From assembly GCA_016186325.1 (NCBI GenBank), contig JACPLW010000005.1, positions 17,191 to 81,190 on the forward strand: DNA of 64,000 nt. Reading direction: 5' to 3'. The notes beneath the pieces were generated by a model. That model saw only the letters and a program-made list of their open reading frames with translations. It was not told the origin of the DNA and searched no databases. Positions 1 to 64,000 of this stretch are shown one piece after another (the first letter of the stretch is position 1; each line of letters begins with the position of its first letter). The DNA is from Parcubacteria group bacterium. Its GTDB lineage: Bacteria > Patescibacteriota > Minisyncoccia > UBA10092. Position numbers and translations under genes: made by a program.

Positions 1-1090
1 TCTGATCAATCAATGTGTTTTCCAAAGCTGAAAGGCGATCTTCAAAAACCAAAAATCCGGCGGTGGTAGTAGCATAAAATGGGAATGCTTCCGCCTTCGC
101 TAAAGCTTCGGCGGACAAGTCGGGGAGCACGTCAAGCGCTAGAGCATCTTCAAAAGTAGTAATTTTTGGAAATCCTTCTTTTGGCTGAATCAGTTTTGAC
201 TTACCGGATTCTAAAGTACCGACGGCCAGTTCTTGAATCGGTTTGGTTTTAAAAAGCGAAAGCATCCAATTGGAAAATTCCGGAATATCTTTAGGAAATC
301 CTTGCAGCATTTCGGTAACTAAAGCCGCTTGCCCTGAGTTTTGTCGAAGGGCCTGATACTTAGAAGTACTTAAACCGTTAAGTAAACTTAAACTCTTAAA
401 CGGCGAAATAATGCCGAAGACGGATGTGAGCGAGAAAATTAAAAAAACCGCAGTAAAAGCCGAAGCCAAAAATAGTTTAAGACTAGACCATGATTTTAAA
501 GATGCGAGAACGCCAAAATATCTGCTGGCTTTCTGAAATTCATAGACATCGTTAGATTTTATATTCTCTTTTACAGTTTCAAGAATTGCCAATTTTTCAT
601 CGGGTTTAAGTTCTCTTGAAGAAATTATGATTTCACGGCCTAGCGCAAAGTCTCTAAATTTCGAAATCTCTAAATCTCCAAATTTTGCTTGCCCTTCGTA
701 GCCCCGCAAAGCGGGACGAAGGAGGGAAATGTCTTCAACGCTCGCTTCAACTTTCTTTAATCTTTCAATGACTTCTTGCTTGTCCGCCGCAACTTTAGCA
801 AAAGTGGATTCAAGAACCAATCTGGTTTTAAGATTTTCAAACTCTGATTTTTCTTCTTCTTTAAGAGTTGCACTATCTGTTGCCTGCGTGAAACGCCCAA
901 CCGATCGTTGGTACTCTAGAAGCCACTCATTAGTTGTTACCCAATTCCGCCCAAGCTTAACTGCCCGAAGTTTCCCTCGGCGAATCAAAACGTTCACATA
1001 ATCCCGTGAAGTACTTAAAATCTTTCCGGCTTCGGAAAGCGGAATATAGTTTAAATTTTTATAATCTGAATTTTTTATTTCATTCTGCAT
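1..1090 (-). CDS. Excisionase-type helix-turn-helix domain protein, partial (C-terminus runs off the window start); paralog of the gene at 31167..31781
   Basis: Manual reverse-strand translation from the ATG at 1090 gives MQNEIKNSDYKNLNYIPLSEAGKILSTSRDYVNVLIRRGKLRAVKLGRNWVTTNEWLLEY. The N-terminal HTH aligns with the 31167..31781 protein. No stop before position 1, so the ORF track does not list it. Confidence 0.45.
   Translation of the reverse strand, partial: MQNEIKNSDYKNLNYIPLSEAGKILSTSRDYVNVLIRRGKLRAVKLGRNWVTTNEWLLEYQRSVGRFTQATDSATLKEEEKSEFENLKTRLVLESTFAKVAADKQEVIERLKKVEASVEDISLLRPALRGYEGQAKFGDLEISKFRDFALGREIIISSRELKPDEKLAILETVKENIKSNDVYEFQKASRYFGVLASLKSWSSLKLFLASAFTAVFLIFSLTSVFGIISPFKSLSLLNGLSTSKYQALRQNSGQAALVTEMLQGFPKDIPEFSNWMLSLFKTKPIQELAVGTLESGKSKLIQPKEGFPKITTFEDALALDVLPDLSAEALAKAEAFPFYATTTAGFLVFEDRLSALENTLIDQ
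694..722. repeat. GC-rich palindromic mini-element, in-frame in the HTH gene
   Basis: ccttcgtagccccgcaaagcgggacgaagg encodes ...LRPALRGYEG... on the minus strand. Confidence 0.5.
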
Positions 1091-1185
1091 TTTTCAAGTT
1101 TATATCGTATTTCAGATCATTTGATCTGATATCCTATCATGTTTAAATTATATCAAATTTACTTGCATATTTTGCTTATAAATAA

Positions 1186-1213
1186 ACAAAAATCCCGCTA
1201 TTCAGTGAATAGC
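1186..1213 (-). terminator. Candidate rho-independent terminator downstream of glmS
   Basis: On the minus strand, a 9-bp stem ccgctattc/gaatagcgg with 3-nt loop is followed by a T-rich run (gatttttgtttattt). Confidence 0.4.
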
Positions 1214-1286
1214 GGACTATTCTCCAATTATTGATATCCGACATCAATAATTGGATTGCCCTTATTAAGGCAAAAAACTTGCGATA

Positions 1287-3305
1287 TTACTCAACTGTTA
1301 CACTTTTTGCCAAATTACGCGGCTTATCCACGTCTATTCTTCTTAAGGTCCCCATATAATACGCGAATAACTGCAATGGAATAACCGCCAGAATCGGCGT
1401 CAGCATTTCTAAAGTTTTTGGTATATAGAGCCAATCATCCGCGATATGTTTAATATTTTTATTTCCTTCGGTTGTAATGGCGATGATTTTCCCACGCCTT
1501 GCTTTTATTTCTTCCATGTTAGAAGCCATCTTATCATATACGCTATCAACCCCGCCCCGCAGCTGCGGGGCGGGGTCAACGGGCGCGATAGCCACAACCG
1601 GGAAGTTTTCATCAATCATGGCAATCGGCCCGTGTTTCATTTCGCCGGCTCCGCATCCTTCGGCGTGAATATATGAAATCTCTTTAAGCTTTAGCGCGCC
1701 TTCTAATGCCGTGGGAAAATTATACTTTCTTCCGATATATAAAAAGTTTTTTGCACTGGAGTATTTTTCAGCAATCAATTTTATCTTATTTTTTTGTTTG
1801 AATATTTCCTTAATCAGCATCGGAAGTTTTTCAATTTCCAGAGTGATCTTTTTACCATCTTCAATCGATAAATTATTCCTTTGTCGGCCTAAGAATACCG
1901 CCAAAAGCGCTAAAATAATTAATTGGGAAGTGAATGCTTTTGTCGAAGCCACTCCTATTTCCGGCCCGGCATGATTATATATGCCCGCATCAGTTTCCCG
2001 CGCTATCGTTGAGCCGATAACGTTGACGATTCCGAGAGCAATTTGGTTATTTTTTAATTTTTTATCATTGATTTTGTTTCGATTTAGATTTTTTGATTCC
2101 GGCGCGGTTTTATCTTGAAAATTTTTCAAAACCGACAAAGTATCGGCTGTTTCCCCCGACTGGGAGATGGCTACCATGGCTAAATTTTGTCCGTCGGCTG
2201 GAGGATTCCTATAACGCAATTCAGAAGCCAGTTCCACTTCGCAAGGAATGCCACTCGCCTCTTCAATCATCAATTTTCCGATAATTCCGGCTAAATAAGC
2301 GGTTCCGCATCCGGTGACTATAATCCTGTTGATTTCTTTTAATTTATTTTTCACGCTTTCTAAACCTCCGAGTTTAACATTCCCATCTTCTTTGACCAAT
2401 CGGCCTCGAAAACTGTTTGAAATTGATTCCGGCTGCTCAAAAATTTCCTTCAACATAAAATGTTCGTAACCGCCTTTTTGTGCATCACTTAATTTCCATT
2501 TAAGTTGCTCCTTTCTTTTTGAAATATCTAAATATTTAAATCTTGAAACTTTCACCTTAGCGTTTTTTTCATCTTGACGATATATCTTATTGTGAGAGGT
2601 AGATAAAAAAGATATCGGATTTACATATGCTGAAATATCTACGATTTTTACGTTATACTTTGTTAAAACCGCAATCTCGCCGTCGTTCATATAAATAACG
2701 TCCTTAGTTCGACCGATAATTGCCGAAGCATCCGATGCTATCAAGTTTTCATCACTCCCAATTCCTATTATAAGAGGACTGGAATTGCGCGCGGTGATTA
2801 TTCTATCGGGCCAATCAGCCGCCATAACCGCCAAGCCATAAGTTCCATGAACCTGTTTGAGCGCCATTGCCACGGCTTGTTTAAAATCAACATATCGTAG
2901 ATTTTCTTCTATAATATGGGCTAAAACTTCAGTGTCGGTTTCAGATTTAAATATATGACCATGCCTAATTAAAACTCCTTTCAGTGATTTATAATTCTCA
3001 ATTATTCCATTGTGACAGACAAATATACGATTGGCGCAATCGGTATGGGGGTGAGCATTTTTCTCACTCGGCTCGCCGTGAGTTGCCCAGCGCGTATGCC
3101 CAATGCCAATATTTCCATTCCAACCTGATGAAATCTTTCTTTCTAATTCTATAATTCTGCCTTTGGCTTTTGCCAAATGAATTTTATCATCGTTAAAAAC
3201 GACAATGCCGGCTGAATCATAACCGCGATATTCAAGACGCTTTAAACCATCAATTAAAATAGGGACGGCTTTTTTATTACCTACATAACCGATAATGCCG
3301 CACAT
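1287..3305 (-). CDS. glmS: Glutamine--fructose-6-phosphate aminotransferase (isomerising)
   Basis: N-terminal MCGIIGY (class II glutamine amidotransferase Cys1) and two SIS domains. It carries two lineage-specific insertions relative to E. coli GlmS: an AT-rich K/N-rich segment and a GC-rich palindrome. Confidence 0.9.
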   Translation of the reverse strand: MCGIIGYVGNKKAVPILIDGLKRLEYRGYDSAGIVVFNDDKIHLAKAKGRIIELERKISSGWNGNIGIGHTRWATHGEPSEKNAHPHTDCANRIFVCHNGIIENYKSLKGVLIRHGHIFKSETDTEVLAHIIEENLRYVDFKQAVAMALKQVHGTYGLAVMAADWPDRIITARNSSPLIIGIGSDENLIASDASAIIGRTKDVIYMNDGEIAVLTKYNVKIVDISAYVNPISFLSTSHNKIYRQDEKNAKVKVSRFKYLDISKRKEQLKWKLSDAQKGGYEHFMLKEIFEQPESISNSFRGRLVKEDGNVKLGGLESVKNKLKEINRIIVTGCGTAYLAGIIGKLMIEEASGIPCEVELASELRYRNPPADGQNLAMVAISQSGETADTLSVLKNFQDKTAPESKNLNRNKINDKKLKNNQIALGIVNVIGSTIARETDAGIYNHAGPEIGVASTKAFTSQLIILALLAVFLGRQRNNLSIEDGKKITLEIEKLPMLIKEIFKQKNKIKLIAEKYSSAKNFLYIGRKYNFPTALEGALKLKEISYIHAEGCGAGEMKHGPIAMIDENFPVVAIAPVDPAPQLRGGVDSVYDKMASNMEEIKARRGKIIAITTEGNKNIKHIADDWLYIPKTLEMLTPILAVIPLQLFAYYMGTLRRIDVDKPRNLAKSVTVE
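1550..1575. repeat. Perfect 26-nt GC palindrome, in-frame in glmS, flanked by a TCAAC direct repeat
   Basis: ccccgccccgcagctgcggggcgggg encodes DPAPQLRGG, an insertion relative to E. coli GlmS (VVAPNNELLEK region). Confidence 0.6.
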
Positions 3306-3321
3306 GTTATTACATACAACA

Positions 3322-3358
3322 CAAAATTCAGCTCCGCGGTTGCGGAGCTGAATTTTAA
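3322..3358. terminator. Hairpin terminator between leuS stop and glmS start
   Basis: Perfect inverted repeat attcagctccgc ggtt gcggagctgaat with T-runs on both sides; likely serves leuS on the minus strand. Confidence 0.5.
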
Positions 3359-3374
3359 ATAAAAGTTTATTCCC

Positions 3375-5819
3375 CTATATTACAACATTTATCAATCGTC
3401 CCGGCACAAATATGGTTTTTTTAATTTTAGCGCCACTAATGTATTTTTTAATAATTTCTCGCGATAAAACTATTTCTTCAACTTCAGGGCGTTTCAATTT
3501 TTTTGAAACGCGAACTTTATCGCGCATTTTGCCATTTACTTGAATTACTAGATCGTATTCCTCTACTTCAATAAATTTCGGGTCATATTTTGGCCATACT
3601 TCAAGATGAATCGATTTTCCCCGACGCTTTCGGTCGGAGCTCCGATCCCGAAGGGCGTCGGAGTTATTTCCTATTTTTTGCCAGAGTTCTTCCGTAAAGT
3701 GCGGCGCAAAAGGAGATAGAAGTTTCAAAAAAATTTCGGCCGTATTTTTTGTTATATCGGTTTTTTCAATCTCATTAAAAAGAATCATTAAAGCGCTGAT
3801 TGCCGTATTGAATCTGAAATGCTCTATATCATCCCCTACTTTCTTAATCGTCTGATGTAATAATTGCTGGTATTTGGTATTTGGTATTTGGTATTTGGTA
3901 TTTTGAGATTTAAAATTTAAAAATTTATTCCACACTCGATCTAAAAATCTCTTTATTCCTAAAATCCCGTTAGGATTCCACGGTCCGCCGTTGCTGTACT
4001 CGCCCATAAAACACAAATACATTCTAACCGTATCGGCGCCGTATTTTTTAACCAATTCGTCCGGGTCAACAACATTGCCGCGAGATTTAGACATCCTCTG
4101 TCCATCGCTCCCCAAAATATCGCCCTGATGACGCAAAGATACAAAGGGTTCGTCAAATTCAAGATAACCGGAATCCCGAAGAGCTTTAACAAAAAATCTT
4201 GAATAAAGGAGATGTAAAACCGCATGCTCAGCGCCTCCGACGTACATATCAACCGGCAGCCAGGCTTTTAATTTGTCTTTTGAAGCAAATTGTTTTTTGT
4301 TTTTCGGATCGGTGTAGCGCAGAAAGTACCACGAAGAATCCACAAACGTGTCCATTGTATCCGTCTCTCTGGTTGCCTTGCCCTTGCAATTCGGACACTT
4401 TACATTAACAAAACTTTTTACGCGCGCTAATGGCGACTTGCCTCCGGCGACCGGTTTAAAGTTTTTAAGCGGCGGTAGTTTTACCGGTAATTTATTTTCC
4501 TGAACCGGTACTATCCCGCATTTCTCGCAATAGATAATTGGAATAGGGGCGCCCCAATACCGCTGGCGGGAAATGACCCAGTCGCGCATTTTATATTGAA
4601 TTGAAAAACTACCAAGCCCCTTTTCCTTAAGTTCTTCGGTGATTTTTTTCCCTCCTTCGACAGACTCTAAACCTGTAAACTCGCCGGAATTTACCAATAA
4701 CCCGTCTTCTATTACATTTATAGTTGGCAAATTAAATTTTTTGGCAAATTCAAAGTCCCGCTCATCATGGGCAGGCACCGCCATAATGGCGCCCGTGCCA
4801 TAGTTCATTAAAACATAGTCCGATACCCAAATTGGAATTTCCTCCTGATTTGCCGGGTTAAAAGCAAAAGAGCCGGTAAAAACGCCTGTTTTTTCTTTCT
4901 CTAAGCTCGTTCTTTCGAGCTCTGTTTTAAGATGAGCATTCGCAATATAATGGCGGACATCTTCTTTTTGTTCCTTGGTTGTAACTTTTTCCACCAATGG
5001 ATGTTCCGGCGAAAGTACCATATAAGTAGCGCCAAAAAGCGTATCAGCCCGTGTTGTAAACACTGGAATTTCTAATTTCAAATTTCTAATTTCGAATTTA
5101 ATCAAAGTTCCTTCCGATTTCCCTATCCAGTTTTTCTGCATCAGTTTGGTGCGCTCCGGCCAATCCAACTTATCCAAATCTTTCAGTAATTCTTCCGCGT
5201 AATCCGTAATCTTTAACATCCATTGGTTAACTTCTTTTTGGATAACCAAAGTATCGGGGTGGCGCCAGCATCGGCCGTCAATAACCTGCTCGTTTGCTAA
5301 AATTACCTGATCTTTAGGACACCAGTTAGCTAATGCCTTTTTCTTGTAAGCAAGCCCCGCTTTATGCATTTGAAGAAACATCCACTGGGTCCATTTGTAG
5401 TATTTGGAATCAGCTGTAATCACCTCGCGCGAAAAGTCATAGATATTGCCCATTGACTTAAGCTGTTCTCTCATTGTTTTGATATTTTTATAAGTCCAAG
5501 TTTTTGGGTGAATTTTGCGCGCAATCGCCGCATTTTCGGCCGGAAGACCGAAAGCGTCAAAACCGATGGGGCTCAAAACATTGTAACCCTGCATTCTTTT
5601 AAGACGCGCGAAAACATTGGCCGGCGCATAATTATACCAATGCCCCATATGAAGATTGCCCGACGGATACGGAAACATCGTAAGATGGTAAAAATTTCTT
5701 CGCCCTCCGAAGCCTTTGGCGAAGGATGGGTTTTTGTCCTTAACTTTATAAATACCGGATTTTACCCAGTATTCTCTCCACTTTTTTTCTACTTTTATAG
5801 CGTTATACTTTTCAATCAT
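3375..5819 (-). CDS. leuS: Leucyl-tRNA synthetase
   Basis: Class I HMGH and KMSKS motifs (MSKSRGN) and overall LeuRS architecture. It contains an extra SFAKGFGGR segment before the MFPYPSG motif and an in-frame heptamer tandem repeat. Confidence 0.9.
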   Translation of the reverse strand: MIEKYNAIKVEKKWREYWVKSGIYKVKDKNPSFAKGFGGRRNFYHLTMFPYPSGNLHMGHWYNYAPANVFARLKRMQGYNVLSPIGFDAFGLPAENAAIARKIHPKTWTYKNIKTMREQLKSMGNIYDFSREVITADSKYYKWTQWMFLQMHKAGLAYKKKALANWCPKDQVILANEQVIDGRCWRHPDTLVIQKEVNQWMLKITDYAEELLKDLDKLDWPERTKLMQKNWIGKSEGTLIKFEIRNLKLEIPVFTTRADTLFGATYMVLSPEHPLVEKVTTKEQKEDVRHYIANAHLKTELERTSLEKEKTGVFTGSFAFNPANQEEIPIWVSDYVLMNYGTGAIMAVPAHDERDFEFAKKFNLPTINVIEDGLLVNSGEFTGLESVEGGKKITEELKEKGLGSFSIQYKMRDWVISRQRYWGAPIPIIYCEKCGIVPVQENKLPVKLPPLKNFKPVAGGKSPLARVKSFVNVKCPNCKGKATRETDTMDTFVDSSWYFLRYTDPKNKKQFASKDKLKAWLPVDMYVGGAEHAVLHLLYSRFFVKALRDSGYLEFDEPFVSLRHQGDILGSDGQRMSKSRGNVVDPDELVKKYGADTVRMYLCFMGEYSNGGPWNPNGILGIKRFLDRVWNKFLNFKSQNTKYQIPNTKYQQLLHQTIKKVGDDIEHFRFNTAISALMILFNEIEKTDITKNTAEIFLKLLSPFAPHFTEELWQKIGNNSDALRDRSSDRKRRGKSIHLEVWPKYDPKFIEVEEYDLVIQVNGKMRDKVRVSKKLKRPEVEEIVLSREIIKKYISGAKIKKTIFVPGRLINVVI
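3870..3904. repeat. Heptanucleotide tandem repeat (gtatttg)x4-5 inside leuS
   Basis: ggtatttggtatttggtatttggtatttggtatttt; encodes QNTKYQIPNTKYQ. Confidence 0.6.
5701..5730. repeat. GC-rich element in-frame in leuS (shares GAAGCCTTTGGC with the tatD copy)
   Basis: cgccctccgaagcctttggcgaaggatggg encodes the extra PSFAKGFGGR before MFPYPSG. Confidence 0.45.
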
Positions 5820-6673
5820 ATTTTAAATAAAGCTTTAGCATTATTATGAGTTTGGGTCGCGACTTTGTCAAAACTTAAGCCCTTCCATTCGGCAATTTTT
5901 CGCGCCACAAATTCAACGTAAGCCGGTTCGTTGCGTTTTCCTCGATGCGGCGCCGGCGCCGCAAATGGCGAATCGGTTTCAATAAGAATTTTATCAAGTG
6001 GGACATACTCCACCGCCTCTTTATATTCGTCGGCAAACGTTATTGGTCCGGCAAAAGAAATATAAAATCCTAAATCTATAAATTTTTCAGCGGTTTCTTT
6101 GGAACCGACAAAAAAATGGGCAACGCCGTTACCGCTTGAATCAGGAATTGTGAAGTATGAATTAAGAATATCAATCGCGTCTTCGTAAGCATCTTGACTT
6201 CCAGCCGATGGACGGCAATGTAAAATAATCGGCTTGTTTAATTCTTTCGCCAGTTCAATTTGTTTAATAAAAATATCTTTCTGTTGACTTTTAGTTCTTG
6301 TTTGCGACAATCCGCCTTTGCCAAAGGCTTCGGCGGATGCTCTTTTTTGAAACCGCTCGTTTCGCTCGCGGGCAAAAAAGGCATAATCCAGTCCGCACTC
6401 GCCTATAGCGACGACACTTTGATCTTTTGCCAATTCTCTATATTTACCAATATCAAAATTTTCTTCTAAATTATCATTCGGGTGTAAACCAATAGAAGCC
6501 CATAACAAATCCGGGTATTTTTTAGTTAGTTCAATGGCTTTCTTAGATTCCTCTAAATCAGTTCCAACGCTTATAGCTTTAATACCCGCTTCTTTTAGCC
6601 GGCCAATCATTTCCTCACGATCATCATCGTATTGAGGAAGATGAAGGTGACAATGAGAGTCAAATAATGTCAT
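5816..6673 (-). CDS. tatD: TatD-family metal-dependent deoxyribonuclease/hydrolase
   Basis: N-terminal DSHCHL metal-binding motif and TatD layout. An extra AEAFGKGG segment is encoded by a GC palindrome. Confidence 0.8.
   Translation of the reverse strand: MTLFDSHCHLHLPQYDDDREEMIGRLKEAGIKAISVGTDLEESKKAIELTKKYPDLLWASIGLHPNDNLEENFDIGKYRELAKDQSVVAIGECGLDYAFFARERNERFQKRASAEAFGKGGLSQTRTKSQQKDIFIKQIELAKELNKPIILHCRPSAGSQDAYEDAIDILNSYFTIPDSSGNGVAHFFVGSKETAEKFIDLGFYISFAGPITFADEYKEAVEYVPLDKILIETDSPFAAPAPHRGKRNEPAYVEFVARKIAEWKGLSFDKVATQTHNNAKALFKI
6312..6336. repeat. GC-rich nested palindrome in-frame in tatD
   Basis: ccgcctttgccaaaggcttcggcgg (outer ccgcc/ggcgg, inner ctttg/caaag) encodes AEAFGKGG. 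Confidence 0.5.
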
Positions 6674-8139
6674 TTTAATCTCGGAAAAATGTTGTTTCCT
6701 TTTTTGACTTCTATTTTGTTTCCGACAAACTTTATCTGTGCCTTAATTTTTTCTGCTGTCTCTGGCAAAAACGGCTCAATTAAATCGGAAAACGCTCGGA
6801 TTAAGAAAGAGGCATTGATAACAACTTTTTTCAAATCGTCGCCTTTTAGATTCCAAGGTTTGGTTTCATTAATATAGTTGTCTACGGAATAAACAAGAGC
6901 GAAAGCTGCGCCCAGTGCTTCGTTAAGTTTGATATCACCAATTAATTCACCATACCGCTCACAAATATCATTTTTAGTATTCTTATTCCGTTCTATTACT
7001 TCATCTTCCGAATAGATAATAGGAGAAATCGTTTCACCCAATTTCGCAACACGCGCCACCATATTGCCAATGCCGTTAGCAAGGCCGCTATTATACCTTT
7101 CTTTAAGTTTTTCGTAAGTAAAATCGCCATCGCCGGTTGGCTGAATATCCCACAAAAGATAATAACGCAAAGCATCGGTGCCGTATTTTTTAACTACCTC
7201 GACTGGGTCAACTATATTTCCGACTGTTTTTGACATTTTTTCTCCGTCTACGGTTATGAACCCGTGAACAAAAATTGTTTTAGGAAGCGGCAAACCAGCT
7301 GAAAGAAGCATCCCAGGCCAAATAGCCGCATGGAATCTTAAAATATCTTTGCCGATAACATGCAAATCGGCTGGCCACATTTTTTTAAACTCCGAATTTT
7401 CTTCATTATATCCAATTGCGGTAATATAATTTGAGAGCGCATCACACCAAACGTACATTGTATGTTCCGGGTCGTCCGGTACTGGGATACCCCACTCCAA
7501 GTCTTTACGAAGACGGGAAAAACTTACATCTTCCAACCCCTGATCAATTAAAGACAAAATTTCGTTTTTGCGGGTCTCGGGAATTATTTTTAATTCATCA
7601 TTCTTAATCAATGACTCTATATCCTTTGAATATTTTGAAAGACGAAAAAAATAATTTTCTTCCTCTATTACTTCCGGTTCTTTTTTATGATCGCTGCATT
7701 TGCCGTCAACCAAATCTTTTTCGGTGACAAAAGCTTCGTGTCCCACGCAGTAAAGCCCGCGATATTTCTTTTTATATAAATCGCCGGATTCCGCCAGCTT
7801 AAGCCATAACTTTTGCGCGCCTGGCCAATGACGTTTCTGGTCGCTTGTTCTGATAAAATCATCAAACGATAAATTAAGAACTTTTTTAAGTTCCTTAAAT
7901 TTCTCCGCGTTTTCATCCACAAAATCTTTTGGATTTTTCCCGGCCGCTTCCGCTGCCCGCACGATTTTTGCGCCATGCTCATCAGTACCGGTCAGAAACA
8001 AAACTTCATCGCCTTTTATCCGGCGGTACCTTGCCAGAACATCTGCCTGAATTTTTTCCAAAGCATGGCCAATATGCGGCTTCGCATTCACATAATCGAT
8101 TGCAGTCGTAATATAGAATTTTATTTTGATTTTATTCAT
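6670..8139 (-). CDS. metG: Methionyl-tRNA synthetase (short form lacking the C-terminal tRNA-binding domain)
   Basis: HIGH-type motif (PHIGHA) and KMSKT motif (GEKMSKTVGN). Confidence 0.85.
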   Translation of the reverse strand: MNKIKIKFYITTAIDYVNAKPHIGHALEKIQADVLARYRRIKGDEVLFLTGTDEHGAKIVRAAEAAGKNPKDFVDENAEKFKELKKVLNLSFDDFIRTSDQKRHWPGAQKLWLKLAESGDLYKKKYRGLYCVGHEAFVTEKDLVDGKCSDHKKEPEVIEEENYFFRLSKYSKDIESLIKNDELKIIPETRKNEILSLIDQGLEDVSFSRLRKDLEWGIPVPDDPEHTMYVWCDALSNYITAIGYNEENSEFKKMWPADLHVIGKDILRFHAAIWPGMLLSAGLPLPKTIFVHGFITVDGEKMSKTVGNIVDPVEVVKKYGTDALRYYLLWDIQPTGDGDFTYEKLKERYNSGLANGIGNMVARVAKLGETISPIIYSEDEVIERNKNTKNDICERYGELIGDIKLNEALGAAFALVYSVDNYINETKPWNLKGDDLKKVVINASFLIRAFSDLIEPFLPETAEKIKAQIKFVGNKIEVKKGNNIFPRLK

Positions 8140-8191
8140 ATAACAATGGTAATATATTAGTTAAAATATAGGAAACGTAAGAATTTTACAA

Positions 8192-8686
8192 ATGACCCTA
8201 GCTTCACATATAATAATCTCCGGCCTTTTAGGGGCAACCACTAATAATTACTTCTTAGCAGCTACTCTTGGCTTTCTCAGCCATTTTATCGTTGACGCCA
8301 TACCGCATTGGGACAATTACCTTTCGCCCGATTTCGAGTCAAGAGCCAAATCAAAAAAGATTCTATTTTTAAAAGATAGATTTTTATACAAAGAACTGGG
8401 CAAGATAGCGATTGACATTTTGATTGGCCTAAGCGTTTTGTCCTTGATGTTTTTCAAAAATTATGAGATTGGCGATCTTTCCTACGCGGCTATTGCGGTT
8501 TTTTTCGGAGTTCTCCCCGATCCCTTGCAACTTTTATACCTTATGACAAATTGGCGCCCCCTGAAACCAAACCACAAGATACAACTTTATCTACATACTT
8601 TAATATATAAAGAAAAACCGAGTTTTTGGCTCGGTATTACAACTCAAGTAACAACAATAATATTAGTCTTTATATTCACAATATAA
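8192..8686 (+). CDS. Integral membrane protein, possibly a YdjM/DUF457-like metal-dependent membrane hydrolase
   Basis: Multiple hydrophobic segments; a His/Asp-rich HFIVDAIPHWD motif; weak similarity only. Confidence 0.3.
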   Translation: MTLASHIIISGLLGATTNNYFLAATLGFLSHFIVDAIPHWDNYLSPDFESRAKSKKILFLKDRFLYKELGKIAIDILIGLSVLSLMFFKNYEIGDLSYAAIAVFFGVLPDPLQLLYLMTNWRPLKPNHKIQLYLHTLIYKEKPSFWLGITTQVTTIILVFIFTI

Positions 8687-8687
8687 A

Positions 8688-9725
8688 CTAAGATAATTCC
8701 GGATGGGAAATGTTTTTTCTTTTTGCCAGACCCTCAAAAAACTCATCAACCACCGCCGCGAGCGGCACGGCCAGAATAATTCCTAAAATTCCGCCGAGTT
8801 TGGCGCCGATTAAAATCGCTAAAATAACGGTGACCGGATTTAATCCGACCAGTTTTTTTATTAAAAGCGGAACAAGCACGTGATTTTCCAATTGCTGAGC
8901 GGCAATAAAAAATACGAGCGTCCAAATCCCTAAAATCGGCGATTGTGACAAAGCCAAGAGTGTCGCAACCGCGCCGCCAACAATCGGACCGACAAACGGC
9001 ACTATTTCAAAAATACCAACAATTACAGCCGCCAGAAACGCGTACTTTACTCCGAGAATCCAAAGGCCGATACCCACCACAAGAGCCATAATAAAACTCA
9101 AAAGTATCTGTGCCTGCAACCAGCGCCCCATTTTCTTCTGGGCGCGAATCCAAAGGCCATGTATAGAGGCCTCAAACTGCGGCGGCATCATTGACCGCAA
9201 AAAGTCATCAAGAGCGCCTTTTGAAAGCGCAAGATAAAAAGAGATAACAAGAATCACGACAAAGGAAACAATGCCGCCGAAAATCTCCGAAACATAAGAA
9301 AGCAGAGAAGTAAAACTGGGAATTTGTTCCGTTAACTGATCGAGCAGGTCGTGAATGTTAGCCGAAAGACCGGGTAAAAATGTAATGGTCCCGGCCGCTT
9401 CTTCAAGCTTTCCAAAATAAGTCGGGTAATTCTCTGTGAAATCTTGAAACTGATCAAGTAAAAGCGGGAAAATAATGTAAATAACTGCCGCAAAAAATAC
9501 AAAAAACAAGATGTAAAGAAAAATCAAAGATAAAAGCCGGGGCACCTTTTTGCTTTCGCCGTAAACAAGAAGCGGCTCCAGAGCCGAGGCGATTATAATT
9601 GCAAAAATCAAAATACCAATGATGTCGCGAACCATATAAACCAAAACCGCCAAAACGCCTATGCCGAGAACTAAGAATATAGTTTTGGGTGAAATTTCTA
9701 TAATTGTTTTTGATTCGCTTGCCAT
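8688..9725 (-). CDS. AI-2E family (PerM/YhhT-like) transporter
   Basis: About 345 aa with around eight TM segments, a topology typical of UPF0118/AI-2E proteins. Confidence 0.5.
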   Translation of the reverse strand: MASESKTIIEISPKTIFLVLGIGVLAVLVYMVRDIIGILIFAIIIASALEPLLVYGESKKVPRLLSLIFLYILFFVFFAAVIYIIFPLLLDQFQDFTENYPTYFGKLEEAAGTITFLPGLSANIHDLLDQLTEQIPSFTSLLSYVSEIFGGIVSFVVILVISFYLALSKGALDDFLRSMMPPQFEASIHGLWIRAQKKMGRWLQAQILLSFIMALVVGIGLWILGVKYAFLAAVIVGIFEIVPFVGPIVGGAVATLLALSQSPILGIWTLVFFIAAQQLENHVLVPLLIKKLVGLNPVTVILAILIGAKLGGILGIILAVPLAAVVDEFFEGLAKRKNISHPELS

Positions 9726-9726
9726 T

Positions 9727-10992
9727 TTATAGCTTTAAAAGACTCTGTAAATTTTTTCCATCTTTAACCGGCCCAATCATTGCCAGATTAAGTTTTTCCG
9801 GCCGGAAGATGTCGTTAGCCGCGTCATAAACGTCGGTAGCGGTAACTTGCTGCACTTTCTTGATTATATCATATGGCCCTAAAATTTCATTCTTTAAGAT
9901 TTCCTGAAAGCCGTAAAAACTTGCCAATTCGTCCGACGTTTCAATACTTAAAATCAAACTTCCTTCTATTCTTTCTTTGGCTTTATCAAGTTCATTTTTA
10001 CTAACCTTATTTTGTTTTATCTTTTTGTATTCGCCTAAAATAGCCGTTAGTATCGCCTCAATTCGTTGGTTATCAATACCGGCCCAGGTGGTTAAATTGC
10101 CGGTATCAGTAGCTCCATCATGCGAAGTCCTTACATAATAGGCGGCGCCCATTTTATCGCGCAAAAGATCAAATAATCTTGACGACATCCCTCCGCCTAA
10201 AATTGTAGCCAGTACTTCCAGAGCAAACCTTCTTTCATCAAAAATACTATAAGCACGAACGCCGACAGCAATATGCGTTTGGTCTGTTTTCTTATAAAAT
10301 GTTTTGACTTGTGGTTTATTTTGGTATTCTTTTGTCGGAAGTTTTTCCTTTCCGGAACGGCTACTAATCGTTTTAAAAAGATTTTTTGCTTTTTTTAAAA
10401 TGTAATCTGGATTAATTTTTCCAGCGACGACAAGGATAGTTCTCGGAGCAACATAATGATCGCTATGATATTTAACGAAATTATTTCTTTGCAGTTTCGC
10501 GATTATTTCTTTTTTTCCCGCCGTATCCCAACCGGCCGGCTGGTCACCATATAATAACTCTGTCCAAATATCGTCAATCTTTCTAATGGGGCTGTCTTCA
10601 TACATGTTTATTTCTTCAATAATCACCCCCCTTTCTTTGTCTATTTCTTTCTGATTAAAAACCGGATTTAAAGTGATATCGGAAATAATATCTAAAATCA
10701 TGTCCGAATGTTTAGCATCGGCCTTGGCATAGTAACCGGTGTATTCTTGGCTGGTAAAAGCATTGAATTGGGCGCCGATTCTATCAAGAGGTTCAACAAT
10801 GGATAGTGATGTCGGATGTTTTTTCGTTCCTTTAAAAGTCATGTGTTCCAAGAAATGGGATATCCCGTTGATTTCCTTGGTTTCGTATTTTGAGCCGGTG
10901 GCAACTAAAACTAAAACCGTTACCGTTTCGGTTTTTAGCATTGGCACGGTGATTATTCTTAAGCCATTTGGTAATGTGGTTTTTTTATACAT
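9727..10992 (-). CDS. M16-family (pitrilysin/insulinase-like) zinc peptidase
   Basis: Inverted zinc-binding motif HFLEHM (HxxEH) near the N-terminus; size about 420 aa. Confidence 0.8.
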   Translation of the reverse strand: MYKKTTLPNGLRIITVPMLKTETVTVLVLVATGSKYETKEINGISHFLEHMTFKGTKKHPTSLSIVEPLDRIGAQFNAFTSQEYTGYYAKADAKHSDMILDIISDITLNPVFNQKEIDKERGVIIEEINMYEDSPIRKIDDIWTELLYGDQPAGWDTAGKKEIIAKLQRNNFVKYHSDHYVAPRTILVVAGKINPDYILKKAKNLFKTISSRSGKEKLPTKEYQNKPQVKTFYKKTDQTHIAVGVRAYSIFDERRFALEVLATILGGGMSSRLFDLLRDKMGAAYYVRTSHDGATDTGNLTTWAGIDNQRIEAILTAILGEYKKIKQNKVSKNELDKAKERIEGSLILSIETSDELASFYGFQEILKNEILGPYDIIKKVQQVTATDVYDAANDIFRPEKLNLAMIGPVKDGKNLQSLLKL

Positions 10993-11100
10993 AGTTTAAA
11001 AAATTAACCTAATTATTCTAATTAACCTAATTGACCTAAAATTTAGAAACTGGGATTTGGGATTTGACTAGAAATTAGAATAATTAGAAATTAGAATAAT

Positions 11101-12492
11101 TTAATCTTCAAGTTGTTTTTTAAAATAATCCACTAAATCTTTAACTGCTACCCTTTCCTGCTTCATCATGTCCCTATTGCGAACTGTGACTTTTTTGTCT
11201 TCAAGCGAGTCAAAATCTACGGTTATGCAAAATGGCGTCCCAATTTCATCTTGCGCATAATAACGTTTCCCGATATTGCCGCGGTCATCCCAAGCGACCA
11301 TAAAATTTTGTTTTAATTCGTCGTAAATCTCTTTCGCTTTATTCACCAATTCGGGCTTATTTGCCAAAAGCGGAAAAACAGCAACCTTATAGGGTGCTAA
11401 TTTTGACGGTAACTTTAGTAAAACTCTGTCATTATCTTCTGCGTAATGTTCTATTAAAACCGCTAAAATGGATCGATCGACCCCCCAAGTCGGTTCAATC
11501 ACATGCGGCCAAAATTCTTCACCGGTTTGAGAATCCCTGTAAGGCGCTGTTTCTTTATAATGATTTCTCAAATCAAAATCGGTTCGATAAGCCAAACCGT
11601 AAAGTTCGTTCTTACCGAAGGGAAAATCATATTCAAAATCTATTGTCCGCTTTGAGTAATGGGCGCGTTTATCTTCGGGTACTTCAAGTTCATAAATATG
11701 TTTTTTATCCAAGCCTAAATCTTTTTCCATCCAATCATGCATTTCTTTCCTCCAATATTCAAAATGTTCCTGCCAATCTTTGTCCTTTTTCGGCACCGGA
11801 ATAAAATATTCAATTTCCATCTGTTCAAATTCACGAGTTCTGAAAATAAAATTCCCCGGCGTAATTTCATTCCTGAATGCTTTGCCGATTTGGGCAATGC
11901 CAAACGGCACGGTTTTTCTGCTTGTATCCAAAACATTTTTAAAATCGACAAACATTCCTTGGGCCGTTTCTGGACGCAAATAAACAACATTCTCTCTACT
12001 TTCTACAGGCCCGAGATTAGTTTTAAACATTAAGTTAAACTGCCTTGGGATAGTCCAGTCATGAACTCCGCCATTCGGACATTTAATATTTAATTTAATA
12101 AGATTCTTTAGTTGCTTAATAGGATCAATATCGTGAACAATAGGTTCAGGATATTCCAGAGCAATTAAAATATCGCTCCGCTCACGATAATTACATTTTT
12201 TACACTCAACCAATGGATCGTTAAAAGTCGCAACATGCCCGCTCGCTTCCCAAACTTTTGGATTCATTATTAAAGCCGAATCAATACCAATGATATCGTC
12301 GCGATTTTGAACAAACTTTTTCCACCACAGTTGCTTAATATTGTTTTTAAGTTCAACGCCTAATGGACCATAATCCCAGGAATTAGCCAATCCGCCATAA
12401 ATTTCACTGCCGGGAAAAATAAATCCCCGCCTTTTGGCAAGCGATACAATTTTTTCCATTAAATTTTCTTGGTTATCTTTTGTTTGCGCCAT
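11101..12492 (-). CDS. glyQS: Glycyl-tRNA synthetase, alpha2 (GlyQS) type
   Basis: Class II GlyRS N-terminus (RRGFIFPGSEIYGGLANSWDYGPLG) and a length of about 460 aa. Confidence 0.85.
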   Translation of the reverse strand: MAQTKDNQENLMEKIVSLAKRRGFIFPGSEIYGGLANSWDYGPLGVELKNNIKQLWWKKFVQNRDDIIGIDSALIMNPKVWEASGHVATFNDPLVECKKCNYRERSDILIALEYPEPIVHDIDPIKQLKNLIKLNIKCPNGGVHDWTIPRQFNLMFKTNLGPVESRENVVYLRPETAQGMFVDFKNVLDTSRKTVPFGIAQIGKAFRNEITPGNFIFRTREFEQMEIEYFIPVPKKDKDWQEHFEYWRKEMHDWMEKDLGLDKKHIYELEVPEDKRAHYSKRTIDFEYDFPFGKNELYGLAYRTDFDLRNHYKETAPYRDSQTGEEFWPHVIEPTWGVDRSILAVLIEHYAEDNDRVLLKLPSKLAPYKVAVFPLLANKPELVNKAKEIYDELKQNFMVAWDDRGNIGKRYYAQDEIGTPFCITVDFDSLEDKKVTVRNRDMMKQERVAVKDLVDYFKKQLED

Positions 12493-12606
12493 TTATATAA
12501 ACTGATTAAACTCAAAAATAATTTCAGAAACTATAAGCCATAATAACATAATTTCTAACTAATTTACAATATTAAACAAATATTTGTTTACGATTAAAAA
12601 TCGATT

Positions 12607-12642
12607 CCCCTCAATTTATTGCTATAGCAAGAAATTGAGGGG
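12607..12642. promoter_or_regulatory. 36-bp near-perfect palindrome with a CTATAG core (candidate operator upstream of glyQS, or terminator of the PaaX-like gene)
   Basis: Read directly: cccctcaatttattgctatagcaagaaattgagggg. A 16-bp perfect AT palindrome aaacaaatatttgttt lies at 12574..12589. Confidence 0.4.
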
Positions 12643-12669
12643 ACAAAATTTTATTAACTAATTTCTTTA

Positions 12670-13230
12670 TTAAACAATTTTAAAAAATTGCCGCAAGTCA
12701 CCCTCCCGCTTATCTATAGACTCTACAGTACAATAATTCACATAACGACTAATTGACAGAAACTCGCAAATAAAATCTATCTCGTTTTGACAATCATAAG
12801 GATAAACAAAAACGCTCTCTTGTAAATGATACAGCCCCAAATCTCTTAATTTATTGGATAGAGCGTTTCTTTCTTTTTTCTTTTTTTCCGGAATATCAAA
12901 AATTACCAATCGCCATTTTTTATCCCACTCTTTAGTATTTAATAACTCTATGTCATCATAATCAAATCGTTTTAATAAATTTCTGCCATTAGCGGTAATT
13001 TTTACATAAATATTATCGCCCTTTTCTACCAATTCTACCAATCTTTTATTGTTCAACCGTTTTACGGCATCATGAATACGTCGTTTATCAATTTTATCCC
13101 AATTTCTGCGCCAGCGCATTAATGGTTTTAAAAGTTGGGCAACATTGGGCGCGAATAGCGACGATAAAATTAATGTGCCGGAAGCGGCTATAAATAAAAC
13201 GTCTCTGGTTAACGATTTTTTGTGCAGCAT
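12670..13230 (-). CDS. PaaX-like transcriptional regulator homolog (N-terminal hydrophobic segment, winged helix, PaaX/Cas2-like fold domain)
   Basis: The motif WRLVIFDIPEKKKKERNALSNKLRDLGLYHLQESVFVYP matches the PaaX core (W..VVYD.PE..R..LR..L...GFG.LQ.SVW..P). A winged-helix-like segment precedes it. Paralog at 25847..26416. Confidence 0.45.
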   Translation of the reverse strand: MLHKKSLTRDVLFIAASGTLILSSLFAPNVAQLLKPLMRWRRNWDKIDKRRIHDAVKRLNNKRLVELVEKGDNIYVKITANGRNLLKRFDYDDIELLNTKEWDKKWRLVIFDIPEKKKKERNALSNKLRDLGLYHLQESVFVYPYDCQNEIDFICEFLSISRYVNYCTVESIDKREGDLRQFFKIV

Positions 13231-13305
13231 GTAGTTTTTTTAATTTTGTATACTAAGTTATATTTTTCATTAACTATTTAGTAATCACTTGTTTATATTA
13301 CCAAC

Positions 13306-13351
13306 ATAATATCCTCAATTCCTGACTATAGCAGGGAATTGAGGATATTAT
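13306..13351. promoter_or_regulatory. About 46-bp imperfect palindrome with the same CCTCAATT...CTATAGC...AATTGAGG core, 75-120 nt upstream of the PaaX-like gene
   Basis: Read directly: ataatatcctcaattcctgactatagcagggaattgaggatattat. Confidence 0.4.
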
Positions 13352-13423
13352 AAGAGATATCAATGTTCATAAATATTGTAATACTGTTCACATATAAGTC
13401 GAGTTAAAACTTTTTCAGAGTGT

Positions 13424-13452
13424 TAACTAAAAAAGCTGGGATTTCCAGCTTC
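13424..13452 (-). terminator. Rho-independent terminator after the lipoprotein gene
   Basis: On the minus strand, hairpin agctgg/ccagct followed by tttttt. Confidence 0.5.
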
Positions 13453-13459
13453 GTAAGGG

Positions 13460-13960
13460 TTATTTATCAAATAATGTCCATTTACTGAACCACGTTTCAA
13501 TCCCGTCGAGTGTAATTGCAGCGCCTATGGGTTTCCCGTCAGCACCGAAAGTCACCTCTACTTTATCAGGACTTTGGGCATGATGGATTAGCCAACTGCC
13601 ATCTGGCTGCGGTACGGCAATCATGTGATCTGGGGTATCGCCCGAAACTGGATCACGATCTTTGTCGCACGACCAAGCTTTAAATCCTACTTTTCCAAAA
13701 TATGAATATACCCCGAGCTTCATTCCATTGTAATGGATATAATATTTCCGCGTACCGATTGTTACGTTCTCTCCGTTCTTCGTTTGCACTTCAATCAAGT
13801 AATCTGAGGGAATATCTGCGCGCTTTGCCCAACCAGAACTTTTTTCATCTGGCACTGCACCATCGGGCAAAGGAATACATTTATTTGCTGAATTTACCGG
13901 TAACTGAACACAAGCTGCAAACAGTAAAACAACGGGAATCAAAAAAACCGACTTTAACAT
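13460..13960 (-). CDS. Putative lipoprotein
   Basis: Signal peptide with a lipobox-like LLFAAC sequence; no recognisable domain. Confidence 0.4.
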   Translation of the reverse strand: MLKSVFLIPVVLLFAACVQLPVNSANKCIPLPDGAVPDEKSSGWAKRADIPSDYLIEVQTKNGENVTIGTRKYYIHYNGMKLGVYSYFGKVGFKAWSCDKDRDPVSGDTPDHMIAVPQPDGSWLIHHAQSPDKVEVTFGADGKPIGAAITLDGIETWFSKWTLFDK

Positions 13961-14045
13961 TATAAACCTCCTTGGGTAATATTATAAAAGTACGATAATA
14001 TCTTCTCTATATTAAATTGATAAGTATATTTTGTCAACGACAAAT

Positions 14046-15833
14046 TTACGGCTGAACGCGGCTTTTGAGAATTCCGACGCCGGGATCATCGGGCATGTCG
14101 GTCTTTACCGCCGGCGCTATTGCCGAAATAGGATTTCCGGTAAACAAATCATTGCCGCTTAAGATAGCGTCATTTATAACCGGCACAACACTTCCAATCT
14201 TTGTAACCGAAGGAGTTAAGGAAAGCTGAAAAATCGCTTCATAAGGATCAAGAAGAACGCCTGTTGCCGCCTGAATTTTTCCGATATTCCAGGATAGTTC
14301 ACTGGTTCTTTCGTTAAATTCCAGTAGAGCGCTTCCAGCTCCCGCTTTTTTATCAAGCCACTTTACGCCTTCTGGAAGTGTCGCCTTAACAACAACATTG
14401 TTGAGATCGTTAGAATAATTTGTAACCAGCCAATGGATGGTAAAAGTCGTGGTTTGATTTACGCGCGGCGGGATTGGCCCGGAGTTCTTTAAAACCGAAT
14501 CATAGTAATACCCTCTCGCCTTCAAATCAGCCGCGGTATTAACCTTGATGGCGATATCACTAGTTGCCGAAAGAGATTTAACAGCAAGCGAAGGCGGAAT
14601 AGTAAGCGTTTCCATGGTCGCCGAGACCTGAAGCAAGAAATTTTTATCGCGGAAAGTTCTGATAATGTAACGAGGCCTGACATTGACGTAAAAACTGACT
14701 TCGCCAGATTCATTAGGAGACAAATTCTTAAACTGCGGTTGATTGGCGGCGTTCCAGACAATCACATTGGTTACACTGTTATAAAAGCCGTCGGTTTTTA
14801 AAGTCGGCAAATCATACATTAAACCGTCAAGATTGGCTTTCAAAACTATGTCGGACAAAGCAACGCCGGTATTATTTTCGTAACTTATTTTAAACTGCAA
14901 GGAATCTCCGAGATTAGCCGTGATTGACGTCCCGTTATTAACGAATATATCAAGCCTAAGCGGAGAAGAGGCCAGATTGATTTGCGGCAAGGTTTCCAAA
15001 AATTTAAAGAATTTACCGTCTTGGGAGACTCCAATCGCCAAACTAAACTGAACATTCGTAACATTTTTTAAAATACCCGAAACAACGATATCTCCTTCTT
15101 CGTTCGGGTTCAAGTCGCCTAAATTCCAACTATTATTGTTTTTGGACGGCAACTTGTCGGAAGAAATAAAATTAAATTCGGAAGGATAAACAATTTCAAT
15201 TACCGCGTTTTTAAAAACATGTTCGGTATTGTTCTTATAATGAACGATGAAGTTATTCTTTATATTTGGCAATACCGATTCGGGTGTTTTAAAGTCAATA
15301 AATAGAGCGGAGCCATAAATAGCTACTTCTTTTGTTGACTCGTTTTCAAAAGTTGAGCTGGTGTTTTGCGGTTTGTAACTTAGGCTAACTTCAAGTTTTT
15401 GAATGCTTTTATCGGTCCCGATAAAAGCTAGATTTATTTCTTGTTTGCCGCCGCCGCCGATGCCGATATTCCCCAGATCAATACTCTGGATAACTTTGCC
15501 GCCGGGAACCATTGCATTCTGCGGATAGCGAACGGTCAAAACTGCGTTTTGAAGAATTTGTTTGGTATTGTTCCAGTAAGACACGGAATAAGAAGCGGGC
15601 TCGCCGCTAGCAACCTGTGCCGGCCCAGAAACTCCAAAGTCAACCTGGGATTTTTTAAAAGATGTCAGCCAAAAATAAAAACCGACACCGCTAAAAACGA
15701 CGATTGTTAAGAATACAATGCTTGAAATAAACAAACTCTTTTTTTGCCTTGGGGAAAAAAAACGGATTGCTTGAGACAGCGAAGGGCCGGAAAGCTCCGG
15801 TGAAGTTTGCGAAGAAGAAGGAATTTCTACCAT
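14046..15833 (-). CDS. Large membrane-anchored/secreted surface protein (hypothetical)
   Basis: N-terminal TM segment after a charged leader; long N/S/T-rich extracellular region. Confidence 0.4.
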   Translation of the reverse strand: MVEIPSSSQTSPELSGPSLSQAIRFFSPRQKKSLFISSIVFLTIVVFSGVGFYFWLTSFKKSQVDFGVSGPAQVASGEPASYSVSYWNNTKQILQNAVLTVRYPQNAMVPGGKVIQSIDLGNIGIGGGGKQEINLAFIGTDKSIQKLEVSLSYKPQNTSSTFENESTKEVAIYGSALFIDFKTPESVLPNIKNNFIVHYKNNTEHVFKNAVIEIVYPSEFNFISSDKLPSKNNNSWNLGDLNPNEEGDIVVSGILKNVTNVQFSLAIGVSQDGKFFKFLETLPQINLASSPLRLDIFVNNGTSITANLGDSLQFKISYENNTGVALSDIVLKANLDGLMYDLPTLKTDGFYNSVTNVIVWNAANQPQFKNLSPNESGEVSFYVNVRPRYIIRTFRDKNFLLQVSATMETLTIPPSLAVKSLSATSDIAIKVNTAADLKARGYYYDSVLKNSGPIPPRVNQTTTFTIHWLVTNYSNDLNNVVVKATLPEGVKWLDKKAGAGSALLEFNERTSELSWNIGKIQAATGVLLDPYEAIFQLSLTPSVTKIGSVVPVINDAILSGNDLFTGNPISAIAPAVKTDMPDDPGVGILKSRVQP

Positions 15834-15850
15834 AAATTTATTTAGATTTA

Positions 15851-16348
15851 TTATAGCACATTGAAATCCCCCAGATAATACCTGGCTTCTTCAAAATTAT
15901 CCCCAAACCCCATTATTTTAGTAAAGCCGGATTTAAAATCGCTTAAAAATTTGTCAGCACTGCCATTTTCAACATCTCTTGCTTTTAAAAAACCTTCAAG
16001 AATAAAATTCCACAACACTTCGTCTTTTTGCGGCTCTTTTAACATTGTCAAAGCAAAATTAGCCATTTTTGTAAAAAGCGTAATTTTATCGGGAGCAGTA
16101 TTGTTAAGCAGCGGCCCATGCGAAAGAGCGGTAGTAATAATAAGTTCGCCGCCTTTTTTTGAAATCAGTTCAACCCAAACAAAATTAAACGGTTCAAGAT
16201 GGCCCGTAAGTTTGGCATTGATTTTTCGAACACTTCCCGCCGTAGCCCTCACCTTGCCGAAATCTTGCGTATATAAATGATAAAGGCGATCAGCTTCAAA
16301 AATATCCTCCCGTTTTAAAACAAGCGCGTTAGTTTGATAAGAATTCAT
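15851..16348 (-). CDS. RecO-like DNA repair protein (N-terminal OB-fold region, short)
   Basis: N-terminus ALVLKREDIFEADRLYHLYTQDFGKVRATAGSVRK resembles the RecO N-terminal domain. Confidence 0.45.
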   Translation of the reverse strand: MNSYQTNALVLKREDIFEADRLYHLYTQDFGKVRATAGSVRKINAKLTGHLEPFNFVWVELISKKGGELIITTALSHGPLLNNTAPDKITLFTKMANFALTMLKEPQKDEVLWNFILEGFLKARDVENGSADKFLSDFKSGFTKIMGFGDNFEEARYYLGDFNVL

Positions 16349-16354
16349 TTTTAA

Positions 16355-16385
16355 AAATAAAAAATCCTATTAGGATTATCTAATA
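16355..16385 (-). terminator. Hairpin terminator between the clpP-like and recO-like genes
   Basis: On the minus strand, stem cctattag/ctaatagg followed by ttttt. Confidence 0.4.
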
Positions 16386-16389
16386 GGAC

Positions 16390-17028
16390 TTACAAAAGAG
16401 CAAACTCACTAAAAGAGTTGAGGACATGATCGACCAATCCGTAAGCAACACTCTCTTTGGCGTCCATCCAAAAATCAAGACGGTTGATGTCGCTCTCAAT
16501 CAGGTCTGGCGCCTTATTCGTATGCCGGGATAAAATGCCGATGTAAAGAGTTTTGACTTTGTTGAACTCTCTGACTTGATTTTCAACCTCTTTCGGATCA
16601 CCGCCGAAATGACTTCTGGGCATATGAATCATCGTCCGAGAATTCGGAAGTATATATCTGTGGCCCGGCTCGCCGCCTACTAGAATTGGAACCGCTGCCG
16701 AAGCCACTACTCCCGTGGCAACTGTGTAAATAGGCGAGCGCGACGCCTTCATAATGTCATAAAGATTAAGGTAGGCCGACGCCAAACCGCCGGGCGAATC
16801 AATCATCAGCTTAATAGGTTCGCGATTGAGCGAATCAAGATAAATAATTTGGTCTATAACACTGCGTGGAGAAGACGCCCAGTCAAAGGGTATTGAACCG
16901 TCGTTGTAATAAGCAAGGCCGCCCGTTCCATCAAGCTGGCAATCAAGAAAAAGCAGGCGTTCTTCAAAAAACAACTGACGAAGGAATCTTGCGTTACTGC
17001 GTTTGAAATTATTGTTGCTCACCAGCAT
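16390..17028 (-). CDS. clpP: ATP-dependent Clp protease proteolytic subunit
   Basis: S14 family motifs: IDSPGG, VASAAV (catalytic Ser), MIHMP (His), AYGLVD (Asp region). The N-terminal region is extended. Confidence 0.6.
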   Translation of the reverse strand: MLVSNNNFKRSNARFLRQLFFEERLLFLDCQLDGTGGLAYYNDGSIPFDWASSPRSVIDQIIYLDSLNREPIKLMIDSPGGLASAYLNLYDIMKASRSPIYTVATGVVASAAVPILVGGEPGHRYILPNSRTMIHMPRSHFGGDPKEVENQVREFNKVKTLYIGILSRHTNKAPDLIESDINRLDFWMDAKESVAYGLVDHVLNSFSEFALL

Positions 17029-17094
17029 GACGGAGCCTCTTTCTATTTTTATTTAAAAGATCAAATTGACAGTACTCTTAAGTTACAAGTTAAT

Positions 17095-20000
17095 TTACAT
17101 TTTGGCAATACCTATCCAGATATCCTTGCTTTCCAACTTAAAATGACGGTCAATAAGCAAACCGTCTTTAATTACGCCGACAAATTCAATTTTTCTCGCG
17201 CCGACTTCGGAAGTTAAAGTTTTTTCCCATTTCGAAATAATTTTTTGGATATTTTCTTCTCCTTTCATATAAACCACTATCGTTTCTTTAGGCGTTAAAC
17301 CTCCGTCTTTTCTCATACCTTGAATCTGGCGGGCTATTTCTCTGGTCAAGCCCTCTTCTTTCAGTTCGGTGGTAATTTTTGTGTCTAATTCTATTTTATC
17401 GCCAAAAACAATTTCTTTGACATTTACCTCATCTTTAATAAGATCTAAAAGTTCTGGGTATTTTTTCAACCCGGTTTCGGCAATGGTAAGCGCTTGAAGC
17501 GGCTGGCGCACTTTGATGCCCGCTTCCGCCCGAAGAGCCAGTGCTTCGGCAGAAATTTCTCTAACTAGGCCCATTTGTTTTTCTAATTTTAAATCAATAA
17601 GTTTTTTATCGGCTTTTGGCCAGTCGCATAGATGAACCGATTCCGGCATTTTATCTCTTTTCAAAAACAAATAAATTTCTTCCGATAAAAACGGCAGAAA
17701 CGGAGAAATAACTTTTACTAAATTCAAAAGCACGAAATAAAGCGTTTCGGCAGCCTCCTCTTTTTCTTTTTTAGATTTTGGCCTCTGAAATCTCTCCCGA
17801 GAACGCCGTATATGCCAAAGGGAAAGATCGTCAATAAAGAATTCTTCGATAGCCCTGCTGGCGTAAGCCGGATTATACTTATCCAGATTTTGGGTAACCT
17901 TTTCTATCAGATTATTCAGACGCGACAAAATCCAAAAGTCTAACAAATTTTGAGGATTGGTGCCGCGCCCGCCTAAATTTCCGGTGGAAATTTTGGCGGG
18001 TAAATAAGTTTTAAAAAAAATAAAACTATTCCAAAAATTAATAAGTTTCCTTTCGGATTCTTTAGCGGCGCCGTACCCAAATTTTAAGTTATCCGCCGGA
18101 TTCTGTTTAACATACATCCAGCGCATAACGTCAACGCCGATTTTTTCCGCCGCCTCGTCAAACCAGATGGCATTTCCTTTTGATTTATGCATCTCCTCTC
18201 CTTTTTCATCCCGAACCGAAGCATAACCGAAAACTGTTTTCATTGGCGGTAATTTTTCTAAAACAGTACTCATTACGATAAGAGAATAAAACCAATTTTT
18301 AAATTGTCCGGGAAAAGACTCGCAAACCAATTCTGCGGGAAACCATTTGCGCCAAAATTTTTTGCCCGGCACGTTACTGCCATCGGGCAGTTTTACGTGC
18401 TCATTAAAATATCTCATCGTTGAGTAGGGAACGATTCCGGCATCCAGCCAGGGATTGCCGACATCGAGAATACGCGAAGTTTTTTCATCGCACTTGGGAC
18501 ACTTAATCTTAATTTCGTCAACGTAGGGCCGATGCAAATCTAAATCGCCTTCATTATTATAGGGCCAATTATGGCCCGCCATTTCAACAACGGAACCAGT
18601 TACTCCGTCAATGCTAAACTTTTCAAATGCTTCTTCATTTTTATAACCCTGGTAGGAACTGGCGGCCGCAATTATCGGATTAGCATGGCTTACTATCAAA
18701 ATCGTTTTGCCTTCATATTTCCTGTCCGTTTCTTTCAAAAAATCCATCATCCTTTTTTTGACATCTTTTAAGTTTTCACCGCCGCTTGGTCTGACGACAT
18801 ATTGATCCACCTTGCCACCAAAAAGCGAATGCCAATCCCCATGAGTGCGCCCGTTATAAGCCCCGGAGTCGTGTTCACGGAGCCGCTTGTCATAAATTAT
18901 TTTTTGGCCCAAAGCGCCGGAAATAATTTGGGCGGTTTCTTTCGTCCGCAATAAGTCGGAAGAAAACACCAAATCCACGCTTTTTTTCTTAAACCACGGA
19001 ACAAGTTTTTCAATTTCTTTAGCACCCCTTATGGTTAATAAGTACTTCTTTTTTTCCGGATAAGAAGAAATGATTTTTAGCCGATTGTTTTCCGCCTCGC
19101 CGTGACGCAGAAAAATATAATGATTAAGTTTTTTTGGCGAGAACTTGTCAAAATCAGCGAGCGAACCGATAACCTCAAAATTGCCGCACCGGCACTCAAA
19201 AATGGGCAGCGCCAATCCCCAATATCTTTTCTTGCTAATCAACCAGTCGGACATATTTTTCAGCCAGTCGATTTCCCTCTCCAGACCAAAAGAGGGAATC
19301 CATTTTATTTTTTTAGCTATTTTTATAAGCGGATTCCTTAACTTGTCCATTGATATGTACCACTCATCGGCAATTTTCCATACCAATTCGGTTTTGCACC
19401 TCCAGCAGATAGGATAACGATGGGTATATTTGGGGGCGCTAAAAAGAAATCCGGCGGTTTTTATGTAATCAATTATTATTTCGGGGCGTTCTTTCGCGTT
19501 TTGGCCGCTAAATTCTCCAAGCCCTTTCACATAAAAAGCTGCGTCATTAATCAAATCAATTGCCGGAATTTTTATTTTTTTCCCCAATCTGTAATCTTCG
19601 GTGCCTTGACCGGGTGCGATATGAATCAACCCCGTTCCTTCGGTTTCACTAACCGGCAAAATTCGTGAGTCGGTGGCAACAACCTTGTGAATAAAGCCGG
19701 ATAAAGCTTTTTTAACAGCTGGCAAGTTATCAAAAGGTGATTTGTAAGTTAAATCGACTAACTCTTTTCCTTTAAAAGTCCTGATAATTTTAAGGTTTAA
19801 TCTTTCAGCTGCTTCTTTTATAAGATAATAGGAAGCTCCGCTTCCAAGTTCACTTGGAAGCGGAGCTTCCAAGTCAGTTGCTTCCACGTAAATTTTGTCG
19901 GGATCTACGGCTACCGCCGCGTTTCCGGGAAGAGTCCAGGGAGTTGTCGTCCAAACCAAAAGATAGGTATTTTTTTTGAAAATGTTGGAAGCTCGGTTTC

Positions 20001-20628
20001 CAACAATAGGATATTCTATGTAAACGGAATCATGGGTAACTTCTTTATAATCCTCGGTAAGTATCTCATGCTGGGAAATGGCCGTACCGCAACGCCAGCA
20101 CCAGGGAACAACATCGTGCCCTTTGTAAAGCAGTCCTTTTTCTTTACATTTTTTCAAAAAGTGCCAGATGGCAACATTGTTTTCATTAGACATTGTGTAG
20201 TAACTGTTCTTCCAATCCATCCATTGGCCCAACCTGATTGATTGATTTGTTTGAATCGCGGAATACTTTCTCACGCGCTCTTTACACTTTTCAACGAATT
20301 TGGCAATGCCATATTTTTCAATGTCTTTTTTTGACTTAAAACCCAATTCTTTTTCCACCTCAACTTCAACCCAAAGCCCTTGGGCGTCAAATCCGTTTTG
20401 AAACCTCTGGTCAAATCCTCGCGCCGCTTTATATCTTTGGAACAGATCTTTGTAGGTTCTCCCCCACGCGTGATGAACTCCCATTGGATTATTGGCGGTA
20501 ATCGGCCCGTCTAAAAACGACCAACTTTTTTGGCCTTTAATTTTTTTCCGCAGCTTCTCAAAAATTTGATTATTTTGCCAAAAATCAAGGATTCTTTCTT
20601 CAGTTTTGGGACCAAAAGATTCTATCAT
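17095..20628 (-). CDS. ileS: Isoleucyl-tRNA synthetase (type 2) with an inserted histidine-phosphatase (PGAM/SixA-like) domain
   Basis: HIGH-like motif PMGVHHAWG; editing-domain motif TTPWTLPGN; KMSKS motif EEMHKSKGN. About 165 aa between residues ~500 and ~665 (nt ~18636..19131) carry FLRHGEAENN, LRTKETAQII and LIVSHANPI, the histidine phosphatase hallmarks. Confidence 0.9.
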   Translation of the reverse strand: MIESFGPKTEERILDFWQNNQIFEKLRKKIKGQKSWSFLDGPITANNPMGVHHAWGRTYKDLFQRYKAARGFDQRFQNGFDAQGLWVEVEVEKELGFKSKKDIEKYGIAKFVEKCKERVRKYSAIQTNQSIRLGQWMDWKNSYYTMSNENNVAIWHFLKKCKEKGLLYKGHDVVPWCWRCGTAISQHEILTEDYKEVTHDSVYIEYPIVGNRASNIFKKNTYLLVWTTTPWTLPGNAAVAVDPDKIYVEATDLEAPLPSELGSGASYYLIKEAAERLNLKIIRTFKGKELVDLTYKSPFDNLPAVKKALSGFIHKVVATDSRILPVSETEGTGLIHIAPGQGTEDYRLGKKIKIPAIDLINDAAFYVKGLGEFSGQNAKERPEIIIDYIKTAGFLFSAPKYTHRYPICWRCKTELVWKIADEWYISMDKLRNPLIKIAKKIKWIPSFGLEREIDWLKNMSDWLISKKRYWGLALPIFECRCGNFEVIGSLADFDKFSPKKLNHYIFLRHGEAENNRLKIISSYPEKKKYLLTIRGAKEIEKLVPWFKKKSVDLVFSSDLLRTKETAQIISGALGQKIIYDKRLREHDSGAYNGRTHGDWHSLFGGKVDQYVVRPSGGENLKDVKKRMMDFLKETDRKYEGKTILIVSHANPIIAAASSYQGYKNEEAFEKFSIDGVTGSVVEMAGHNWPYNNEGDLDLHRPYVDEIKIKCPKCDEKTSRILDVGNPWLDAGIVPYSTMRYFNEHVKLPDGSNVPGKKFWRKWFPAELVCESFPGQFKNWFYSLIVMSTVLEKLPPMKTVFGYASVRDEKGEEMHKSKGNAIWFDEAAEKIGVDVMRWMYVKQNPADNLKFGYGAAKESERKLINFWNSFIFFKTYLPAKISTGNLGGRGTNPQNLLDFWILSRLNNLIEKVTQNLDKYNPAYASRAIEEFFIDDLSLWHIRRSRERFQRPKSKKEKEEAAETLYFVLLNLVKVISPFLPFLSEEIYLFLKRDKMPESVHLCDWPKADKKLIDLKLEKQMGLVREISAEALALRAEAGIKVRQPLQALTIAETGLKKYPELLDLIKDEVNVKEIVFGDKIELDTKITTELKEEGLTREIARQIQGMRKDGGLTPKETIVVYMKGEENIQKIISKWEKTLTSEVGARKIEFVGVIKDGLLIDRHFKLESKDIWIGIAKM

Positions 20629-20632
20629 AATT

Positions 20633-22372
20633 TTACATCTTATCAGGAGCTTTTATCCCCATCAAGTTCAAAGCGTTTCCTAAAACGATTTTAGTTGCCG
20701 TAACCAAAGCCAATCGCGCGGAGGTTAACTTTTTGTCTTCTGTAATCACTCTTTCTTTTTCATAGAAATTGTGGAACTCCCGCGCCAGTTCCAGAGCATA
20801 GCGCGGCAAGCGATGGACTTCGTAATTTATCGCGATATCACTTAAAACCTCGGGAAACTCGGTGAGTTTCCTAATTAAATCAAATTCGGCATTTGTTTTT
20901 AATGCACTAAATTCAGAGCTTAAGACCTCGGCTTTAGAGACCTTTGCTTTGCGCAAATTAGAGACCTTTGCTTTGCGCAAAATTGAGGAAAGCCGCGCGT
21001 ACGCGTACTGCACATAATAAATCGGATTTTTTTGCGAACGTTCTTTGGCTAGCGATAAATCAAAATCCATGTGAGTATCGGATGAATACATCAAAAAGAA
21101 AAATCTCACGGCATCAAGCCCAATCTCACCAACCAGCTCGTCTAAAGTAACAAAAATTCCGGCTCGCTTTGAAACCTTTGCTTTTTTACCGCCGGAAACG
21201 AGGCGGACAAACTGAATCAGCACTATTTTTAAGCGCTCCGAATTAATCCCCAATGCTTTTAAAGCCCCCATCAAGCGCGGAATGTCTCCATGATGGTCGG
21301 CTCCCCAGATATTTATCGCTTTATTAAATTTTCTTACTTCAAATTTATTTAAATGATAAAGAATGTCAGACATAAAGTATGTTTCGTCGCCATTACTTTT
21401 TATCAAAACCCGGTCTTCGGTATCGCCTAATTCCGACGTTTTCATCCAAGTGGCGCCATCTTTTTCATAAATTAAATCTTTGCGCATTAAATCTTCCATT
21501 ACTTTTTCATACTGTCCCCCCTTATAAAGGGACTTTTCAGAAAACCAAACATCAAAATTTATTCCGAGCTTTTTTATAACCGGCTTTATATGCGTATTTA
21601 AAATTAAATCAACCGATGCCTGCCCGGCTTCTTCAATGCTAAAATTTTTGTCTATCTGTTTTGCCAAGTCGTTAATATAATCTCCTTTATATAAATTTTC
21701 TAATTCGGTTTTTTCTAAACTCAAATTCTCGCCCTGCGCTAGCTTGATTGATCTTCCAAGAGCAAGAATTTGGCCACCCCTATCATTTATATAAAACTCG
21801 CGAGTAATGTTATACCCTTGTGTTTCCAAAATATTAGCCAGCACATCACCATAAAACCCTCCTCGGCCATTAGCCATTGTTAAGGGCCCGGTGGGATTGG
21901 CAGAAATAAATTCAACTTGAACTTTGTAATTTTTACCGACATCAGAATTTCCGTATTTATTTTTTTCTTTCAGAACTTCCTTAAGTTGATGACGGAGACA
22001 TTCGGGCGACAGAAAAAAATTAATAAAACCGTTCACGGCATCAATTTTTGAAAATTCTTTCTTGTCCGCCGAAACTTTCTTGCCCGCCACAGCTTTAGCG
22101 TAGGAGGGAGTGAAGGCGGATATTTTTTGGCTATTTAACTTTTTAACTAATTCTTCGGCAATTATTTGCGGTGATTTTTTTCCGCCTGAGGCGAGATCTC
22201 GCCCCTTTTGGGCGGATAAAATTTTGGCAAGCAAAAAAGCGACGTTTGACGAATAGTCGCCATGTTCTCTATTCTCGGTAACTTTAACTAAAACCTCTCC
22301 CCTAAACTCCGGAGCGATTTTTCGAATAATGTCGTTTAGATAGGTTTTTATAAGCTCTTTCATTCCATACAT
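20633..22372 (-). CDS. argS: Arginyl-tRNA synthetase
   Basis: Class I ArgRS motifs (FISANPTGPLTMANGRGG); carries a 24-nt in-frame tandem duplication (LRKAKVSN twice). Confidence 0.9.
   Translation of the reverse strand: MYGMKELIKTYLNDIIRKIAPEFRGEVLVKVTENREHGDYSSNVAFLLAKILSAQKGRDLASGGKKSPQIIAEELVKKLNSQKISAFTPSYAKAVAGKKVSADKKEFSKIDAVNGFINFFLSPECLRHQLKEVLKEKNKYGNSDVGKNYKVQVEFISANPTGPLTMANGRGGFYGDVLANILETQGYNITREFYINDRGGQILALGRSIKLAQGENLSLEKTELENLYKGDYINDLAKQIDKNFSIEEAGQASVDLILNTHIKPVIKKLGINFDVWFSEKSLYKGGQYEKVMEDLMRKDLIYEKDGATWMKTSELGDTEDRVLIKSNGDETYFMSDILYHLNKFEVRKFNKAINIWGADHHGDIPRLMGALKALGINSERLKIVLIQFVRLVSGGKKAKVSKRAGIFVTLDELVGEIGLDAVRFFFLMYSSDTHMDFDLSLAKERSQKNPIYYVQYAYARLSSILRKAKVSNLRKAKVSKAEVLSSEFSALKTNAEFDLIRKLTEFPEVLSDIAINYEVHRLPRYALELAREFHNFYEKERVITEDKKLTSARLALVTATKIVLGNALNLMGIKAPDKM
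20937..20985. repeat. 24-nt tandem duplication with a palindromic TTTGCGCAAA core, in-frame in argS
   Basis: agagacctttgctttgcgcaaatt twice, giving LRKAKVSN LRKAKVSK. Confidence 0.6.
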
Positions 22373-22420
22373 ATTTTAACCCGATTTTGATAAAAATAAA
22401 ACTACTGATAGAATTCGGGT

Positions 22421-22888
22421 ATGGCAATATTCTCCGAAAACCGAAAGGCTCACTTTGATTACGAAATCCTAGAAATTTTTGAGGCAGGCTTAGTGTTGTC
22501 TGGCGCCGAGGTTAAGTCAATAAAAGGAGGGCGCATGAACTTAGCCGGCTCTTACGTTAACTTCCATAATGGCGAACCCTATCTAATCGGCGCTTCAATC
22601 GCTCCTTATCAGCCAAAGAACCAGCCATCCGACTACGACCCGTCTCGCTCAAGAAAATTGCTTTTGAATAAAAAAGAAGTTGACTATATTTCCGGTAAAA
22701 CAAAACAAAAAAGCTTGACTTTAGTGCCTTTAAAGGTATATAATAAAGGCCGCCGAATTAAACTGGAATTTGGTTTGGTCAGGGGTAAAAAGCAGTATGA
22801 CAAACGCGATGCTATAAGCCGACGAGAAATAGAGAGAGAAATCGACAGAAAAATTAAACAAGAGCATGGGAGTGACGGGCTTCGATAG
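22421..22888 (+). CDS. smpB: SsrA-binding protein
   Basis: Typical SmpB sequence (GAEVKSIKGG, basic C-terminal tail). Confidence 0.9.
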   Translation: MAIFSENRKAHFDYEILEIFEAGLVLSGAEVKSIKGGRMNLAGSYVNFHNGEPYLIGASIAPYQPKNQPSDYDPSRSRKLLLNKKEVDYISGKTKQKSLTLVPLKVYNKGRRIKLEFGLVRGKKQYDKRDAISRREIEREIDRKIKQEHGSDGLR

Positions 22889-23275
22889 AACTTGAAAATT
22901 AAATATGCAGGACGAGGATATCTCGTAACCTTGAAAATCCGTCCCGCAGTTGCGGGATGCGACAATCCCCGAGATCCAGCAAATAACTGGCAAAACAAAT
23001 TTAACTCCTGCTTTAGCTTTTGCTTAAGTAGGTTTTACCCCGCGAAGCTTTAGCGTAGTGGGGCATCGGTCGCCTGACGCCCAGTAGGACGATACCGGTG
23101 TCAACAATTGGGCTCTAACCTGAAAATTCTTCGGTTCGGGTTGAACTAAAGAAGAAATTGGGAACCTTCCATTTTGACTGTTTCAAGGAGGATTTTCAAA
23201 AAATTCAAACAGCCTACGCCTGTAGAAATATTTAATTAAAAATTCTAGATGCGAGTTCAACTCTCGCCACTTCCA
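22868..23275 (+). ncRNA. ssrA: tmRNA (ssrA), one-piece; 5' end overlaps the last 7 codons of smpB; CCA not encoded
   Basis: 5' GGGAGTG-ACGGGC-TTCGATAG resembles the tmRNA 5' acceptor strand plus TTCGA D-analog. 3' end GCGAG-TTCAACT-CTCGC (T-arm, T-loop identical to E. coli tmRNA), then CACTTCC (pairs with GGGAGTG) and discriminator A. Internal tag-like frame ...ggc aaa aca aat tta act cct gct tta gct ttt gct taa gives GKTNLTPALAFA followed by a stop. Confidence 0.7.
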
Positions 23276-23448
23276 TTCGACTCGTCTCTCGCTAACGCTC
23301 GAGACTCGCTCATGGCAAGCCACTCGTTGTAATTAACTTGAGTCGCTCACTATTGAACAAGTCGAATGTCCCGAGCGTAGTCGAGGGACACAATAAAATA
23401 TCAGATAATTATCTGGTATTTTATTTTTATAGATGCTATATAATTTTT

Positions 23449-23715
23449 ATGCATTACGTTTATATGATAAAAAATTCTTCTGGCAAATTGTATGTTGGTG
23501 TAACAGAAGATTTAAATAAAAGACTTTACTACCACAACACTAAACAAGGTGCTAATTTTACTAAATATAAATCTAAATTTGAAATAGTTTTTGAAGAAAA
23601 ATATCCCACTCTTGCAGAAGCACGAAAACGTGAGGCTCAAATTAAGAAATGGCGCAGAGAAAAGAAAAAAATACTAATAAAAAGATTCATTGCCGGATTG
23701 TCTACTAAATTATAA
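23449..23715 (+). CDS. GIY-YIG nuclease superfamily protein (small, stand-alone)
   Basis: MHYVYMIKNSSGKLYVGVTEDLNKRLYYHN matches the GIY-YIG core (YVY...GKLYVG...L..RL..H). The true start is probably this internal Met rather than the ORF-track start at 23338. Confidence 0.6.
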   Translation: MHYVYMIKNSSGKLYVGVTEDLNKRLYYHNTKQGANFTKYKSKFEIVFEEKYPTLAEARKREAQIKKWRREKKKILIKRFIAGLSTKL

Positions 23716-23756
23716 AAAACGGAAAACCCGCCGTTCACTTTTGTTACTAGATGGGG

Positions 23757-23785
23757 TTGACTTATGCATAAAACCCGTGTATATT
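23757..23785 (+). promoter_or_regulatory. Sigma70-like promoter for the infC-rpmI-rplT operon
   Basis: TTGACT, 17-nt spacer, TATATT, about 40 nt upstream of the infC start. Confidence 0.45.
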
Positions 23786-23825
23786 GGATTTTATCAGAAA
23801 CTTAAATATAAATTTCTAACGGGAC

Positions 23826-24341
23826 TTGTTAAAAAAACTTAAAATCAACAATCAAATAACCGCCGTAGAGTTGAGAGTAACAGATGAAGACGGGGAGCAA
23901 ATCGGCATTATGAGCCGTGAAGAGGCGTTAAAGTTAGCCCAAGAAAGGGGCCTTGACTTGATTGAAGTGGCGCCAATGGCCAAGCCGCCGGTAGCCCGGA
24001 TCTTCGACTACGGCAAATATCTTTACCGTGAGCAAAAGGAAGAAAGAAAACAAAGGGCTAAACAGAAAAAAGACTCTTCAAAAATCATCCGGCTCAATTT
24101 GAACACCGGTTTGAATGACTTAAAAATCAAGGCGGAAAAAGCAAGCGAGTTTCTAAAAGAAGGCACCCACGTTCAAATAGAACTTGTTTTAAAGGGCCGC
24201 GCCAAATACCATAAGACTTTTTCCGATTTAGGCAAGAAAAAAATTGAGGATTTTCTAAAATTAATCAGCACGCCAAATAAAGTTATTTCGGAACTAAAAA
24301 AACAGCCTCGAGGATTTAACATCACAATTATCAAACAGTAA
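23826..24341 (+). CDS. infC: Translation initiation factor IF-3 (apparent TTG start)
   Basis: VRVTDEDGEQIGIMSREEALKLAQERGLDLIEVAPMAKPPVARIFDYGKY is canonical IF-3. Confidence 0.85.
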   Translation: MLKKLKINNQITAVELRVTDEDGEQIGIMSREEALKLAQERGLDLIEVAPMAKPPVARIFDYGKYLYREQKEERKQRAKQKKDSSKIIRLNLNTGLNDLKIKAEKASEFLKEGTHVQIELVLKGRAKYHKTFSDLGKKKIEDFLKLISTPNKVISELKKQPRGFNITIIKQ

Positions 24342-24387
24342 AGACATTTTTTTATAAAGCGTTGCGGGCAGGCAGAATAAAATTAAT

Positions 24388-24591
24388 ATGCCTAAAATAA
24401 AAACCAACAAATCAATACAAAGCCGCATTAAAATAACCGGAGGGGGTAAATTATTAAGGCGCCCAACACATCAGTCGCACTTCAATGCCAAAGAATCTTC
24501 TAGACAAACACGAATAAAACATGGGGTTAAGCAGGTAAAAAAAAGTGATTATAAATCGTTTATAAAATATCTTCCGTATGCCAAGAGTTAA
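24388..24591 (+). CDS. rpmI: 50S ribosomal protein L35
   Basis: MPKIKTNKSIQSRIKITGGGKLLRR; 67 aa; in the conserved infC-rpmI-rplT order. Confidence 0.9.
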   Translation: MPKIKTNKSIQSRIKITGGGKLLRRPTHQSHFNAKESSRQTRIKHGVKQVKKSDYKSFIKYLPYAKS

Positions 24592-24928
24592 ACGAGGGAA
24601 AATAGCGTTAAAAAGACGCGAAAAAATATTAAAATATACCAAGGGTTTCAAGTGGGGCCGTAAATCAAAAGAAAGAGCCGCTAAAGAAGCTCTGCTTCAC
24701 GCGTGGGTTCACGCTTACCGCGACCGGAAAGTCAAAAAAAGAACTAACCGCGCTCTTTGGCAAATTCAGATTAATGCCGCGGTAAGACCGGAAGGATTAA
24801 ATTATAGCCGATTTATGCACGGCCTCAAAAAAGCCAAAATTGAAATTGACAGGAAGATTTTATCGGAACTGGCGCGCAGCCATCCCGAAATTTTTAAGGA
24901 AATAATAGAAAAAGCTAAAATAAGTTAA
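24578..24928 (+). CDS. rplT: 50S ribosomal protein L20
   Basis: MPRVKRGKIALKRREKILKYTKGF... is canonical L20. Confidence 0.9.
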   Translation: MPRVKRGKIALKRREKILKYTKGFKWGRKSKERAAKEALLHAWVHAYRDRKVKKRTNRALWQIQINAAVRPEGLNYSRFMHGLKKAKIEIDRKILSELARSHPEIFKEIIEKAKIS

Positions 24929-24932
24929 AAAA

Positions 24933-24962
24933 GAAAAAAGCCGCTTTTAGCGGATTTTTTCT
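24933..24962. terminator. Rho-independent terminator after rplT (could act in both directions)
   Basis: aaaagccgcttttagcggattttttctttttt: stem ccgct/agcgg flanked by an A-run and a T-run. Confidence 0.5.
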
Positions 24963-25201
24963 TTTTTAAGTAATAGTGTTTTTTTATCCGCACCGCGATT
25001 GTAGCCGCCAATTTTCCCGTCCGAACGAATCACTCTATGACAAGGAATTTTTGGATCAAAATTTTTATTTAAAATATTGCCGATCGCGCGCCACGCCTTC
25101 GGTTTCCCCGCCTCCTGGGCAATTTCTTTATAGGTCGCCGTTCTCCCTTTGGATACTCTCCTAACTGCCCTAAAAACTTTTTCTTTAAAACTATATTTCA
25201 T
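24947..25201 (-). CDS. MGMT-family (methylated-DNA-protein-cysteine methyltransferase DNA-binding domain) small protein
   Basis: The PCHRVI active-site motif is present (IPCHRVIRSDGKIGGY). The functional start is likely the internal Met (MKYSFKEKVF...) rather than the ORF-track start at 25324. Confidence 0.55.
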   Translation of the reverse strand: MKYSFKEKVFRAVRRVSKGRTATYKEIAQEAGKPKAWRAIGNILNKNFDPKIPCHRVIRSDGKIGGYNRGADKKTLLLKKEKIR

Positions 25202-25245
25202 AATAAAAAATAAAAAAATAACAAATGAGTAAATGTAGCCGGTCA

Positions 25246-25282
25246 TGCGATAGTTGGACAAACTGCAATTTAATACTAACTC
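25246..25282. promoter_or_regulatory. Copy 1 of a ~32-nt repeated element (tgcgat-gttggacaaactgca-tttaa), upstream of the MGMT-like gene
   Basis: Matches 25797..25828 at 29 of 32 positions. Its reverse complement contains TTGTCC, an 18-nt spacer, then TACATT. Confidence 0.4.
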
Positions 25283-25734
25283 TCTAGATAAATCGGTTGC
25301 CCGCTTTCTAATGATTCCAGGCACTTTACAACCCTTACCATGGCTTTCGGATTTAATAATTTTATAGCTTCCTGCGGCTTAGAAAATTTATATTCGCTAA
25401 TCTCCTTTTGGTCTATATTTATGCATTTAATCTTTTCTATTCCCAAAATTCCACCGAAAAATATAAATTTTAATGCATCGCCTTTTTCACGATTATGGGT
25501 GTAATCAACCAATAAGAGATCTTTAATTTTAACGTACAATCCTATTTCTTCTTTCACTTCGCGTCTACAACCCGCTAGTGGCGACTCGTCTTTATCAACT
25601 ATTCCTCCTGGTAAAGTCCAATTTGGTTTATAAGATGGTTTAACAATTAAAATTTCTTTTTTCTTGTTAAGAAACAGAGCCGCTGACGCAACTCTTTTCC
25701 TTGGTAAATTTTTATAAAATTTTTTATCTATCAT
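25276..25734 (-). CDS. NUDIX hydrolase
   Basis: Nudix box GGIVDKDESPLAGCRREVKEEIGL (G-x5-E-x7-REVxEExG). Confidence 0.8.
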   Translation of the reverse strand: MIDKKFYKNLPRKRVASAALFLNKKKEILIVKPSYKPNWTLPGGIVDKDESPLAGCRREVKEEIGLYVKIKDLLLVDYTHNREKGDALKFIFFGGILGIEKIKCINIDQKEISEYKFSKPQEAIKLLNPKAMVRVVKCLESLESGQPIYLES

Positions 25735-25796
25735 TATATTTTCTTTAATTTAAATTTTTTAATCCAGTCCTAATCTTCTAACTTAATTTCAGTTAT

Positions 25797-25828
25797 TCGT
25801 GCGATCGTTGGACAAACTGCATTTTAAA
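25797..25828. promoter_or_regulatory. Copy 2 of the ~32-nt repeated element, upstream of the NUDIX gene
   Basis: tgcgatcgttggacaaactgcattttaaactc. Its reverse complement gives TTGTCC, an 18-nt spacer, then TGAAAT. Confidence 0.4.
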
Positions 25829-25846
25829 CTCTTGCTAAATCAAACA

Positions 25847-26416
25847 TTAAAGTAAGCCGAACCTATTCCTTAAGTCGAACTCAATATCGACATCTCTCAC
25901 TCTTAAGTATCTTATATAAGGTACTAATTCAAAAATCTCAGCTATAAAATCAATTTCATTTTTACATTCATGGGGATGGATAAAAACACTTTTTTGCATT
26001 GGATAAAAACCAATTTCCTTAAGTTTTACAGCCAGCGCCGTTCTTCCTTTTTTCTTATCTTCGGGAATATCAAAAGTTACTACGCGCCATAATCTATCCC
26101 ATTTTAGAGGTTTTTTGATTTCAATTTTATCTAAATTGTAAACTAAAACCTTTTTTTGACCCACTTCAGTTAAGACAAGGCGAACAGTGCCATCTTTATT
26201 TTCTTTATAATCTATAATTTTTGCCTTGTATAATTTCTTTATTGATTCTCTTAAACTGCGCTCATTTACCTTTCTCCACTCTTTGGCAACGTCTTTCAAA
26301 ATCTTAAAGTAGGCATCGGGACGGCCCGTCAAAGATAAAACGAGTCCCGCTTGCAAAAGCAATAAAACTTTTTTTCCCACGTGTCCTAAATGTCGCATTA
26401 TCCAAGATAGTATCAA
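25847..26416 (-). CDS. PaaX-like transcriptional regulator homolog (paralog of 12670..13230)
   Basis: WRVVTFDIPEDKKKGRTALAVKLKEIGFYPMQKSVFIHPHECKNEIDFIAE; N-terminal hydrophobic segment plus a wHTH-like region. Confidence 0.45.
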   Translation of the reverse strand: MILSWIMRHLGHVGKKVLLLLQAGLVLSLTGRPDAYFKILKDVAKEWRKVNERSLRESIKKLYKAKIIDYKENKDGTVRLVLTEVGQKKVLVYNLDKIEIKKPLKWDRLWRVVTFDIPEDKKKGRTALAVKLKEIGFYPMQKSVFIHPHECKNEIDFIAEIFELVPYIRYLRVRDVDIEFDLRNRFGLL

Positions 26417-26542
26417 AAAATTTTGCGGTCGGTCAAGCGATCGCAGGACGAGCTACAAATCAACTGAAACAAAAAAATATTGAAACCAAAACCTTTAAAC
26501 AAATACCACGCGCGGTAAAATCGAAGGGGAAATGTCGCTATT

Positions 26543-28267
26543 TTACTTTAATAATTTTAACATTTCTTTCCACGGCCTCGTGTTAACAATATCCGATGAC
26601 TTGGCCCAGCCGCGGCGCGCTTGAGCGATGCCAAATTCCAAGTAATGGAAACTGTTTTTTGAGTGAGCATCGGTATCAATGGATAGTTTTACTCCGGCCC
26701 CAACCGCTTTGCGAATATATTCGTCTTTCAAATCAAGACGGTGGGGATCAGCGTCAATCTCAAGAACGGTGCCGGTTTCTTTAGCTATTTTAATGATTTC
26801 ATCTATATCAACATCGTAGGGTTCGCGCTTTTGAATTAATCGGCCGGTGGGATGAAATAATATATCGGCATTTTTATTTATCATCGCCTTTATAATTCGT
26901 TTTGTTTGTTCTGCACGGGAAAGATTGAAATGCGAATGAACTGCGATCCCGACGACATCAAGCTTGGCTAAAACCGCATCTTCTATATCAAGCGAGCCAT
27001 CTTTTAATATATTGACTTCAGCACCTTTTAAGATCCTGAATTTTGTCCCGCCGATGCGGGATTGAATTTTATCTATTGCAGCCATTTGTTTTAGTAATTT
27101 TTTTTCGTCGGAGCCGCCGGTCATCGCCAAACTTTTTGTGTGATCGGTAATGGCAATATATTCTAACCCCGCATCAAACGCGGCTTTTGCCATTTCTTCT
27201 ATCGAGTTTTCACCATCAGTCCAATTAGTTTGGACTTGAAGATCCCCTTTTATTTCGTTGTATCCTATAAGTTTCGGAAGTTTATTTTTTAGAGCGACCT
27301 GAATTTCACCGCTATCAGTCCTTATTTCCGGAGGCGGTGTTTGCATTTTCAATGTTTTATAAATTTCTTCTTCGGTTCTTCCGACAATTAACTTTTTTCC
27401 TTTAAAAAGTCCGTACTCATTCAATTTATAACCCATTTTCTCGGCTAAGGCTCTCAAAGTTATATTATGCCGCTTGTCACCGGTAAAATACTGTAAAGTA
27501 GCTCCGAAACTTTTATCGGCCACAACACGAATATCGGCATCCATACCATTTTTTAGCCGCACCATTGTTTTCGTAGACCCAGAAGAATAAACATGGGCGA
27601 TTTCCGGAATTTTCAAGAAAAAATCTGTCACTTCTTGTGGTTTGCTCGAAGTTACTAAAATATCCAAATCACCGACTGTTTCCTGCATTCTTCTGATAGA
27701 GCCGGCGATCGCTACGCGATCTACCGATTTTATTTTTTTCAACCGGTCTTCTATTGTTCTTGCAAGCGGTAAAACATCTCCCAAAAGAAACCGCCCGCTG
27801 GATTTTTTTAAAAACTCAATGCCTTTTAAAATTTTTTGTTCCGTTTTGCCGCCGAAACCCGCCATTTTGGCGATTTTTCCGGCTTTGGCCGCTTTTTCCA
27901 AATCACCGATATTTCTAACTTTAAGTTTCTTATAAAGCCTGAAAATCGCTTTTGGCCCAACGCCTTCAACTCTCGACAATTCGCTTATGTTGACCGGCAA
28001 TGATTTTTTTAACATTTGATAATATTTTAAATGACCGGTTTTAATAAGTTCTTCAATCTTTTCCGCGATAGAAATGCCAACGCCGGGGATATCTTCAACG
28101 GCTTTTAATCCGCCTTTTTTATATATTTCCGCTACTTCCTCTTCAAGATTTTCAATGGAATAACCGGCTTTTTCGTACGCGCGAGGTTTGAAAGGTATCC
28201 TTTTTATTTCTAAATATTCGCCTATTTCATAAATAATTTTCGCTATTTCTTTGTTGCTTAGTTTCAT
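26543..28267 (-). CDS. Family X DNA polymerase with C-terminal PHP domain (PolX)
   Basis: Helix-hairpin-helix N-terminus (IPGVGISIAEKIEE), a pol-beta-like nucleotidyltransferase core (GSIRRMQETVGDLDILV), and C-terminal PHP histidine-rich motifs (ITDHTKS, AVHSHFN). Confidence 0.85.
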   Translation of the reverse strand: MKLSNKEIAKIIYEIGEYLEIKRIPFKPRAYEKAGYSIENLEEEVAEIYKKGGLKAVEDIPGVGISIAEKIEELIKTGHLKYYQMLKKSLPVNISELSRVEGVGPKAIFRLYKKLKVRNIGDLEKAAKAGKIAKMAGFGGKTEQKILKGIEFLKKSSGRFLLGDVLPLARTIEDRLKKIKSVDRVAIAGSIRRMQETVGDLDILVTSSKPQEVTDFFLKIPEIAHVYSSGSTKTMVRLKNGMDADIRVVADKSFGATLQYFTGDKRHNITLRALAEKMGYKLNEYGLFKGKKLIVGRTEEEIYKTLKMQTPPPEIRTDSGEIQVALKNKLPKLIGYNEIKGDLQVQTNWTDGENSIEEMAKAAFDAGLEYIAITDHTKSLAMTGGSDEKKLLKQMAAIDKIQSRIGGTKFRILKGAEVNILKDGSLDIEDAVLAKLDVVGIAVHSHFNLSRAEQTKRIIKAMINKNADILFHPTGRLIQKREPYDVDIDEIIKIAKETGTVLEIDADPHRLDLKDEYIRKAVGAGVKLSIDTDAHSKNSFHYLEFGIAQARRGWAKSSDIVNTRPWKEMLKLLK

Positions 28268-28878
28268 AATTTATCATTTTCGTGTTGATGATCCATTTCA
28301 ACTACCGTACTGTAAAGTGAAATCATAATTACCACGCCGACTAAAGATAAAACACCAACAATAATAAAAAGATTTTGAAAACCCAGGCGTTCCGCTAAAA
28401 TACCTCCTATGGCAGCCGCGCCTGCTGCCGCAAGACCGACACCGATATTTTCTAAAGTCCATTCAGTACCTTCTTTTTCTTTATCGATATGACGCGTAAA
28501 AATCGCATACCAACCCGGATTGGCTAAGGCACCGCCAATACCCAAAATAACCTGGGCTAAATATAAATGAGCGGGTGTTTCTACAAACAAATAAATAAAA
28601 GGTACGATACTTACCAGTGTTGAGCCGGCAACCATAAAAAGAAAATCGTCTCTTTCGCCCTTGTGGCGATCTATATAGCGAGCCACAGGCATCTGCGCTA
28701 AAGCTCTCGTCAATAAGTTGATTGTGGCGGCAAATCCTACGGTAGTAATAGTGGCGCCGATAATTTGATTCGTAACGAAAATAGCAAAAATAGGGCCGAT
28801 TAACCCGAAGGCGGAAAAAAACATTATATCACCCAGCACTAAAGTTCTTATTACTTTATTAACTAATGATGTAAACAT
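28264..28878 (-). CDS. Small polytopic membrane protein (MFS-like half-transporter or fragment)
   Basis: About six predicted TM segments and a basic loop (ARYIDRHKGERDD) resembling MFS motif A. Confidence 0.3.
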   Translation of the reverse strand: MFTSLVNKVIRTLVLGDIMFFSAFGLIGPIFAIFVTNQIIGATITTVGFAATINLLTRALAQMPVARYIDRHKGERDDFLFMVAGSTLVSIVPFIYLFVETPAHLYLAQVILGIGGALANPGWYAIFTRHIDKEKEGTEWTLENIGVGLAAAGAAAIGGILAERLGFQNLFIIVGVLSLVGVVIMISLYSTVVEMDHQHENDKL

Positions 28879-28900
28879 GTATTTTATTCTAACACATTAG

Positions 28901-28972
28901 CGTCCCTGCGAGGAATTGAACCTCGATCTCAGCCTTCGGAGGGCTGCGCTCTATCCGTTGAGCTATAGGGAC
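28901..28972 (-). tRNA. tRNA-Arg (anticodon CCG)
   Basis: Reverse complement folds as a cloverleaf: acceptor GTCCCTA/CAGGGAC; D-arm GCTC-AACGGATA-GAGC; anticodon stem CAGCC/GGCTG with loop CTCCGAA; T-arm CGAGG-TTCAATT-CCTCG; discriminator G; no encoded CCA. Confidence 0.8.
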
Positions 28973-28987
28973 TTATAAAGAACGGAT

Positions 28988-30157
28988 TCAAAAAACGTTA
29001 TACCAGATTTCAAGCGCTGCTCCCAAAACCGCAAACAATCCGATGGCATAATAAGTAAAATTTGGTAAGTTAATTTCGTAAGCCGGTTTTATTTCCGACG
29101 TTTTTGATTTTTTATGAATCAATAAAACCGTAACTGCTTGAAAACCAAAAAACACCGCCCCAATAAGACCGATTATAGTTATAAAATTTCTAGCGCCCAA
29201 TAAAAATAAAGATATCGGGATCAAGCCGGTCAGAAGCCAGGCGAGCCATTTATTTAGTTTAAAGTCATACCATAAAGTTTCCTTAAAATATACGCCATGG
29301 CTTAGCGAGGCGCCGGCAATAGCGAGAAGGCCCAAGAGCGATCCAAGAAATAAAATGCTTCCGGAGTTTAGAGCGCGCGCCAAACCAGATATGGCATCAG
29401 CGGAGGTAAGAGAACCGGAAACGCCGACAACGATAAAAATAAAAGCCAAATAAATAATTGGCGGAATCAGCGTTCCATAAAGTATTGCTCGTTTTAATTT
29501 ATTTTTCGTAGTTCCTAAAATGTCTTCCATCTCCGGTATCACGGCGTAGCCCGTAATGGCGAATAATATGATGCCGTAAGGCAATAATAAATTTTTTATA
29601 TTTATCTCTTTAAAATTTTCTGGATTTACGTAACCGGCGCCCAGTAATGAAATTATAACGATTATAAAAATTATAATGGAACTTACGAAAAATTCGGCCC
29701 GACCAAAGATTTTCGGTCTGGCTAAAACCGCGAAAAACCAAAAAAAGAAAAAGGTTAATGAACCCCAGAAAGCGCTTTTGTTAAAAATCAAAGCAAGAAA
29801 TTCGCCGCCCAATATTATATAAACAAGCAACACGCCGGCGCTCCCCAATAAAACGGAAATTTTAACAGCCCACTCCCATCTCGTTCCTAAATACTCTTTA
29901 GCAAATCCAACCAATCTTTTTCTTCCTTTAGTCCTTAATGCAATTTCTCCCAGAATCTCTTGAATTATCAATACCATTAAAACTAGTAAAATTAATTCAA
30001 AAAATCCAATTAAAAATCCTGAATGAAAAAAGGCAAATGGCAAACTAAAAATGCCGGCGCCAATAGTAGTGCCGACAAGAGCAAAAACCGCTAACCAAAA
30101 ATTTTTATCAAGTTTATTAATCATCACAATGTTCACCAAAAAAGATGCACCCATCAT
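28988..30157 (-). CDS. Amino acid permease family membrane transporter
   Basis: About 11 TM segments; an N-terminal GTTIGAGIFSLPFAF motif typical of amino-acid/aromatic amino-acid permeases. Confidence 0.5.
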   Translation of the reverse strand: MMGASFLVNIVMINKLDKNFWLAVFALVGTTIGAGIFSLPFAFFHSGFLIGFFELILLVLMVLIIQEILGEIALRTKGRKRLVGFAKEYLGTRWEWAVKISVLLGSAGVLLVYIILGGEFLALIFNKSAFWGSLTFFFFWFFAVLARPKIFGRAEFFVSSIIIFIIVIISLLGAGYVNPENFKEINIKNLLLPYGIILFAITGYAVIPEMEDILGTTKNKLKRAILYGTLIPPIIYLAFIFIVVGVSGSLTSADAISGLARALNSGSILFLGSLLGLLAIAGASLSHGVYFKETLWYDFKLNKWLAWLLTGLIPISLFLLGARNFITIIGLIGAVFFGFQAVTVLLIHKKSKTSEIKPAYEINLPNFTYYAIGLFAVLGAALEIWYNVF

Positions 30158-30439
30158 AACTTAAAAAAACAACGAAAATCAATTTGGCCGCGACTCTCAC
30201 TGACAATCGGACTGTGAATAAGAAGAATCATAAGCATTAATCACCAAGGTCGTTGTGACCATAAGAAACAACTAAATCATTAAGTCACATCGCGCTACAT
30301 TTGCCTTAATGAGGCAAAATCCTGCGTTATGTGTAAATAAAATAAAAATCTAACCAGGCCTTTATTTTATAAGTTAGAATATTCCACCGGCGAGGCCTTG
30401 ACACGATTTTTTGATTTTAAAGTAAATCCACCACTTGTG

Positions 30440-30930
30440 GATAACTCCAACATGTCGCTTACCGGGAAGGGGCCCCGCTTTGCGGGGCAAAGCAAGAATC
30501 GAAGTCCGACCTTGCATCAGACTTAATAACATCTTCTTAACAATCTTTAAACATTCTGTTAACAGCATATAAACATGGAAATAAATAATAAATAATTCAT
30601 TTTCCTCGCCCCGTATACAACTTGTTGTTGTACGGGGCTCGCGCGCTCGCTCCGCCAGCTCTTCGCTCGCTGTCCGATGAAAGCGTTTTACCCCGCCATG
30701 GCGGGGACCATGCTAAAACGCTTTCATAAGTTTCGGAAAATAATTTATTTATCATTTCTCCACTCAAAAACAAGTGAATTCGGGCTCAGTTATTTTTTGA
30801 GGCAGGATATATTTGTTCTCGAGCGGGGTTATGAGCGCGAAGCGGGCATGGTGTCCCGCGAAGCGGGACGAGCGAGCGCGAATCCCTGAGCGAGCATCCC
30901 GCAACTGCGGGGAGCGAGGAAAGCGAGAGA
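30440..30930. repeat. Non-coding island packed with GC-rich palindromes/hairpins (element nest or structured RNA)
   Basis: Contains ggggccccgctttgcggggcaaagc, ccccgtatacaac...gtacgggg, atgaaagcgtttta-ccccgccatggcgggg-taaaacgctttcat, tcccgcgaagcgggacgagcgagcgcg and atcccgcaactgcgggga. Long-range complements (tttcctcg with cgaggaaa; cgcgctcgctc with gagcgagcgcg). No ORF above 70 aa. Confidence 0.5.
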
Positions 30931-31166
30931 ATAAATATATTCTGACGATAGAAGTACGTGAGGAAAATGATTTATTTGTTATTTCTTTGCTATTTCCAAG
31001 AATGATATAGGCGGGCGAAAAAATATTAAATTCGGCTATAATAAACGTCGCGACATGATAACTTCTATCCGCCCGGCTGGCAGATAAAATTTAGCCATGG
31101 TAGCCGCTTAGATGGCAACACATGGCCTAATGACGGAGTAGAAATGTGGAAAGCAGTCACTTAAAT

Positions 31167-31781
31167 TTAAGCAGCTTCTTTTTCGTTACTATCCAGCAGA
31201 TTAAGAATTTGCTCTCTTTCAGCATTTTCCATTTTTCGTATCGGTAAAATTAAATATGGCGGTTCAAAAGGCAGAAAAAACGTTTTCTCTTGGCGGGTAT
31301 CGGGTTGGAATTTTTCTTTCATTTTAAGAGTCTCATCTTCTTGCAAGCTTGACAGTTCTTTTAAAATCTCTTTCTGTAGCCAGTTTTTCGGCGCCTCTAT
31401 AAAAGAGGCGCTCGATTTTTCTTTGTTAGATAGGCCGGGACTTTTTATTATTTTTGAGGAATCATTGTATTTTTGTAAAAGATTTTCGCTTTTTTGAAAA
31501 GCATTTTCGTGTTTTTGGACATATTTTATTTCTTTTTTCGAAGATAGCGCATCTGATATAAACTGGTTTGAAAGTTTATTTTTAGCCGTAGAATGATTGG
31601 GGTCAGAATATTTTTTAATATATTCAAGAACCCATTCACTGGTTGTAATATAATAACTACCCAATTTCTTACCCTTGAGCTTGTTTTGCCGAATCATTAA
31701 GCCCAAATGGTCGCGAGTATAGCCGTAAAGCTGGGCCGCTGTTTTAAGCGATAAATATTTCACAGAATCATTGGTTTCCAT
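31167..31781 (-). CDS. Excisionase-type HTH domain protein with low-complexity C-terminal region
   Basis: N-terminus LSLKTAAQLYGYTRDHLGLMIRQNKLKGKKLGSYYITTSEWVLEY is paralogous to the partial gene at 1..1090. Confidence 0.45.
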   Translation of the reverse strand: METNDSVKYLSLKTAAQLYGYTRDHLGLMIRQNKLKGKKLGSYYITTSEWVLEYIKKYSDPNHSTAKNKLSNQFISDALSSKKEIKYVQKHENAFQKSENLLQKYNDSSKIIKSPGLSNKEKSSASFIEAPKNWLQKEILKELSSLQEDETLKMKEKFQPDTRQEKTFFLPFEPPYLILPIRKMENAEREQILNLLDSNEKEAA

Positions 31782-31992
31782 AAGATCCTAAATTAATATA
31801 GTTATTTTAAGCAGTTTATACAATTTAGGCAGTTGTGATATCTTAATAAAATGGCTGAAATATCTGAAAAATCTTATCGTAAGAGCGATATGAAATAAGT
31901 CCTTTTTTTATTATACCAAAAAATGAAAGCTCCGTATCGCCGGATCTGTGGACAACTCCAACATTCGATTTGCGAAGTCGGAGCTATTATAT

Positions 31993-32331
31993 TTAGAAAC
32001 TAACTTCAAATTGTCGTTTTACCAGGCCGTATGATCCCAGCGACTTGATAGTAAAGTTTGGATAACTACCGGTCACAGTTGTCGAAATTGAAGCACCATT
32101 AGACATTGTTGGCGACGGAACTGGTGCGCCCTTTCTGATTTGGTATAATTGCCATTCAATCCCGGAATCGGCCGCATAGATGGCAATGGTTGAGTCTCCT
32201 GTATCGCTGGCTAGTTTTACCTGAGTAGCAACTATATTGGCAATTAAACCCGCGACCAATAAAACAATGGAGGAAATGACAACCGTCAAAATAAGAGCGA
32301 TGCCTGATTGATTTTTATTTATTTCTTTCAT
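31993..32331 (-). CDS. PilX-like minor pilin / pilus assembly protein
   Basis: N-terminus QSGIALILTVVISSIVLLVAGLIANIV resembles PilX; last gene of the pilin cluster. Confidence 0.4.
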   Translation of the reverse strand: MKEINKNQSGIALILTVVISSIVLLVAGLIANIVATQVKLASDTGDSTIAIYAADSGIEWQLYQIRKGAPVPSPTMSNGASISTTVTGSYPNFTIKSLGSYGLVKRQFEVSF

Positions 32332-32900
32332 GATTGTATAAATCTTTCACTGATTGTAGTTTGAATCTTGGAGTTAACAGATTGATTGCCGACCTTACTT
32401 GTAACACCGGTTGTTATTGTCACTCGAGGTTGCAAGCCGTCTCCTGCCGTCTGTCCTATTAAATAAAAATTTAAATAATCAACCGTTACTTCCGACCCAA
32501 CCACTGAAAAGTAACTAGACCCCCCATTGGAGGATTTTTCAATGATTCGATTGTTTAGCCGATAGATAACCGATTCACCCCTGGCGTTTGTAAATGAAAG
32601 AGAATTAACGCTCCCGCCAAAATTTTTGCCGGTTCTGATTTCCCGTGCCATTGATTCAATGGTAAAACGAACATTATCGCCAACGTTGCGCAAAGCAATA
32701 ATGCGCCGCTGGTTAATTGTCGCTAAAATAAAAATCCCCAAAACAACGGTTACAATCAAACCGAATATGCCGGTAGCAACCATTAACTCTATTAAAGTTA
32801 AGCCTTTTTCTGCCGTATTTTTTTTAAATTTTTTACTTAAAAACTTCATAACGTTAGACAAATCATTATTTCCAATTAAATAAATGTTCCTCAATGACAA
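32328..32900 (-). CDS. Type IV (pseudo)pilin with prepilin leader
   Basis: Class III signal GLTLIELMVATGIFGLIV (G then hydrophobic helix with a Glu). Confidence 0.6.
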   Translation of the reverse strand: MSLRNIYLIGNNDLSNVMKFLSKKFKKNTAEKGLTLIELMVATGIFGLIVTVVLGIFILATINQRRIIALRNVGDNVRFTIESMAREIRTGKNFGGSVNSLSFTNARGESVIYRLNNRIIEKSSNGGSSYFSVVGSEVTVDYLNFYLIGQTAGDGLQPRVTITTGVTSKVGNQSVNSKIQTTISERFIQS

Positions 32901-33375
32901 CGGAATACGACTGATTTCTTCTTTGCCAGCTTAGAGTAGAAATAACTCTTATTTCATAGCTTGAAAGGTTTAGGACTGAAATTTTTCGTTTAAAAATCGT
33001 TTGACTGCTTCCGGCCGAATAATCATAAACGCCATTTGAACTATTAAGCCTAAGGAATACGTCATTATAGGGACTTAACGAAAGCGAATTATAGGCAACA
33101 TTATAATCTCCGTTCAATAAACCGTTATTCCATGATAAGTTTTGAAGCCAATTATTATCTCTTACATTTCTTACGACTTCTATGCCTTCTGCGGCTAAAT
33201 TAGAGGCTACCAGCCGATCACCAAAATTTGACGCCGAAACTAACGAGCTGTTTATAAGTGTTAACGATGAAACAAGCGCTGTTACAATAACGCCCGTAGC
33301 CACAATTGTTTCAAGCAGAGTAAAGCCTGATTCTTTTTTGTTACTTATAAAATAATCTTGACTTATTTTTTTCAT
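32866..33375 (-). CDS. Type IV (pseudo)pilin with prepilin leader
   Basis: SGFTLLETIVATGVIVTAL. Confidence 0.6.
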   Translation of the reverse strand: MKKISQDYFISNKKESGFTLLETIVATGVIVTALVSSLTLINSSLVSASNFGDRLVASNLAAEGIEVVRNVRDNNWLQNLSWNNGLLNGDYNVAYNSLSLSPYNDVFLRLNSSNGVYDYSAGSSQTIFKRKISVLNLSSYEIRVISTLSWQRRNQSYSVVIEEHLFNWK

Positions 33376-33400
33376 AAATTTAGCCGATACATCTAAAAAA

Positions 33401-34027
33401 TCATTGAAAAGAAACTAAACCGGCTTTATTAACATTTACTTTCCGTGTTGCGGAGTTTTTATTCATTAAAACTATAGTTACTAAAGCTTGATCTGGGGTA
33501 AATCTTACGATTGGATCGGGTGGCGTAAAAACCGCATCCGACAAATTACCGCTTAAACTGCTTATTTTAATCCCTGATTCCAAATTTATCGTCTCAAAAT
33601 CTTCGGTGCCATTGGCGGCTCTTATGAAATCTCTATCCGAACAATCAGGCAAGACCGCCGAATCGGCAAAAATGATGTAACTTGTTGAATTAGCGCCCGT
33701 AAAGTGAACGCCCCAGCCGCAGGGAATGCCGCTAGTTTTATAATTTTTAGATGAAAGCGCAAAAGATTGGGTGCGACGTAAATCCAAAGATAGTTTTTGA
33801 GCCGAACGAAAAAGCGCCGAATTTTGCTTTTCGAGTCCAATATTAAAAATAACGATGGCAGAAATTACAACAATGACGGAAACAACAACCATAATTTCAA
33901 TAAGAGTGAATCCTTTACTCATCCCGTTAGAAATTTTATATTGATTAATCAATTCGTTATTAAGTTCAGTAATTATTTTTACTCTTAAAACTGAGAAAAA
34001 TGGAAATAGATTTCTAACGGGACTCAT
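33401..34027 (-). CDS. Type IV (pseudo)pilin with prepilin leader (long N-terminal extension, or an internal start)
   Basis: KGFTLIEIMVVVSVIVVISAIVIF. Confidence 0.55.
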   Translation of the reverse strand: MSPVRNLFPFFSVLRVKIITELNNELINQYKISNGMSKGFTLIEIMVVVSVIVVISAIVIFNIGLEKQNSALFRSAQKLSLDLRRTQSFALSSKNYKTSGIPCGWGVHFTGANSTSYIIFADSAVLPDCSDRDFIRAANGTEDFETINLESGIKISSLSGNLSDAVFTPPDPIVRFTPDQALVTIVLMNKNSATRKVNVNKAGLVSFQ

Positions 34028-34448
34028 ATATTATTGAGATTTTATCGCCGTCTTGCAGGAAGATTTCATACGGCTTTAACATTTTTTTGCCGTTTAAATA
34101 CCAATACCATGATTTTTCACTGTTTTTAACAAAGCTTTCAATGGCCGAAAGATTGCTTTTCTCATCAAGCCTGTAAGAAAAATCTCCGGCCTTTGATGCT
34201 TGAATTAGCGTGTCAATCGGCGTTTCGTTTTTGACTATGTCGCCCTCAAAACTTCTTATTTTACCGTTCCCAAAATCAATCGTTAAAACTACACTGCCAA
34301 TAATTTCCATTTTTAGCTGATCGGCCACCGGGACAATTAACTCTTTTTTAAGAGAAAAGCCGACAACAAAACCAACGACAGTTAAAAGCAAGACGGCGCT
34401 TAGCATTAAAAAATAATCGTTATTTTTTTGTTTTTTTATGTTAGTCAT
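34014..34448 (-). CDS. Membrane-anchored hypothetical protein within the pilus locus
   Basis: Single N-terminal TM segment; no recognisable domain. Confidence 0.3.
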   Translation of the reverse strand: MTNIKKQKNNDYFLMLSAVLLLTVVGFVVGFSLKKELIVPVADQLKMEIIGSVVLTIDFGNGKIRSFEGDIVKNETPIDTLIQASKAGDFSYRLDEKSNLSAIESFVKNSEKSWYWYLNGKKMLKPYEIFLQDGDKISIIYESR

Positions 34449-35243
34449 CTAAAAAATGATAAAGCTTAATATTAAATCCGACAGAAAAAAAGCGATAATA
34501 GCGCCTGTAACCAAAAACGGTCCGAAAGCAACTTGGCTTTTTAGGGTCTTCTTGCCAAGCCCTACTAAGATTATACCAAATGTGGCGCCAAAAATAAAAG
34601 CCAGCGTTAAAGCAACGGCAGTTGATAAGGGATTTAAAAATAAAGCGATTAAAACAGCCAGCTTGGCATCGCCAAGGCCCATAGCCTTGCCATGAGAAAA
34701 ATAAAAAAGCAAAAAGAAAAATAAAAACGCGATTACGGCAACTGAAAGCGGCCAAACAAGTATTTCAATATTTTGAAATTTGAAAGAGTTAAAAACGTTA
34801 TATAAAAAAACAACGATAGTAACCGGATAGACGATTTTATCGGGAATAATTTTCCATTTAAAATCACAAACTGCGATAACTAAAAGCGCTGAAAAAATTA
34901 AAATTTCATAAAATGTATTCAGCAATTGGAAATTAGAAATTGGAAATTGGAAATTGTCGAGATTCTTGCTGAACACTAAAATCCATATCAGACCGGAAAG
35001 AATCTCGACTGTGGGATATTGCCAAGAAATCTTTTTACGGCAATACCGGCAACGACCGCGAAGGTACAAAAAACTTAATAAAGGCATTAAATCATACCAC
35101 TTTAAGCTGGTTCTACATTCAAGGCACATTGAACGGCCAAAAAACCCACTCTTCAGTTGAAGGGTGGGTTTTTTCAAGCGGTAAATAACAACGTTTAGAA
35201 AACTGCCAAAAACTAAGCCCAAGATAAAAACTAGATAAGACAT
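34449..35243 (-). CDS. pilD: Prepilin peptidase (A24 family)
   Basis: N-terminal tetra-Cys region (CLECR...CRYCRKKI); polytopic with conserved Asp-containing segments (AVCDFKWKIIPD; GLGDAKL). Contains an in-frame heptamer tandem repeat. Confidence 0.8.
   Translation of the reverse strand: MSYLVFILGLVFGSFLNVVIYRLKKPTLQLKSGFFGRSMCLECRTSLKWYDLMPLLSFLYLRGRCRYCRKKISWQYPTVEILSGLIWILVFSKNLDNFQFPISNFQLLNTFYEILIFSALLVIAVCDFKWKIIPDKIVYPVTIVVFLYNVFNSFKFQNIEILVWPLSVAVIAFLFFFLLFYFSHGKAMGLGDAKLAVLIALFLNPLSTAVALTLAFIFGATFGIILVGLGKKTLKSQVAFGPFLVTGAIIAFFLSDLILSFIIF
34928..34955. repeat. Heptanucleotide tandem repeat (ggaaatt/agaaatt)x4 inside pilD
   Basis: ggaaattagaaattggaaattggaaatt; encodes LDNFQFPISNFQ on the minus strand. 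Confidence 0.6.
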
Positions 35244-35273
35244 GGATCAAGTTTAGGCTTCGCGCTTTAGGAT

Positions 35274-35846
35274 TTATTGAGCAATATCGTAACAGGCCTT
35301 GCCGGCAACGCCGCCACAACTTGCCGTATCGGCACCGGCAAATCCGGAGGTGTAGGCACTTGTATAAGGGCAGGCGCTACCGGTTGTGGAAGTACAATCT
35401 CTATCCTGGTTTAAAAGTAAACTTGTAGTGTCTTCTAAACTGGTGCCAATATGATATGACTGCGGGCCAATAGTGCCAGCGGGCGTATAATACGCATACC
35501 AATAACAGTTATCGGAATTGGCAGTGCAAACCGTGCCTGTAGGAGACAAAGGATCTTGCGGCCATGTTGCTATTTCGCCATTTGTAACTAAGTTACCCAA
35601 TACAGTCGGATATTTGCCGTTTTTGCCATAATAATCCTCTACAGCGGTTTGCAATGTTCTGACATCGGCAATTCTTTTGGTGTCTCGCGCCCTCTTTCTG
35701 GCGCCGGTGAGATTAACAACAATAATAGACGCCAAAAGGCCTATAATACCGATAACTACCAAAAGTTCCAGCAAAGTAAATCCTGCTTGCTTTTCCGGAG
35801 AGATAGATGTTGGGTATTTTTTATTTGATTTTTTAAATATAAACAT
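35274..35846 (-). CDS. pilA: Major type IV pilin
   Basis: AGFTLLELLVVIGIIGLLASIIV prepilin signal; Cys-rich C-terminal globular domain (disulfide-bonded D-region); directly upstream of pilD. Confidence 0.7.
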   Translation of the reverse strand: MFIFKKSNKKYPTSISPEKQAGFTLLELLVVIGIIGLLASIIVVNLTGARKRARDTKRIADVRTLQTAVEDYYGKNGKYPTVLGNLVTNGEIATWPQDPLSPTGTVCTANSDNCYWYAYYTPAGTIGPQSYHIGTSLEDTTSLLLNQDRDCTSTTGSACPYTSAYTSGFAGADTASCGGVAGKACYDIAQ

Positions 35847-35879
35847 AAATTTATTTAATAATGATTAAATCGACCTTTT

Positions 35880-37112
35880 TTAGAATGCGTTAACTAAATT
35901 ATATATCGGCAAAAGAATTGCCGCAACTAAGATACCCACACCCGCCCCCAGAACAACAATTAGAATCGGCTCAATAAGATTAACGATATTGTCAAACGCG
36001 CGGTTAACCTCTTCTATAAAAAAAGTTGCAACTTGTTTTAAAATCGTATCTATTTTCCCGGTTTGTTCGCCAATTAAAATCATTTGAGTGACCATCGGCA
36101 GAATCTCGGAATGTCGGGCAAAAACAACGCTGATGGTACTACCCTTTCTTACTGCCTCATTCGCTTCAAGGATAATGCGCTTATAAACCGCGTTCCCGAC
36201 AACATCGGCAGTTATTTCAAGAGATTGGGAAATGGCAATGCCGGCTGACACGAGAGTTGATAATGTTTCCGCGAATCGCGCCAAATAAATTTTTTTAAGA
36301 AGCGCTCCAAAAATGGGCAAACGCAACTTAAGACCGTCAAACGTATAATGCCATTCGGGTGATTTTTTTATCGAAATCCAGCCGAAATAACCTAAAATTC
36401 CCAAAGCAAGAAAAACAATCCACCCCCATGTTTTAGTAAAATTAGAGGTGCCAATCAAAATTCTGGTAACAAGCGGCAACTGTTGGCCGGATTCCACCAA
36501 TATGGAAGTTATATTCGGAATAACAAATATTAACATTAACATACCTACTAAAATAAAAGCGGCAAGAATGAAAGCCGGGTAAATCATGGCTCCCCTGGCC
36601 TTAGCGTTTAAAAGGTATTGGCGACTGATGTAATCCGCCAAGTAGACAAGCGTCTCTTCAAGACGGCCAGAAATCTCTCCGGATCTTACCATCTGAATAT
36701 AAAAATTTGAAAATGCTTTTGGATACTTAGCGAGCGCTCGGGAAAAAACCATTCCGGCATCAACATCATTTGCAATACCGTCAACAACTTGAGAAAAATA
36801 AGGATTATCTATTTGCCTGGACAAAACTCTCAGTGACTGAACCAAAGGAACCTTAGCGGCAATCAAGACCGCTAACTGTTTTGTAAAAAGAACAATGTCT
36901 TCGGTTTTTATCCTACTGAAGAATAGAGATACTATCTGATTTAATCGCGCAAGCGTCAACCGTTCCTCCGCTTCTTCAAACGGTTTAACTTCCGTAATTA
37001 TTAAGTGTTGATTTTGTAAAACAGAAATCGCCGCCTCAAGTGAGGGCGCTTCGACAAAATCAGATTCAACTTTGCCTTCCGGCGTTCTAGCCGTGTATTG
37101 GAATTTAGGCAT
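35880..37112 (-). CDS. pilC: Type IV pilus assembly platform protein (GspF/PilC family)
   Basis: Two T2SS-F-like repeats with three TM segments; about 410 aa. Confidence 0.8.
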   Translation of the reverse strand: MPKFQYTARTPEGKVESDFVEAPSLEAAISVLQNQHLIITEVKPFEEAEERLTLARLNQIVSLFFSRIKTEDIVLFTKQLAVLIAAKVPLVQSLRVLSRQIDNPYFSQVVDGIANDVDAGMVFSRALAKYPKAFSNFYIQMVRSGEISGRLEETLVYLADYISRQYLLNAKARGAMIYPAFILAAFILVGMLMLIFVIPNITSILVESGQQLPLVTRILIGTSNFTKTWGWIVFLALGILGYFGWISIKKSPEWHYTFDGLKLRLPIFGALLKKIYLARFAETLSTLVSAGIAISQSLEITADVVGNAVYKRIILEANEAVRKGSTISVVFARHSEILPMVTQMILIGEQTGKIDTILKQVATFFIEEVNRAFDNIVNLIEPILIVVLGAGVGILVAAILLPIYNLVNAF

Positions 37113-37244
37113 CCCCCACCCTTTCTAAATAAATTTTAAACGCGACCTTTGTTTGAGGTTTGTAATAATTATCATTAAATTTAATATATTTTTTCTTAGT
37201 CATAGTTTCAAATTAAAAAAGCGAAATTTAGAAAGGGTGGGGGA

Positions 37245-38312
37245 TTAATGACTAATCATCGTTTGAAACTCTGCCGGATTTGAGGCGTAGGCCATCGCCG
37301 TTTCGGGCGCCACTTCACCGCGACGAACCAACTCCGCCAAGCTGTGATTTAAAGAAATCATACCACTTTCTAGCGAAGTTTCAATTACCAAATCAATTTG
37401 ATGGGCCTTATCTTCCCGAATTAGGTTAGAAGTGGCGTTATTACTAAACATTACTTCAGTTGCCGGTATCCGACCTCCGGAAATTTTTGGAAGAAGCCGC
37501 TGGGAAATTATTCCCGAAAGCGCGTTGGCAAGTTGCGAGCGTATTTGGTTTTGTTGGTCCGCGGGAAAAACATCAACAATTCTGTCAATGGTCTGACTGG
37601 CGCTATTGGTATGAAGAGATGAAAACACCAGATGCCCGGTTTCAGCCGCGGTCAGAGCCGACGCAATGGTTTCCGGGTCGCGCATCTCGCCTATCATTAT
37701 AACATTTGGATCTTCTCTTAGAAGAGAGGCAAGGGCATTATAAAAATTTTTAGTATCAGAGCCTACCTCTCTTTGATTAACTAAAGACTTATTGCCAATA
37801 AAAAGATATTCGATCGGATCTTCAATTGTAATAATATGTTCGGCGCGTAAATTATTTATTTCGTCAATGATAGATGCCAAGGTGGTTGACTTACCATGGC
37901 CGGATGGACCGGTAACCAAAACAAACCCTTGTTCTAGCTTTGAAATTTTATGGATTACGGCCGGCAAGTTTAGTTCTTCAATAGTTTTGATTTTTGAAGG
38001 AATTAATCTTAAAGCCGCGCTGGTAAAGCCCTTTTCAAGAAATACATTTACCCTAAAACGCGCTTTATCCTTAAAATTGTAAGAAAAATCAATCTCTTTT
38101 CTTTCGAGAAATGCGTCTTTTTTTTCGCCTAAAAGAAGATAAGCCAAATCGGCAGAATGTTCTTCTGTTAAAATTGAAAATTCTTCAAGCGGCGTAAGAG
38201 CGCCGTCAATCCTTAAAATCGGTTTGTATCCTGTATTTAAATGTAAGTCTGAAGCGTTGAATTTTAACGCGCTTAACATTAAATCTTCTAATTCCTGCTG
38301 GATGGTTGGCAT
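37245..38312 (-). CDS. pilT: Twitching-motility (retraction) ATPase PilT
   Basis: Walker A GPSGHGKSTT; Asp box and His box; length about 355 aa typical of PilT. Confidence 0.8.
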   Translation of the reverse strand: MPTIQQELEDLMLSALKFNASDLHLNTGYKPILRIDGALTPLEEFSILTEEHSADLAYLLLGEKKDAFLERKEIDFSYNFKDKARFRVNVFLEKGFTSAALRLIPSKIKTIEELNLPAVIHKISKLEQGFVLVTGPSGHGKSTTLASIIDEINNLRAEHIITIEDPIEYLFIGNKSLVNQREVGSDTKNFYNALASLLREDPNVIMIGEMRDPETIASALTAAETGHLVFSSLHTNSASQTIDRIVDVFPADQQNQIRSQLANALSGIISQRLLPKISGGRIPATEVMFSNNATSNLIREDKAHQIDLVIETSLESGMISLNHSLAELVRRGEVAPETAMAYASNPAEFQTMISH

Positions 38313-38354
38313 GTTTTATAATAAATAATTTAGAATTTTAACAAGATTTTATCT

Positions 38355-39926
38355 TTATGTCTTCTGTTCTTCGGCAGCGCTTACCACCAGAATAAGTTCG
38401 TTAAATCCTATCACTCCTTCCAGAACTTTTCTAATGCCGTCTTGAAACATCGTTATCATCCCCTGCCTTTTGGCTTCGGCCGTAATTTTTGATTCGGTAG
38501 GTCCCGAAATAATAATCTCTTCAAGGCTTGGCGTCATTTCCAAAAGTTCAAATACGGCAATCCGCCCTCTGGTTCCTTTGTGGCCGCACTTAGAACAGCC
38601 CTCCGCTTTATAAATCTTTACTTCTTCCCTTTTTATTTTCAGCCGTGATTCTTCCGGCATAGAATCAATGGCGTTTAAAATCACTTTTTTTATCGGTTCG
38701 GGCGCTTCAACTTCTTTTTTACAATCCGGACAAAGCCTTTTCACTAACCTTTGGGCCAAGGCCACATTTAGCGCCGAAGGTATAAGATATGGTTCAACGC
38801 TCATATTTATAAGGCGCGGAATGACACCGACGGCGTCATTGGTATGAAGTGTTGATAAAACGAGATGCCCGGTCAAAGCCGCTTGGGTTGCCAAACCGGC
38901 GGTTTCGGCGTCACGAATTTCGCCGACCACAATAATATTTGGATCCTGCCGCAAAATCTGCCGAAGGCCATTAGCGAAAGTGTATTCCAGTTCCGGCCTT
39001 ATTTGCGACTGATTAACACCCTCAATGTAATATTCCACCGGATCTTCCAAGCTTACGATGTTTACCGATTCGGAATTTAAAATCTGCAATATGCCGTAAA
39101 TAGTAGTAGATTTTCCGGAACCGGTCGGGCCAGTCATTAAAATCATTCCGAATGGTTTCCTAATACCTCTCTCAATAACCTCAAGGTTGCGGCCGACAAT
39201 GCCGAGTTCCGAAAGGGTCCGGAGTCCGATGGTCGGATCCAAAATCCTCATCGTAACTTTTTCGCCGCGGGCAGTAGGCAATACCGCAACACGAAGATCT
39301 ACTTCTCTTTCATCGGCCATTGTCGTAAAACGGCCATCCTGCGGCCGCCGCGTTTCGTCAATTTTCAAGTTGGAAAGAATTTTTACGCGGGCAACGATTG
39401 CCGGCGCAATTTCAACCGGTAATATCACAACGGTTTGAAGAACGCCATCAAGCCTGAAGCGAACCCGAAGTTTTTTCATCAATGGCTCAATGTGGATATC
39501 GGATGCTTTTGATTCAATGCCATGCCTTAAGATTGTCTCCACCATTCGGATTATCGGCGCTTCTTCAACCTTATCGGTTTTCAACACTGTTTCAGGCAGT
39601 TTAATTCTTTCTTCGGCCAATTCTTTTCTTAAGCCTTCCAGAGCTTCGCCCACTTCTTCTTTTAAACCGGCGTATTGTTTTATCAACTGAGACCAATCGT
39701 CTTCACTAATCTTAAAAACTCTGGCCACCAGGCCATTCCGAGATGCTAAAAAATTAAGCGCCTCTTGCGCTTTGACATCGCCGGTATCAACCAAGCCTAC
39801 ATCCAGCACATTCTCCGAAAGAGCCAGGGGGATCATTTTGTAGTACTGAGCCGCTTCTTCAGGAATTAAAACCAAAACATCCGGCGATATTTTTTGTTCC
39901 TTATCGATTTTTATCTTTTCCGCCAC
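38355..39926 (-). CDS. pilB: Type IV pilus assembly (extension) ATPase PilB/GspE
   Basis: N-terminal GspE-N domain; Walker A GPTGSGKSTT; tetra-Cys zinc finger (CPDC...CSKC). Confidence 0.85.
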   Translation of the reverse strand: MAEKIKIDKEQKISPDVLVLIPEEAAQYYKMIPLALSENVLDVGLVDTGDVKAQEALNFLASRNGLVARVFKISEDDWSQLIKQYAGLKEEVGEALEGLRKELAEERIKLPETVLKTDKVEEAPIIRMVETILRHGIESKASDIHIEPLMKKLRVRFRLDGVLQTVVILPVEIAPAIVARVKILSNLKIDETRRPQDGRFTTMADEREVDLRVAVLPTARGEKVTMRILDPTIGLRTLSELGIVGRNLEVIERGIRKPFGMILMTGPTGSGKSTTIYGILQILNSESVNIVSLEDPVEYYIEGVNQSQIRPELEYTFANGLRQILRQDPNIIVVGEIRDAETAGLATQAALTGHLVLSTLHTNDAVGVIPRLINMSVEPYLIPSALNVALAQRLVKRLCPDCKKEVEAPEPIKKVILNAIDSMPEESRLKIKREEVKIYKAEGCSKCGHKGTRGRIAVFELLEMTPSLEEIIISGPTESKITAEAKRQGMITMFQDGIRKVLEGVIGFNELILVVSAAEEQKT

Positions 39927-39937
39927 GTTTATAATTT

Positions 39938-40282
39938 TTAATATGGAACAAACGGATTGACTCGTCCAAGCGAGTCGGCAATTATCGGAAGTCCTCCGTA
40001 AATTTTCAGCGATTTATAAAAATCGCCGTCAAAAACATCAAAACGAAATCCCGGTAATTCGCCAACTTTTAATTCAAGAGGATTTAAAACCGGCGCCGGC
40101 GAAATAATCGGGGTTTTCAAAGACAGGCCGACTCCTTTATAAAAGAAAAAATAAGCGCCGGCTCCTAAAACCAAAATGGCAAATAACCCAATTAAATAAG
40201 ACAGGTAAGATTTATTGGAAGATGCCGGAGGTTTGAAAGCTCCAAAAGTACCTGATGACATTGTGCTGGGGATATTAACCAT
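39938..40282 (-). CDS. Small membrane protein, pilus-associated (PilP-like?)
   Basis: One TM segment; operon context only. Confidence 0.3.
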   Translation of the reverse strand: MVNIPSTMSSGTFGAFKPPASSNKSYLSYLIGLFAILVLGAGAYFFFYKGVGLSLKTPIISPAPVLNPLELKVGELPGFRFDVFDGDFYKSLKIYGGLPIIADSLGRVNPFVPY

Positions 40283-40284
40283 AA

Positions 40285-40863
40285 TTATTGATAGTAAGTG
40301 CTTATTATTAAATTAAATTCCAAGTTATCGGTCCGGGCACCGATTTGACCCGGTCCCACTCCAACAAAAGAAATGCCGACAACATCAAAAATTCTTAAAC
40401 TCTTTTCCATAGCCTTGAGATAATTCTGAAAATCAAAATACGATCCTTTAATTTTTACTTCCATCACCAATGTCTTGATATTTTCGCTTTTAAAATCTTC
40501 TGGTTTAAAATTAACTCCCAAAAATTCCATGCCGGTTTCCGAAGCCAGGGCTTCAAGGTTTATGAGAAGCTCCGGGATATTTTGGCCCGCCGGAATGGCT
40601 TTATTAAAAGAAGCGATATCGGCGCTCCGTTCATTATATTGACCAATCAATCGCTCTAAATTTGCCGTAAGTTTTTTTCTTTCGGCCAGGTTTTCTTCAT
40701 TCTGTTTTTTTACTTCAAGCGCGGCATTGATATGGCCGTAGAGCGGCATTAAAACCCAAAAGCCTATTGCCAGGGCAACAAGAATTAAGACCAATGGAAA
40801 AATCAAATATCTAAAAATGTTGATGTTCATGCCGTTTTTATCTAATAAATATTTTTGGATCAA
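40285..40863 (-). CDS. PilO-like pilus assembly protein
   Basis: N-terminal TM segment plus coiled coil; gene order pilM-N-O. Confidence 0.4.
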   Translation of the reverse strand: MIQKYLLDKNGMNINIFRYLIFPLVLILVALAIGFWVLMPLYGHINAALEVKKQNEENLAERKKLTANLERLIGQYNERSADIASFNKAIPAGQNIPELLINLEALASETGMEFLGVNFKPEDFKSENIKTLVMEVKIKGSYFDFQNYLKAMEKSLRIFDVVGISFVGVGPGQIGARTDNLEFNLIISTYYQ

Positions 40864-41362
40864 GCAACATTACCAATTCAAAGTCCAAACCGCTTGTTCC
40901 AAAATTAATGCCTTTCACTTCCAAATTTTTGACGTTTTCGTTTTCGCGCAAGGCCACCATTTGTTTGGCTAGAGCAGTATAGTTTTGCGCCGAACCCTTA
41001 AGTTGCATAGCGCTTTTTTCGCGATCAACATCAAATTTAGTGAAAACTACTTTTGAATAAGTAAGCGAACCGATAAGTTCCATCATCTTAGAAAGATAAC
41101 TATGATTTGCCACAAGGCCGCTAAAAGCGGTAAGCGAATCGGCTAAGTTTGCTATTGTCATTTCGTCGCCCTTGCTGACTTTTGCCGCCTCAACTTTTAT
41201 TTGATTGTTGATGTTGACTATATCCGTCTCAATCCCGGACAAATAAACCCTAAAAAATATGAACGCGGAAATAGTCAAGAAAAAAAATACCAAAGAAACC
41301 CTAAGCGGCCACCGCCAGGTTATTGTATAACTTTTTGATTTTTGTGTTGCCAGTTCTACCAT
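40838..41362 (-). CDS. PilN-like pilus assembly protein
   Basis: N-terminal TM segment plus periplasmic coiled coil, immediately after pilM. Confidence 0.4.
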   Translation of the reverse strand: MVELATQKSKSYTITWRWPLRVSLVFFFLTISAFIFFRVYLSGIETDIVNINNQIKVEAAKVSKGDEMTIANLADSLTAFSGLVANHSYLSKMMELIGSLTYSKVVFTKFDVDREKSAMQLKGSAQNYTALAKQMVALRENENVKNLEVKGINFGTSGLDFELVMLLDPKIFIR

Positions 41363-41365
41363 ATT

Positions 41366-42445
41366 TTATTGAAGAGATCTTAGCGCCAAACCAGCTGCTA
41401 CCGTAAATTCATGTCCTATTTCATCAATTATCGGCTTAAAATTTGGGGGATAAGCTATTCGGCTGAAAGGATCGCCGGCCGCAACATCAATTTTCAATTG
41501 GCCCTCAAAGTATTCCGCAAGGCCGGGCATTTTAGCGGCGCCGCCGTAAATAATCAATCTCTCAATTTTTTTCTTGGTTTTTGTAAAATAAATTTCAATA
41601 ATATTTTTAATGGCAAGGGCAACCGTATCAAGAAGCGGGATGAGCACCGCGGCTATTTGAGCATTATTGTCTAAAGTTTTCAATCCATTTTCCTTTTTTA
41701 TTTCTTCGGCCCGGCGCCAGCTTACGTTGAGATTATTTGAGAGAACCCTCGTCAAATCTTCGCCGGAAGTTTCGATGGAATGGCTTATTCTTAGAAATCC
41801 GCCATCAACAATGCTTATAGTGGTATCGCGAGAGCCCATATCGACTAAAACCGTCGGAGTCGGATCATTTCCCATTAAAGCCCGGACAGCCGAAATGGTC
41901 TCAAGTTCAACCGCTAAAAGCTTCAAATTGGTTTCTCCGGCAACTGAAGCGTATTCATTTATCAGTTCTCTCGGAATAGCCACAAGAAGAATGAGTATTT
42001 TCCCGCTGCCATTTGAACCAATCAAAGACCAGTCAATAGCAACGCTGTCAAGCGATACCGGAATATACTTTTTGGCCTCAAACTGAACCGCGCTCTTAAT
42101 TTCCGCTTCGGACATTTGCGGCAATTCCATTACCGTAAGAAAACTTGAAAAAATCGGCATCGACATATTGATTTCCTTTGCGGTTATTCCGCTTTCTTTA
42201 AGGAGCCGCCTTAGCATCAAAACAGCCTCGCCGCCAAAAATTTTTTGAGTTTTTTGCGTTGGCGGACCTTGAACCGAATTTGTCGCCGAGAGCGAGTAAT
42301 TTTCCAAAATCCCGTAATTTTGGAGCTTGGGCCGGCCATTCTCAATTGAAAGTTCAATTATTTTTATTGATAAGGTACCGATATCAACACCTAAATAGTT
42401 TTTCGGCCCTAACTCAAAACCAAACAATTTAAAAGGTGGTGCCAT
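41366..42445 (-). CDS. pilM: Type IV pilus assembly protein PilM (actin-like ATPase fold)
   Basis: LGVDIGTLSIKIIEL N-terminal actin-fold motif; about 360 aa; first gene of the locus. Confidence 0.7.
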   Translation of the reverse strand: MAPPFKLFGFELGPKNYLGVDIGTLSIKIIELSIENGRPKLQNYGILENYSLSATNSVQGPPTQKTQKIFGGEAVLMLRRLLKESGITAKEINMSMPIFSSFLTVMELPQMSEAEIKSAVQFEAKKYIPVSLDSVAIDWSLIGSNGSGKILILLVAIPRELINEYASVAGETNLKLLAVELETISAVRALMGNDPTPTVLVDMGSRDTTISIVDGGFLRISHSIETSGEDLTRVLSNNLNVSWRRAEEIKKENGLKTLDNNAQIAAVLIPLLDTVALAIKNIIEIYFTKTKKKIERLIIYGGAAKMPGLAEYFEGQLKIDVAAGDPFSRIAYPPNFKPIIDEIGHEFTVAAGLALRSLQ

Positions 42446-42548
42446 AAGAGGGGTTTACAAACTGAATGTTTAATTCTATTATATCATAAAAAATGAAACT
42501 CAAAGTAAATATACTTATCCACATTCTAAAAAATTTAGGAATAATGAA

Positions 42549-44882
42549 ATGAATCTCTCGCCATCATTCAAAAACAGGTTAACGTCGCGGGCGGAAAATG
42601 TCCTAAAATTCGCTGAAAATTTGGCTAATAGCAGCTCAAATTTTGAGCAGAAAAAAGCCAGGCTTTCAGTCGGACATCTTTTAGAAGCAATTTTTACGAT
42701 TCGCGGCAGTTTAGCTTACAATATTTTACAAAATCACAATCTTAAATTGAGTGATTTTTCTTTCCCTTCAAGAAATGACTTGCCACTAAAAATGGCCCTA
42801 AAAAGCGCCCTGGAAGAAGCGATGAAATATAATTACAGCCATATTGGTACCGAGCACTTGCTTTGGGGGGCTTTAAAAGAAATGAGGGACTGTGTTAAAA
42901 CAGAGAGACTTCAAATGGTGGTAAACACCGAAAACCACCTAAAAGAAATTTTTTCGGTTTCAGGAAGAACAAGTAATTTAAAAAACGCGGATCTTCCAAA
43001 ATCTAGGACATACGGCCAGAACATTTTTGACAAACTGATTATTGACGCTTATAAAAACTTGGTAAATCTGCCCGACGTTTTGAATAACGACCATGCAAAA
43101 GAACCGTCATCGGCTCTAGAAACTTTCGGCACGGAACTGGTTGAAGCGGCAAAAAAAGGAACAATTGATCCGACGATCGGCCGGGAAAAAGAAATCAAAA
43201 GAATCGTAACCATAATGAGCCGGCACAACAAAAATAACCCGATGCTTATCGGAGAACCGGGCGTCGGGAAAACTGCTTTAGTTTACGGCTTGGCTCAAAA
43301 AATCGCGACTTCTGACGTGCCGCCATTTTTATTAAAAAAAAGTATTTATCAGCTTGATCTCGGGGCCATTGTCGCCGGCACTACTTTCAGGGGCGAATTT
43401 GAAGCCAGAATAAAAGACATTCTCTACGAGGCCGAAGAAAAGAATGCCGTTATTTTTATTGACGAGTTTCATACTGTAATCGGCGCCGGCGCCGCCCAAG
43501 GTTCGCTTGATGTCGCCAATATAATCAAACCCCTGCTGTCTATGCGTAAAATCCAAATCATCGGCGCCACTACCATAGGCGAATGGCGAAAACACATTGA
43601 AAAAGATGCCGCTCTTGAAAGACGTTTTCAGCCGATAACAATAGATGAACCAACAGAAACCCAAACAGAAGAAATCCTTTTAGGGCTTCTTCCTGTCTTA
43701 GAAAAACATCACAATTTAAAAATTACGCCCGAAGCCATAAAATCCGCAGTGGTTTTGGCAACAAGATATTTAAACGAAAGGTTTTTGCCCGACAAGGCAA
43801 TCGACCTTCTTGATGAAGCCGCCGCTCTAAAATCGCTGGAAAATAACCTGCCGGCTGTTTTAAAAGGCAACGATGTCGCTAGGGCGCTGAATATCATCAC
43901 GGGAATCCCGATTAAAAACCTAGCCGGCCCAAAAAACGACTTAACGGCGACGCCCGACTTGACTAAAATCGAAAAGAAACTGGGCCAAAAAATCATCGGG
44001 CAAAAAGAAGGGGTAAGAATAATCGCGGAAACCCTAAGGCGCGCCAATGCCGGCTTAAATAACAAAGAAAGGCCGCTCGGATCATTCCTCTTCATCGGCC
44101 CGACCGGAGTTGGCAAAACCGAATTAGCTAAAATTTTACATCAAGAAATCTCGCCCTCAACTCAAATAATCAAATTTGACATGTCCGAATTTTTGGAAGC
44201 CCATTCAATCGCCAAGCTTATCGGATCGCCGCCGGGTTACATCGGCTATGAAGAGCCGGGCAATCTCACGGAAAAAATAAGAAGAAATCCTTACGCCGTA
44301 GTTCTTTTTGACGAAATTGAAAAGGCTCATCCTCAAATTGCCAATATTTTGCTCCAGATTATTGAAGAAGGAAATTTAACCGATAATCACGGTCGCCTAA
44401 CCAGCTTTAAAAATGCCATTATAATATTGACATCCAATCTCGGGTCAAAAGAATTCAGCCGCGAAGCCAAGCGATTCGGCTTTATTTCAAATCACAAAAA
44501 ATCTTTGCGCGATAAGTATAGCGAAATAAAAGAAGCCGGCTTGAAAGCGCTGCGCCGGCATTTTGTTCCAGAACTATTATCGCGCCTTGACGAAATTATT
44601 GTTTTTAATCCTTTAGGGCCAAGCGAGGTGAGAAAAATCGCCATGCTGGAAATGAAAAAAATGACCGAAGAAGCTCCCGATTATAAGATCACTGTAAAAA
44701 ACGGCGTTTTTGACTTTATAATTACTAAAGCCGGATTCCACCAAAACGGCGCCAGAGAAATAAAGCGCTTGATAAATAAAACGATTGCCAATCCTCTGGC
44801 AGAATTTCTTCTTAATAAAAAAAATCATGGCAGAAAAAACCTGGACATTAACGTCAAAAATAACAAAGTTGTTATTTCATGA
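42549..44882 (+). CDS. Clp/Hsp100 AAA+ chaperone ATPase (ClpC/ClpA-like, two AAA modules)
   Basis: Clp N-domain repeats; Walker A1 GEPGVGKTA and Walker A2 GPTGVGKTE; no long ClpB-type middle domain. Confidence 0.8.
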   Translation: MNLSPSFKNRLTSRAENVLKFAENLANSSSNFEQKKARLSVGHLLEAIFTIRGSLAYNILQNHNLKLSDFSFPSRNDLPLKMALKSALEEAMKYNYSHIGTEHLLWGALKEMRDCVKTERLQMVVNTENHLKEIFSVSGRTSNLKNADLPKSRTYGQNIFDKLIIDAYKNLVNLPDVLNNDHAKEPSSALETFGTELVEAAKKGTIDPTIGREKEIKRIVTIMSRHNKNNPMLIGEPGVGKTALVYGLAQKIATSDVPPFLLKKSIYQLDLGAIVAGTTFRGEFEARIKDILYEAEEKNAVIFIDEFHTVIGAGAAQGSLDVANIIKPLLSMRKIQIIGATTIGEWRKHIEKDAALERRFQPITIDEPTETQTEEILLGLLPVLEKHHNLKITPEAIKSAVVLATRYLNERFLPDKAIDLLDEAAALKSLENNLPAVLKGNDVARALNIITGIPIKNLAGPKNDLTATPDLTKIEKKLGQKIIGQKEGVRIIAETLRRANAGLNNKERPLGSFLFIGPTGVGKTELAKILHQEISPSTQIIKFDMSEFLEAHSIAKLIGSPPGYIGYEEPGNLTEKIRRNPYAVVLFDEIEKAHPQIANILLQIIEEGNLTDNHGRLTSFKNAIIILTSNLGSKEFSREAKRFGFISNHKKSLRDKYSEIKEAGLKALRRHFVPELLSRLDEIIVFNPLGPSEVRKIAMLEMKKMTEEAPDYKITVKNGVFDFIITKAGFHQNGAREIKRLINKTIANPLAEFLLNKKNHGRKNLDINVKNNKVVIS

Positions 44883-45682
44883 ACTTGAAAAATCTTCTGC
44901 TTGATCTGATTTTCCCTCGCCATTGCCTTGGTTGTAGAGTTGAACTCACGTCAAAACAGGCCTCGCTTATTTGCGCGGCCTGTTTTGACAAAATCATTTT
45001 AAATTCCGCCCTAAAATGCCACATATGCGGCTTAAGAATCGGCCGAATGGAGGTACACAAAAACTGCCGGAAAAAAACGAATATAAAAACTATATTTTCG
45101 GCCGGCCATTATAGCGATCCGATTTTAAGAGAAGCAATCCATGTTTTTAAATACCGCTCTATAGAATCTCTTAAAGAAATTCTGGCGGAATTAATGGTTA
45201 AATACATTAAAAAAGAGCGTCTTCTAAGCGAGTTCACCGATTCGATTTTGGTGCCGATTCCACTTACTCTAAGACGAAGAGTGATCCGCGGCTTTAACCA
45301 AAGCGAACTTCTGGCTAACGAGCTCTCAAAATTCCTTAACTGTCCGGTTGTGAACATGCTAACGCGAAAAAAATTTACGGCGCCGCAAGCCGACATTTCG
45401 GATTGGCAAAAAAGAAAAGAAAATGTTTCCGGCGCTTTTGCCTTATCCCCCCGCCCAGATTTTTCTGGGCGAGGCTCGCCCACTTTGTGGGCGGCATCTT
45501 ATCCACCCGCCAAAGGCGAGGCTCGCCCCGCTGCTGCGGGGCGGCAAAACTATCGATGTCCGACATCAATAATTTTAGTTGACGATGTTTCAACCTCCGG
45601 CGCCACTTTGGAAGAAGCAGCGTTGATCTTGAAAAAAGCCGGAGTAAAAGAAATTTACGGGTTAGTCGTCGCTAGGGGCTAG
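44879..45682 (+). CDS. comF: Competence protein ComF (phosphoribosyltransferase domain) carrying a ~100-nt GC-rich in-frame insertion
   Basis: N-terminal Cys4 (CLGC...CAAC); C-terminal PRTase motif IILVDDVSTSGAT. About 30 extra GC-encoded residues (SPRPDFSGRGSPTLWAASYPPAKGEARPAAAGRQ) sit between the GAF and ILVDDV motifs. Confidence 0.75.
   Translation: MNLKNLLLDLIFPRHCLGCRVELTSKQASLICAACFDKIILNSALKCHICGLRIGRMEVHKNCRKKTNIKTIFSAGHYSDPILREAIHVFKYRSIESLKEILAELMVKYIKKERLLSEFTDSILVPIPLTLRRRVIRGFNQSELLANELSKFLNCPVVNMLTRKKFTAPQADISDWQKRKENVSGAFALSPRPDFSGRGSPTLWAASYPPAKGEARPAAAGRQNYRCPTSIILVDDVSTSGATLEEAALILKKAGVKEIYGLVVARG
45446..45546. repeat. Composite ~100-nt GC-rich multi-hairpin element in-frame in comF
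   Basis: gcccagatttttctgggc; gggcgaggctcgccc (twice); ccccgctgctgcgggg. About 75% GC against a roughly 35% GC background. Confidence 0.6.
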
Positions 45683-46983
45683 CGCGGAATGATTTCTCTA
45701 AACTCCGGCAAAGCTAACGGAGAAATGGTAATTACCACTGATTTGGGAATTGAACCTCCTGGACCGGTGCAGGTCAAAGTGTAAGTAACGCTTGGCGGCG
45801 GCGAAGGTATCACCGTTTGACCAACAGAGTTATTCAAAGCCTTGGGGCCATTCCAATCGCTTTGAGTTGGATTACTTGAAGCGTTACAAGAAGTGGTATA
45901 AGTAGAATCCCACTTTAAAATTGAGCTTTGGCCTTGAAAAATGGAAGTTGGATTGGCCGAAAAATTAAGAGTTGGCGGACAACTGGGAGTATCAACATTC
46001 AAAGAATTCGATCGCCTAGTCCCGGCACTATTGTAGGCCTCAATCTGATAAAGATAGGAAGTATTTTGGCTGACGGTTGTGTCGGTAAAATTCAAAGCGA
46101 TATAGGGCTGATAAGGAGAAATGTCAACGCGAGCAGAGCCTCTTAAAATTCTATAGGCATCTGCTCCGCTTGAAGCAGTCCAAGTTAACCCCACAGAATT
46201 GCAAGCGATACTGCCTTGGCTTAGATTAAAACTTCCAGGTATCGAAATATAACCGGCCGTGACCGTTTTATTAGCGGTCATGGTCACATTGCATGTGCGG
46301 TTTCCACTCCCGCTGACGCTGTTGCATCCTGACCAGCTTGAAAAGTCGGCGGAGCCTTTGGTAGCGGGAGCAGTAAGAGAAAGACTGGTGCCATCTGTTA
46401 CAGTTTTGGTGTAGTTGGTCGTACCGCCATAAGTCGAGGGTGAACCGGTAATAGCAACGCTTGAAGCTCCGGAGGAGTTAACCGAGAGGGTGTAGTTGGC
46501 TGGAGCACAATTCGGAGTGATAAAAGATCGATTAGAGATTACACTGCTTCCATCGCGTAAAGCATATATGTAAGTAGTATTCGAATCTAAAGGATCCAGG
46601 GTTACGCTTCCACTTGCGGGAAGCGTAAACCAATCCCATCCCGCAGAATTATACATTCCAGACGGAGTATAAACTATCGAATCGCACCAGTAATTTTTGC
46701 ATACATCAAGATTTACTGCATGATTAGAATTAGAATTAGTCCAGCTGATTGTAGCCCGCGCGGTCTCGCCCACGCATGTAGGAGAGGATGCCGAAGAAGA
46801 TAAGCAGGCCGGAACCGATACACCGGCCCTGGTTTCCTGGGTCCACTGGGGAGAATCTGGGACGGCGGATAATTTTACGGCAGAAAAATTCGCCGATACC
46901 AAAACGTCGGCGGCAATAAATAGCCCGCCCAAAATTATAGCCGCTGAAATAATTATTTTTTTAGAAAAAAATGTGTTTGCCAC
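45679..46983 (-). CDS. Secreted Ser/Thr-rich surface protein (hypothetical)
   Basis: N-terminal signal/TM segment; S/T/N-rich repeats; no catalytic motif. Confidence 0.35.
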   Translation of the reverse strand: MANTFFSKKIIISAAIILGGLFIAADVLVSANFSAVKLSAVPDSPQWTQETRAGVSVPACLSSSASSPTCVGETARATISWTNSNSNHAVNLDVCKNYWCDSIVYTPSGMYNSAGWDWFTLPASGSVTLDPLDSNTTYIYALRDGSSVISNRSFITPNCAPANYTLSVNSSGASSVAITGSPSTYGGTTNYTKTVTDGTSLSLTAPATKGSADFSSWSGCNSVSGSGNRTCNVTMTANKTVTAGYISIPGSFNLSQGSIACNSVGLTWTASSGADAYRILRGSARVDISPYQPYIALNFTDTTVSQNTSYLYQIEAYNSAGTRRSNSLNVDTPSCPPTLNFSANPTSIFQGQSSILKWDSTYTTSCNASSNPTQSDWNGPKALNNSVGQTVIPSPPPSVTYTLTCTGPGGSIPKSVVITISPLALPEFREIIPR

Positions 46984-47038
46984 TGATTAGAGTATACCAA
47001 AATATTTATTAAAAAACCCTAACCGTTATCCACAATCG

Positions 47039-47851
47039 TTAATTATTGGCGCGACCAAGATTCTCATTTATTGCTTTTATGAAATCCGAAAGCCCTTCAT
47101 TGGCGCTTTCCGGATTATTTCCTGGATATGCGCGGCGCCATTCTTCAGAAGTAAGATCTTGCGCCAATTCTTTGGCTTTTTTAAAAGATTCCGCGGCAAC
47201 AGATTTTTTTTTAAGGTTTAATTGCGCCACGCCTAAGGCATTCCAGAGCCAGGGATTGTTTTCTCCCTCCAGTATTTCTTTTAACGCCATACTGACTATT
47301 TTTTCCGCTTCCATATATTTGCCTTGTTTTGACAAAACCCATGCCAAATCGTTATATCCGGCCCATTCACTTGGCGCCCACCTGGTGAATCGCCCAAAAT
47401 CTTCTCCAGCTTTTTCCAGGTCGCCCGCCTGATTTCTATACCCATAAATCAATCCCCGCACGTAAAGTGAGCGTAAATTTTCCGGATTAGCTGCCAGTTC
47501 TCTATTTATTTCTTCAAGCGCCCCGTTGTAGTCGCCTTTTACAAAAATAATCCGTGCCAGCTGATAGTGCCCCCAAAGAATTTTTGGATTTGCTGCGACC
47601 GCTTTTTCAAAAGCGATTTGGGCTTTTTTTAAATTGTATTCGCCTTGCCAAAGCGTGGCGCCAAAATAATAATTTCCTAAAAGCAGGGCAAAATCCGCGT
47701 CTTTACTTACCAGCCAGAGCGCGGCGTTCGGTTTGCCGTATTTTTGCCAGGCAATTTTTGCCAGGGCGTCCCGCGACAGCGCAAACCCCAAAAACGCAAT
47801 GACTCCTATTGAAAACCATAAGGGCCACTTATTAATTTTTAGGTTAATCAT
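47039..47851 (-). CDS. Membrane-anchored TPR-repeat protein
   Basis: N-terminal TM segment, then repeated 34-residue TPR-like units (W-LG-Y-A-F-A-P patterns). Confidence 0.5.
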   Translation of the reverse strand: MINLKINKWPLWFSIGVIAFLGFALSRDALAKIAWQKYGKPNAALWLVSKDADFALLLGNYYFGATLWQGEYNLKKAQIAFEKAVAANPKILWGHYQLARIIFVKGDYNGALEEINRELAANPENLRSLYVRGLIYGYRNQAGDLEKAGEDFGRFTRWAPSEWAGYNDLAWVLSKQGKYMEAEKIVSMALKEILEGENNPWLWNALGVAQLNLKKKSVAAESFKKAKELAQDLTSEEWRRAYPGNNPESANEGLSDFIKAINENLGRANN

Positions 47852-48909
47852 TCCAGTTTCAAAAGCTCAATCGTGAATTGCTCGCGATATCGAACCACAA
47901 AAATATTTTTCTCCGCGAATTTTTCGGTAAAGCTTAGATATTCCTCAAGATACTTTTTGGCGTTAATTTCATCGCCTTCCGCCAAATAAGAAAGAGCTAA
48001 AACCTGGGGACAAAAAGAATCAACGTAAGAATCGCCGGCAGGATCCGCTTTTTCGGCAACCGCGATCGCTTTACTATGATTTTCGCCGGCAGCATAAGCC
48101 GCCGAGAGAAAGCAATCCAAACCGCCGGCTTTTTTTATCTCGCCTTCGGCCAGAGTAAATTTTTTCTGACGGCCGTAATCCAAAGCCAAGAGCGAGTGAG
48201 CGATTCTGACTTCTAAAGATTGATCCGATAAATCCTTGTTTTCTACAACAAGCGCCGCATATTTTGAGGCGCTCGCGTAATCGCCTTTATATGAATAAAG
48301 GCGGGCTAAGAGCGTATGCACGCGAAACAGATTTCGCCCGTTAATATCGCTGGAACTGACAGCCGACGGTTCAATGGCGGGCAATAAAATATCCAGAGCT
48401 TCCTGCGGTTTGTTGGAACGACTAAAATAATCCAATGCCACAAAATACCGCGCCGCAAAAGCTCTCATTGGATTTAATTCAATGTATTTTAAAAATAAAG
48501 GCACCGATTTTTCATATTGTTTCAGCATGTAATAAGAAAAACCGGCATCATTGAGTGCTATTAAAGATATGTCCTTATTCTTACGCTCCAGACCGGAAGC
48601 AATCGCTTTTTCAAAATGAACTGCGGCGCCGGAATAGTCGGCACCGGGATAAAGTAAATCTATTCCCGGCGTCTCGGTTATTTTTCCCAGCGCAATTTTC
48701 CCTAAATAAAAATGCGACTCGGAATTTCTTGGATTGAATTTCAAAGACGCGTCCAAAAGCGGCTTTGCTTTAATAAAATCGCCTTTTAAAAACTCCGTTG
48801 CTCCTTGTTTTAAATAATACGCGCTTAGAAGCTGCGTACCGGCCAAAAAAATAAAAAGACCGGCTAAAACGACGATGCCCAGTCCAATCCATAAATTTTT
48901 TTTATTCAT
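47848..48909 (-). CDS. Membrane-anchored TPR-repeat protein
   Basis: N-terminal TM segment and multiple TPR-like repeats. Confidence 0.5.
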   Translation of the reverse strand: MNKKNLWIGLGIVVLAGLFIFLAGTQLLSAYYLKQGATEFLKGDFIKAKPLLDASLKFNPRNSESHFYLGKIALGKITETPGIDLLYPGADYSGAAVHFEKAIASGLERKNKDISLIALNDAGFSYYMLKQYEKSVPLFLKYIELNPMRAFAARYFVALDYFSRSNKPQEALDILLPAIEPSAVSSSDINGRNLFRVHTLLARLYSYKGDYASASKYAALVVENKDLSDQSLEVRIAHSLLALDYGRQKKFTLAEGEIKKAGGLDCFLSAAYAAGENHSKAIAVAEKADPAGDSYVDSFCPQVLALSYLAEGDEINAKKYLEEYLSFTEKFAEKNIFVVRYREQFTIELLKLE

Positions 48910-50314
48910 AATCTTTTAAACTCGTAAGCGAAGCCAAATGTTTTTTGGCCTCGCCGGAAAGTTTTTCCTGCCAATCCCCTGCAAGCTTTTTATATTCCGG
49001 CCGAAGCGCGGTATAAAATCCGGTAGACTCTAAAAGATAAGTTTCCTTTTGGCCGAAACCAATGGGACGCTTCGGATTTTCAAAACTCACCTCCACTGTG
49101 TCTCCGGGAATTAAATGGGTTTCTTTTTTTTCTTCTCCCCTAAGCTCGGTAGAAACGTCTCCCAACCGCGAGTGCAGCGCTTTTTTAATAGAAAGTTCTT
49201 CCCCAAATGCAGCAGTTAGATTAGTGGCCTTAGCAACTCCTATAAAACTAAGCCGGTGCCGTTTTGTAAAATCGGCTCTTACAACCAGCGAACCGTCTCC
49301 TGAAACCGCTTCTTTTGGCAAAGAAACAATCTCGGCGCCGTGCCTGAAACTTCTTGGTTTCTGAACTATAAGCGGAGTAAATTTCCCGGAAGAATTGCGA
49401 TAAGAAATATCAATTGACTTACTCGACATACTACCCGATCCTATGATAAGCGGCAAAAATGCCAAGCCTTCCGCCGGAAGCCAGCCCTTAAGGAGTAAAT
49501 AAAGTCCGCTAAAAACCGCAATTTTCGCAAAAGCGTAAGAACGAACAAGGGCGGAAAAGAAATTATGCTCTCTGGCTTTTTCGCCCGCCATATAGTCGCG
49601 ATATACAGAGCGCAAAACCAACAAAAGATTTTCATTTTTTGCGACACTTCGGAAGCCAAATTCAATTGAATCGCCTTTTTGAAAAAGGTCTTCGCGGCTC
49701 TCGGCAATGCTATTCCAAAGCCGGTCCTTTTTTTGGTTATAAAGATGGTTAATAGATTTTTTAGCGTTAAGGACTGAATTTGAAGGAAAAACGAGCTCTT
49801 TTTCAAATTCTTTCTTGCGCGCAAGATACGGCTCTTTTTTAACGGCATCTATAATTATTTCTTCATCTTTAGAGTGAACGATTCTTAAAAATTTAATCCG
49901 ATGGATAAACGATTCTTCCGGTTCAATTTCTAAAAGGCGCAGAGTTAGCGCTCCGTTGTATTTTTGAGGAGATGAAGAAAGTTTTAACATATCCGGCGCA
50001 GGAGCGCTCCACTTGTAGAAGATGTTAGCTAAGCCCGGTTCAAGCGTCTTGAACTCAGACGGGAGAAAGTCGTTTTCAATTTTGAATTCTTCACCGTCAA
50101 AATAAGCGACGTGGGGACAAGCCGTACGAGTAGTAGGAGCATCGGCATTGGCCTCATCCGCGCCAAACATACTTTTAGATAAAGAATCCTTTTCCGATGA
50201 TTTTTTCCCTTTAACTAAATTGGCAACATTAATAAACACCCAACCGAAAACCAAGAGCAGGACGAGGAGTGACGCTTTTAAAATAAAAGTAAAAGACGAG
50301 AAAAATTTTTTCAT
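48902..50314 (-). CDS. Membrane-associated hypothetical protein
   Basis: N-terminal TM segment; internal hydrophobic pair; no recognisable domain; co-directional with the YcaO/SagB genes. Confidence 0.3.
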   Translation of the reverse strand: MKKFFSSFTFILKASLLVLLLVFGWVFINVANLVKGKKSSEKDSLSKSMFGADEANADAPTTRTACPHVAYFDGEEFKIENDFLPSEFKTLEPGLANIFYKWSAPAPDMLKLSSSPQKYNGALTLRLLEIEPEESFIHRIKFLRIVHSKDEEIIIDAVKKEPYLARKKEFEKELVFPSNSVLNAKKSINHLYNQKKDRLWNSIAESREDLFQKGDSIEFGFRSVAKNENLLLVLRSVYRDYMAGEKAREHNFFSALVRSYAFAKIAVFSGLYLLLKGWLPAEGLAFLPLIIGSGSMSSKSIDISYRNSSGKFTPLIVQKPRSFRHGAEIVSLPKEAVSGDGSLVVRADFTKRHRLSFIGVAKATNLTAAFGEELSIKKALHSRLGDVSTELRGEEKKETHLIPGDTVEVSFENPKRPIGFGQKETYLLESTGFYTALRPEYKKLAGDWQEKLSGEAKKHLASLTSLKDYE

Positions 50315-50384
50315 ATACTTAATAATATAGTATATTGGTTTAGGTTACTTTGTAAATTTATAATTATCCACAGAAGGTCGCAGC

Positions 50385-51098
50385 TTAACCTCTCTTCGGC
50401 CATCCTAAAGAAAGCTGATAAAAAACAGTTTCTTCTTCATCTAAATCAAGCTCTTTTTGGACAACCTCATAATCCACTCCGCCCAGGGCCAAAATGCCCA
50501 AACCCACTGCCGCTCCTATCAGATAAATATTTTGTCCAATATGGCCGGCTTCAAGCATCCCGAATTTATATCCCAAGTTTCCGTATTTTTTCATTGTTCT
50601 GTCGCCGATAAAAGAAAGAAAAATAAGCGCGGCGGCGTTTTTGGCAAATTCATATGGCAGGGCTTCCGCGATTTTAGAAACATCGGAATGCCAAATTTCT
50701 TCAAGCGCGTGCTCTTTAAAATTATAATGATACGCCCCCTTTTCCAAGTCCTCGCCGCGAAAAACAACCGCGTACAGCTCTACCGGATAGCGCGCCCCGC
50801 CCGATGGATATGGCCGATGTAAAATATTCTTCCCGTCTTCCGATTTATGAAGTATACCCATGCTCCAAAAAAGCAGAGTTCCGAGAATTTCTTTAGAAAC
50901 GGGTCTCGCGGAAAATTCGCGCTCTGTCTTTCTTTTTAAAATAGCGTCGGACAGTTCAATGTTAAGCCGGGCGGGTTTTGGTAGCAAAATTTTCAGAGAA
51001 CGCGGGTATTCCTTAAAAGAAACTGTTTTCCACTCGGGCGATTCCGGGTCAATCAAGGGGCGGTTTTTATTAAAAAAATCAAAAAATGAATCGCTCAT
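50385..51098 (-). CDS. SagB-type dehydrogenase (nitroreductase-fold; azoline oxidase-like)
   Basis: Hallmark RPYPSGGARYPVELY motif of SagB/McbC-type dehydrogenases; FMN-binding nitroreductase fold. Confidence 0.7.
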   Translation of the reverse strand: MSDSFFDFFNKNRPLIDPESPEWKTVSFKEYPRSLKILLPKPARLNIELSDAILKRKTEREFSARPVSKEILGTLLFWSMGILHKSEDGKNILHRPYPSGGARYPVELYAVVFRGEDLEKGAYHYNFKEHALEEIWHSDVSKIAEALPYEFAKNAAALIFLSFIGDRTMKKYGNLGYKFGMLEAGHIGQNIYLIGAAVGLGILALGGVDYEVVQKELDLDEEETVFYQLSLGWPKRG

Positions 51099-52489
51099 AA
51101 AAATGGATGAGGTATTGGGTTTACATCTTTTCTTTTTATTCCCGAATACCTAAAACGCTCGTCAAGATAAAGATAATAAAGTTCCGGAATTAAAACTTTT
51201 GTAATCTTAAGGCCGGAGTCCTTGGCGGCTTTAGTGGCGTAATCAACGCCGTAGGCCTTCATCCCGCGCACCATTAAAATTTGTTTAAGTAACTCCATTT
51301 TTTTTTGATTACTTGCGCCGCCAAATTCATTTCTTTCAATTTTTTTTATCGGGCCGTCCAAAAGAAAATCAACCTCTCTCATCCGCGACTTATCGCACCA
51401 ATAAACCCTTCTTTCTTCAATGTTTTCAATTAACGGCACTTTTTTATTGACCGCCTCAATTTGCTCCCGAGAAACCGAATTCCAGTATCCGGCCCGAAGC
51501 CCTTCCAAAAGAGAATGTATTATCGCCGACTCGATATTCAAATCGGCTCCGGCTCCAAGGAAAATAGCGGGCCGGCCGATGGCATTATCGCGAATAACGG
51601 TGAGCACAACTGGAATTCCTAAATCGGCAGTTATATCTAAAAGCGCGAAATCAATTTTATATCTGCGATATTCGCCGATAATTTTAGCGATAGTTTTATT
51701 GCCTAAATTTTCAAGACCGCCTATATCAATTTTTGGCGGAGTTATCTTATTCAGCCAGTGAATCATCAGGGCATCGCGCTCTATTGCTTCTAGAATTGCG
51801 TGTTCCAAGGCCTGCTCCCGCGATACTCCGGCCGCAGCCCCGTTGGTAGTCGTCTGTCGAATAAGCGGCTCCTCCGGCAATCTTTCGTATCCCAAATAAA
51901 CGAGCTGGGCGGGAACAAAATGTTTTTTATTATCAAATAAAGAATAACACGGCGCCCAGCCAAATCGTGAATTTTCATCAACTTGAAAACCGCGGAAAGC
52001 GCGCGGGTCAATCGCACCATTTGATTTTAATTCTTTCCACGAGCCATAAATGAAATTTCTTTTATCATAAAGAGTTAAAGAATGCCACTCAATTAATTCG
52101 GCAAACGCTTTGATTGCCGCCATATCGTAATTCAGAGCGTATCCGGAAGCGGTTTTACCTTTGCCGAATTTTAAATTCAAAGCCGGAACGCTGGGCCAAT
52201 CGGGTATCGGCTTGGGAAACGAGATTTGTTCCAATATACCCTCTTCATACAAGTATTTAATTAGCGAATGAAATCGCGGGGGAACACGGTCAAGACCGGA
52301 ATCGGTTTTCTTCACATAAATATTTTGGCCGTTTAATTTCTCTAAAGCAAGAGCCGTGCCTTTAAAAATGTGAACCAAAAACTCGGTTAAAAAACTATTT
52401 ACAGAAAAAGGCGGTCCAAGAGAACGCGCGTAATTTTCCCAAAAGTCGCCTAATCTTTCGGCGCGCAAAAATTCACCCTTGTTCTCCAT
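51095..52489 (-). CDS. YcaO-domain protein (cyclodehydratase family) with ~130-aa N-terminal extension
   Basis: YcaO signature TNGAAAGVSREQALEHAILEAIERDA. Start placed at the internal Met (MENKGEFL): the ORF-track start at 52546 would overlap the divergent epimerase start. Confidence 0.7.
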   Translation of the reverse strand: MENKGEFLRAERLGDFWENYARSLGPPFSVNSFLTEFLVHIFKGTALALEKLNGQNIYVKKTDSGLDRVPPRFHSLIKYLYEEGILEQISFPKPIPDWPSVPALNLKFGKGKTASGYALNYDMAAIKAFAELIEWHSLTLYDKRNFIYGSWKELKSNGAIDPRAFRGFQVDENSRFGWAPCYSLFDNKKHFVPAQLVYLGYERLPEEPLIRQTTTNGAAAGVSREQALEHAILEAIERDALMIHWLNKITPPKIDIGGLENLGNKTIAKIIGEYRRYKIDFALLDITADLGIPVVLTVIRDNAIGRPAIFLGAGADLNIESAIIHSLLEGLRAGYWNSVSREQIEAVNKKVPLIENIEERRVYWCDKSRMREVDFLLDGPIKKIERNEFGGASNQKKMELLKQILMVRGMKAYGVDYATKAAKDSGLKITKVLIPELYYLYLDERFRYSGIKRKDVNPIPHPFL

Positions 52490-52540
52490 GTGTTTTAATT
52501 CTATTATCTTAATGTATTTATAACACCAAAAATAGACAAA

Positions 52541-53443
52541 ATGCAAAACATTTTAATAATCGGCGGTTCGTATTTTGTCGGGCCAATTATTATGGATAAA
52601 CTGTTAAAACAAGGGTTTGAACTTACTGTTTTTAATCGTGGCCGGGTAAAAACCGAGTATCCGGCCGGCGTTAACTTCATCCGCGGCGACAGAAACAACG
52701 GTTTCAATATAACCGAACACTTTGACGCAGTTATAGACATGTGTTCTTATACCGGAAAGCAAACACGGCAAGCAATTAAAGAATTAAAATTTGATCTCTT
52801 CATTCATATGGGAACCGCCGCCGCTTATAAAAAAACTGTCCCCTTGCGGGGGATCTCCCGAATGGAGAAAACTCTTCTGCTTACCGAAGATTCACCTCTT
52901 GGCGATTGGCCGCTTTGGGGCGATTATAATAAAGGCAAAGTGGAATGCGAAAAAGTTCTTAAAGAAAGCGGAATAAAATACGCCGCGATGCGTCCGGTTT
53001 ACATTCTCGGGCCACATAATTATCTTCCGAGAGAAAGCTTTATTTATTCAAAAATAGGAAAAAGCGAACCGATAATCATCCCCGGAAACGGCCACGCTTT
53101 AATACAACTTGTTTGGGCAAACGACGTCGCAGAATCAATAATAATGCTTGTCGAAAAAAAACTTGCGGGCGCCTTTAATTGCGCCGGAGATGAAACAATA
53201 ACGCTCGTTGATTTGGTTAAGATGATGGGGAAAATCGCCGGTCAAGAACCGGTTTTACGATTTAATCCGCTTACCGATGGAGAAAATTTTAACGATGCAG
53301 AATTTCCTTTTGCCAACGAGAATTTTATCGTGTCAAATGAAAAATTAAAAAGCGTCGATATGGTTTTTGCTCCCTTAGAAAATTTTTTGCGGGAAGATTA
53401 TGAAAACTACTACAAAACCGCTTTAATTGACATATTTGCTTAA
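52541..53443 (+). CDS. NAD-dependent epimerase/dehydratase (extended SDR)
   Basis: Rossmann GGSYFVG N-terminus; carries a short GC-rich palindrome (tccccttgcggggga). Confidence 0.8.
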   Translation: MQNILIIGGSYFVGPIIMDKLLKQGFELTVFNRGRVKTEYPAGVNFIRGDRNNGFNITEHFDAVIDMCSYTGKQTRQAIKELKFDLFIHMGTAAAYKKTVPLRGISRMEKTLLLTEDSPLGDWPLWGDYNKGKVECEKVLKESGIKYAAMRPVYILGPHNYLPRESFIYSKIGKSEPIIIPGNGHALIQLVWANDVAESIIMLVEKKLAGAFNCAGDETITLVDLVKMMGKIAGQEPVLRFNPLTDGENFNDAEFPFANENFIVSNEKLKSVDMVFAPLENFLREDYENYYKTALIDIFA

Positions 53444-53496
53444 AAATGGTATTATGAACAAAAGAGGCAAAATCCCGAAGCGAAGGGAGAAAGCTA

Positions 53497-53934
53497 GTGA
53501 ACAGGCAGATTGTTCTTTCATTTGGGTGGTTTATAATATTAGCGGTTACTATCGGCGCCTGCGCTTCCGCGGGCTATTATAAGAACGATAGATTCGATAA
53601 CGACCCTATCTCCTACCTTGTCGGAGAATGGGAAGGCACTATCAATGCCGGAGAAAGTTCTCTCTCGACATTCAGAAAACTTACAATTTACCCGCAATCG
53701 GCAAATTCAACCCTAAGCGCGCATTACGGAATTCCGGGAACGCGCTGGCAGGGTCCGGCCCAGGTTTACGTTGAAACTTTCGACGGAAAAATAGGAATTA
53801 GATTCCGAACGGGATCAGGTTCGAGAATCGACCTATGGCTTGCGCGCATTGGCAATGACTTGATCCTCGACGGTACGTTCAATACACCATCGGGCGTGCC
53901 GTATCAATTTATGCTTACGAAAAAACGCGAGTAA
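53497..53934 (+). CDS. Putative lipoprotein (GTG start)
   Basis: Signal peptide with a lipobox-like TIGAC; RBS aagggag upstream of the GTG. Confidence 0.35.
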   Translation: MNRQIVLSFGWFIILAVTIGACASAGYYKNDRFDNDPISYLVGEWEGTINAGESSLSTFRKLTIYPQSANSTLSAHYGIPGTRWQGPAQVYVETFDGKIGIRFRTGSGSRIDLWLARIGNDLILDGTFNTPSGVPYQFMLTKKRE

Positions 53935-53946
53935 AACCATTAAAAA

Positions 53947-53990
53947 ATCGCCTATGCCTATTTACGGGTATAGGCGATCAACTTTTTAAT
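53947..53990 (+). terminator. Rho-independent terminator after the lipoprotein gene
   Basis: atcgcctat ... ataggcgat stem followed by a T-run. Confidence 0.45.
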
Positions 53991-54014
53991 AAAGCAATAT
54001 ATCCAAAAAAGATT

Positions 54015-55016
54015 ATGGAAACAACAAAAATCAGCGTGGTAATAGCAACATACAACCGCGATCATCTCGTAACCAGAGCGCTTGCGGCTTTGGCCAGGCA
54101 AAATTTACCGAAAGGTTTTTTTGAAATTATCGTTGTGAACGACGGTTCTACCGATGGAACTGAAGAAGAAGTTAAAAACTTCATTAAAAAAAACACATCA
54201 TCCTACATTACTTTAATAACCCTTGAAAAAAACCTCGGCTCTTCGTTTGCCAGAAACACGGGAATACTCTCCTCAAAAGGAGAATTCATTGCCATAACCG
54301 ATGACGACTGCATTGTCCCGTCCGACTGGCTTTCTCAATTCTTGAAAGCGTTTGAGACAAACCCGGAAATCATTGCCGTCGGCGGATTTAAAAAACCGCA
54401 TCGCGATAATGGATTAAAACCGAGCCGCTACGACATTTTTATGTTCTGGCGCCGGCTTCCATTTATGAAAACAGAATGCAAATCTGTTGAAATGAACCCA
54501 TTTAACAACTGCGGAGATACGGCAAATGTGTGCTACCGGAAACAAGCGCTTGAGGCCGTCGGCGGCTTTAATAACGACATAAGAACATTTAACGACTGGG
54601 AACTAAAAATCCGGCTCCATCAGCTTGGTTCACCTCTTCTCTATCGTCCAATATTTATTCCGCATGAAGCTGATTTAAAATTCGGTAAATTTCTTAAATA
54701 TTGGCTTCGGCTGGGATATGATTGTTTTCTTATTTCAAAAATCCATCCGGAGCACCCCGTTTTCAATACTTCGCTGCGAACTACTTTGAGACGAATAATA
54801 GCCGGCGTATCACGTATTATAAAAGCTCCGAGTGATGAAATTTTTTCCCCCTACGGGGGATCCCCCGCCCGCTTCGCCGGAGCTTCAGCGAGGCGAGAAG
54901 GGGGACAAAAAAAAATTTCACAAACCCTATTTTTTATTTTTCTTGAAATAATTCTGAACACATGCCTGTGGCTTGGAAAATATATAACGCCAAAAATTAA
55001 AAAAGCTCTTTTATAA
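54015..55016 (+). CDS. Family 2 glycosyltransferase with GC-rich element near the 3' end
   Basis: ISVVIATYNRDH...EIIVVNDGSTDGT GT-A motifs and a DDD-like motif (ITDDDC). Confidence 0.75.
   Translation: METTKISVVIATYNRDHLVTRALAALARQNLPKGFFEIIVVNDGSTDGTEEEVKNFIKKNTSSYITLITLEKNLGSSFARNTGILSSKGEFIAITDDDCIVPSDWLSQFLKAFETNPEIIAVGGFKKPHRDNGLKPSRYDIFMFWRRLPFMKTECKSVEMNPFNNCGDTANVCYRKQALEAVGGFNNDIRTFNDWELKIRLHQLGSPLLYRPIFIPHEADLKFGKFLKYWLRLGYDCFLISKIHPEHPVFNTSLRTTLRRIIAGVSRIIKAPSDEIFSPYGGSPARFAGASARREGGQKKISQTLFFIFLEIILNTCLWLGKYITPKIKKALL
54846..54906. repeat. GC-rich hairpin element in-frame near the 3' end of the GT2 gene
   Basis: tccccctacggggga followed by cccccgcccgcttcgccggagcttcagcgaggcgagaaggggg. 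Confidence 0.5.
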
Positions 55017-56370
55017 CTATAGTAATGCGTTTTAAAAACGGTAATGATTTTATTTTTAAAAACGCCTGTTGACTGTAATAATCCATTATTTTTCTATCCG
55101 ACCGGCCCGTAACACCAAGAGCATTTGAATATCCCCTAAACGCCTGGTATTCCGCTTCAAACACGTGATATAAAATCGGCTTTTCCGGGAGGCGCTTTAG
55201 AAAAACGAGTTTTTTAATGGCCGCGGCGGCGCGCTCGCCGCATTTTCCATCGCTATAAGCAAAAATTTCTTCCCGCAATTTTTTTCTTGCTTCCTGAAAC
55301 TGCCGACCATCAGCTAATGCCTGTTCCAACGCGTTTTTAAATTCTACCGCTTTTTTAAGAGCAACAACCGAACCGTCTTCTTTTATCCTTTGTTCAATGC
55401 TCCCCGAATAAGTCAGAGCGCCTTCGGGCAGGCGGAATTTAAATGATTTTAATTTTTTGTGGCTTTCATTTAAATATTTTTCCGACAAAAAATCCGTAAC
55501 CACAACCGGTTTATCGGTTAAAACGGCGTCAAAAATTGCGCTGGAGTTATCGCTTACCACTACATCAGCAACTTTAAAAAATGGCTGGGTATCGCTTTCA
55601 TCCTGGAAAAGCAGAATACCGTCATGTTGCAACTTCTTTATACGATCAGGTTCTTCGAGCGGGGTATAATAATGGGGCTTTACCAAAATATTATAATACG
55701 ACGCGTTTTTCACGAGCTCCACGGCAAGTTCGTCTATGGAGGAAAGATCGCCGTGAGTCGGAAGATAAAGAACGGTTTTTTTTGAAGGGTCCAATTTTTT
55801 TTTAATTTCTGAAACCGCGTTTTTGTCCACGGCATCATTAAACCAATCGTCAAATTTCGGATAACCGACAATCTCCGCCCAAGTTAAGAATTTAATAATT
55901 TCATATACGCGCGGTCCCAGGCAAAGATACAGGTCCCAGTCCCTGTGACGAGACCAGAACATAGTGAGCTCTTTCCCCGCACCGTAATTCATATGAACTT
56001 TGCGCGCCTTATCGGTCTGGGGGATAACCAGACAGCCGCTTCTCCATAACCCCACCAAAGCTTTATAATTTGAAAAAAAATCCGTAAGATATCTTTGTTG
56101 CTGATAGTCCTCATAATTAAGAATCCTGAAATAAACTCCTTGTTGTGTCAAAAGCCGAACACAATTTTCAATAATTTCCGGCGACGGACGGAGTGGAAAA
56201 AACCGGCCGCAGTCAACGATAAACTCCGCTTCGTCTTTAAGGTGCTCGTATACATTCTTAAACACGTTAAACTGAAAAGGATAAAAAACAACAAACCCGA
56301 TTTTGGCGTTCGGATTAGGGCTGTCTTGGTACTTTTTATTCTCATTAAAACTAATTTCCATAGAGATCAT
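54997..56370 (-). CDS. CDP-glycerol glycerophosphotransferase-like (TagB/TagF family) protein
   Basis: Weak family resemblance (YLPTHGD... SDNSSAIFDAV... PVVVTD) and context with a cytidylyltransferase. Confidence 0.4.
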   Translation of the reverse strand: MISMEISFNENKKYQDSPNPNAKIGFVVFYPFQFNVFKNVYEHLKDEAEFIVDCGRFFPLRPSPEIIENCVRLLTQQGVYFRILNYEDYQQQRYLTDFFSNYKALVGLWRSGCLVIPQTDKARKVHMNYGAGKELTMFWSRHRDWDLYLCLGPRVYEIIKFLTWAEIVGYPKFDDWFNDAVDKNAVSEIKKKLDPSKKTVLYLPTHGDLSSIDELAVELVKNASYYNILVKPHYYTPLEEPDRIKKLQHDGILLFQDESDTQPFFKVADVVVSDNSSAIFDAVLTDKPVVVTDFLSEKYLNESHKKLKSFKFRLPEGALTYSGSIEQRIKEDGSVVALKKAVEFKNALEQALADGRQFQEARKKLREEIFAYSDGKCGERAAAAIKKLVFLKRLPEKPILYHVFEAEYQAFRGYSNALGVTGRSDRKIMDYYSQQAFLKIKSLPFLKRITIVIKELF

Positions 56371-57146
56371 TTTTTTAAAAAATGTTTAATCATTGCGATA
56401 TCGTATGGAAAAGTTATTTTATGAATTGGATGTTCGGACTCAATAAGTCGAATTCGGATTTTCCGATTAAAATGCTTCAACAACTCAATATTATCCGCCA
56501 AGTCAAATATTTTTTTATCAACAGATTTTTTGTGAGCCTCATAAAGGTCTTTGAACCGAAAACACTGAGGGGTAAAGCCGCAATAGGCGGCTTCTTTGGG
56601 CACGGCTCGATGTATGTGCTTGCCATCGGCTTCAAGAATAAGGTCGGGCGCTTTTCCGGCGACAACCGCTCCGCCGCAACGAACGGCTTCGCGAATAACG
56701 CTGCTAATTACGTTTCCTGAAATTGTCGGACGAGCGGCGTCGTGAAAAATAACATAATCCGGCGGGTATCCTTTTTCCCTAAAATCAAAAAGTGCTCGTG
56801 AAGACGACAATTTTCGCGTTTTTTCACACGGGATCACCCTGACTTTTTCACTATTTAATTTTTCTTGAATAAGGCGTTTAACATATCTTACTTTTTGTTC
56901 AGGAACAACAACAATGATTTCGTTGATAAATTTATCGGCAATAAATTTTTCCAAAGAATAAAAAAGTACCGGTTTACCGCCAATTTTTAAAAATTGCTTA
57001 AACCGTCCCCCCATGCGCTCTCCCCCGCCTCCTGCCAGAAGCACGGCCGCAACAGTTGGTTTTTTTTTACCTTTTATCATGAAAAATAAAGACCTCCGTT
57101 TACGTGAATGCATTGGCCGGTAATATATGAAGCATCGTTGGAACAA
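56367..57146 (-). CDS. IspD/TarI-family sugar-alcohol-phosphate cytidylyltransferase
   Basis: AAVLLAGGGGERMGG nucleotidyltransferase P-loop; about 260 aa. Confidence 0.65.
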   Translation of the reverse strand: MFQRCFIYYRPMHSRKRRSLFFMIKGKKKPTVAAVLLAGGGGERMGGRFKQFLKIGGKPVLFYSLEKFIADKFINEIIVVVPEQKVRYVKRLIQEKLNSEKVRVIPCEKTRKLSSSRALFDFREKGYPPDYVIFHDAARPTISGNVISSVIREAVRCGGAVVAGKAPDLILEADGKHIHRAVPKEAAYCGFTPQCFRFKDLYEAHKKSVDKKIFDLADNIELLKHFNRKIRIRLIESEHPIHKITFPYDIAMIKHFLKK

Positions 57147-57847
57147 AGAAAAGATACAACACTTGAAACTTCCTCAGGTTTTCCGAACCTTTTGAGTGGA
57201 ATTTTTTCTAATTTATTAGAGGATGCCCCGTCTCCAAATCGCCGAAGCATATTGGTATTAATATAGCCGGGAACAATGGTGTTAACAAGAACTTTTGGCG
57301 CCAGCTCGAGCGTAAGAGCCCTGGCAAGACCCATGATCGCACTTTTTGAGACTACATATGCAGTGCGACTTTTTGACCCGATAAAAACATTTGACGATGA
57401 AACAAAAATAATTCGGGGAGACGCCGAGCCGTGAAGCAATGGTAAAAAGTTCCTGGTAAGAACGGTTGCACCAAAAAGGTTTGTTTCAAGAACGCTTCTA
57501 AAATCTCTATCCTTAAAACTCGCAAAATTTTGCGTAAGATTAATGCCGGCGCTATTTATCAAGACATCAAGTTTTCCCCGCGTTTTTTTTACAAGCTTAA
57601 CCATTCGGATAATATCTTTTTCTTTTGTAATATCACCCTGGAGAAGCAAACACGGCGTATTTTTTGCTTTTAATTCGCCCGCAAGTGACAATGCCGGCCT
57701 TTTTGTTTTTTTATCTTTAAAATTTATGGCAACAAAAAATCCGTCATCGGCCAATCGCAACGCGATAGCTCTCCCTATCCCGCTTGAGGCACCGGTTATC
57801 AGTGCGGTTTTTGTATATAACGAACTTTTTTTTTCGGTGTTACTCAT
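57077..57847 (-). CDS. Short-chain dehydrogenase/reductase (SDR)
   Basis: TGASSGIG cofactor motif; YxxxK catalytic region. Confidence 0.75.
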   Translation of the reverse strand: MSNTEKKSSLYTKTALITGASSGIGRAIALRLADDGFFVAINFKDKKTKRPALSLAGELKAKNTPCLLLQGDITKEKDIIRMVKLVKKTRGKLDVLINSAGINLTQNFASFKDRDFRSVLETNLFGATVLTRNFLPLLHGSASPRIIFVSSSNVFIGSKSRTAYVVSKSAIMGLARALTLELAPKVLVNTIVPGYINTNMLRRFGDGASSNKLEKIPLKRFGKPEEVSSVVSFLCSNDASYITGQCIHVNGGLYFS

Positions 57848-57851
57848 AATT

Positions 57852-58928
57852 TTAACTTTTTAATATATCGTATTTCGTAAACATCTTGCCAAGGTTAAAA
57901 CTAAAAAAACGAATAAGCGTCATAAATTTATAAGGTCTATGTAACAAGTGTCTTTTAAGAACGGAGAATGTGTAGGGATTGCGTAAAGATAGATTCGGCC
58001 TGATTTTTTCCAAAACATCTTTGTTTAATTTCATGAAAAGCCAGTAATTCGCGCCACGGCGAAAATAAAGTTTCGCTAAAGAACTCAATTTTAGATGGGA
58101 CAAATGAATAACGTGCGTGGGCAGATAGAGAATTTTATTGTTACCATGCAAAATCCGCAGTGCCAAATCGTTGTCTTCATATCCGGGCCAACGGAATTCT
58201 TCCCTAAAACCACCCATTTTTTCTAATATATCCCTGCGATACGACATATTAGCCGTATTATATGCGAAGGTCTCAAAACATACCATCGGATCGTTACTTA
58301 TTATTTCATGCGATAAAAGAAATGGGCTTATTCGGGAATCATAAAAAAAACTGACATAATAAATAAATTTTGCCACAACATTGCGCTCAAGCTTTTCTTT
58401 CGGCGGGATCTGCCAGCCCCCTACCCCTGCGACACCCGGATATCTATTATGACCGTCTAAAAGCGTCTCCATCCAATCCGGCAAAACAATGCAATCATCG
58501 TCTGTAAAAAAAATAATTTCTCCCCTTGCTTCTTTTATACCAAAGTTTCTGGCTTTAGCCGGCCCGCCATTTTCAATTTTGAAATACCTGATTTCCGGTT
58601 TTGCTTGCCCGCCGAAGCCTCGGCGTAAGCGGGTATTTTGTATTTTGTATTTTGCGATTTGCGACTCGGTGTCATCGGTTGAGCCGTCGTCAACCACAAT
58701 GATCTCGTAATTATCTTTGGGAACGGTTTGTTTTATTAAATGGCTTAGGGCGTTTATAAGACACTTAGAGCGATTATATGTCGGCACAATAATGGAACAG
58801 AAGAAATATGTATTTTGTGCGGCAGCATCCACGCCGTTGAATGGTTTGAGTTTTTTAAAGACGCTCCTTTTCCTATCATATCTTTCTTCCGTGAGAGTAA
58901 ACACTGCGTTCCCTATTTCATTTTTCAT
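57852..58928 (-). CDS. Family 2 glycosyltransferase
   Basis: SIIVPTYNRSKCL...EIIVVDDGSTDDT; DDC motif; contains an in-frame (gtatttt)x3 heptamer repeat. Confidence 0.7.
   Translation of the reverse strand: MKNEIGNAVFTLTEERYDRKRSVFKKLKPFNGVDAAAQNTYFFCSIIVPTYNRSKCLINALSHLIKQTVPKDNYEIIVVDDGSTDDTESQIAKYKIQNTRLRRGFGGQAKPEIRYFKIENGGPAKARNFGIKEARGEIIFFTDDDCIVLPDWMETLLDGHNRYPGVAGVGGWQIPPKEKLERNVVAKFIYYVSFFYDSRISPFLLSHEIISNDPMVCFETFAYNTANMSYRRDILEKMGGFREEFRWPGYEDNDLALRILHGNNKILYLPTHVIHLSHLKLSSLAKLYFRRGANYWLFMKLNKDVLEKIRPNLSLRNPYTFSVLKRHLLHRPYKFMTLIRFFSFNLGKMFTKYDILKS
58632..58665. repeat. Heptanucleotide tandem repeat (gtatttt)x3 plus gcgatttgcga inside the GT2 gene
   Basis: gtattttgtattttgtattttgcgatttgcgac. 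Confidence 0.5.
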
Positions 58929-60018
58929 AAAAAGTTTTTATAAGCGCAAAAACCCGATGGATATCCTCTTCGGCAATATTGGAGCCGGTCGGCAAAACCA
59001 AAGATTCTTCCGCTATTCTCTCAGCAACCGGAAAATCGCCTTTTTTATAATCCAAATAACAAAACGCTTCAAAATGTGGAAGCGGGACGCCGTATTGAAT
59101 CCGGCTATCCACTCTGTTTTCACGCAAAAATTTATGTAATTCATTTCTTTTTTTAGTCAAAACAACGTAACGGTATCCGTTAATAAAATAGTTTTGCGGC
59201 ACCAATGGAATAATTAAATCGCCGATGCCCTCAAGAAGCCGCGAATATAAGAAGTAATTTTCGCGTCGTCGCCTAATAATACCGTCTAAATTTTCCATTT
59301 TAACATTCATAATCGCGGCATGAAACGGAGAAAGACGGCTGGCCACTCCGATAGTCGGATGTTTAGCGCTAAGATTCTCAAAAGTTGTTCCGTACATTCT
59401 CAAAAGAGAAATTTTATCGGCAATTGTCTTATTATTTGTGATTATCGCTCCGCTATCTCCGAATCCGTTTAAAATTTTTGACGGATTAAAGCTTAGACAG
59501 GCGATATCACTATAATATCCCGGGTGACGATTTTTATATTTTGAACCGACGGCCTGCGCCGCGTCTTCTATCAAAAATAAATTATGTTTTTTAGCCAATT
59601 CAGAAATTTTTTCCATGTCCGCCATTATTCCGTTAAGATGGGTGACAATAATACCCTTTGTTTTTAGAGTTATAGCTTTTTCAATTAAATTTGGATTGAT
59701 GTTGAAACTGCTTAATTCAATATCAACAAAAACCGGTTTGGCGTTAATCCAGGCAATCGCTCCGGCAGTCGAAAAAAAACTCACCGCCGGTACAATTACC
59801 TCGTCTTCGGGACCGATATTGAATGCCTTAAGAGAGAGAATTAAAGCATCGGTGCCGCTAGCCACCCCCAAGGCATATTTAGCGCCGGTGTATTCCGCGA
59901 GAACTTTTTCAAAAATCCTTACCGGCTTTCCCAACATAAAATCGCCGACGTTTTTCCCCTTCAAAACAATTCCAGCCAAAGCATTGATGATTTTTAATTT
60001 TAGGAATAGTTCATTCAT
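58918..60018 (-). CDS. DegT/DnrJ/EryC1/StrS-family PLP-dependent sugar aminotransferase
   Basis: Fold-type I aminotransferase motifs typical of the DegT family (ALGVASGTDAL; Lys-containing SFNPSK). Confidence 0.8.
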   Translation of the reverse strand: MNELFLKLKIINALAGIVLKGKNVGDFMLGKPVRIFEKVLAEYTGAKYALGVASGTDALILSLKAFNIGPEDEVIVPAVSFFSTAGAIAWINAKPVFVDIELSSFNINPNLIEKAITLKTKGIIVTHLNGIMADMEKISELAKKHNLFLIEDAAQAVGSKYKNRHPGYYSDIACLSFNPSKILNGFGDSGAIITNNKTIADKISLLRMYGTTFENLSAKHPTIGVASRLSPFHAAIMNVKMENLDGIIRRRRENYFLYSRLLEGIGDLIIPLVPQNYFINGYRYVVLTKKRNELHKFLRENRVDSRIQYGVPLPHFEAFCYLDYKKGDFPVAERIAEESLVLPTGSNIAEEDIHRVFALIKTFYEK

Positions 60019-60022
60019 TGGG

Positions 60023-61375
60023 TTATAAATTTCGTATTAAAATCGGGGTTTTACCATTGGCGGACGGATTTATTGTTGCCACTTCTTCTAATATGACTTG
60101 AAACTGGCGCTTTAAGGCCTCATACAGTAAGTTACTTAAATGTTTCTTTTCTGTCTCGGTTAAAGCGATATTCGGAATGTAACGAAACACTATCAGATTT
60201 TTATCCCGCAATTCAAACTGGTATTGCGCGATCCTGTCATGGTAACCCTCATCAATGTGCAGCGCCAAATCAAGAACGGACACGTTTTTATTAGAATTAG
60301 GGAACTGGATAATTTCCGACTCCCGACCATAAAGAGTAATAGTTTTTGATTTGCGGCCGCAAGAGCATAATTCGTTATTTATTACTGCCCTATCGCCGAT
60401 CCTATATCTTATAAACGGCATCGTAAAATTTTCAAAAAAAGTTACAACTACATTGCCCTCGCAACCATCGGGAACGACCTCGCAGCCGTCCGACACAACT
60501 TCAAAATAATTCATCCACGGCGCCAAATGCAACTTGCGGTATTCACATTCAATCCCTAAAAGCGAGGTCTCCCGACTGCCGTAACAGGTAAAAGTCGGGC
60601 ATTTAAAAAATCTGAAAATATTGTTTCGTTCCAGTTCGCTTATGTGTTCGCCACGGTACATTAAAGTTTTAAAAATTATGTCTGGGGCTTCTTTTCGGGT
60701 TAAAAATAGAAATCTCCTCAAATCGCTTCCGTTGGCGATAAGCGTTGCCGGCCTTAACTTTAGATAAGGATAAATGACGGACTGCCGGAATTTATAGTCG
60801 CCCCACTGGGTACTACTGAATCGCCCGCCAAAATTATCCAAATCATGATGGCTTTCTAAGCCCAATATCACTATGTGGCCATGATAGGAATTGCCAGAGT
60901 ATCTTAATTCGTGGGAAGTATTTACTTCTCGCCGCAGATTGTCGCGTAAGTCCTGATAAAACTTCAGCGGCTCGCCGGTAGAGCCGGAAGTAACCGCTTC
61001 TCTAAAACGCCAGCGAGGAATATTTTTGGCAACAAACGTTTCAATTGGATTTTTTTTTATTTCGGTTCTGGTAATTAGAGGAATTTTCTGCAACTGTGAA
61101 AAATCTTTAAACGTTTCCGGATTGAAATTAGTTTCTTTAAAAACTCTCCGCCAATAAGGAACGTTGCTTCCGGCGTGAGTTAAAATTTTTTTAAGTTTTA
61201 TAAGCTGAATTTCTTTCCAATCACTTTCTGAAAAAAAATCCGACTGCGCCAGCGCCCAATTTTGTATGGTCTTGTCAAAATATTTTAAAACTTTTGAATC
61301 TCTACTAAATGCTTCCACCGATAAAGGAGAATTGCAGATAATATGTTTTGCAATTTTTTGTGTGTATGAAAGCAT
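60023..61375 (-). CDS. CapK/PaaK-like adenylate-forming enzyme (phenylacetate-CoA ligase family)
   Basis: TSGSTGEP AMP-binding motif and family size. Confidence 0.6.
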   Translation of the reverse strand: MLSYTQKIAKHIICNSPLSVEAFSRDSKVLKYFDKTIQNWALAQSDFFSESDWKEIQLIKLKKILTHAGSNVPYWRRVFKETNFNPETFKDFSQLQKIPLITRTEIKKNPIETFVAKNIPRWRFREAVTSGSTGEPLKFYQDLRDNLRREVNTSHELRYSGNSYHGHIVILGLESHHDLDNFGGRFSSTQWGDYKFRQSVIYPYLKLRPATLIANGSDLRRFLFLTRKEAPDIIFKTLMYRGEHISELERNNIFRFFKCPTFTCYGSRETSLLGIECEYRKLHLAPWMNYFEVVSDGCEVVPDGCEGNVVVTFFENFTMPFIRYRIGDRAVINNELCSCGRKSKTITLYGRESEIIQFPNSNKNVSVLDLALHIDEGYHDRIAQYQFELRDKNLIVFRYIPNIALTETEKKHLSNLLYEALKRQFQVILEEVATINPSANGKTPILIRNL

Positions 61376-61381
61376 AGCATC

Positions 61382-61831
61382 TCAATCGAAATCTACTTCA
61401 TATATTTCCCACGGTATAACAGTAAAGTCAGAGCGCCTGATCCACAACGGATCAATTTTAAAATATCGCGTTTCGTCCATATCGGAAAATTTTGCAAAGT
61501 CCGGAAATCGCGCAATATGAATTATTTTACATTCTGCAAGCTCTTCTCCGCTCAATTCAGAAACTATGCCTTCGTATTGAACCGTTATATTTTGATCCCA
61601 GCCTATTACAACGGCAACGTTTCTATTATTCTTGAAATTCTCATACTTCCTAAACCGATTAGAAGTATCAAAGATCAAATTTAATTCATTTTTAACAGAA
61701 AATTTAATAGCCGCTGCTTCCGGCTTGCCTTCAGGATTCACCGTGGCGAGTACTGCTAAATTGTGTTTTTTAATAAAATCCGCGATTAGTTTTTTTTCGT
61801 TTTGATTATTGATTGCCATAATAAAATTCAA
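61382..61831 (-). CDS. Pyridoxamine 5'-phosphate oxidase-like FMN-binding split-barrel protein
   Basis: About 150 aa; LAVLATVNPEGKPEAAAIKF pattern of the PNPOx-like family. Confidence 0.55.
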   Translation of the reverse strand: MNFIMAINNQNEKKLIADFIKKHNLAVLATVNPEGKPEAAAIKFSVKNELNLIFDTSNRFRKYENFKNNRNVAVVIGWDQNITVQYEGIVSELSGEELAECKIIHIARFPDFAKFSDMDETRYFKIDPLWIRRSDFTVIPWEIYEVDFD

Positions 61832-61924
61832 TTACTTATACTCATTACATTCCATTATATCATAGCGATCCGTTGTATACAGACGGTTGTGAATATATCA
61901 GAAATAATTTATTATATAGACGCC

Positions 61925-63067
61925 ATGGAAAAACAAAGGTCGATACAAAAAGAATCCGAAGCGGAAATGTCGAGGCCCGAGAATAAAATTTCCCGGCGGG
62001 AATTTTTAAAAACGGCCGGAGCAAGTTTTGCCGCAGCGATTCTTGCCGGCAACGCCAAAGAAGCGCTGGCTTTGATTGAAAAGACGTCCGAAACCAAAGA
62101 AAAAGAAGATGGCGAACCGAAAATATCTTTTGATATATTTTATTCTTTTCACGATACCGCAAAAGATGCGGAGGGGCTTGCGGAACGAATTAAAAAATCG
62201 GATATTTATATGCCCGAGCTTTTCGGTTGGAACGAACGGTATCTTAACGACACTAAAGCTATTGCCGAAGGCAAGATGACTCCAGATGAACTCATGTGGA
62301 AAAGGTTGCGAGGATTTGATCAGGAATATCCTTATTCTTTTGATTACGCCGAAGCCAAAGCTCTATATAAATCGAGTAAATATGTCGCCTATGTTGATGT
62401 ACCGAGAGAACATCCGCTTTTTGATAAAGGAGCAGATGCACGAGAAGAACTCGGAAGAATTGATTTGACTAAGAATTTCTCAGAGTTAGCCGTGTCTTTT
62501 AACGAAAGCGTAAGGCGTTGGGCAGATGTCCAAAAAGAGCGAGAAGTATATATTCTTTCTGAATTGGGGAGATTCGCCGATAGCATCAAAGATGGCCGCA
62601 TGCCGAAATTAAAAGGAAAAAAAGAAATAAAAATATTAATAGCGCTTGGTGCGATGCACACCGGCGTGTATCATGAACTTTCGCGCACCGAAAAAGAAAC
62701 ATCGCGCAAATTTCACACTATGCCGCTCATATTCGGAAAGTTCGCCAGTGAACTTGCGCGCCGTTTTATGTTCGGTAAAGATACCGATGAGACGCTTGCG
62801 ACGCAAGCGCTATTCGGCGCAGTATTTAGCTCAATGGTTAGTAATCGTAGTGACAGAAGTATTCGCGGTTCATATGAGGTATCGCTTATTGAACGAAAAA
62901 TTGTCCCCCAGTTTTCTATTGATGAAATGAAAAAAATATTTGCCGAAGCGCGCATCGCGGAAGACCCACAAAAAAAGTTTCTTGACGCGTCGCTTGAAAA
63001 GTTGAAAGAAAAAGGCATTCGTCTGCCGTCTTCCGAAAAAGAACTGGATACTTTTTTAAATGGATAA
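61925..63067 (+). CDS. Tat-signal secreted hypothetical protein
   Basis: Twin-arginine motif SRREFLKTAGASFAAAILAG after the internal Met; the upstream part of the ORF-track ORF (61802..) overlaps the divergent gene and is unlikely to be translated. Confidence 0.4.
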   Translation: MEKQRSIQKESEAEMSRPENKISRREFLKTAGASFAAAILAGNAKEALALIEKTSETKEKEDGEPKISFDIFYSFHDTAKDAEGLAERIKKSDIYMPELFGWNERYLNDTKAIAEGKMTPDELMWKRLRGFDQEYPYSFDYAEAKALYKSSKYVAYVDVPREHPLFDKGADAREELGRIDLTKNFSELAVSFNESVRRWADVQKEREVYILSELGRFADSIKDGRMPKLKGKKEIKILIALGAMHTGVYHELSRTEKETSRKFHTMPLIFGKFASELARRFMFGKDTDETLATQALFGAVFSSMVSNRSDRSIRGSYEVSLIERKIVPQFSIDEMKKIFAEARIAEDPQKKFLDASLEKLKEKGIRLPSSEKELDTFLNG

Positions 63068-63917
63068 AATCACGGAATCGCAAAAAGGAGAAATCATGGA
63101 ATCGCTTGGTTTTAAAGGAACGCTTGAAGATATAAAGAAGGTTTGGAGCGGGTACGCTAAGGGATGGGGCGATAGGTGGTCTCCCTGGCGGCCATCATCA
63201 GGAGATATTGGCGTATATCAAGCGCTGGCCGAAGAAAAGTTAAGTGGTCGAGTACTCCTGTTTGGCGCAACGCCCGAATTGAGAGATTTAATTGCGCAGA
63301 ACGGCGGGGACATAGTTTTAATCGATATCTGCCCGGAAATGGTTGGGGCGGCCACTAAATTCCTTAATCATTCAAATCCAAAAAATGAAACATGGATTAT
63401 AGCCGATTGGTGCGAAATGCCTTTCTCTTCAGATTATTTTGATTTAATGATCGGAGATTTTATGTGGTGGCTGCTTTCCGTGCCACGGCAAAAAACCCTT
63501 CGCGACCAAATAGCGCGAATTTTAAAACCGGGAGGAAATTTTGTTTCTCGTATTCATTTTTGCGACTTGGCGCGCGCCGGCCAAAACATAGAAGAGATAA
63601 TAAAAACAAATTTGCTCCGATTACATCACGACAATAGCAATAGGCCGCAATTGCGTGAAATGATTATAGCTAAAATTGTTGACGCGACAGCCGATTTTCA
63701 CGCCAAAAGATTAAACATAAAAACAGCTATTCCCGTATTTGAAAAAATTATTTCAGAAACCAGTGACGAATTCTTGCGAGGCTTTATAGAAGAACTTTTT
63801 TCGCGCTGCAAAAACCGCACCGACTGGACGGCGCAGACAAAAGACAAAAGAAGAAATATTCGCCTGTTTAGAAGAAAAACTTCTCTTTGTAGACGAAAAA
63901 TTTGCCTCGGATTATGA
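63060..63917 (+). CDS. Putative class I SAM-dependent methyltransferase
   Basis: Rossmann-like VLLFGATPELRDLIAQNGGDIVLIDICPEMV motif I region and an acidic motif II region. Confidence 0.4.
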   Translation: MDKITESQKGEIMESLGFKGTLEDIKKVWSGYAKGWGDRWSPWRPSSGDIGVYQALAEEKLSGRVLLFGATPELRDLIAQNGGDIVLIDICPEMVGAATKFLNHSNPKNETWIIADWCEMPFSSDYFDLMIGDFMWWLLSVPRQKTLRDQIARILKPGGNFVSRIHFCDLARAGQNIEEIIKTNLLRLHHDNSNRPQLREMIIAKIVDATADFHAKRLNIKTAIPVFEKIISETSDEFLRGFIEELFSRCKNRTDWTAQTKDKRRNIRLFRRKTSLCRRKICLGL

Positions 63918-64000
63918 AGATGCTAAATTTTTTCCAATTATTAAATTTATAAAAAATTAGAAAGCCGGATGTAAATATGGAAGATTTCTGGCAAAAAAAA

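Follow-up and report, generated by a model that had tools for sequence, protein, structure and literature searches.

The window (the whole 64-kb stretch of DNA that was analysed) contains a gap of 1009 nt (30158-31166) between the start of a permease gene (30157) and the stop codon of a gene encoding an HTH protein (31167). The first-pass annotation had found no open reading frame above 70 aa here, and the largest ORF in the gap is indeed 70 aa long. Attention had been drawn instead to nested GC-rich hairpins and long-range complementarities, all of which were recovered at, or a few bases from, their reported positions: the ccccgctttgcgggg hairpin at 30473-30487, ccccgccatggcgggg (30691-30706) nested within atgaaagcgtttta/taaaacgctttcat (30677-30690 / 30714-30727; 14/14 complementary), and the gtcccgcgaagcgggac hairpin at 30853-30869. 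The cccgcaactgcggg hairpin is also present (30898-30911), with an outer t/a pair that differs slightly from the version described. The tRNA-Arg said to lie nearby is tRNA-Arg(CCG) at 28900-28972. GC-rich perfect hairpins are strongly concentrated here: 5 of the 66 in the window fall within the 720 nt first annotated (0.74 expected; Poisson p ~0.001), and their density in the gap is ~7 times that of the window.

Translated searches bore out the view that the region is non-coding and not a pseudogene. The LOG-like protein, whose gene occupies the same place in some relatives, had no match in the island, and GlmS matched only an 18-residue stretch of the block referred to below as F1, with a conserved stop codon. 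Exact look-up of the two largest gap ORFs, which sought contigs spanning the contig breaks of the same strain, returned no record. A 64-aa ORF (30374-30568, minus strand) was considered as a small protein and rejected: no third-position bias was seen by eye among relatives, its C-terminal frame varies between lineages, and it has no ribosome-binding site. The Rfam/Infernal scan suggested as a check on a structured RNA gave no family match in the gap or in the intact islands of eight relatives. With Rfam 15 at the gathering threshold, the whole window yielded tmRNA and tRNA-Arg only, and at a permissive threshold the best E-values in the gap were 2.4-8.7, far under gathering scores. Membership was defined as a covariance-model score at or above the gathering threshold, and the families covered included RNase P, 6S, SRP, the glmS ribozyme, GlmY/GlmZ, group I/II introns, ROOL/GOLLD and T-box. 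Viral contigs scanned with three conserved motifs gave no related match, the sole match to the F1 pattern (L032) being unrelated, and literature searches on structured RNAs or invertible elements of the Candidate Phyla Radiation (CPR) yielded nothing relevant.

In every related lineage compared (L numbers below), the island lies between an HTH_17-like gene and the permease gene or a LOG-like gene. Whether the region is syntenic or variable had been left as a question, and both descriptions apply: it sits at the same place in 12 related lineages, while the orientation and content of its central cassette vary. The island is present down to 46% HTH identity, and conservation of F1 and of the permease-side repeat block far exceeds that of the neighbouring proteins. 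HTH_17 matches to the HTH protein (204 aa) are sub-threshold only (33/44 HTH homologs), profile searches found no PDB relative, and its predicted structure, with a mean pLDDT of 54.5, is of insufficient quality for a fold search. The gene after glmS begins with a paralogous HTH_17-like domain. The hosts of the island are tiny groundwater bacteria, Azambacteria-like Parcubacteria. Taken together, we put at about even the chance that the gap serves this group as a regulatory island that is non-coding, conserved and locus-specific, composed of three units (Table 1) and including a candidate glmS-antisense sRNA.

Table 1. Features of the island and of its proposed glmS target (positions in the window)
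Feature	Position	Strand	Remarks
Promoter-like TTGACA	30398-30403	+	A/T-rich -10-like stretch at ~30418-30427; would read into the island
Promoter-like TCCACA-16-TAAAAT	30441-30414	-	From promoter scan; would read towards the permease
Box GGAGTTATCCACA	30436..30448	-	Invariant in relatives; contains a perfect TTATCCACA
Window-specific insertion, ~30 nt	30462..30491		Carries mini-hairpin GCCCCGCTTTGCGGGGC (30472-30488)
Hairpin GTCTGA-TGCAAGG-TCGGAC	30504..30522	-	Adjoins the repeat array
Repeat array, five direct TGTTWA-N5	30521..30575	-	Exact 11-bp period; TGTTTATATGC TGTTAACAGAA TGTTTAAAGAT TGTTAAGAAGA TGTTATTAAGT
Module A	30581..30760	+	nhmmer E 7e-50; inverted relative to HTH gene direction
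Module A end repeats	30579-30607 and 30735-30759		Inverted; 23 nt at 87% over 30583-30605 / 30735-30757
Module A hairpin	30609-30637		Followed by a GC-rich spacer
Module A long hairpin	30677-30727		Encloses mini-hairpin 30691-30706 and loop motif ACCATGCTAAAACGC
Module B	30785..30953	-	Hairpin-rich; nhmmer E 9e-44; paralog of module A
Module B inverted ends	30803-30820 and 30927-30944		18 nt
Third copy of module A AT-rich end repeat, GAGGAAAATGATTTATTTGTTATTTCTTT	30960..30988		Inverted relative to 30579-30607 (29 nt, 90%)
Module C-D 3'-end remnant, AAGAATGATATAGGCGGGCGAAAAAATA	30993..31026	+	Inverted relative to most relatives
Junction of cassette and F1 flank	31027..31066		GTCGCGAC, then T-rich GTTTATTATAGCC
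Block F1	31067..31110	-	Antisense copy of glmS codons ~366-383; adjoins the HTH gene
F1 core GGCTACCATGGCTAAATTTTA	31085-31105	-	Near-invariant; 21 nt
F1 stem-loop ATCTGCC-AGCCG-GGCGGAT	31067-31085	-	After the core
Proposed F1 target in glmS CDS	2169..2201	-	Codons for ...GQNLAMVA...; 29 kb off, outside the island

The permease-side block contains the repeat array, which is nearly invariant in relatives. The pattern TGTTWA-N5-TGTTWA-N5-TGTT has three overlapping exact matches in it and occurs nowhere else in the 64 kb, and the block is 92% identical to that of L005, although the L005 proteins are 40-65% identical. The adjoining GTCTGA hairpin is kept in most relatives (absent in L016 and L033), and its wobbles are mixed, favouring the minus strand in the window, L019 and L005 and the plus strand in L017. 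A second copy of GGAGTTATCCACA lies upstream of the HTH gene (31947-31959), making two matches where 0.02 were expected. The alignment shows conservation of TTGACA and of the TAAAAT/TAAAT region, the hexamers themselves being matches to consensus only. Five TGTTWA repeats on one helix face, together with GGAGTTATCCACA and the promoter-like hexamers, would make up a protein-bound control region for the downstream gene, the permease here and the LOG-like gene in some relatives; the features are plain in the alignment, and the regulatory function is what we infer from them. Head-to-tail hexamers are familiar from the WalR consensus (TGTWAH-N5-TGTWAH) and the PhoP box ((T/G)GTTTA-N5-(T/G)GTTTA), and 11-bp iterons from, for example, parC of plasmid R1. 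The array looks like OmpR/PhoB/WalR-type operators and parC iterons in its head-to-tail TGTTWA-N5 hexamers with an 11-bp period. Unlike those operators, it has five repeats rather than two, and it is a putative operator only.

The box within GGAGTTATCCACA raises the question of a replication origin or other DnaA-controlled site, since a perfect and invariant TTATCCACA, which we take to be the DnaA-box consensus, adjoins the AT-rich repeat array. However, GC skew stays negative from end to end of the 64 kb and does not change sign at the island, the genes on either side are on the same strand, the gap holds just one perfect box and one 8/9 box, and three further intergenic regions of the window also contain perfect boxes. 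An origin or other DnaA-controlled site here is therefore highly improbable.

Between the repeat array and F1 lies a central cassette of ~455 nt (30585-31038), whose length is 435-528 nt in every lineage. Modules A and B cross-match, the A profile finding 30863-30986 and the B profile finding module A of L017, and the third end-repeat copy is a direct repeat with 30735-30759 (25 nt, 88%). Module B carries the mini-hairpins at 30853-30869 and 30898-30911; it also occurs in L008, L015, L019 and L006, and its orientation to the flanks is constant. Module A stands the opposite way round relative to the flanks in L005, L016, L017, L022 and L033. For C-D, the nhmmer match (30993-31025, plus strand) covers profile positions 125-158 only, and the core (~150 nt) is absent from the window. 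Since this core is the best conserved element elsewhere, part of the window's island may be decaying.

It had been proposed that the hairpins form one folded RNA of ~320 nt over 30600-30925. The long-range complementarities behind this proposal are real (30601-30612 with 30911-30922, 12 nt, 92%; 30642-30660 with 30862-30880, 19 nt, 84%), a further pair between 30579-30607 and 30960-30988 (29 nt, 90%) had been overlooked, and the minimum-energy fold, of very low energy, contains the proposed helices. However, the opposite strand folds as well: for 30590-30930 we obtained -157.5 kcal/mol (z -7.65) on the plus strand and -153 kcal/mol (z -8.49) on the minus strand, with 0/100 shuffles as good in either case. 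Such near-equal scores are as from DNA-level inverted repeats and give no strand-specific RNA signal. Moreover, the pairing partners are the motifs TTTCCTCGC and CGCGCTCGCTC common to the paralogous modules A and B. In L008 and L015 these motifs form direct repeats, L005, L016, L013, L017, L022 and L033 lack one partner, and Rfam has no match for the region. The long-range pairs thus arise because A and B stand inverted, head to head, only in this lineage. Relatives do not keep the fold, and the comparison with them has already contradicted the single-RNA reading, to which we give very little credence.

The cassette of the window is inverted relative to that of its closest relative. The middle is inverted and the flanks are collinear when the window is compared with L017, and likewise when L013 is compared with L016 and L005; the window cassette is collinear with those of L013 and L019, and for each inverted lineage a nearer relative has the other orientation. 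Homology with L017 switches orientation at ~31038-31048, where the plus strand of the junction reads GGCTATAAT with TATAAT at 31037-31042, and this junction sequence recurs in L013, a second clade. Comparison between genomes thus shows a cassette of paralogous hairpin modules with AT-rich inverted ends that has been repeatedly inverted and reshuffled in evolution, and shows the window's version to be inverted, to lack the C-D core, and to have A and B head to head.

Recurrent inversion invites comparison with invertible DNA switches such as fimS, Hin/Gin, shufflons and the gut 'invertons'. Like these, the cassette is a short non-coding segment found in both orientations between fixed flanks, with one sub-module flipping independently. 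If it were such a switch, reversibly flipped by a recombinase encoded elsewhere, inversion would alter what is transcribed beside F1 and beside the permease promoter. Both orientations are found, with shared junction sequences, in two clades whose nearest relatives (84-85% HTH identity) are opposite, and B stays fixed when A and the D remnant flip, a pattern known from multi-site inversion systems. Same-strain short-read contigs also break within the island (30549 and 30867), but these breaks do not match the junctions. Unlike known switches, the cassette has no clean bounding inverted repeats, the junctions being A/T-only and the TTTATTAT copies direct rather than inverted; there is no recombinase gene within ~10 kb, the neighbouring genes have no integrase/resolvase domain, and both orientations are known from comparison between genomes only. 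We therefore consider a dedicated switch rather unlikely. Comparison of the junctions defined no crossover sites, the sequence there being A/T-only. The cassette adjoins a surface-structure (type IV pilus) operon, as invertible switches do.

Somewhat likelier than a switch, though still held only tentatively, is a reading in which A, C-D and perhaps B are genes, or parts of one gene, for undescribed structured non-coding RNA under a promoter of its own within the cassette, in which case inversion would be nearly neutral or would alter which outside promoter drives the gene. In module A, pairing in the stems is kept through compensatory changes while the tips vary, and the same is seen in h1, h3 and HP1, the module A example being its long hairpin. 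The C-D hairpins are 91.6% paired, compared with 30-47% in slid controls, and contain 10 doubly changed cells, a number reached in 1/500 shuffles. The C-D forward strand also folds better than the reverse (-43.6 vs -33.6 kcal/mol) through many G.U pairs. An unpaired stretch, TCGCAGAGCGAGAGTGAATGC, is invariant, cassette length is conserved, and the conserved outside promoter-like TTGACA points at the cassette. On the regulatory-island reading, too, the compensatory changes in relatives argue that the local hairpins of the modules are selected, and the modules may act as RNA. On the other hand, palindromic DNA can stay symmetric without any RNA function, the data comprise 8 distinct sequences only, intact versions have no Rfam match, and the C-D core has been lost in the window. 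In addition, by folding asymmetry A and B prefer one strand and C-D the other, so that one common transcript is unsupported. Assigning a strand to A and B by folding energy was rejected, as the result disagrees with C-D and base composition is its probable cause.

The smallest hairpins behave differently from the modules. The window-specific insertion at 30462-30491 is an alignment gap in 3/3 relatives and is also missing in L017. The claim that the same motifs occur elsewhere, including inside coding sequences, held up: an identical copy of a mini-hairpin (18/18) lies within tmRNA, and a 22-nt palindrome makes up a 30-nt in-frame insertion in glmS. Thus, while GC mini-hairpins of 15-30 nt occur as dispersed copies in the window, modules A, B and C-D do not, and the sequence comparisons identify the small GC hairpins clearly as recent insertions. 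These, together with the head-to-head arrangement of A and B, account for the hairpins and complementarity that were originally noticed. The suggestion that the region is a master or nest for the element family found no support, since profile searches of the 64-kb window plus ~200 kb of relatives (266 kb in all) found A, B and C-D at this locus only.

Small palindromic repeat elements are well known in bacteria (REP/BIME, ERIC, Correia, BOX, Rickettsia palindromic elements). The island resembles them in its short hairpin units with inverted ends and its modular build, and the mini-hairpins resemble the Rickettsia elements in inserting in frame in coding sequences and in an RNA gene. Unlike these repeats, the mini-hairpins are much shorter (15-30 nt), and A, B and C-D are conserved at a single locus. 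The whole island could nevertheless be a functionless nest into which small non-autonomous mobile elements (MITE-, REP- or RPE-like) have gathered, the intergenic region being permissive: its modules have terminal inverted repeats, their content varies by lineage (A+B, A+C-D or B+C-D), and GC mini-hairpins have recently inserted here and in glmS, tmRNA and other coding sequences. We judge this unlikely. Dispersed behaviour is limited to the mini-hairpins and the modules proper are confined to one locus in the 266 kb searched; every lineage has them, even at 46% HTH identity, with a conserved cassette length, compensatory change in their hairpins and no empty site in any lineage. Target-site duplications were not discernible either, the direct TTTATTAT copies at the ends being ambiguous in A/T-only sequence.

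The third unit, F1, is an antisense copy of part of glmS (1287-3305, minus strand). Along with the 11-bp repeat array and the inversion, this block had been overlooked in the first-pass annotation. In the window, the F1 core matches its glmS copy at 20/21 positions (31085-31105, minus strand, vs 2169-2189, plus strand), where 0 chance matches are expected, and the similarity reaches 33 nt at 85%. F1 occurs in all relatives, always antisense to the HTH gene direction and with 83-96% identity to the window's glmS across 20-48 nt, and its core is near-invariant across the 12 lineages. At the level of sequence, the F1-glmS match is not a product of chance. In four same-contig pairs, F1 is complementary to the glmS of its own genome, and the predicted duplexes in the four genomes reach -33 to -40 kcal/mol vs -15 to -20 for shuffled seeds. 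The target stands out as well. In a codon alignment of five glmS genes (2 kb), AATTTAGCCATGGTAGCC is the most nucleotide-conserved 18-mer (17/18 positions invariant; 15 in the next best non-overlapping stretch), and the degenerate codons of the target are identical in all five genes (5/5) vs a background of 24%. The encoded NLAMVA/NLAIVA motif is confined to this clade. The CTATGG variant of F1 (L017, L019) keeps a U.G pair with the ATG codon in L017 and matches the glmS ATA variant of the clade member P0129, whose same-genome link to L019 is only presumed.

Read in the glmS sense, F1 contains a conserved stop codon, indicating that it is not coding. Both better-than-chance target complementarity and seed-target co-conservation (across five glmS DNA sequences) are features of trans-acting base-pairing sRNAs, and from them we infer that F1 is the seed of a candidate glmS-antisense sRNA. 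The conservation of F1 and its target could instead come from gene conversion between homologous DNA rather than from RNA pairing. A GC stem-loop follows F1 in most lineages, with a compensatory change in L033, and its U.G wobbles are compatible with the HTH strand (the minus strand) alone in the window, L019 and L016; L033, L006, L015 and L017 have a second hairpin with GATTTTATTTTA. A consensus scan for an intrinsic terminator after F1 in three relatives called none, the window's own U-tract after the stem-loop is weak, and a promoter scan around F1 in relatives found no convincing promoter. The candidate RNA would be a short one from the HTH-gene strand, either an operon 3' UTR or a separate small transcript, consisting of the 21-nt single-stranded core and then the GC stem-loop. 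Its partner would be the glmS mRNA, transcribed from a gene 29 kb away, with 18-26 nt of pairing at codons ~372-379. As with other long antisense pairings within coding sequences, the effect would be to lower or tune GlmS synthesis and hence the provision of amino-sugar precursors for the cell wall.

Alternatively, the island might be a decayed partial duplication of glmS, with F1 as its last recognisable piece. In keeping with this, the homology of F1 to glmS extends to as much as 48 nt, a motif ATCGCAAG with a T-run and the hairpin TTGCC..GGCAA occurs both after the glmS stop (1250-1287) and in the right arm of the island (30286-30335), and the HTH_17-like paralogous domain starts the gene after glmS. 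However, the 12 lineages show no further trace of GlmS, F1 is inverted relative to the ATCGCAAG motif when compared with the arrangement at glmS, and the remainder of the island, although conserved, is of unrelated sequence. At these distances decay would be expected of a neutral remnant, whereas the F1 core is near-invariant, and we find this origin for the island as a whole quite improbable.

As a candidate sRNA, F1 has precedents acting on the same gene. GlmY and GlmZ are Enterobacteria small RNAs controlling glmS; GlmZ pairs through a short stretch with the glmS 5' leader and activates translation, requiring Hfq and RapZ (PMC2267818). Like them, the candidate trans-encoded sRNA would base-pair with glmS mRNA and tune amino-sugar synthesis. 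Unlike GlmZ, F1 has a complementarity of 18-26 nt (up to 48 nt imperfect) that lies inside the coding sequence and derives from a copied gene fragment, and the island has no sequence or structural similarity to GlmY/GlmZ, of which Rfam found none. The glmS ribozyme (RF00234) is a cis element in the glmS 5' UTR that senses GlcN6P. It shares with the candidate RNA-level control of the same gene, but the island lies 29 kb from glmS and neither the window nor its relatives have a ribozyme match. Antisense sRNAs derived from 3' UTRs or from gene fragments form a general class. The putative F1 seed resembles 3'-UTR-derived sRNAs in lying just upstream of a stem-loop at the operon end and in being more conserved than its surroundings; it differs in being unusually long and not tied to a known chaperone.

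The units may also work together. On this more speculative reading, which we regard as a long shot, the island would be a riboregulatory locus, specific to these ultra-small bacteria, that combines an antisense glmS seed with a flipping structured-RNA cassette in inversion-controlled sRNA regulation. A flip would select which flanking promoter reads the cassette, and would also set whether the glmS-target-like UUUAGCAUGGU (a reading of the module A loop) shares the strand of the seed. Through small RNAs, DNA inversion would then control the synthesis of cell-wall precursors.

GlmS catalyses the committed step to amino-sugar and cell-wall precursors, and two famous RNA mechanisms, the glmS ribozyme and GlmY/GlmZ, act on its gene elsewhere. 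Gene regulation, RNA-based above all, is almost unknown in the CPR (Patescibacteria), whose members cannot be grown alone. If the proposed role of F1 is correct, it would be a third independent RNA solution for glmS, a directly testable case of convergent riboregulation in which a copied gene fragment serves as a long antisense seed conserved along with its target, and it would give uncommon access to regulation in these organisms. In turn, the orientation-polymorphic cassette and the in-frame mini-hairpins, one of them in tmRNA, illustrate the remodelling of a very small genome by small palindromes.

The island fills the whole non-coding gap between an amino-acid permease gene and a gene for a small HTH-like protein (the HTH gene), which is the last gene of a type IV pilus operon. 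At 40% G+C the window is AT-rich, and relatives of the flanking genes assign it to the Parcubacteria, close to Candidatus Azambacteria. The syntenic region was compared in 12 distinct lineages, gathered by a genome scan with the permease, a metagenome scan with a conserved 24-mer, and contig look-ups with homologs of the HTH protein. A non-coding island follows the HTH gene in all 12. In one clade an additional LOG-like (TIGR00725) gene stands ahead of the permease; no trace of it was found in the window or in the relatives L017, L019, L022 and L033. Two blocks, F1 on the HTH-gene side and E on the permease side, are conserved far above the adjoining proteins (40–85% identical) in the alignment of relatives, and between them lies a variable middle with its length kept at 435–528 nt. 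Among the genes of the window, a GIY-YIG nuclease-domain ORF (23338–23715, +) lies immediately after the tmRNA gene, and in L019 a GIY-YIG ORF is also found near the permease. The gene downstream of glmS opens with an HTH_17-like domain (911–1054, −) that is 41–46% identical to the N-terminus of the island-adjacent HTH proteins of L005, L006 and L008; in L017 the gene downstream of glmS encodes a 1313-aa protein.

The core of F1, the 21-mer GGCTACCATGGCTAAATTTTA, has one second near-exact copy in the window (0 expected by chance), which sits within glmS (2169–2189) on the other strand. Because glmS is on the minus strand, any RNA transcribed in the direction of the HTH gene would be antisense to the glmS mRNA in F1. 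The F1–glmS similarity in relatives extends up to 40–48 nt at 83–93%, or in others 20–34 nt at up to 96%, and is always antisense. Read in the glmS sense, F1 has a conserved stop codon (RNPPAGG*NLAMVA) and is therefore not coding. The island and glmS share a contig in four genomes, in each of which F1 matches its own glmS across 18–26 nt, and the predicted F1–glmS duplexes reach −33 to −40 kcal/mol, and shuffled seeds give −15 to −20. When five glmS genes were aligned by codon, no other 18-mer of the whole gene proved as conserved in nucleotides as the target AATTTAGCCATGGTAGCC (17/18 positions invariant; 15 in the next-best non-overlapping stretch). Its five degenerate codons are all identical across these genes against a background codon identity of 24% at equally invariant residues, which has a probability of ~8e-4 assuming independent codons. 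The NLAMVA motif encoded by the target is fixed in this clade only. The F1 variant CTATGG of L017 can still form a U·G pair at the ATG codon of that genome's glmS; the clade also has a glmS in which this codon is ATA, possibly in a genome other than the carrier of CTATGG-F1. Directly after F1 comes a GC stem-loop with one compensatory change (L033) and with U·G wobbles that fit the HTH strand only (window, L019 and L016), and a second hairpin, with GATTTTATTTTA after it, is present in several lineages. A simple terminator scan called none of these sites.

The middle is a cassette (~30585–31038) of hairpin units, modules A, B and C-D, which were defined by profile searches; the A and B profiles cross-hit, identifying the two as paralogs. 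Most lineages, and among them even L033 with only 46% HTH identity, are arranged F1–A–C-D–E with every part in gene direction. Relative to its closest relative L017 (85% HTH identity), the window has collinear flanks and an inverted middle (~30585–31038), and it holds A and B but just the last ~30 nt of C-D. L013 carries the same inversion with identical junction sequences, while its nearest relatives, L016 (84%) and L005 (80%), are not inverted; the arrangement of L019 is that of the window. The orientation of B is constant relative to the flanks, and A and the D end flip. The junctions fall in tracts made up of A and T alone, and the neighbouring genes include no recombinase. Inversion of the cassette is plain from these alignments; its mechanism is inferred. 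Profile searches of 266 kb (window plus relatives) found no further copies of A, B or C-D, so these modules are not a dispersed element family and the proposed "master nest" for such elements is not upheld. The conserved loop motif of A (30707–30721) resembles the F1 core ACCATGGCTAAATTTT, and its opposite-strand reading mimics the glmS target minus one base; the corresponding stretch of module B reads ACACCATGCCC. All short-read contigs from this strain (L001–L004, 100% identical) end inside the island, at 30549 and 30867, leaving 30550–30866 unassembled; these breaks do not match the inversion junctions.

The first-pass annotation had proposed a possible ~320-nt folded RNA here from hairpins and long-range complementarity. 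Every one of the pairings it quoted is present, the density of GC-rich hairpins in the gap is ~7 times that of the window, and 30590–30930 folds with z = −7.65 on the plus strand and −8.49 on the minus strand. That the two strands score equally suggests inverted repeats at the DNA level and not a strand-specific RNA. An Rfam search at any threshold matched no family, either in the region or in the intact islands of relatives. The proposed helices (30601–30612 with 30911–30922; 30642–30660 with 30862–30880) pair the motifs TTTCCTCGC and CGCGCTCGCTC, which A and B share as paralogs and which become complementary because A and B stand head to head in this lineage. In L008 and L015 the motifs stand as direct repeats and in most lineages one partner is missing, so the large structure is not conserved. 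The cassette's local hairpins are conserved: their stems show compensatory changes, and their tips vary. In the C-D alignment (eight sequences) 91.6% of cells pair, compared with 30–47% in slid controls, and 10 cells are changed on both sides, a number reached in 1 of 500 shuffles. C-D folds better forward (−43.6 kcal/mol) than reverse (−33.6) owing to many G·U pairs. The asymmetry is opposite in A and B, probably because of base composition, and in L016 and L033 short stems of A that include wobble pairs again favour the forward strand. Together these sequence patterns are suggestive but thin evidence for RNA structure.

Hairpins of the form CCCGC-N3-6-GCGGG are spread across the window, which supports the first-pass remark on such motifs within coding sequences. 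For example, the 22-nt palindrome at 1552–1573 corresponds to a 10-residue in-frame insertion in GlmS (VDPAPQLRGG) that is missing in seven homologs, and a nearly identical palindrome stands beside F1 in L017. The mini-hairpin of B (30894–30911) is identical at 18/18 positions to CCCCGCAGTTGCGGGATG inside the tmRNA (22942–22957). Judged by these comparisons, the mini-hairpins are recent insertions. The glmS insertion is similar, at much smaller scale, to the in-frame palindromic elements of Rickettsia. CCCGC-loop-GCGGG palindromes also lie inside coding sequences at 703–715, 27046–27061 and 45524–45543.

Block E contains five TGTTWA hexamers with an exact 11-bp period (30521–30575, −), the sole such array in the window. 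Its geometry recalls the direct-repeat operators of OmpR/PhoB/WalR-type regulators, and proteins may bind here. A 64-aa ORF overlapping E was rejected as a gene (substitutions lack third-position bias and the C-terminal frame is not conserved), and uniformly negative GC skew with co-oriented genes excluded a replication origin. The second copy of the box in E, GGAGTTGTCCACA (−), precedes the HTH gene by ~170 nt and is part of a 25-nt similarity to 30436–30460; an exact-match search found this copy in this strain only. Perfect TTATCCACA boxes occur in three other intergenic regions (42515, 47026 and 50364, +), a copy matching at 8/9 positions precedes the permease start by 56 nt (30213, −), and 26 sites have at most one mismatch, where 13.9 are expected. 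In this organism the box may serve more generally as a promoter or regulator motif. A further motif (ATCGCAAG, a T-run and a hairpin TTGCC..GGCAA) is shared by 1250–1287, directly after the glmS stop codon, and 30286–30335, in the permease-side arm of the island (both −), and is kept in the islands of relatives.

Features of the island and of related loci (window coordinates unless a relative is named)
Feature	Coordinates	Strand	Remarks
Non-coding gap	30158–31166		1009 nt
Permease gene	28988–30157	−	Trp/Tyr-type; one flank of gap
HTH gene	31167–31781	−	204 aa, weak HTH_17-like N-terminus; other flank
F1	31067–31110	−	HTH-gene-side block
F1 core 21-mer	31085–31105	−	GGCTACCATGGCTAAATTTTA
glmS	1287–3305	−	contains counterpart of F1
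tmRNA gene	22868–23278		mini-hairpin site within 31-nt stretch taken as insertion by Rfam tmRNA model
Module A	30581–30760		AT-rich inverted ends, hairpin, GC-rich spacer, long hairpin with loop motif ACCATGCTAAAACGC
Module B	30785–30953		18-nt inverted ends; paralog of A
Module C-D	30993–31026 (remnant)		holds invariant TCGCAGAGCGAGAGTGAATGC and GGGCGGGCGAAAAAA
Hairpin in E	30504–30522		after TGTTWA array
~30-nt insertion			window-specific, with GC mini-hairpin; after hairpin 30504–30522
Box GGAGTTATCCACA	30436–30448		second copy 31947–31959
Promoter-like hexamers		both	overlapping; block E
LOG-like gene	L005 5316–6023; L006 5301–6005; L008 5449–~6000		between island and permease

What stands of the first-pass interpretation is a non-coding, conserved region rich in inserted hairpins, without the large fold or the master nest. 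The comparisons establish the sequence relations, the co-conservation and the inversion. Of the possible readings, a composite regulatory island has the best support. Its most interesting part is the conserved candidate seed antisense to glmS, which, if transcribed, may affect GlmS.

Follow-up and report, generated by a model that had tools for sequence, protein, structure and literature searches.

The window, a 64-kb stretch of DNA from a Parcubacteria group bacterium, encodes on its minus strand a YcaO cyclodehydratase and a SagB-type dehydrogenase which, as judged from their sequences and intact motifs, are a genuine TOMM/LAP-type enzyme pair. What is new here is the subfamily to which this YcaO belongs, with its rare orphan N-terminal domain and its linkage to a membrane protein of 470 residues (P470). 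We give about an even chance to the proposal that a variable loop of P470 is where the pair installs azol(in)es. The retention of an azole-forming pair in a reduced genome, which the first-pass annotation held to be unusual, is not in itself news, since YcaO plus nitroreductase clusters from CPR bacteria have already been published; Sharrar 2020 (PMC7298704) gives 110 of them in 93 CPR genomes, 89 with an adjacent nitroreductase.

The YcaO and SagB-type enzymes

The cyclodehydratase (464 aa, 51095-52489, minus strand) is read from an ATG at 52489 that is conserved in the family, and in the ORF listing it lies within a frame of 51095-52546 that contains TNGAAAGVSREQALEHAILEAIERDA. Formally, this frame reaches a TTG at 52546, a start that would overlap that of the divergent epimerase. 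The protein matches the Pfam YcaO family (PF02624, E=4e-56, residues 115-437), its acidic ATP/Mg2+-binding motifs are intact, with the conserved ExxE/ExxERD present, and the NCBIfam model TIGR03604 (SagD) scores 203.7 bits, slightly below its cutoff of 219.25. A profile search of the PDB returned MusD, TruD and LynD at 1e-41 to 1e-37, MusD being the best sequence match; E. coli YcaO was not among the matches at E<=1e-3. By sequence, the YcaO domain is closest to the azoline-forming cyanobactin heterocyclases LynD/TruD/MusD. Assignment to the E. coli type (TIGR00702), a clade whose members measure about 586 aa and carry a C-terminal domain, formerly known as 'RimO accessory factor', is rejected on a TIGR00702 score of 59 bits, under the cutoff, and on the same PDB search. 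The McrA-type, thioamide-forming assignment is rejected as well (TIGR03266, 95 bits vs a cutoff of 365), and TfuA is absent among the scanned neighbours.

A Pro-rich C-terminal tail (PxPxP-like) is a requirement for cyclodehydratase activity. Across the YcaO family the C-terminus reads ...NxxPHP(F/M)L and aligns to ...NPTPMPF of TruD; the protein of the window retains the terminal NPIPHPFL, without the preceding 17 residues. The tail is 17-22 residues shorter in this protein and its closest relative, whereas it is kept in the rest of the family and in LynD/TruD. Comparison with a 79%-identical relative carrying a similar tail deletion gives a dN/dS of 0.19, and at the sequence level both YcaO and SagB are under purifying selection.

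The SagB-type, FMN-dependent azoline dehydrogenase (237 aa, 50385-51098, minus strand; RPYPSGGARYPVELY in the ORF listing) scores 121.1 bits with TIGR03605, well over the cutoff of 78.4. The YcaO stop and the SagB start share an ATGA, read directly in the sequence, which makes the translational coupling proposed in the first-pass annotation plausible. The nearest solved structures are 3eo7, the BmdC oxidase, CyaGox/ThcOx and McbC, which places the enzyme closest to known azoline oxidases, and the motifs RPYPSGGARYP and KKYG, the latter being the Lys-Tyr motif aligned with PKYG of BmdC, are present. Thus the pair itself, as recognised in the first reading, is borne out by PF02624, TIGR03605 and the catalytic motifs. 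That reading had named an E. coli-type YcaO and a loss of catalytic residues as arguments against it; the TIGR00702 and PDB profile scores point away from the former, and the motifs are intact in both YcaO and SagB.

In two relatives (L003 and L004) SagB is fused to a HemK-type methyltransferase in which NPPY is present, with scores of 131-156 bits for TIGR00536, above the cutoff of 115.5, and of 153-168 bits for the PrmC equivalog TIGR03534, under the cutoff of 199. Targets of the HemK/PrmC family include release factors and ribosomal protein L3. The HemK-type domain is absent from the SagB of the window and from the whole 64 kb. Known 500-aa methyltransferase-SagB fusions were missing from the matches returned, so the homolog listing is incomplete and absence from it was not counted as evidence.

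The orphan N-terminal domain and the search for a precursor

Residues 1-112 of YcaO (52154-52489, minus strand) form a domain of about 112-114 aa conserved in 21 of 21 full-length homologs; the first-pass annotation had rightly seen an extension here, although its estimate of about 130 aa was too long. A confident fold is predicted (pLDDT about 86-94, AF2/DSSP) with the order β-α-α-β-α-β, namely β(10-12), α(13-22), α(33-53), β(58-60), α(71-82) and β(88-90). The Pfam search of this domain gave no match. When its profile was run against 1.84 billion (1.84e9) protein cluster representatives, 41 matches were found in all, 35 of them YcaO proteins of about 500 aa carrying the domain at the N-terminus, and the subfamily with this domain is rare and CPR-restricted. 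The RRE, in its strict definition, is a winged-helix domain with the order βββ-ααα (PMC12710340), and an RRE identity is rejected on the predicted fold order. The YcaO-SagB locus holds no fused RRE and no E1-like/ocin-ThiF gene, in agreement with the first-pass annotation, and the N-terminal domain is a candidate docking module for the substrate, standing in for the E1-like/RRE partner.

The lack of an adjacent precursor, also pointed out in that annotation, extends to the entire window, where none of the small intergenic ORFs in our scan had a tail rich in Cys/Ser/Thr; the 70-nt gap between SagB and P470 (50315-50384) contains no ORF. Intergenic Cys-rich small ORFs were found in none of the 17 extended-family loci, those with a YcaO carrying the N-terminal domain. 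Other Cys-rich small ORFs in these loci were rejected as precursors, all of them being out-of-frame or antisense inside larger genes. The identical scan found canonical precursors beside the nearest non-extended YcaO-SagB relatives (L007, L041, L045, L046, L047, L053 and L054). These share 31-34% identity and likewise have YcaO followed by SagB; they differ in lacking both the N-terminal domain and P470, and their classical precursors of 55-84 aa, with Cys-rich cores (for example, CKGCGCTGCSCVQC), are placed immediately beside the enzymes.

P470, its variable loop and its linkage to YcaO

The gene following SagB encodes P470 (470 aa, 48902-50314, minus strand), the proposed substrate of the pair, which is listed at NCBI as hypothetical protein HYW79_02030 and belongs to no Pfam family. 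It comprises an N-terminal TM helix, two β-sandwich domains and an internal variable loop, here residues 293-300 (SGSMSSKS, 49415-49438, minus strand; loop peptide LPLIIGSGSMSSKSIDISYR), between the conserved LPLIIG and IDISYRN. The loop is the largest indel hotspot of the family, with a length of 5-32 residues (7-19 where identity with the P470 of the window reaches 71% or more), and it is predicted to be disordered (pLDDT <50). Its composition is 22% Gly, 23% Ser and 11.6% Cys, and Cys amounts to 0.7% of the whole protein, a 16-fold enrichment in the loop over the rest. Loop motifs such as VQCGCSCAC (from L004/L029), YGSSSSSSSCAC and SGGGGGGGGGGDGGSMCGG look like the cores found in classical YcaO-SagB relatives; in the window and in L031, however, the loop is short and Cys-free although YcaO is present. 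As for topology, hydropathy and positive-inside counts give a clear TM1, a marginal second hydrophobic segment (KD19 about 1.5) and ambiguous flanking charges, and the CBM-like β domains together with the secreted neighbours hint at a possibly extracellular loop.

In each of the 19 loci whose flanks are long enough to tell, the extended YcaO has P470 as its neighbour, P0134 (contig starting 280 bp upstream) and L016 (contig ending 1.2 kb after SagB) being uninformative for context. This adjacency survives rearrangement, as SagB is divergent in L037 and P470 lies on the opposite strand in L038; in L049, L057 and L083, YcaO is directly upstream of P470. In P470 modules without YcaO (L076, L077, L078, L079 and L085) the loops are Cys-free and have 5-8 residues, with the exception of L082, which has an 18-residue Gly/Asp/Ser loop and no YcaO within 6 kb. 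Loop Cys occurs in 13 of 16 YcaO-linked P470 proteins vs none of six YcaO-less ones (Fisher test, p about 0.001, uncorrected), a figure that, like the synteny, is inflated by the shared ancestry of related genomes among the loci. In the P470 tree, members without YcaO are scattered among the others, so that there are at least four independent contrasts; taken by themselves, the four sister contrasts do not reach significance. Tailoring genes are found between YcaO and P470 in relatives: besides the SagB fusion with a HemK-type methyltransferase, L034 has a class I methyltransferase and L081 an SDR. In L076, a standalone HemK-like gene lies directly upstream of P470.

Downstream of P470 the co-directional block continues, as the first-pass annotation described, with TM-anchored TPR proteins, the first of 353 aa (47848-48909, minus strand; TPR_2/TPR_12), which shares its first 8 nt with the end of P470 and is syntenic with P470 in loci both with and without YcaO, and the second of 270 aa (47039-47851, minus strand; TPR_17/TPR_2/TPR_19), which has a 4-nt overlap with the former and 50-70% identity in syntenic loci. 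The block ends with the gene of a secreted or surface protein of 434 aa (45679-46983, minus strand) with a signal-anchor, Ig-like repeats and a weak Flg_new_2 match, the C-terminal part of which shows 65-68% identity in L028, L029 and L076. This module of P470, two TPR proteins and surface protein adjoins teichoic-acid-like and type IV pilus genes. On the upstream side, the divergent NAD-dependent epimerase noted in the same annotation (52541-53443, plus strand; PF01370) marks the boundary, and in relatives without YcaO it is directly followed by P470 or a methyltransferase (epimerase<>P470 in L077 and L078, epimerase<>MT-P470 in L076). The non-coding spacer between SagB and P470 (minus strand) contains a promoter-like site, with a sigma-70-like match, TTTACA-16-TATACT, at 50356-50329 (10 of 12 positions). 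Such a promoter fits P470-TPR being an older operon, with YcaO-SagB inserted upstream later.

Proposed modification of P470, alternatives and known systems

In the mechanism that we propose, the ATP-using YcaO would turn Ser/Cys residues into azolines by cyclodehydration and the SagB-type flavoprotein would oxidise these to azoles, the substrate being the disordered, hypervariable Gly/Ser/Cys-rich loop of P470 (SGSMSSKS here). The subfamily would have done away with the small leader-core precursor as well as with the E1-like/RRE partner, the N-terminal domain presumably docking P470, and the enzymes would gain access to the loop on the cytoplasmic side or modify it before membrane insertion. 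P470, the two TPR proteins and the surface protein form a conserved module. In sister lineages, a methyltransferase of the HemK/PrmC (N5-glutamine) family occurs either as a fusion with SagB or as a standalone gene upstream of P470. The complete picture of a protein-level TOMM, in which the loop of an envelope P470 is heterocyclised after docking by a private domain and the HemK enzyme of sister lineages methylates a conserved Gln of the loop, is more tentative, and we rate it somewhat short of an even chance. The guess of a protein substrate, made in the first reading, is thus favoured by the comparative data, with the very next gene, P470, as the candidate, while the chemistry is a prediction.

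A classical LAP, whose small leader-core precursor would be encoded outside the 64-kb window, with P470 and the TPR proteins as mere neighbours or serving export or immunity, seems unlikely, even if some RiPP systems do have unlinked precursors. The published survey describes an 84-aa precursor adjacent to the enzymes in CPR LAP clusters (PMC7298704), and the epimerase-P470-TPR-TPR-ComF-ClpB block is conserved even without YcaO, so that the synteny owes something to inheritance and not to function. However, an adjacent precursor is missing from all 17 extended-family loci and present in the nearest non-extended relatives, YcaO remains beside P470 through rearrangements, the composition of the loop tracks the presence of YcaO, and no RRE or E1-like module is at hand to read a leader.

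A different backbone chemistry acting on P470 is rather improbable: YcaO might catalyse an ATP-dependent, MusD-like cleavage, splitting P470 or freeing a peptide, or form only azolines or an amidine, with SagB acting elsewhere or in some lineages only. MusD, the best PDB sequence match of YcaO, cleaves a peptide bond hydrolytically via an acyl-phosphate (PMC10885120), and YcaO and P470 are found without an adjacent SagB in three loci (L049, L057 and L083), L081 having an SDR instead; yet SagB is coupled to YcaO in the window and in most loci and keeps the Lys-Tyr motif, which argues for azoline-to-azole chemistry, and the loops are enriched in Cys and Ser, the nucleophiles that cyclodehydration needs. 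There is a slim chance, by analogy with E. coli YcaO and uL16, that the enzymes would act on another protein, whether one of the operon (a TPR protein or the surface protein of 434 aa) or a cellular protein unrelated to it, given that YcaO enzymes with protein substrates exist (PMC13063428) and that SagB is fused in relatives to a HemK/PrmC-family methyltransferase. But this YcaO is of neither the E. coli nor the McrA type, the 434-aa protein shows little conservation, with other proteins taking its position in relatives, no Cys/Gly/Ser-rich variable segment was noticed in the TPR proteins on informal inspection, and the HemK-like gene directly upstream of P470 in L076 also points to P470. Finally, the loss of 17 residues of the conserved YcaO tail and a P470 loop without Cys might suggest that the pair is decaying and no longer functional in this genome; this we regard as very improbable in view of the dN/dS of 0.19, the catalytic motifs, which are all intact, the retained NPIPHPFL and the full-length ORFs with their precise overlap.

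If the P470 loop is indeed modified by the YcaO/SagB pair, RiPP-type chemistry would extend to ordinary structural proteins, and for the first time azoles would be installed on such a protein and not on a dedicated precursor peptide, a new kind of substrate. It would also provide a leader-independent recognition module usable in engineering, explain the many 'orphan' CPR/Patescibacteria YcaO clusters mined without a precursor, and point to an envelope component diversified after translation in organisms whose life is spent attached to other cells.

The pair is similar to McbBCD, SagBCD, BalhCD and the plantazolicin system in combining a YcaO (D) with a SagB/McbC dehydrogenase (B) and, as proposed here, a Gly-Ser/Gly-Cys-rich target, the P470 loops resembling their cores; unlike McbBCD and other LAP/TOMM systems, the window has no C/E1-like scaffold and no small leader-bearing precursor, and the candidate core sits midway in a 470-aa membrane protein. 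To our knowledge, the only substrates described for azole-forming YcaO enzymes are small leader-core peptides, which end up as secreted natural products, and we know of no such enzyme that modifies a loop inside a large protein. In LynD/TruD/PatD/MusD (PDB 4v1t, 4bs9, 7u58), a fused E1-like and RRE region of about 400 aa binds the leader, whereas here an unrelated domain of 112 aa is found, and the PatE-like precursor and the PatA/PatG proteases of cyanobactin systems are missing. The CPR LAP clusters of Sharrar 2020 come from identical phyla and have the identical enzyme pair, but the published example, with an 84-aa precursor and a peptidase beside YcaO, is unlike the window, and the passages of that paper matched by a term search make no mention of a membrane-protein partner or an N-terminal domain (PMC7298704). 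Our literature searches returned generic reports of CPR LAP clusters only, with no description of the extended-YcaO subfamily.

There is precedent for YcaO enzymes with protein substrates, as E. coli YcaO acts on uL16 and the methanogen YcaO/TfuA on McrA, in both cases recognising a folded protein instead of a leader peptide, as would be the case here; these substrates, the ones known so far, are thioamidated (PMC13063428), and the E. coli and McrA-type enzymes differ in installing thioamides, in having no SagB partner and in belonging to other YcaO clades. The long, structured leaders of the NHLP/Nif11 type, recognised via protein-protein contacts, offer another parallel, in that the partner of an azoline-forming YcaO is structured and protein-like there, and not a short linear leader (PMC12455567). 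NHLP precursors, however, are dedicated proteins of about 100 aa with a C-terminal core, while P470 is a multi-domain membrane protein whose candidate core is internal.

The YcaO–SagB pair and its surroundings

The YcaO gene lies on the minus strand of the window (51095-52546 in the ORF listing; a family-conserved ATG at 52489 gives 464 aa) and is joined by an ATGA overlap to the gene for a 237-aa SagB-type protein (50385-51098, minus). After a 70-nt spacer with one promoter-like match follow P470, a 470-aa membrane protein (48902-50314), two TM-anchored TPR proteins, TPR353 (47848-48909) and TPR270 (47039-47851), and a 434-aa surface protein (45679-46983), all on the minus strand, with overlaps of 8 nt between P470 and TPR353 and of 4 nt between TPR353 and TPR270. 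In NCBI an identical YcaO protein is named 'YcaO-like family protein [Parcubacteria group bacterium]' and P470 'hypothetical protein HYW79_02030'. A divergent epimerase starts at 52541. Next to this gene is a 145-aa lipoprotein-like ORF without a Pfam family (53497-53934, plus), which is conserved in the related locus L003 (46% identity) and missing from the majority of the remaining syntenic loci. A set of teichoic-acid-like glycopolymer genes (54015-61375) lies immediately upstream of the epimerase and encodes two GT2 glycosyltransferases, a TagF-like glycerophosphotransferase, an IspD/TarI-like cytidylyltransferase, an SDR and a DegT aminotransferase; it recurs with the P470 modules of relatives. 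Downstream of the P470-TPR module are ComF, ClpB and type IV pilus genes. The pilus assembly cluster (35880-42445, minus) encodes PilC-like T2SSF, PilT-like and PilB-like ATPases, PilO, PilM and, in the PilN position, a 174-aa ORF without assignment, and a pilin-like ORF of 112 aa (31993-32331) lies beyond it. A tmRNA gene (22868-23278, plus; Rfam 114.6 bits; tag peptide GKTNLTPALAFA) and tRNA-Arg(CCG) (28900-28972, minus) are also present.

Residues 115-437 of the YcaO match the Pfam YcaO family (4e-56), and its score against TIGR03604 (SagD), 203.7 bits, is slightly below the cutoff; the McrA-thioamidation (TIGR03266) and E. coli (TIGR00702) types were rejected, with scores far under their cutoffs. 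In a structure search with a profile of 21 full-length homologs, the best matches were the cyanobactin heterocyclases MusD, TruD and LynD (2e-41 to 4e-37), with an alignment extending through the C-terminal tail; the M. jannaschii thioamide YcaO (2e-19) and McbD (1e-7) also matched, and E. coli YcaO did not at E<=1e-3. The ExxE and ExxERD acidic motifs and the NGxAAG motif are invariant across the family, and dN/dS is 0.19 between the window YcaO and a 79%-identical relative. The SagB protein passes TIGR03605 (121 bits, cutoff 78.4) and carries the RPYPSGGARYP and KKYG Lys-Tyr motifs; its closest solved structures are the azoline oxidases 3eo7, BmdC, CyaGox/ThcOx and McbC. The first-pass annotation had named E. 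coli-type placement of the YcaO, or a loss of catalytic residues, as what would refute its reading; with these scores, matches, motifs and dN/dS neither applies, with the caveat of a shortened C-terminal tail (below).

The same annotation had seen neither an E1-like partner nor an adjacent precursor, and their absence is borne out: no E1-like/ocin-ThiF gene was found among the neighbours of the pair, nor any small ORF with a Cys/Ser/Thr-rich tail in the whole 64-kb window. The N-terminal extension of the YcaO is real, although it spans ~112 residues, not the ~130 previously estimated, and it is conserved in every full-length homolog. The RRE/E1-like fold sought in it did not appear: its confidently predicted b-a-a-b-a-b order differs from the strict RRE order bbb-aaa, it has no Pfam match, its structural neighbours include no RRE or E1, and profile comparison with fused E1-YcaO proteins gave nothing significant. 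Among 1.84 billion cluster representatives the domain profile had only 41 matches, 35 of them YcaO proteins of ~500 aa with the domain N-terminal; the domain is rare and private to this extended YcaO family.

Linkage of P470 to the extended YcaO

Scans of genome and metagenome collections and contig look-ups yielded ~30 distinct loci with an extended YcaO, a P470 homolog or both, and every extended-YcaO locus with enough flank (19/19) contains a P470 homolog. The commonest order is YcaO-SagB-P470-TPR-TPR, and rearrangement does not break the association: L037 has a divergent SagB, L038 carries P470 on the other strand, and in L049, L057 and L083 P470 follows YcaO directly. Since the P470-TPR-TPR-surface protein module also occurs without YcaO/SagB, where it follows the same epimerase directly (L077, L078) or comes behind other sugar genes (L079, L085) or a standalone HemK-like methyltransferase (L076), it is, judging from gene order, probably an older envelope module, ahead of which YcaO/SagB was inserted as an accessory.

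Accessory genes between YcaO and P470 differ among lineages. In several syntenic relatives (L003:9502-11007; L004:9480-10982; also L026, L029, L030 and L031) SagB is fused to a HemK-type methyltransferase. The 500-aa product begins with this domain, of the HemK/PrmC family of N5-glutamine methyltransferases, which has the NPPY motif and scores over the TIGR00536 cutoff. The standalone copy in L076 (1673-2368) lies between epimerase and P470, with neither YcaO nor SagB. A Gln (G-x-Q-...) is found in the P470 loop, a hypervariable segment, in 5/5 methyltransferase-bearing loci with a readable loop and is lost in most YcaO-linked loci without the methyltransferase; the window has neither the methyltransferase domain nor the Gln. 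Elsewhere, the gene between YcaO and P470 is a TehB-like class I SAM methyltransferase (L034:10447-11073) or a 330-aa ORF without a Pfam family (L005:9375-10367), and in L081 an SDR plus NTF2/DUF4440-like protein (2040-4805) replaces SagB. The position of such tailoring genes, between the YcaO gene and that of P470, fits a substrate-centred cluster.

The hypervariable loop of P470

The P470 alignment has a single outstanding indel hotspot, flanked by a conserved LPxxxG and the likewise conserved KSIxFSY strand, where AF2 predicts a disordered segment (282-298) between two beta-sandwich domains. The loop is SGSMSSKS in the window (49415-49438) and VQCGCSCAC, VQCGCGCEC, TQCPGCLC, YGSSSSSSSCAC, TAASSSCGAGGCTNDCKS, SGGGGGGGGGGDGGSMCGGKS or GGGSSSSSSACC in others; some are Gly/Thr/Asp-rich, 31-32 residues long and end in CC. 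It is 5 to 32 residues long across the family, and 7 to 19 in proteins at least 71% identical to window P470. Gly makes up 22% of it, Ser 23% and Cys 11.6%, the Cys content of the whole protein being 0.7%. The CBM-like predicted folds hint at an extracytoplasmic location, a weak point for modification of the loop by the pair; as to topology, TM1 is evident, a second hydrophobic stretch is marginal and the flanking charge bias is ambiguous.

Among proteins with known context, the loop contains Cys in 13/16 YcaO-linked P470s, the remaining three being Ser/Thr-rich, and in 0/6 YcaO-less ones, five of which have minimal loops, for example VQAKS or VQGGKS (Fisher's test ~p=0.001, uncorrected for phylogeny, the loci being non-independent). 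In a loop-masked tree the two classes are interspersed, giving four sister contrasts, and Cys was gained on the YcaO-linked side in three. Four further homologs outside that table share a contig with a SagB homolog by contig matching (three Cys loops, one Ser/Thr loop); P0137, the fifth match, belongs to locus L080, which the table includes. Exceptions to the correlation are the window and L031, whose loops are short and Cys-free, and L082, whose P470 homolog (5995-7569) has an 18-residue Gly/Asp/Ser loop (GGDSGDSASDGGGFQPKS) while the 6 kb upstream contain no YcaO; a CapK-like ligase and a PQQ beta-propeller protein are encoded there.

Proposed substrate of the pair and comparison with known systems

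The most economical reading of these sequence patterns, to which we give about an even chance, is that Ser/Cys residues of the P470 loop are the target of the extended YcaO/SagB pair, which would turn them into azol(in)es. An unlinked peptide, as suggested earlier, is rather unlikely as the substrate: the nearest relatives without the N-terminal domain (31-34% identity), which also lack P470, encode YcaO-SagB pairs that adjoin textbook precursors of 55-84 aa with CxC-rich cores, in loci from metagenomes and Gammaproteobacteria MAGs (L007:4626-4802, MKPEIENFKEYSPKEVASSGTKCQSCKGCGCTGCSCVQCTQCGIESAGKLKINLKKAA; L041:107-274; L045:2638-2847; L046:6741-6995; L047:2672-2869; L053:3585-3752; L054:167-358), and the same scan found none in 17 extended-family loci. 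The cores of those precursors resemble the Cys-rich P470 loops. It is improbable that the YcaO acts on P470 by another chemistry, for example an ATP-dependent cleavage like that of MusD, and more so that the pair modifies another protein. Decay of the pair is most improbable of all: 17-22 residues of an otherwise conserved C-terminal tail (LYEAPVKMGVFKxPKKEEE, window 51095-51180; kept by the other family members and by LynD/TruD/MusD) are missing from the window YcaO and from L086, its closest relative, and the window loop is Cys-free, but the YcaO dN/dS, the terminal NPIPHPFL still present and the intact YcaO/SagB motifs weigh against it.

An azole-forming pair in a reduced genome had seemed unusual. 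The CPR survey figures of Sharrar et al. 2020 (PMC7298704) include 110 YcaO 'LAP' clusters in 93 genomes, 51 of them Parcubacteria and 89 with an adjacent nitroreductase, and an example cluster with an 84-aa precursor and a peptidase, so the mere presence of the pair is not novel. The searched literature yielded no description of the extended-YcaO architecture. The enzymes are of known kinds and their CPR occurrence is published; what appears to be new is the subfamily architecture, which combines an orphan N-terminal domain and the lack of both E1/RRE partner and precursor with HemK-SagB fusions and obligatory linkage to a membrane protein that carries a core-like hypervariable loop. On the reading favoured above, this subfamily would, compared with classical systems, have replaced the leader peptide plus RRE/E1 partner by a private docking domain and the loop of a resident protein.
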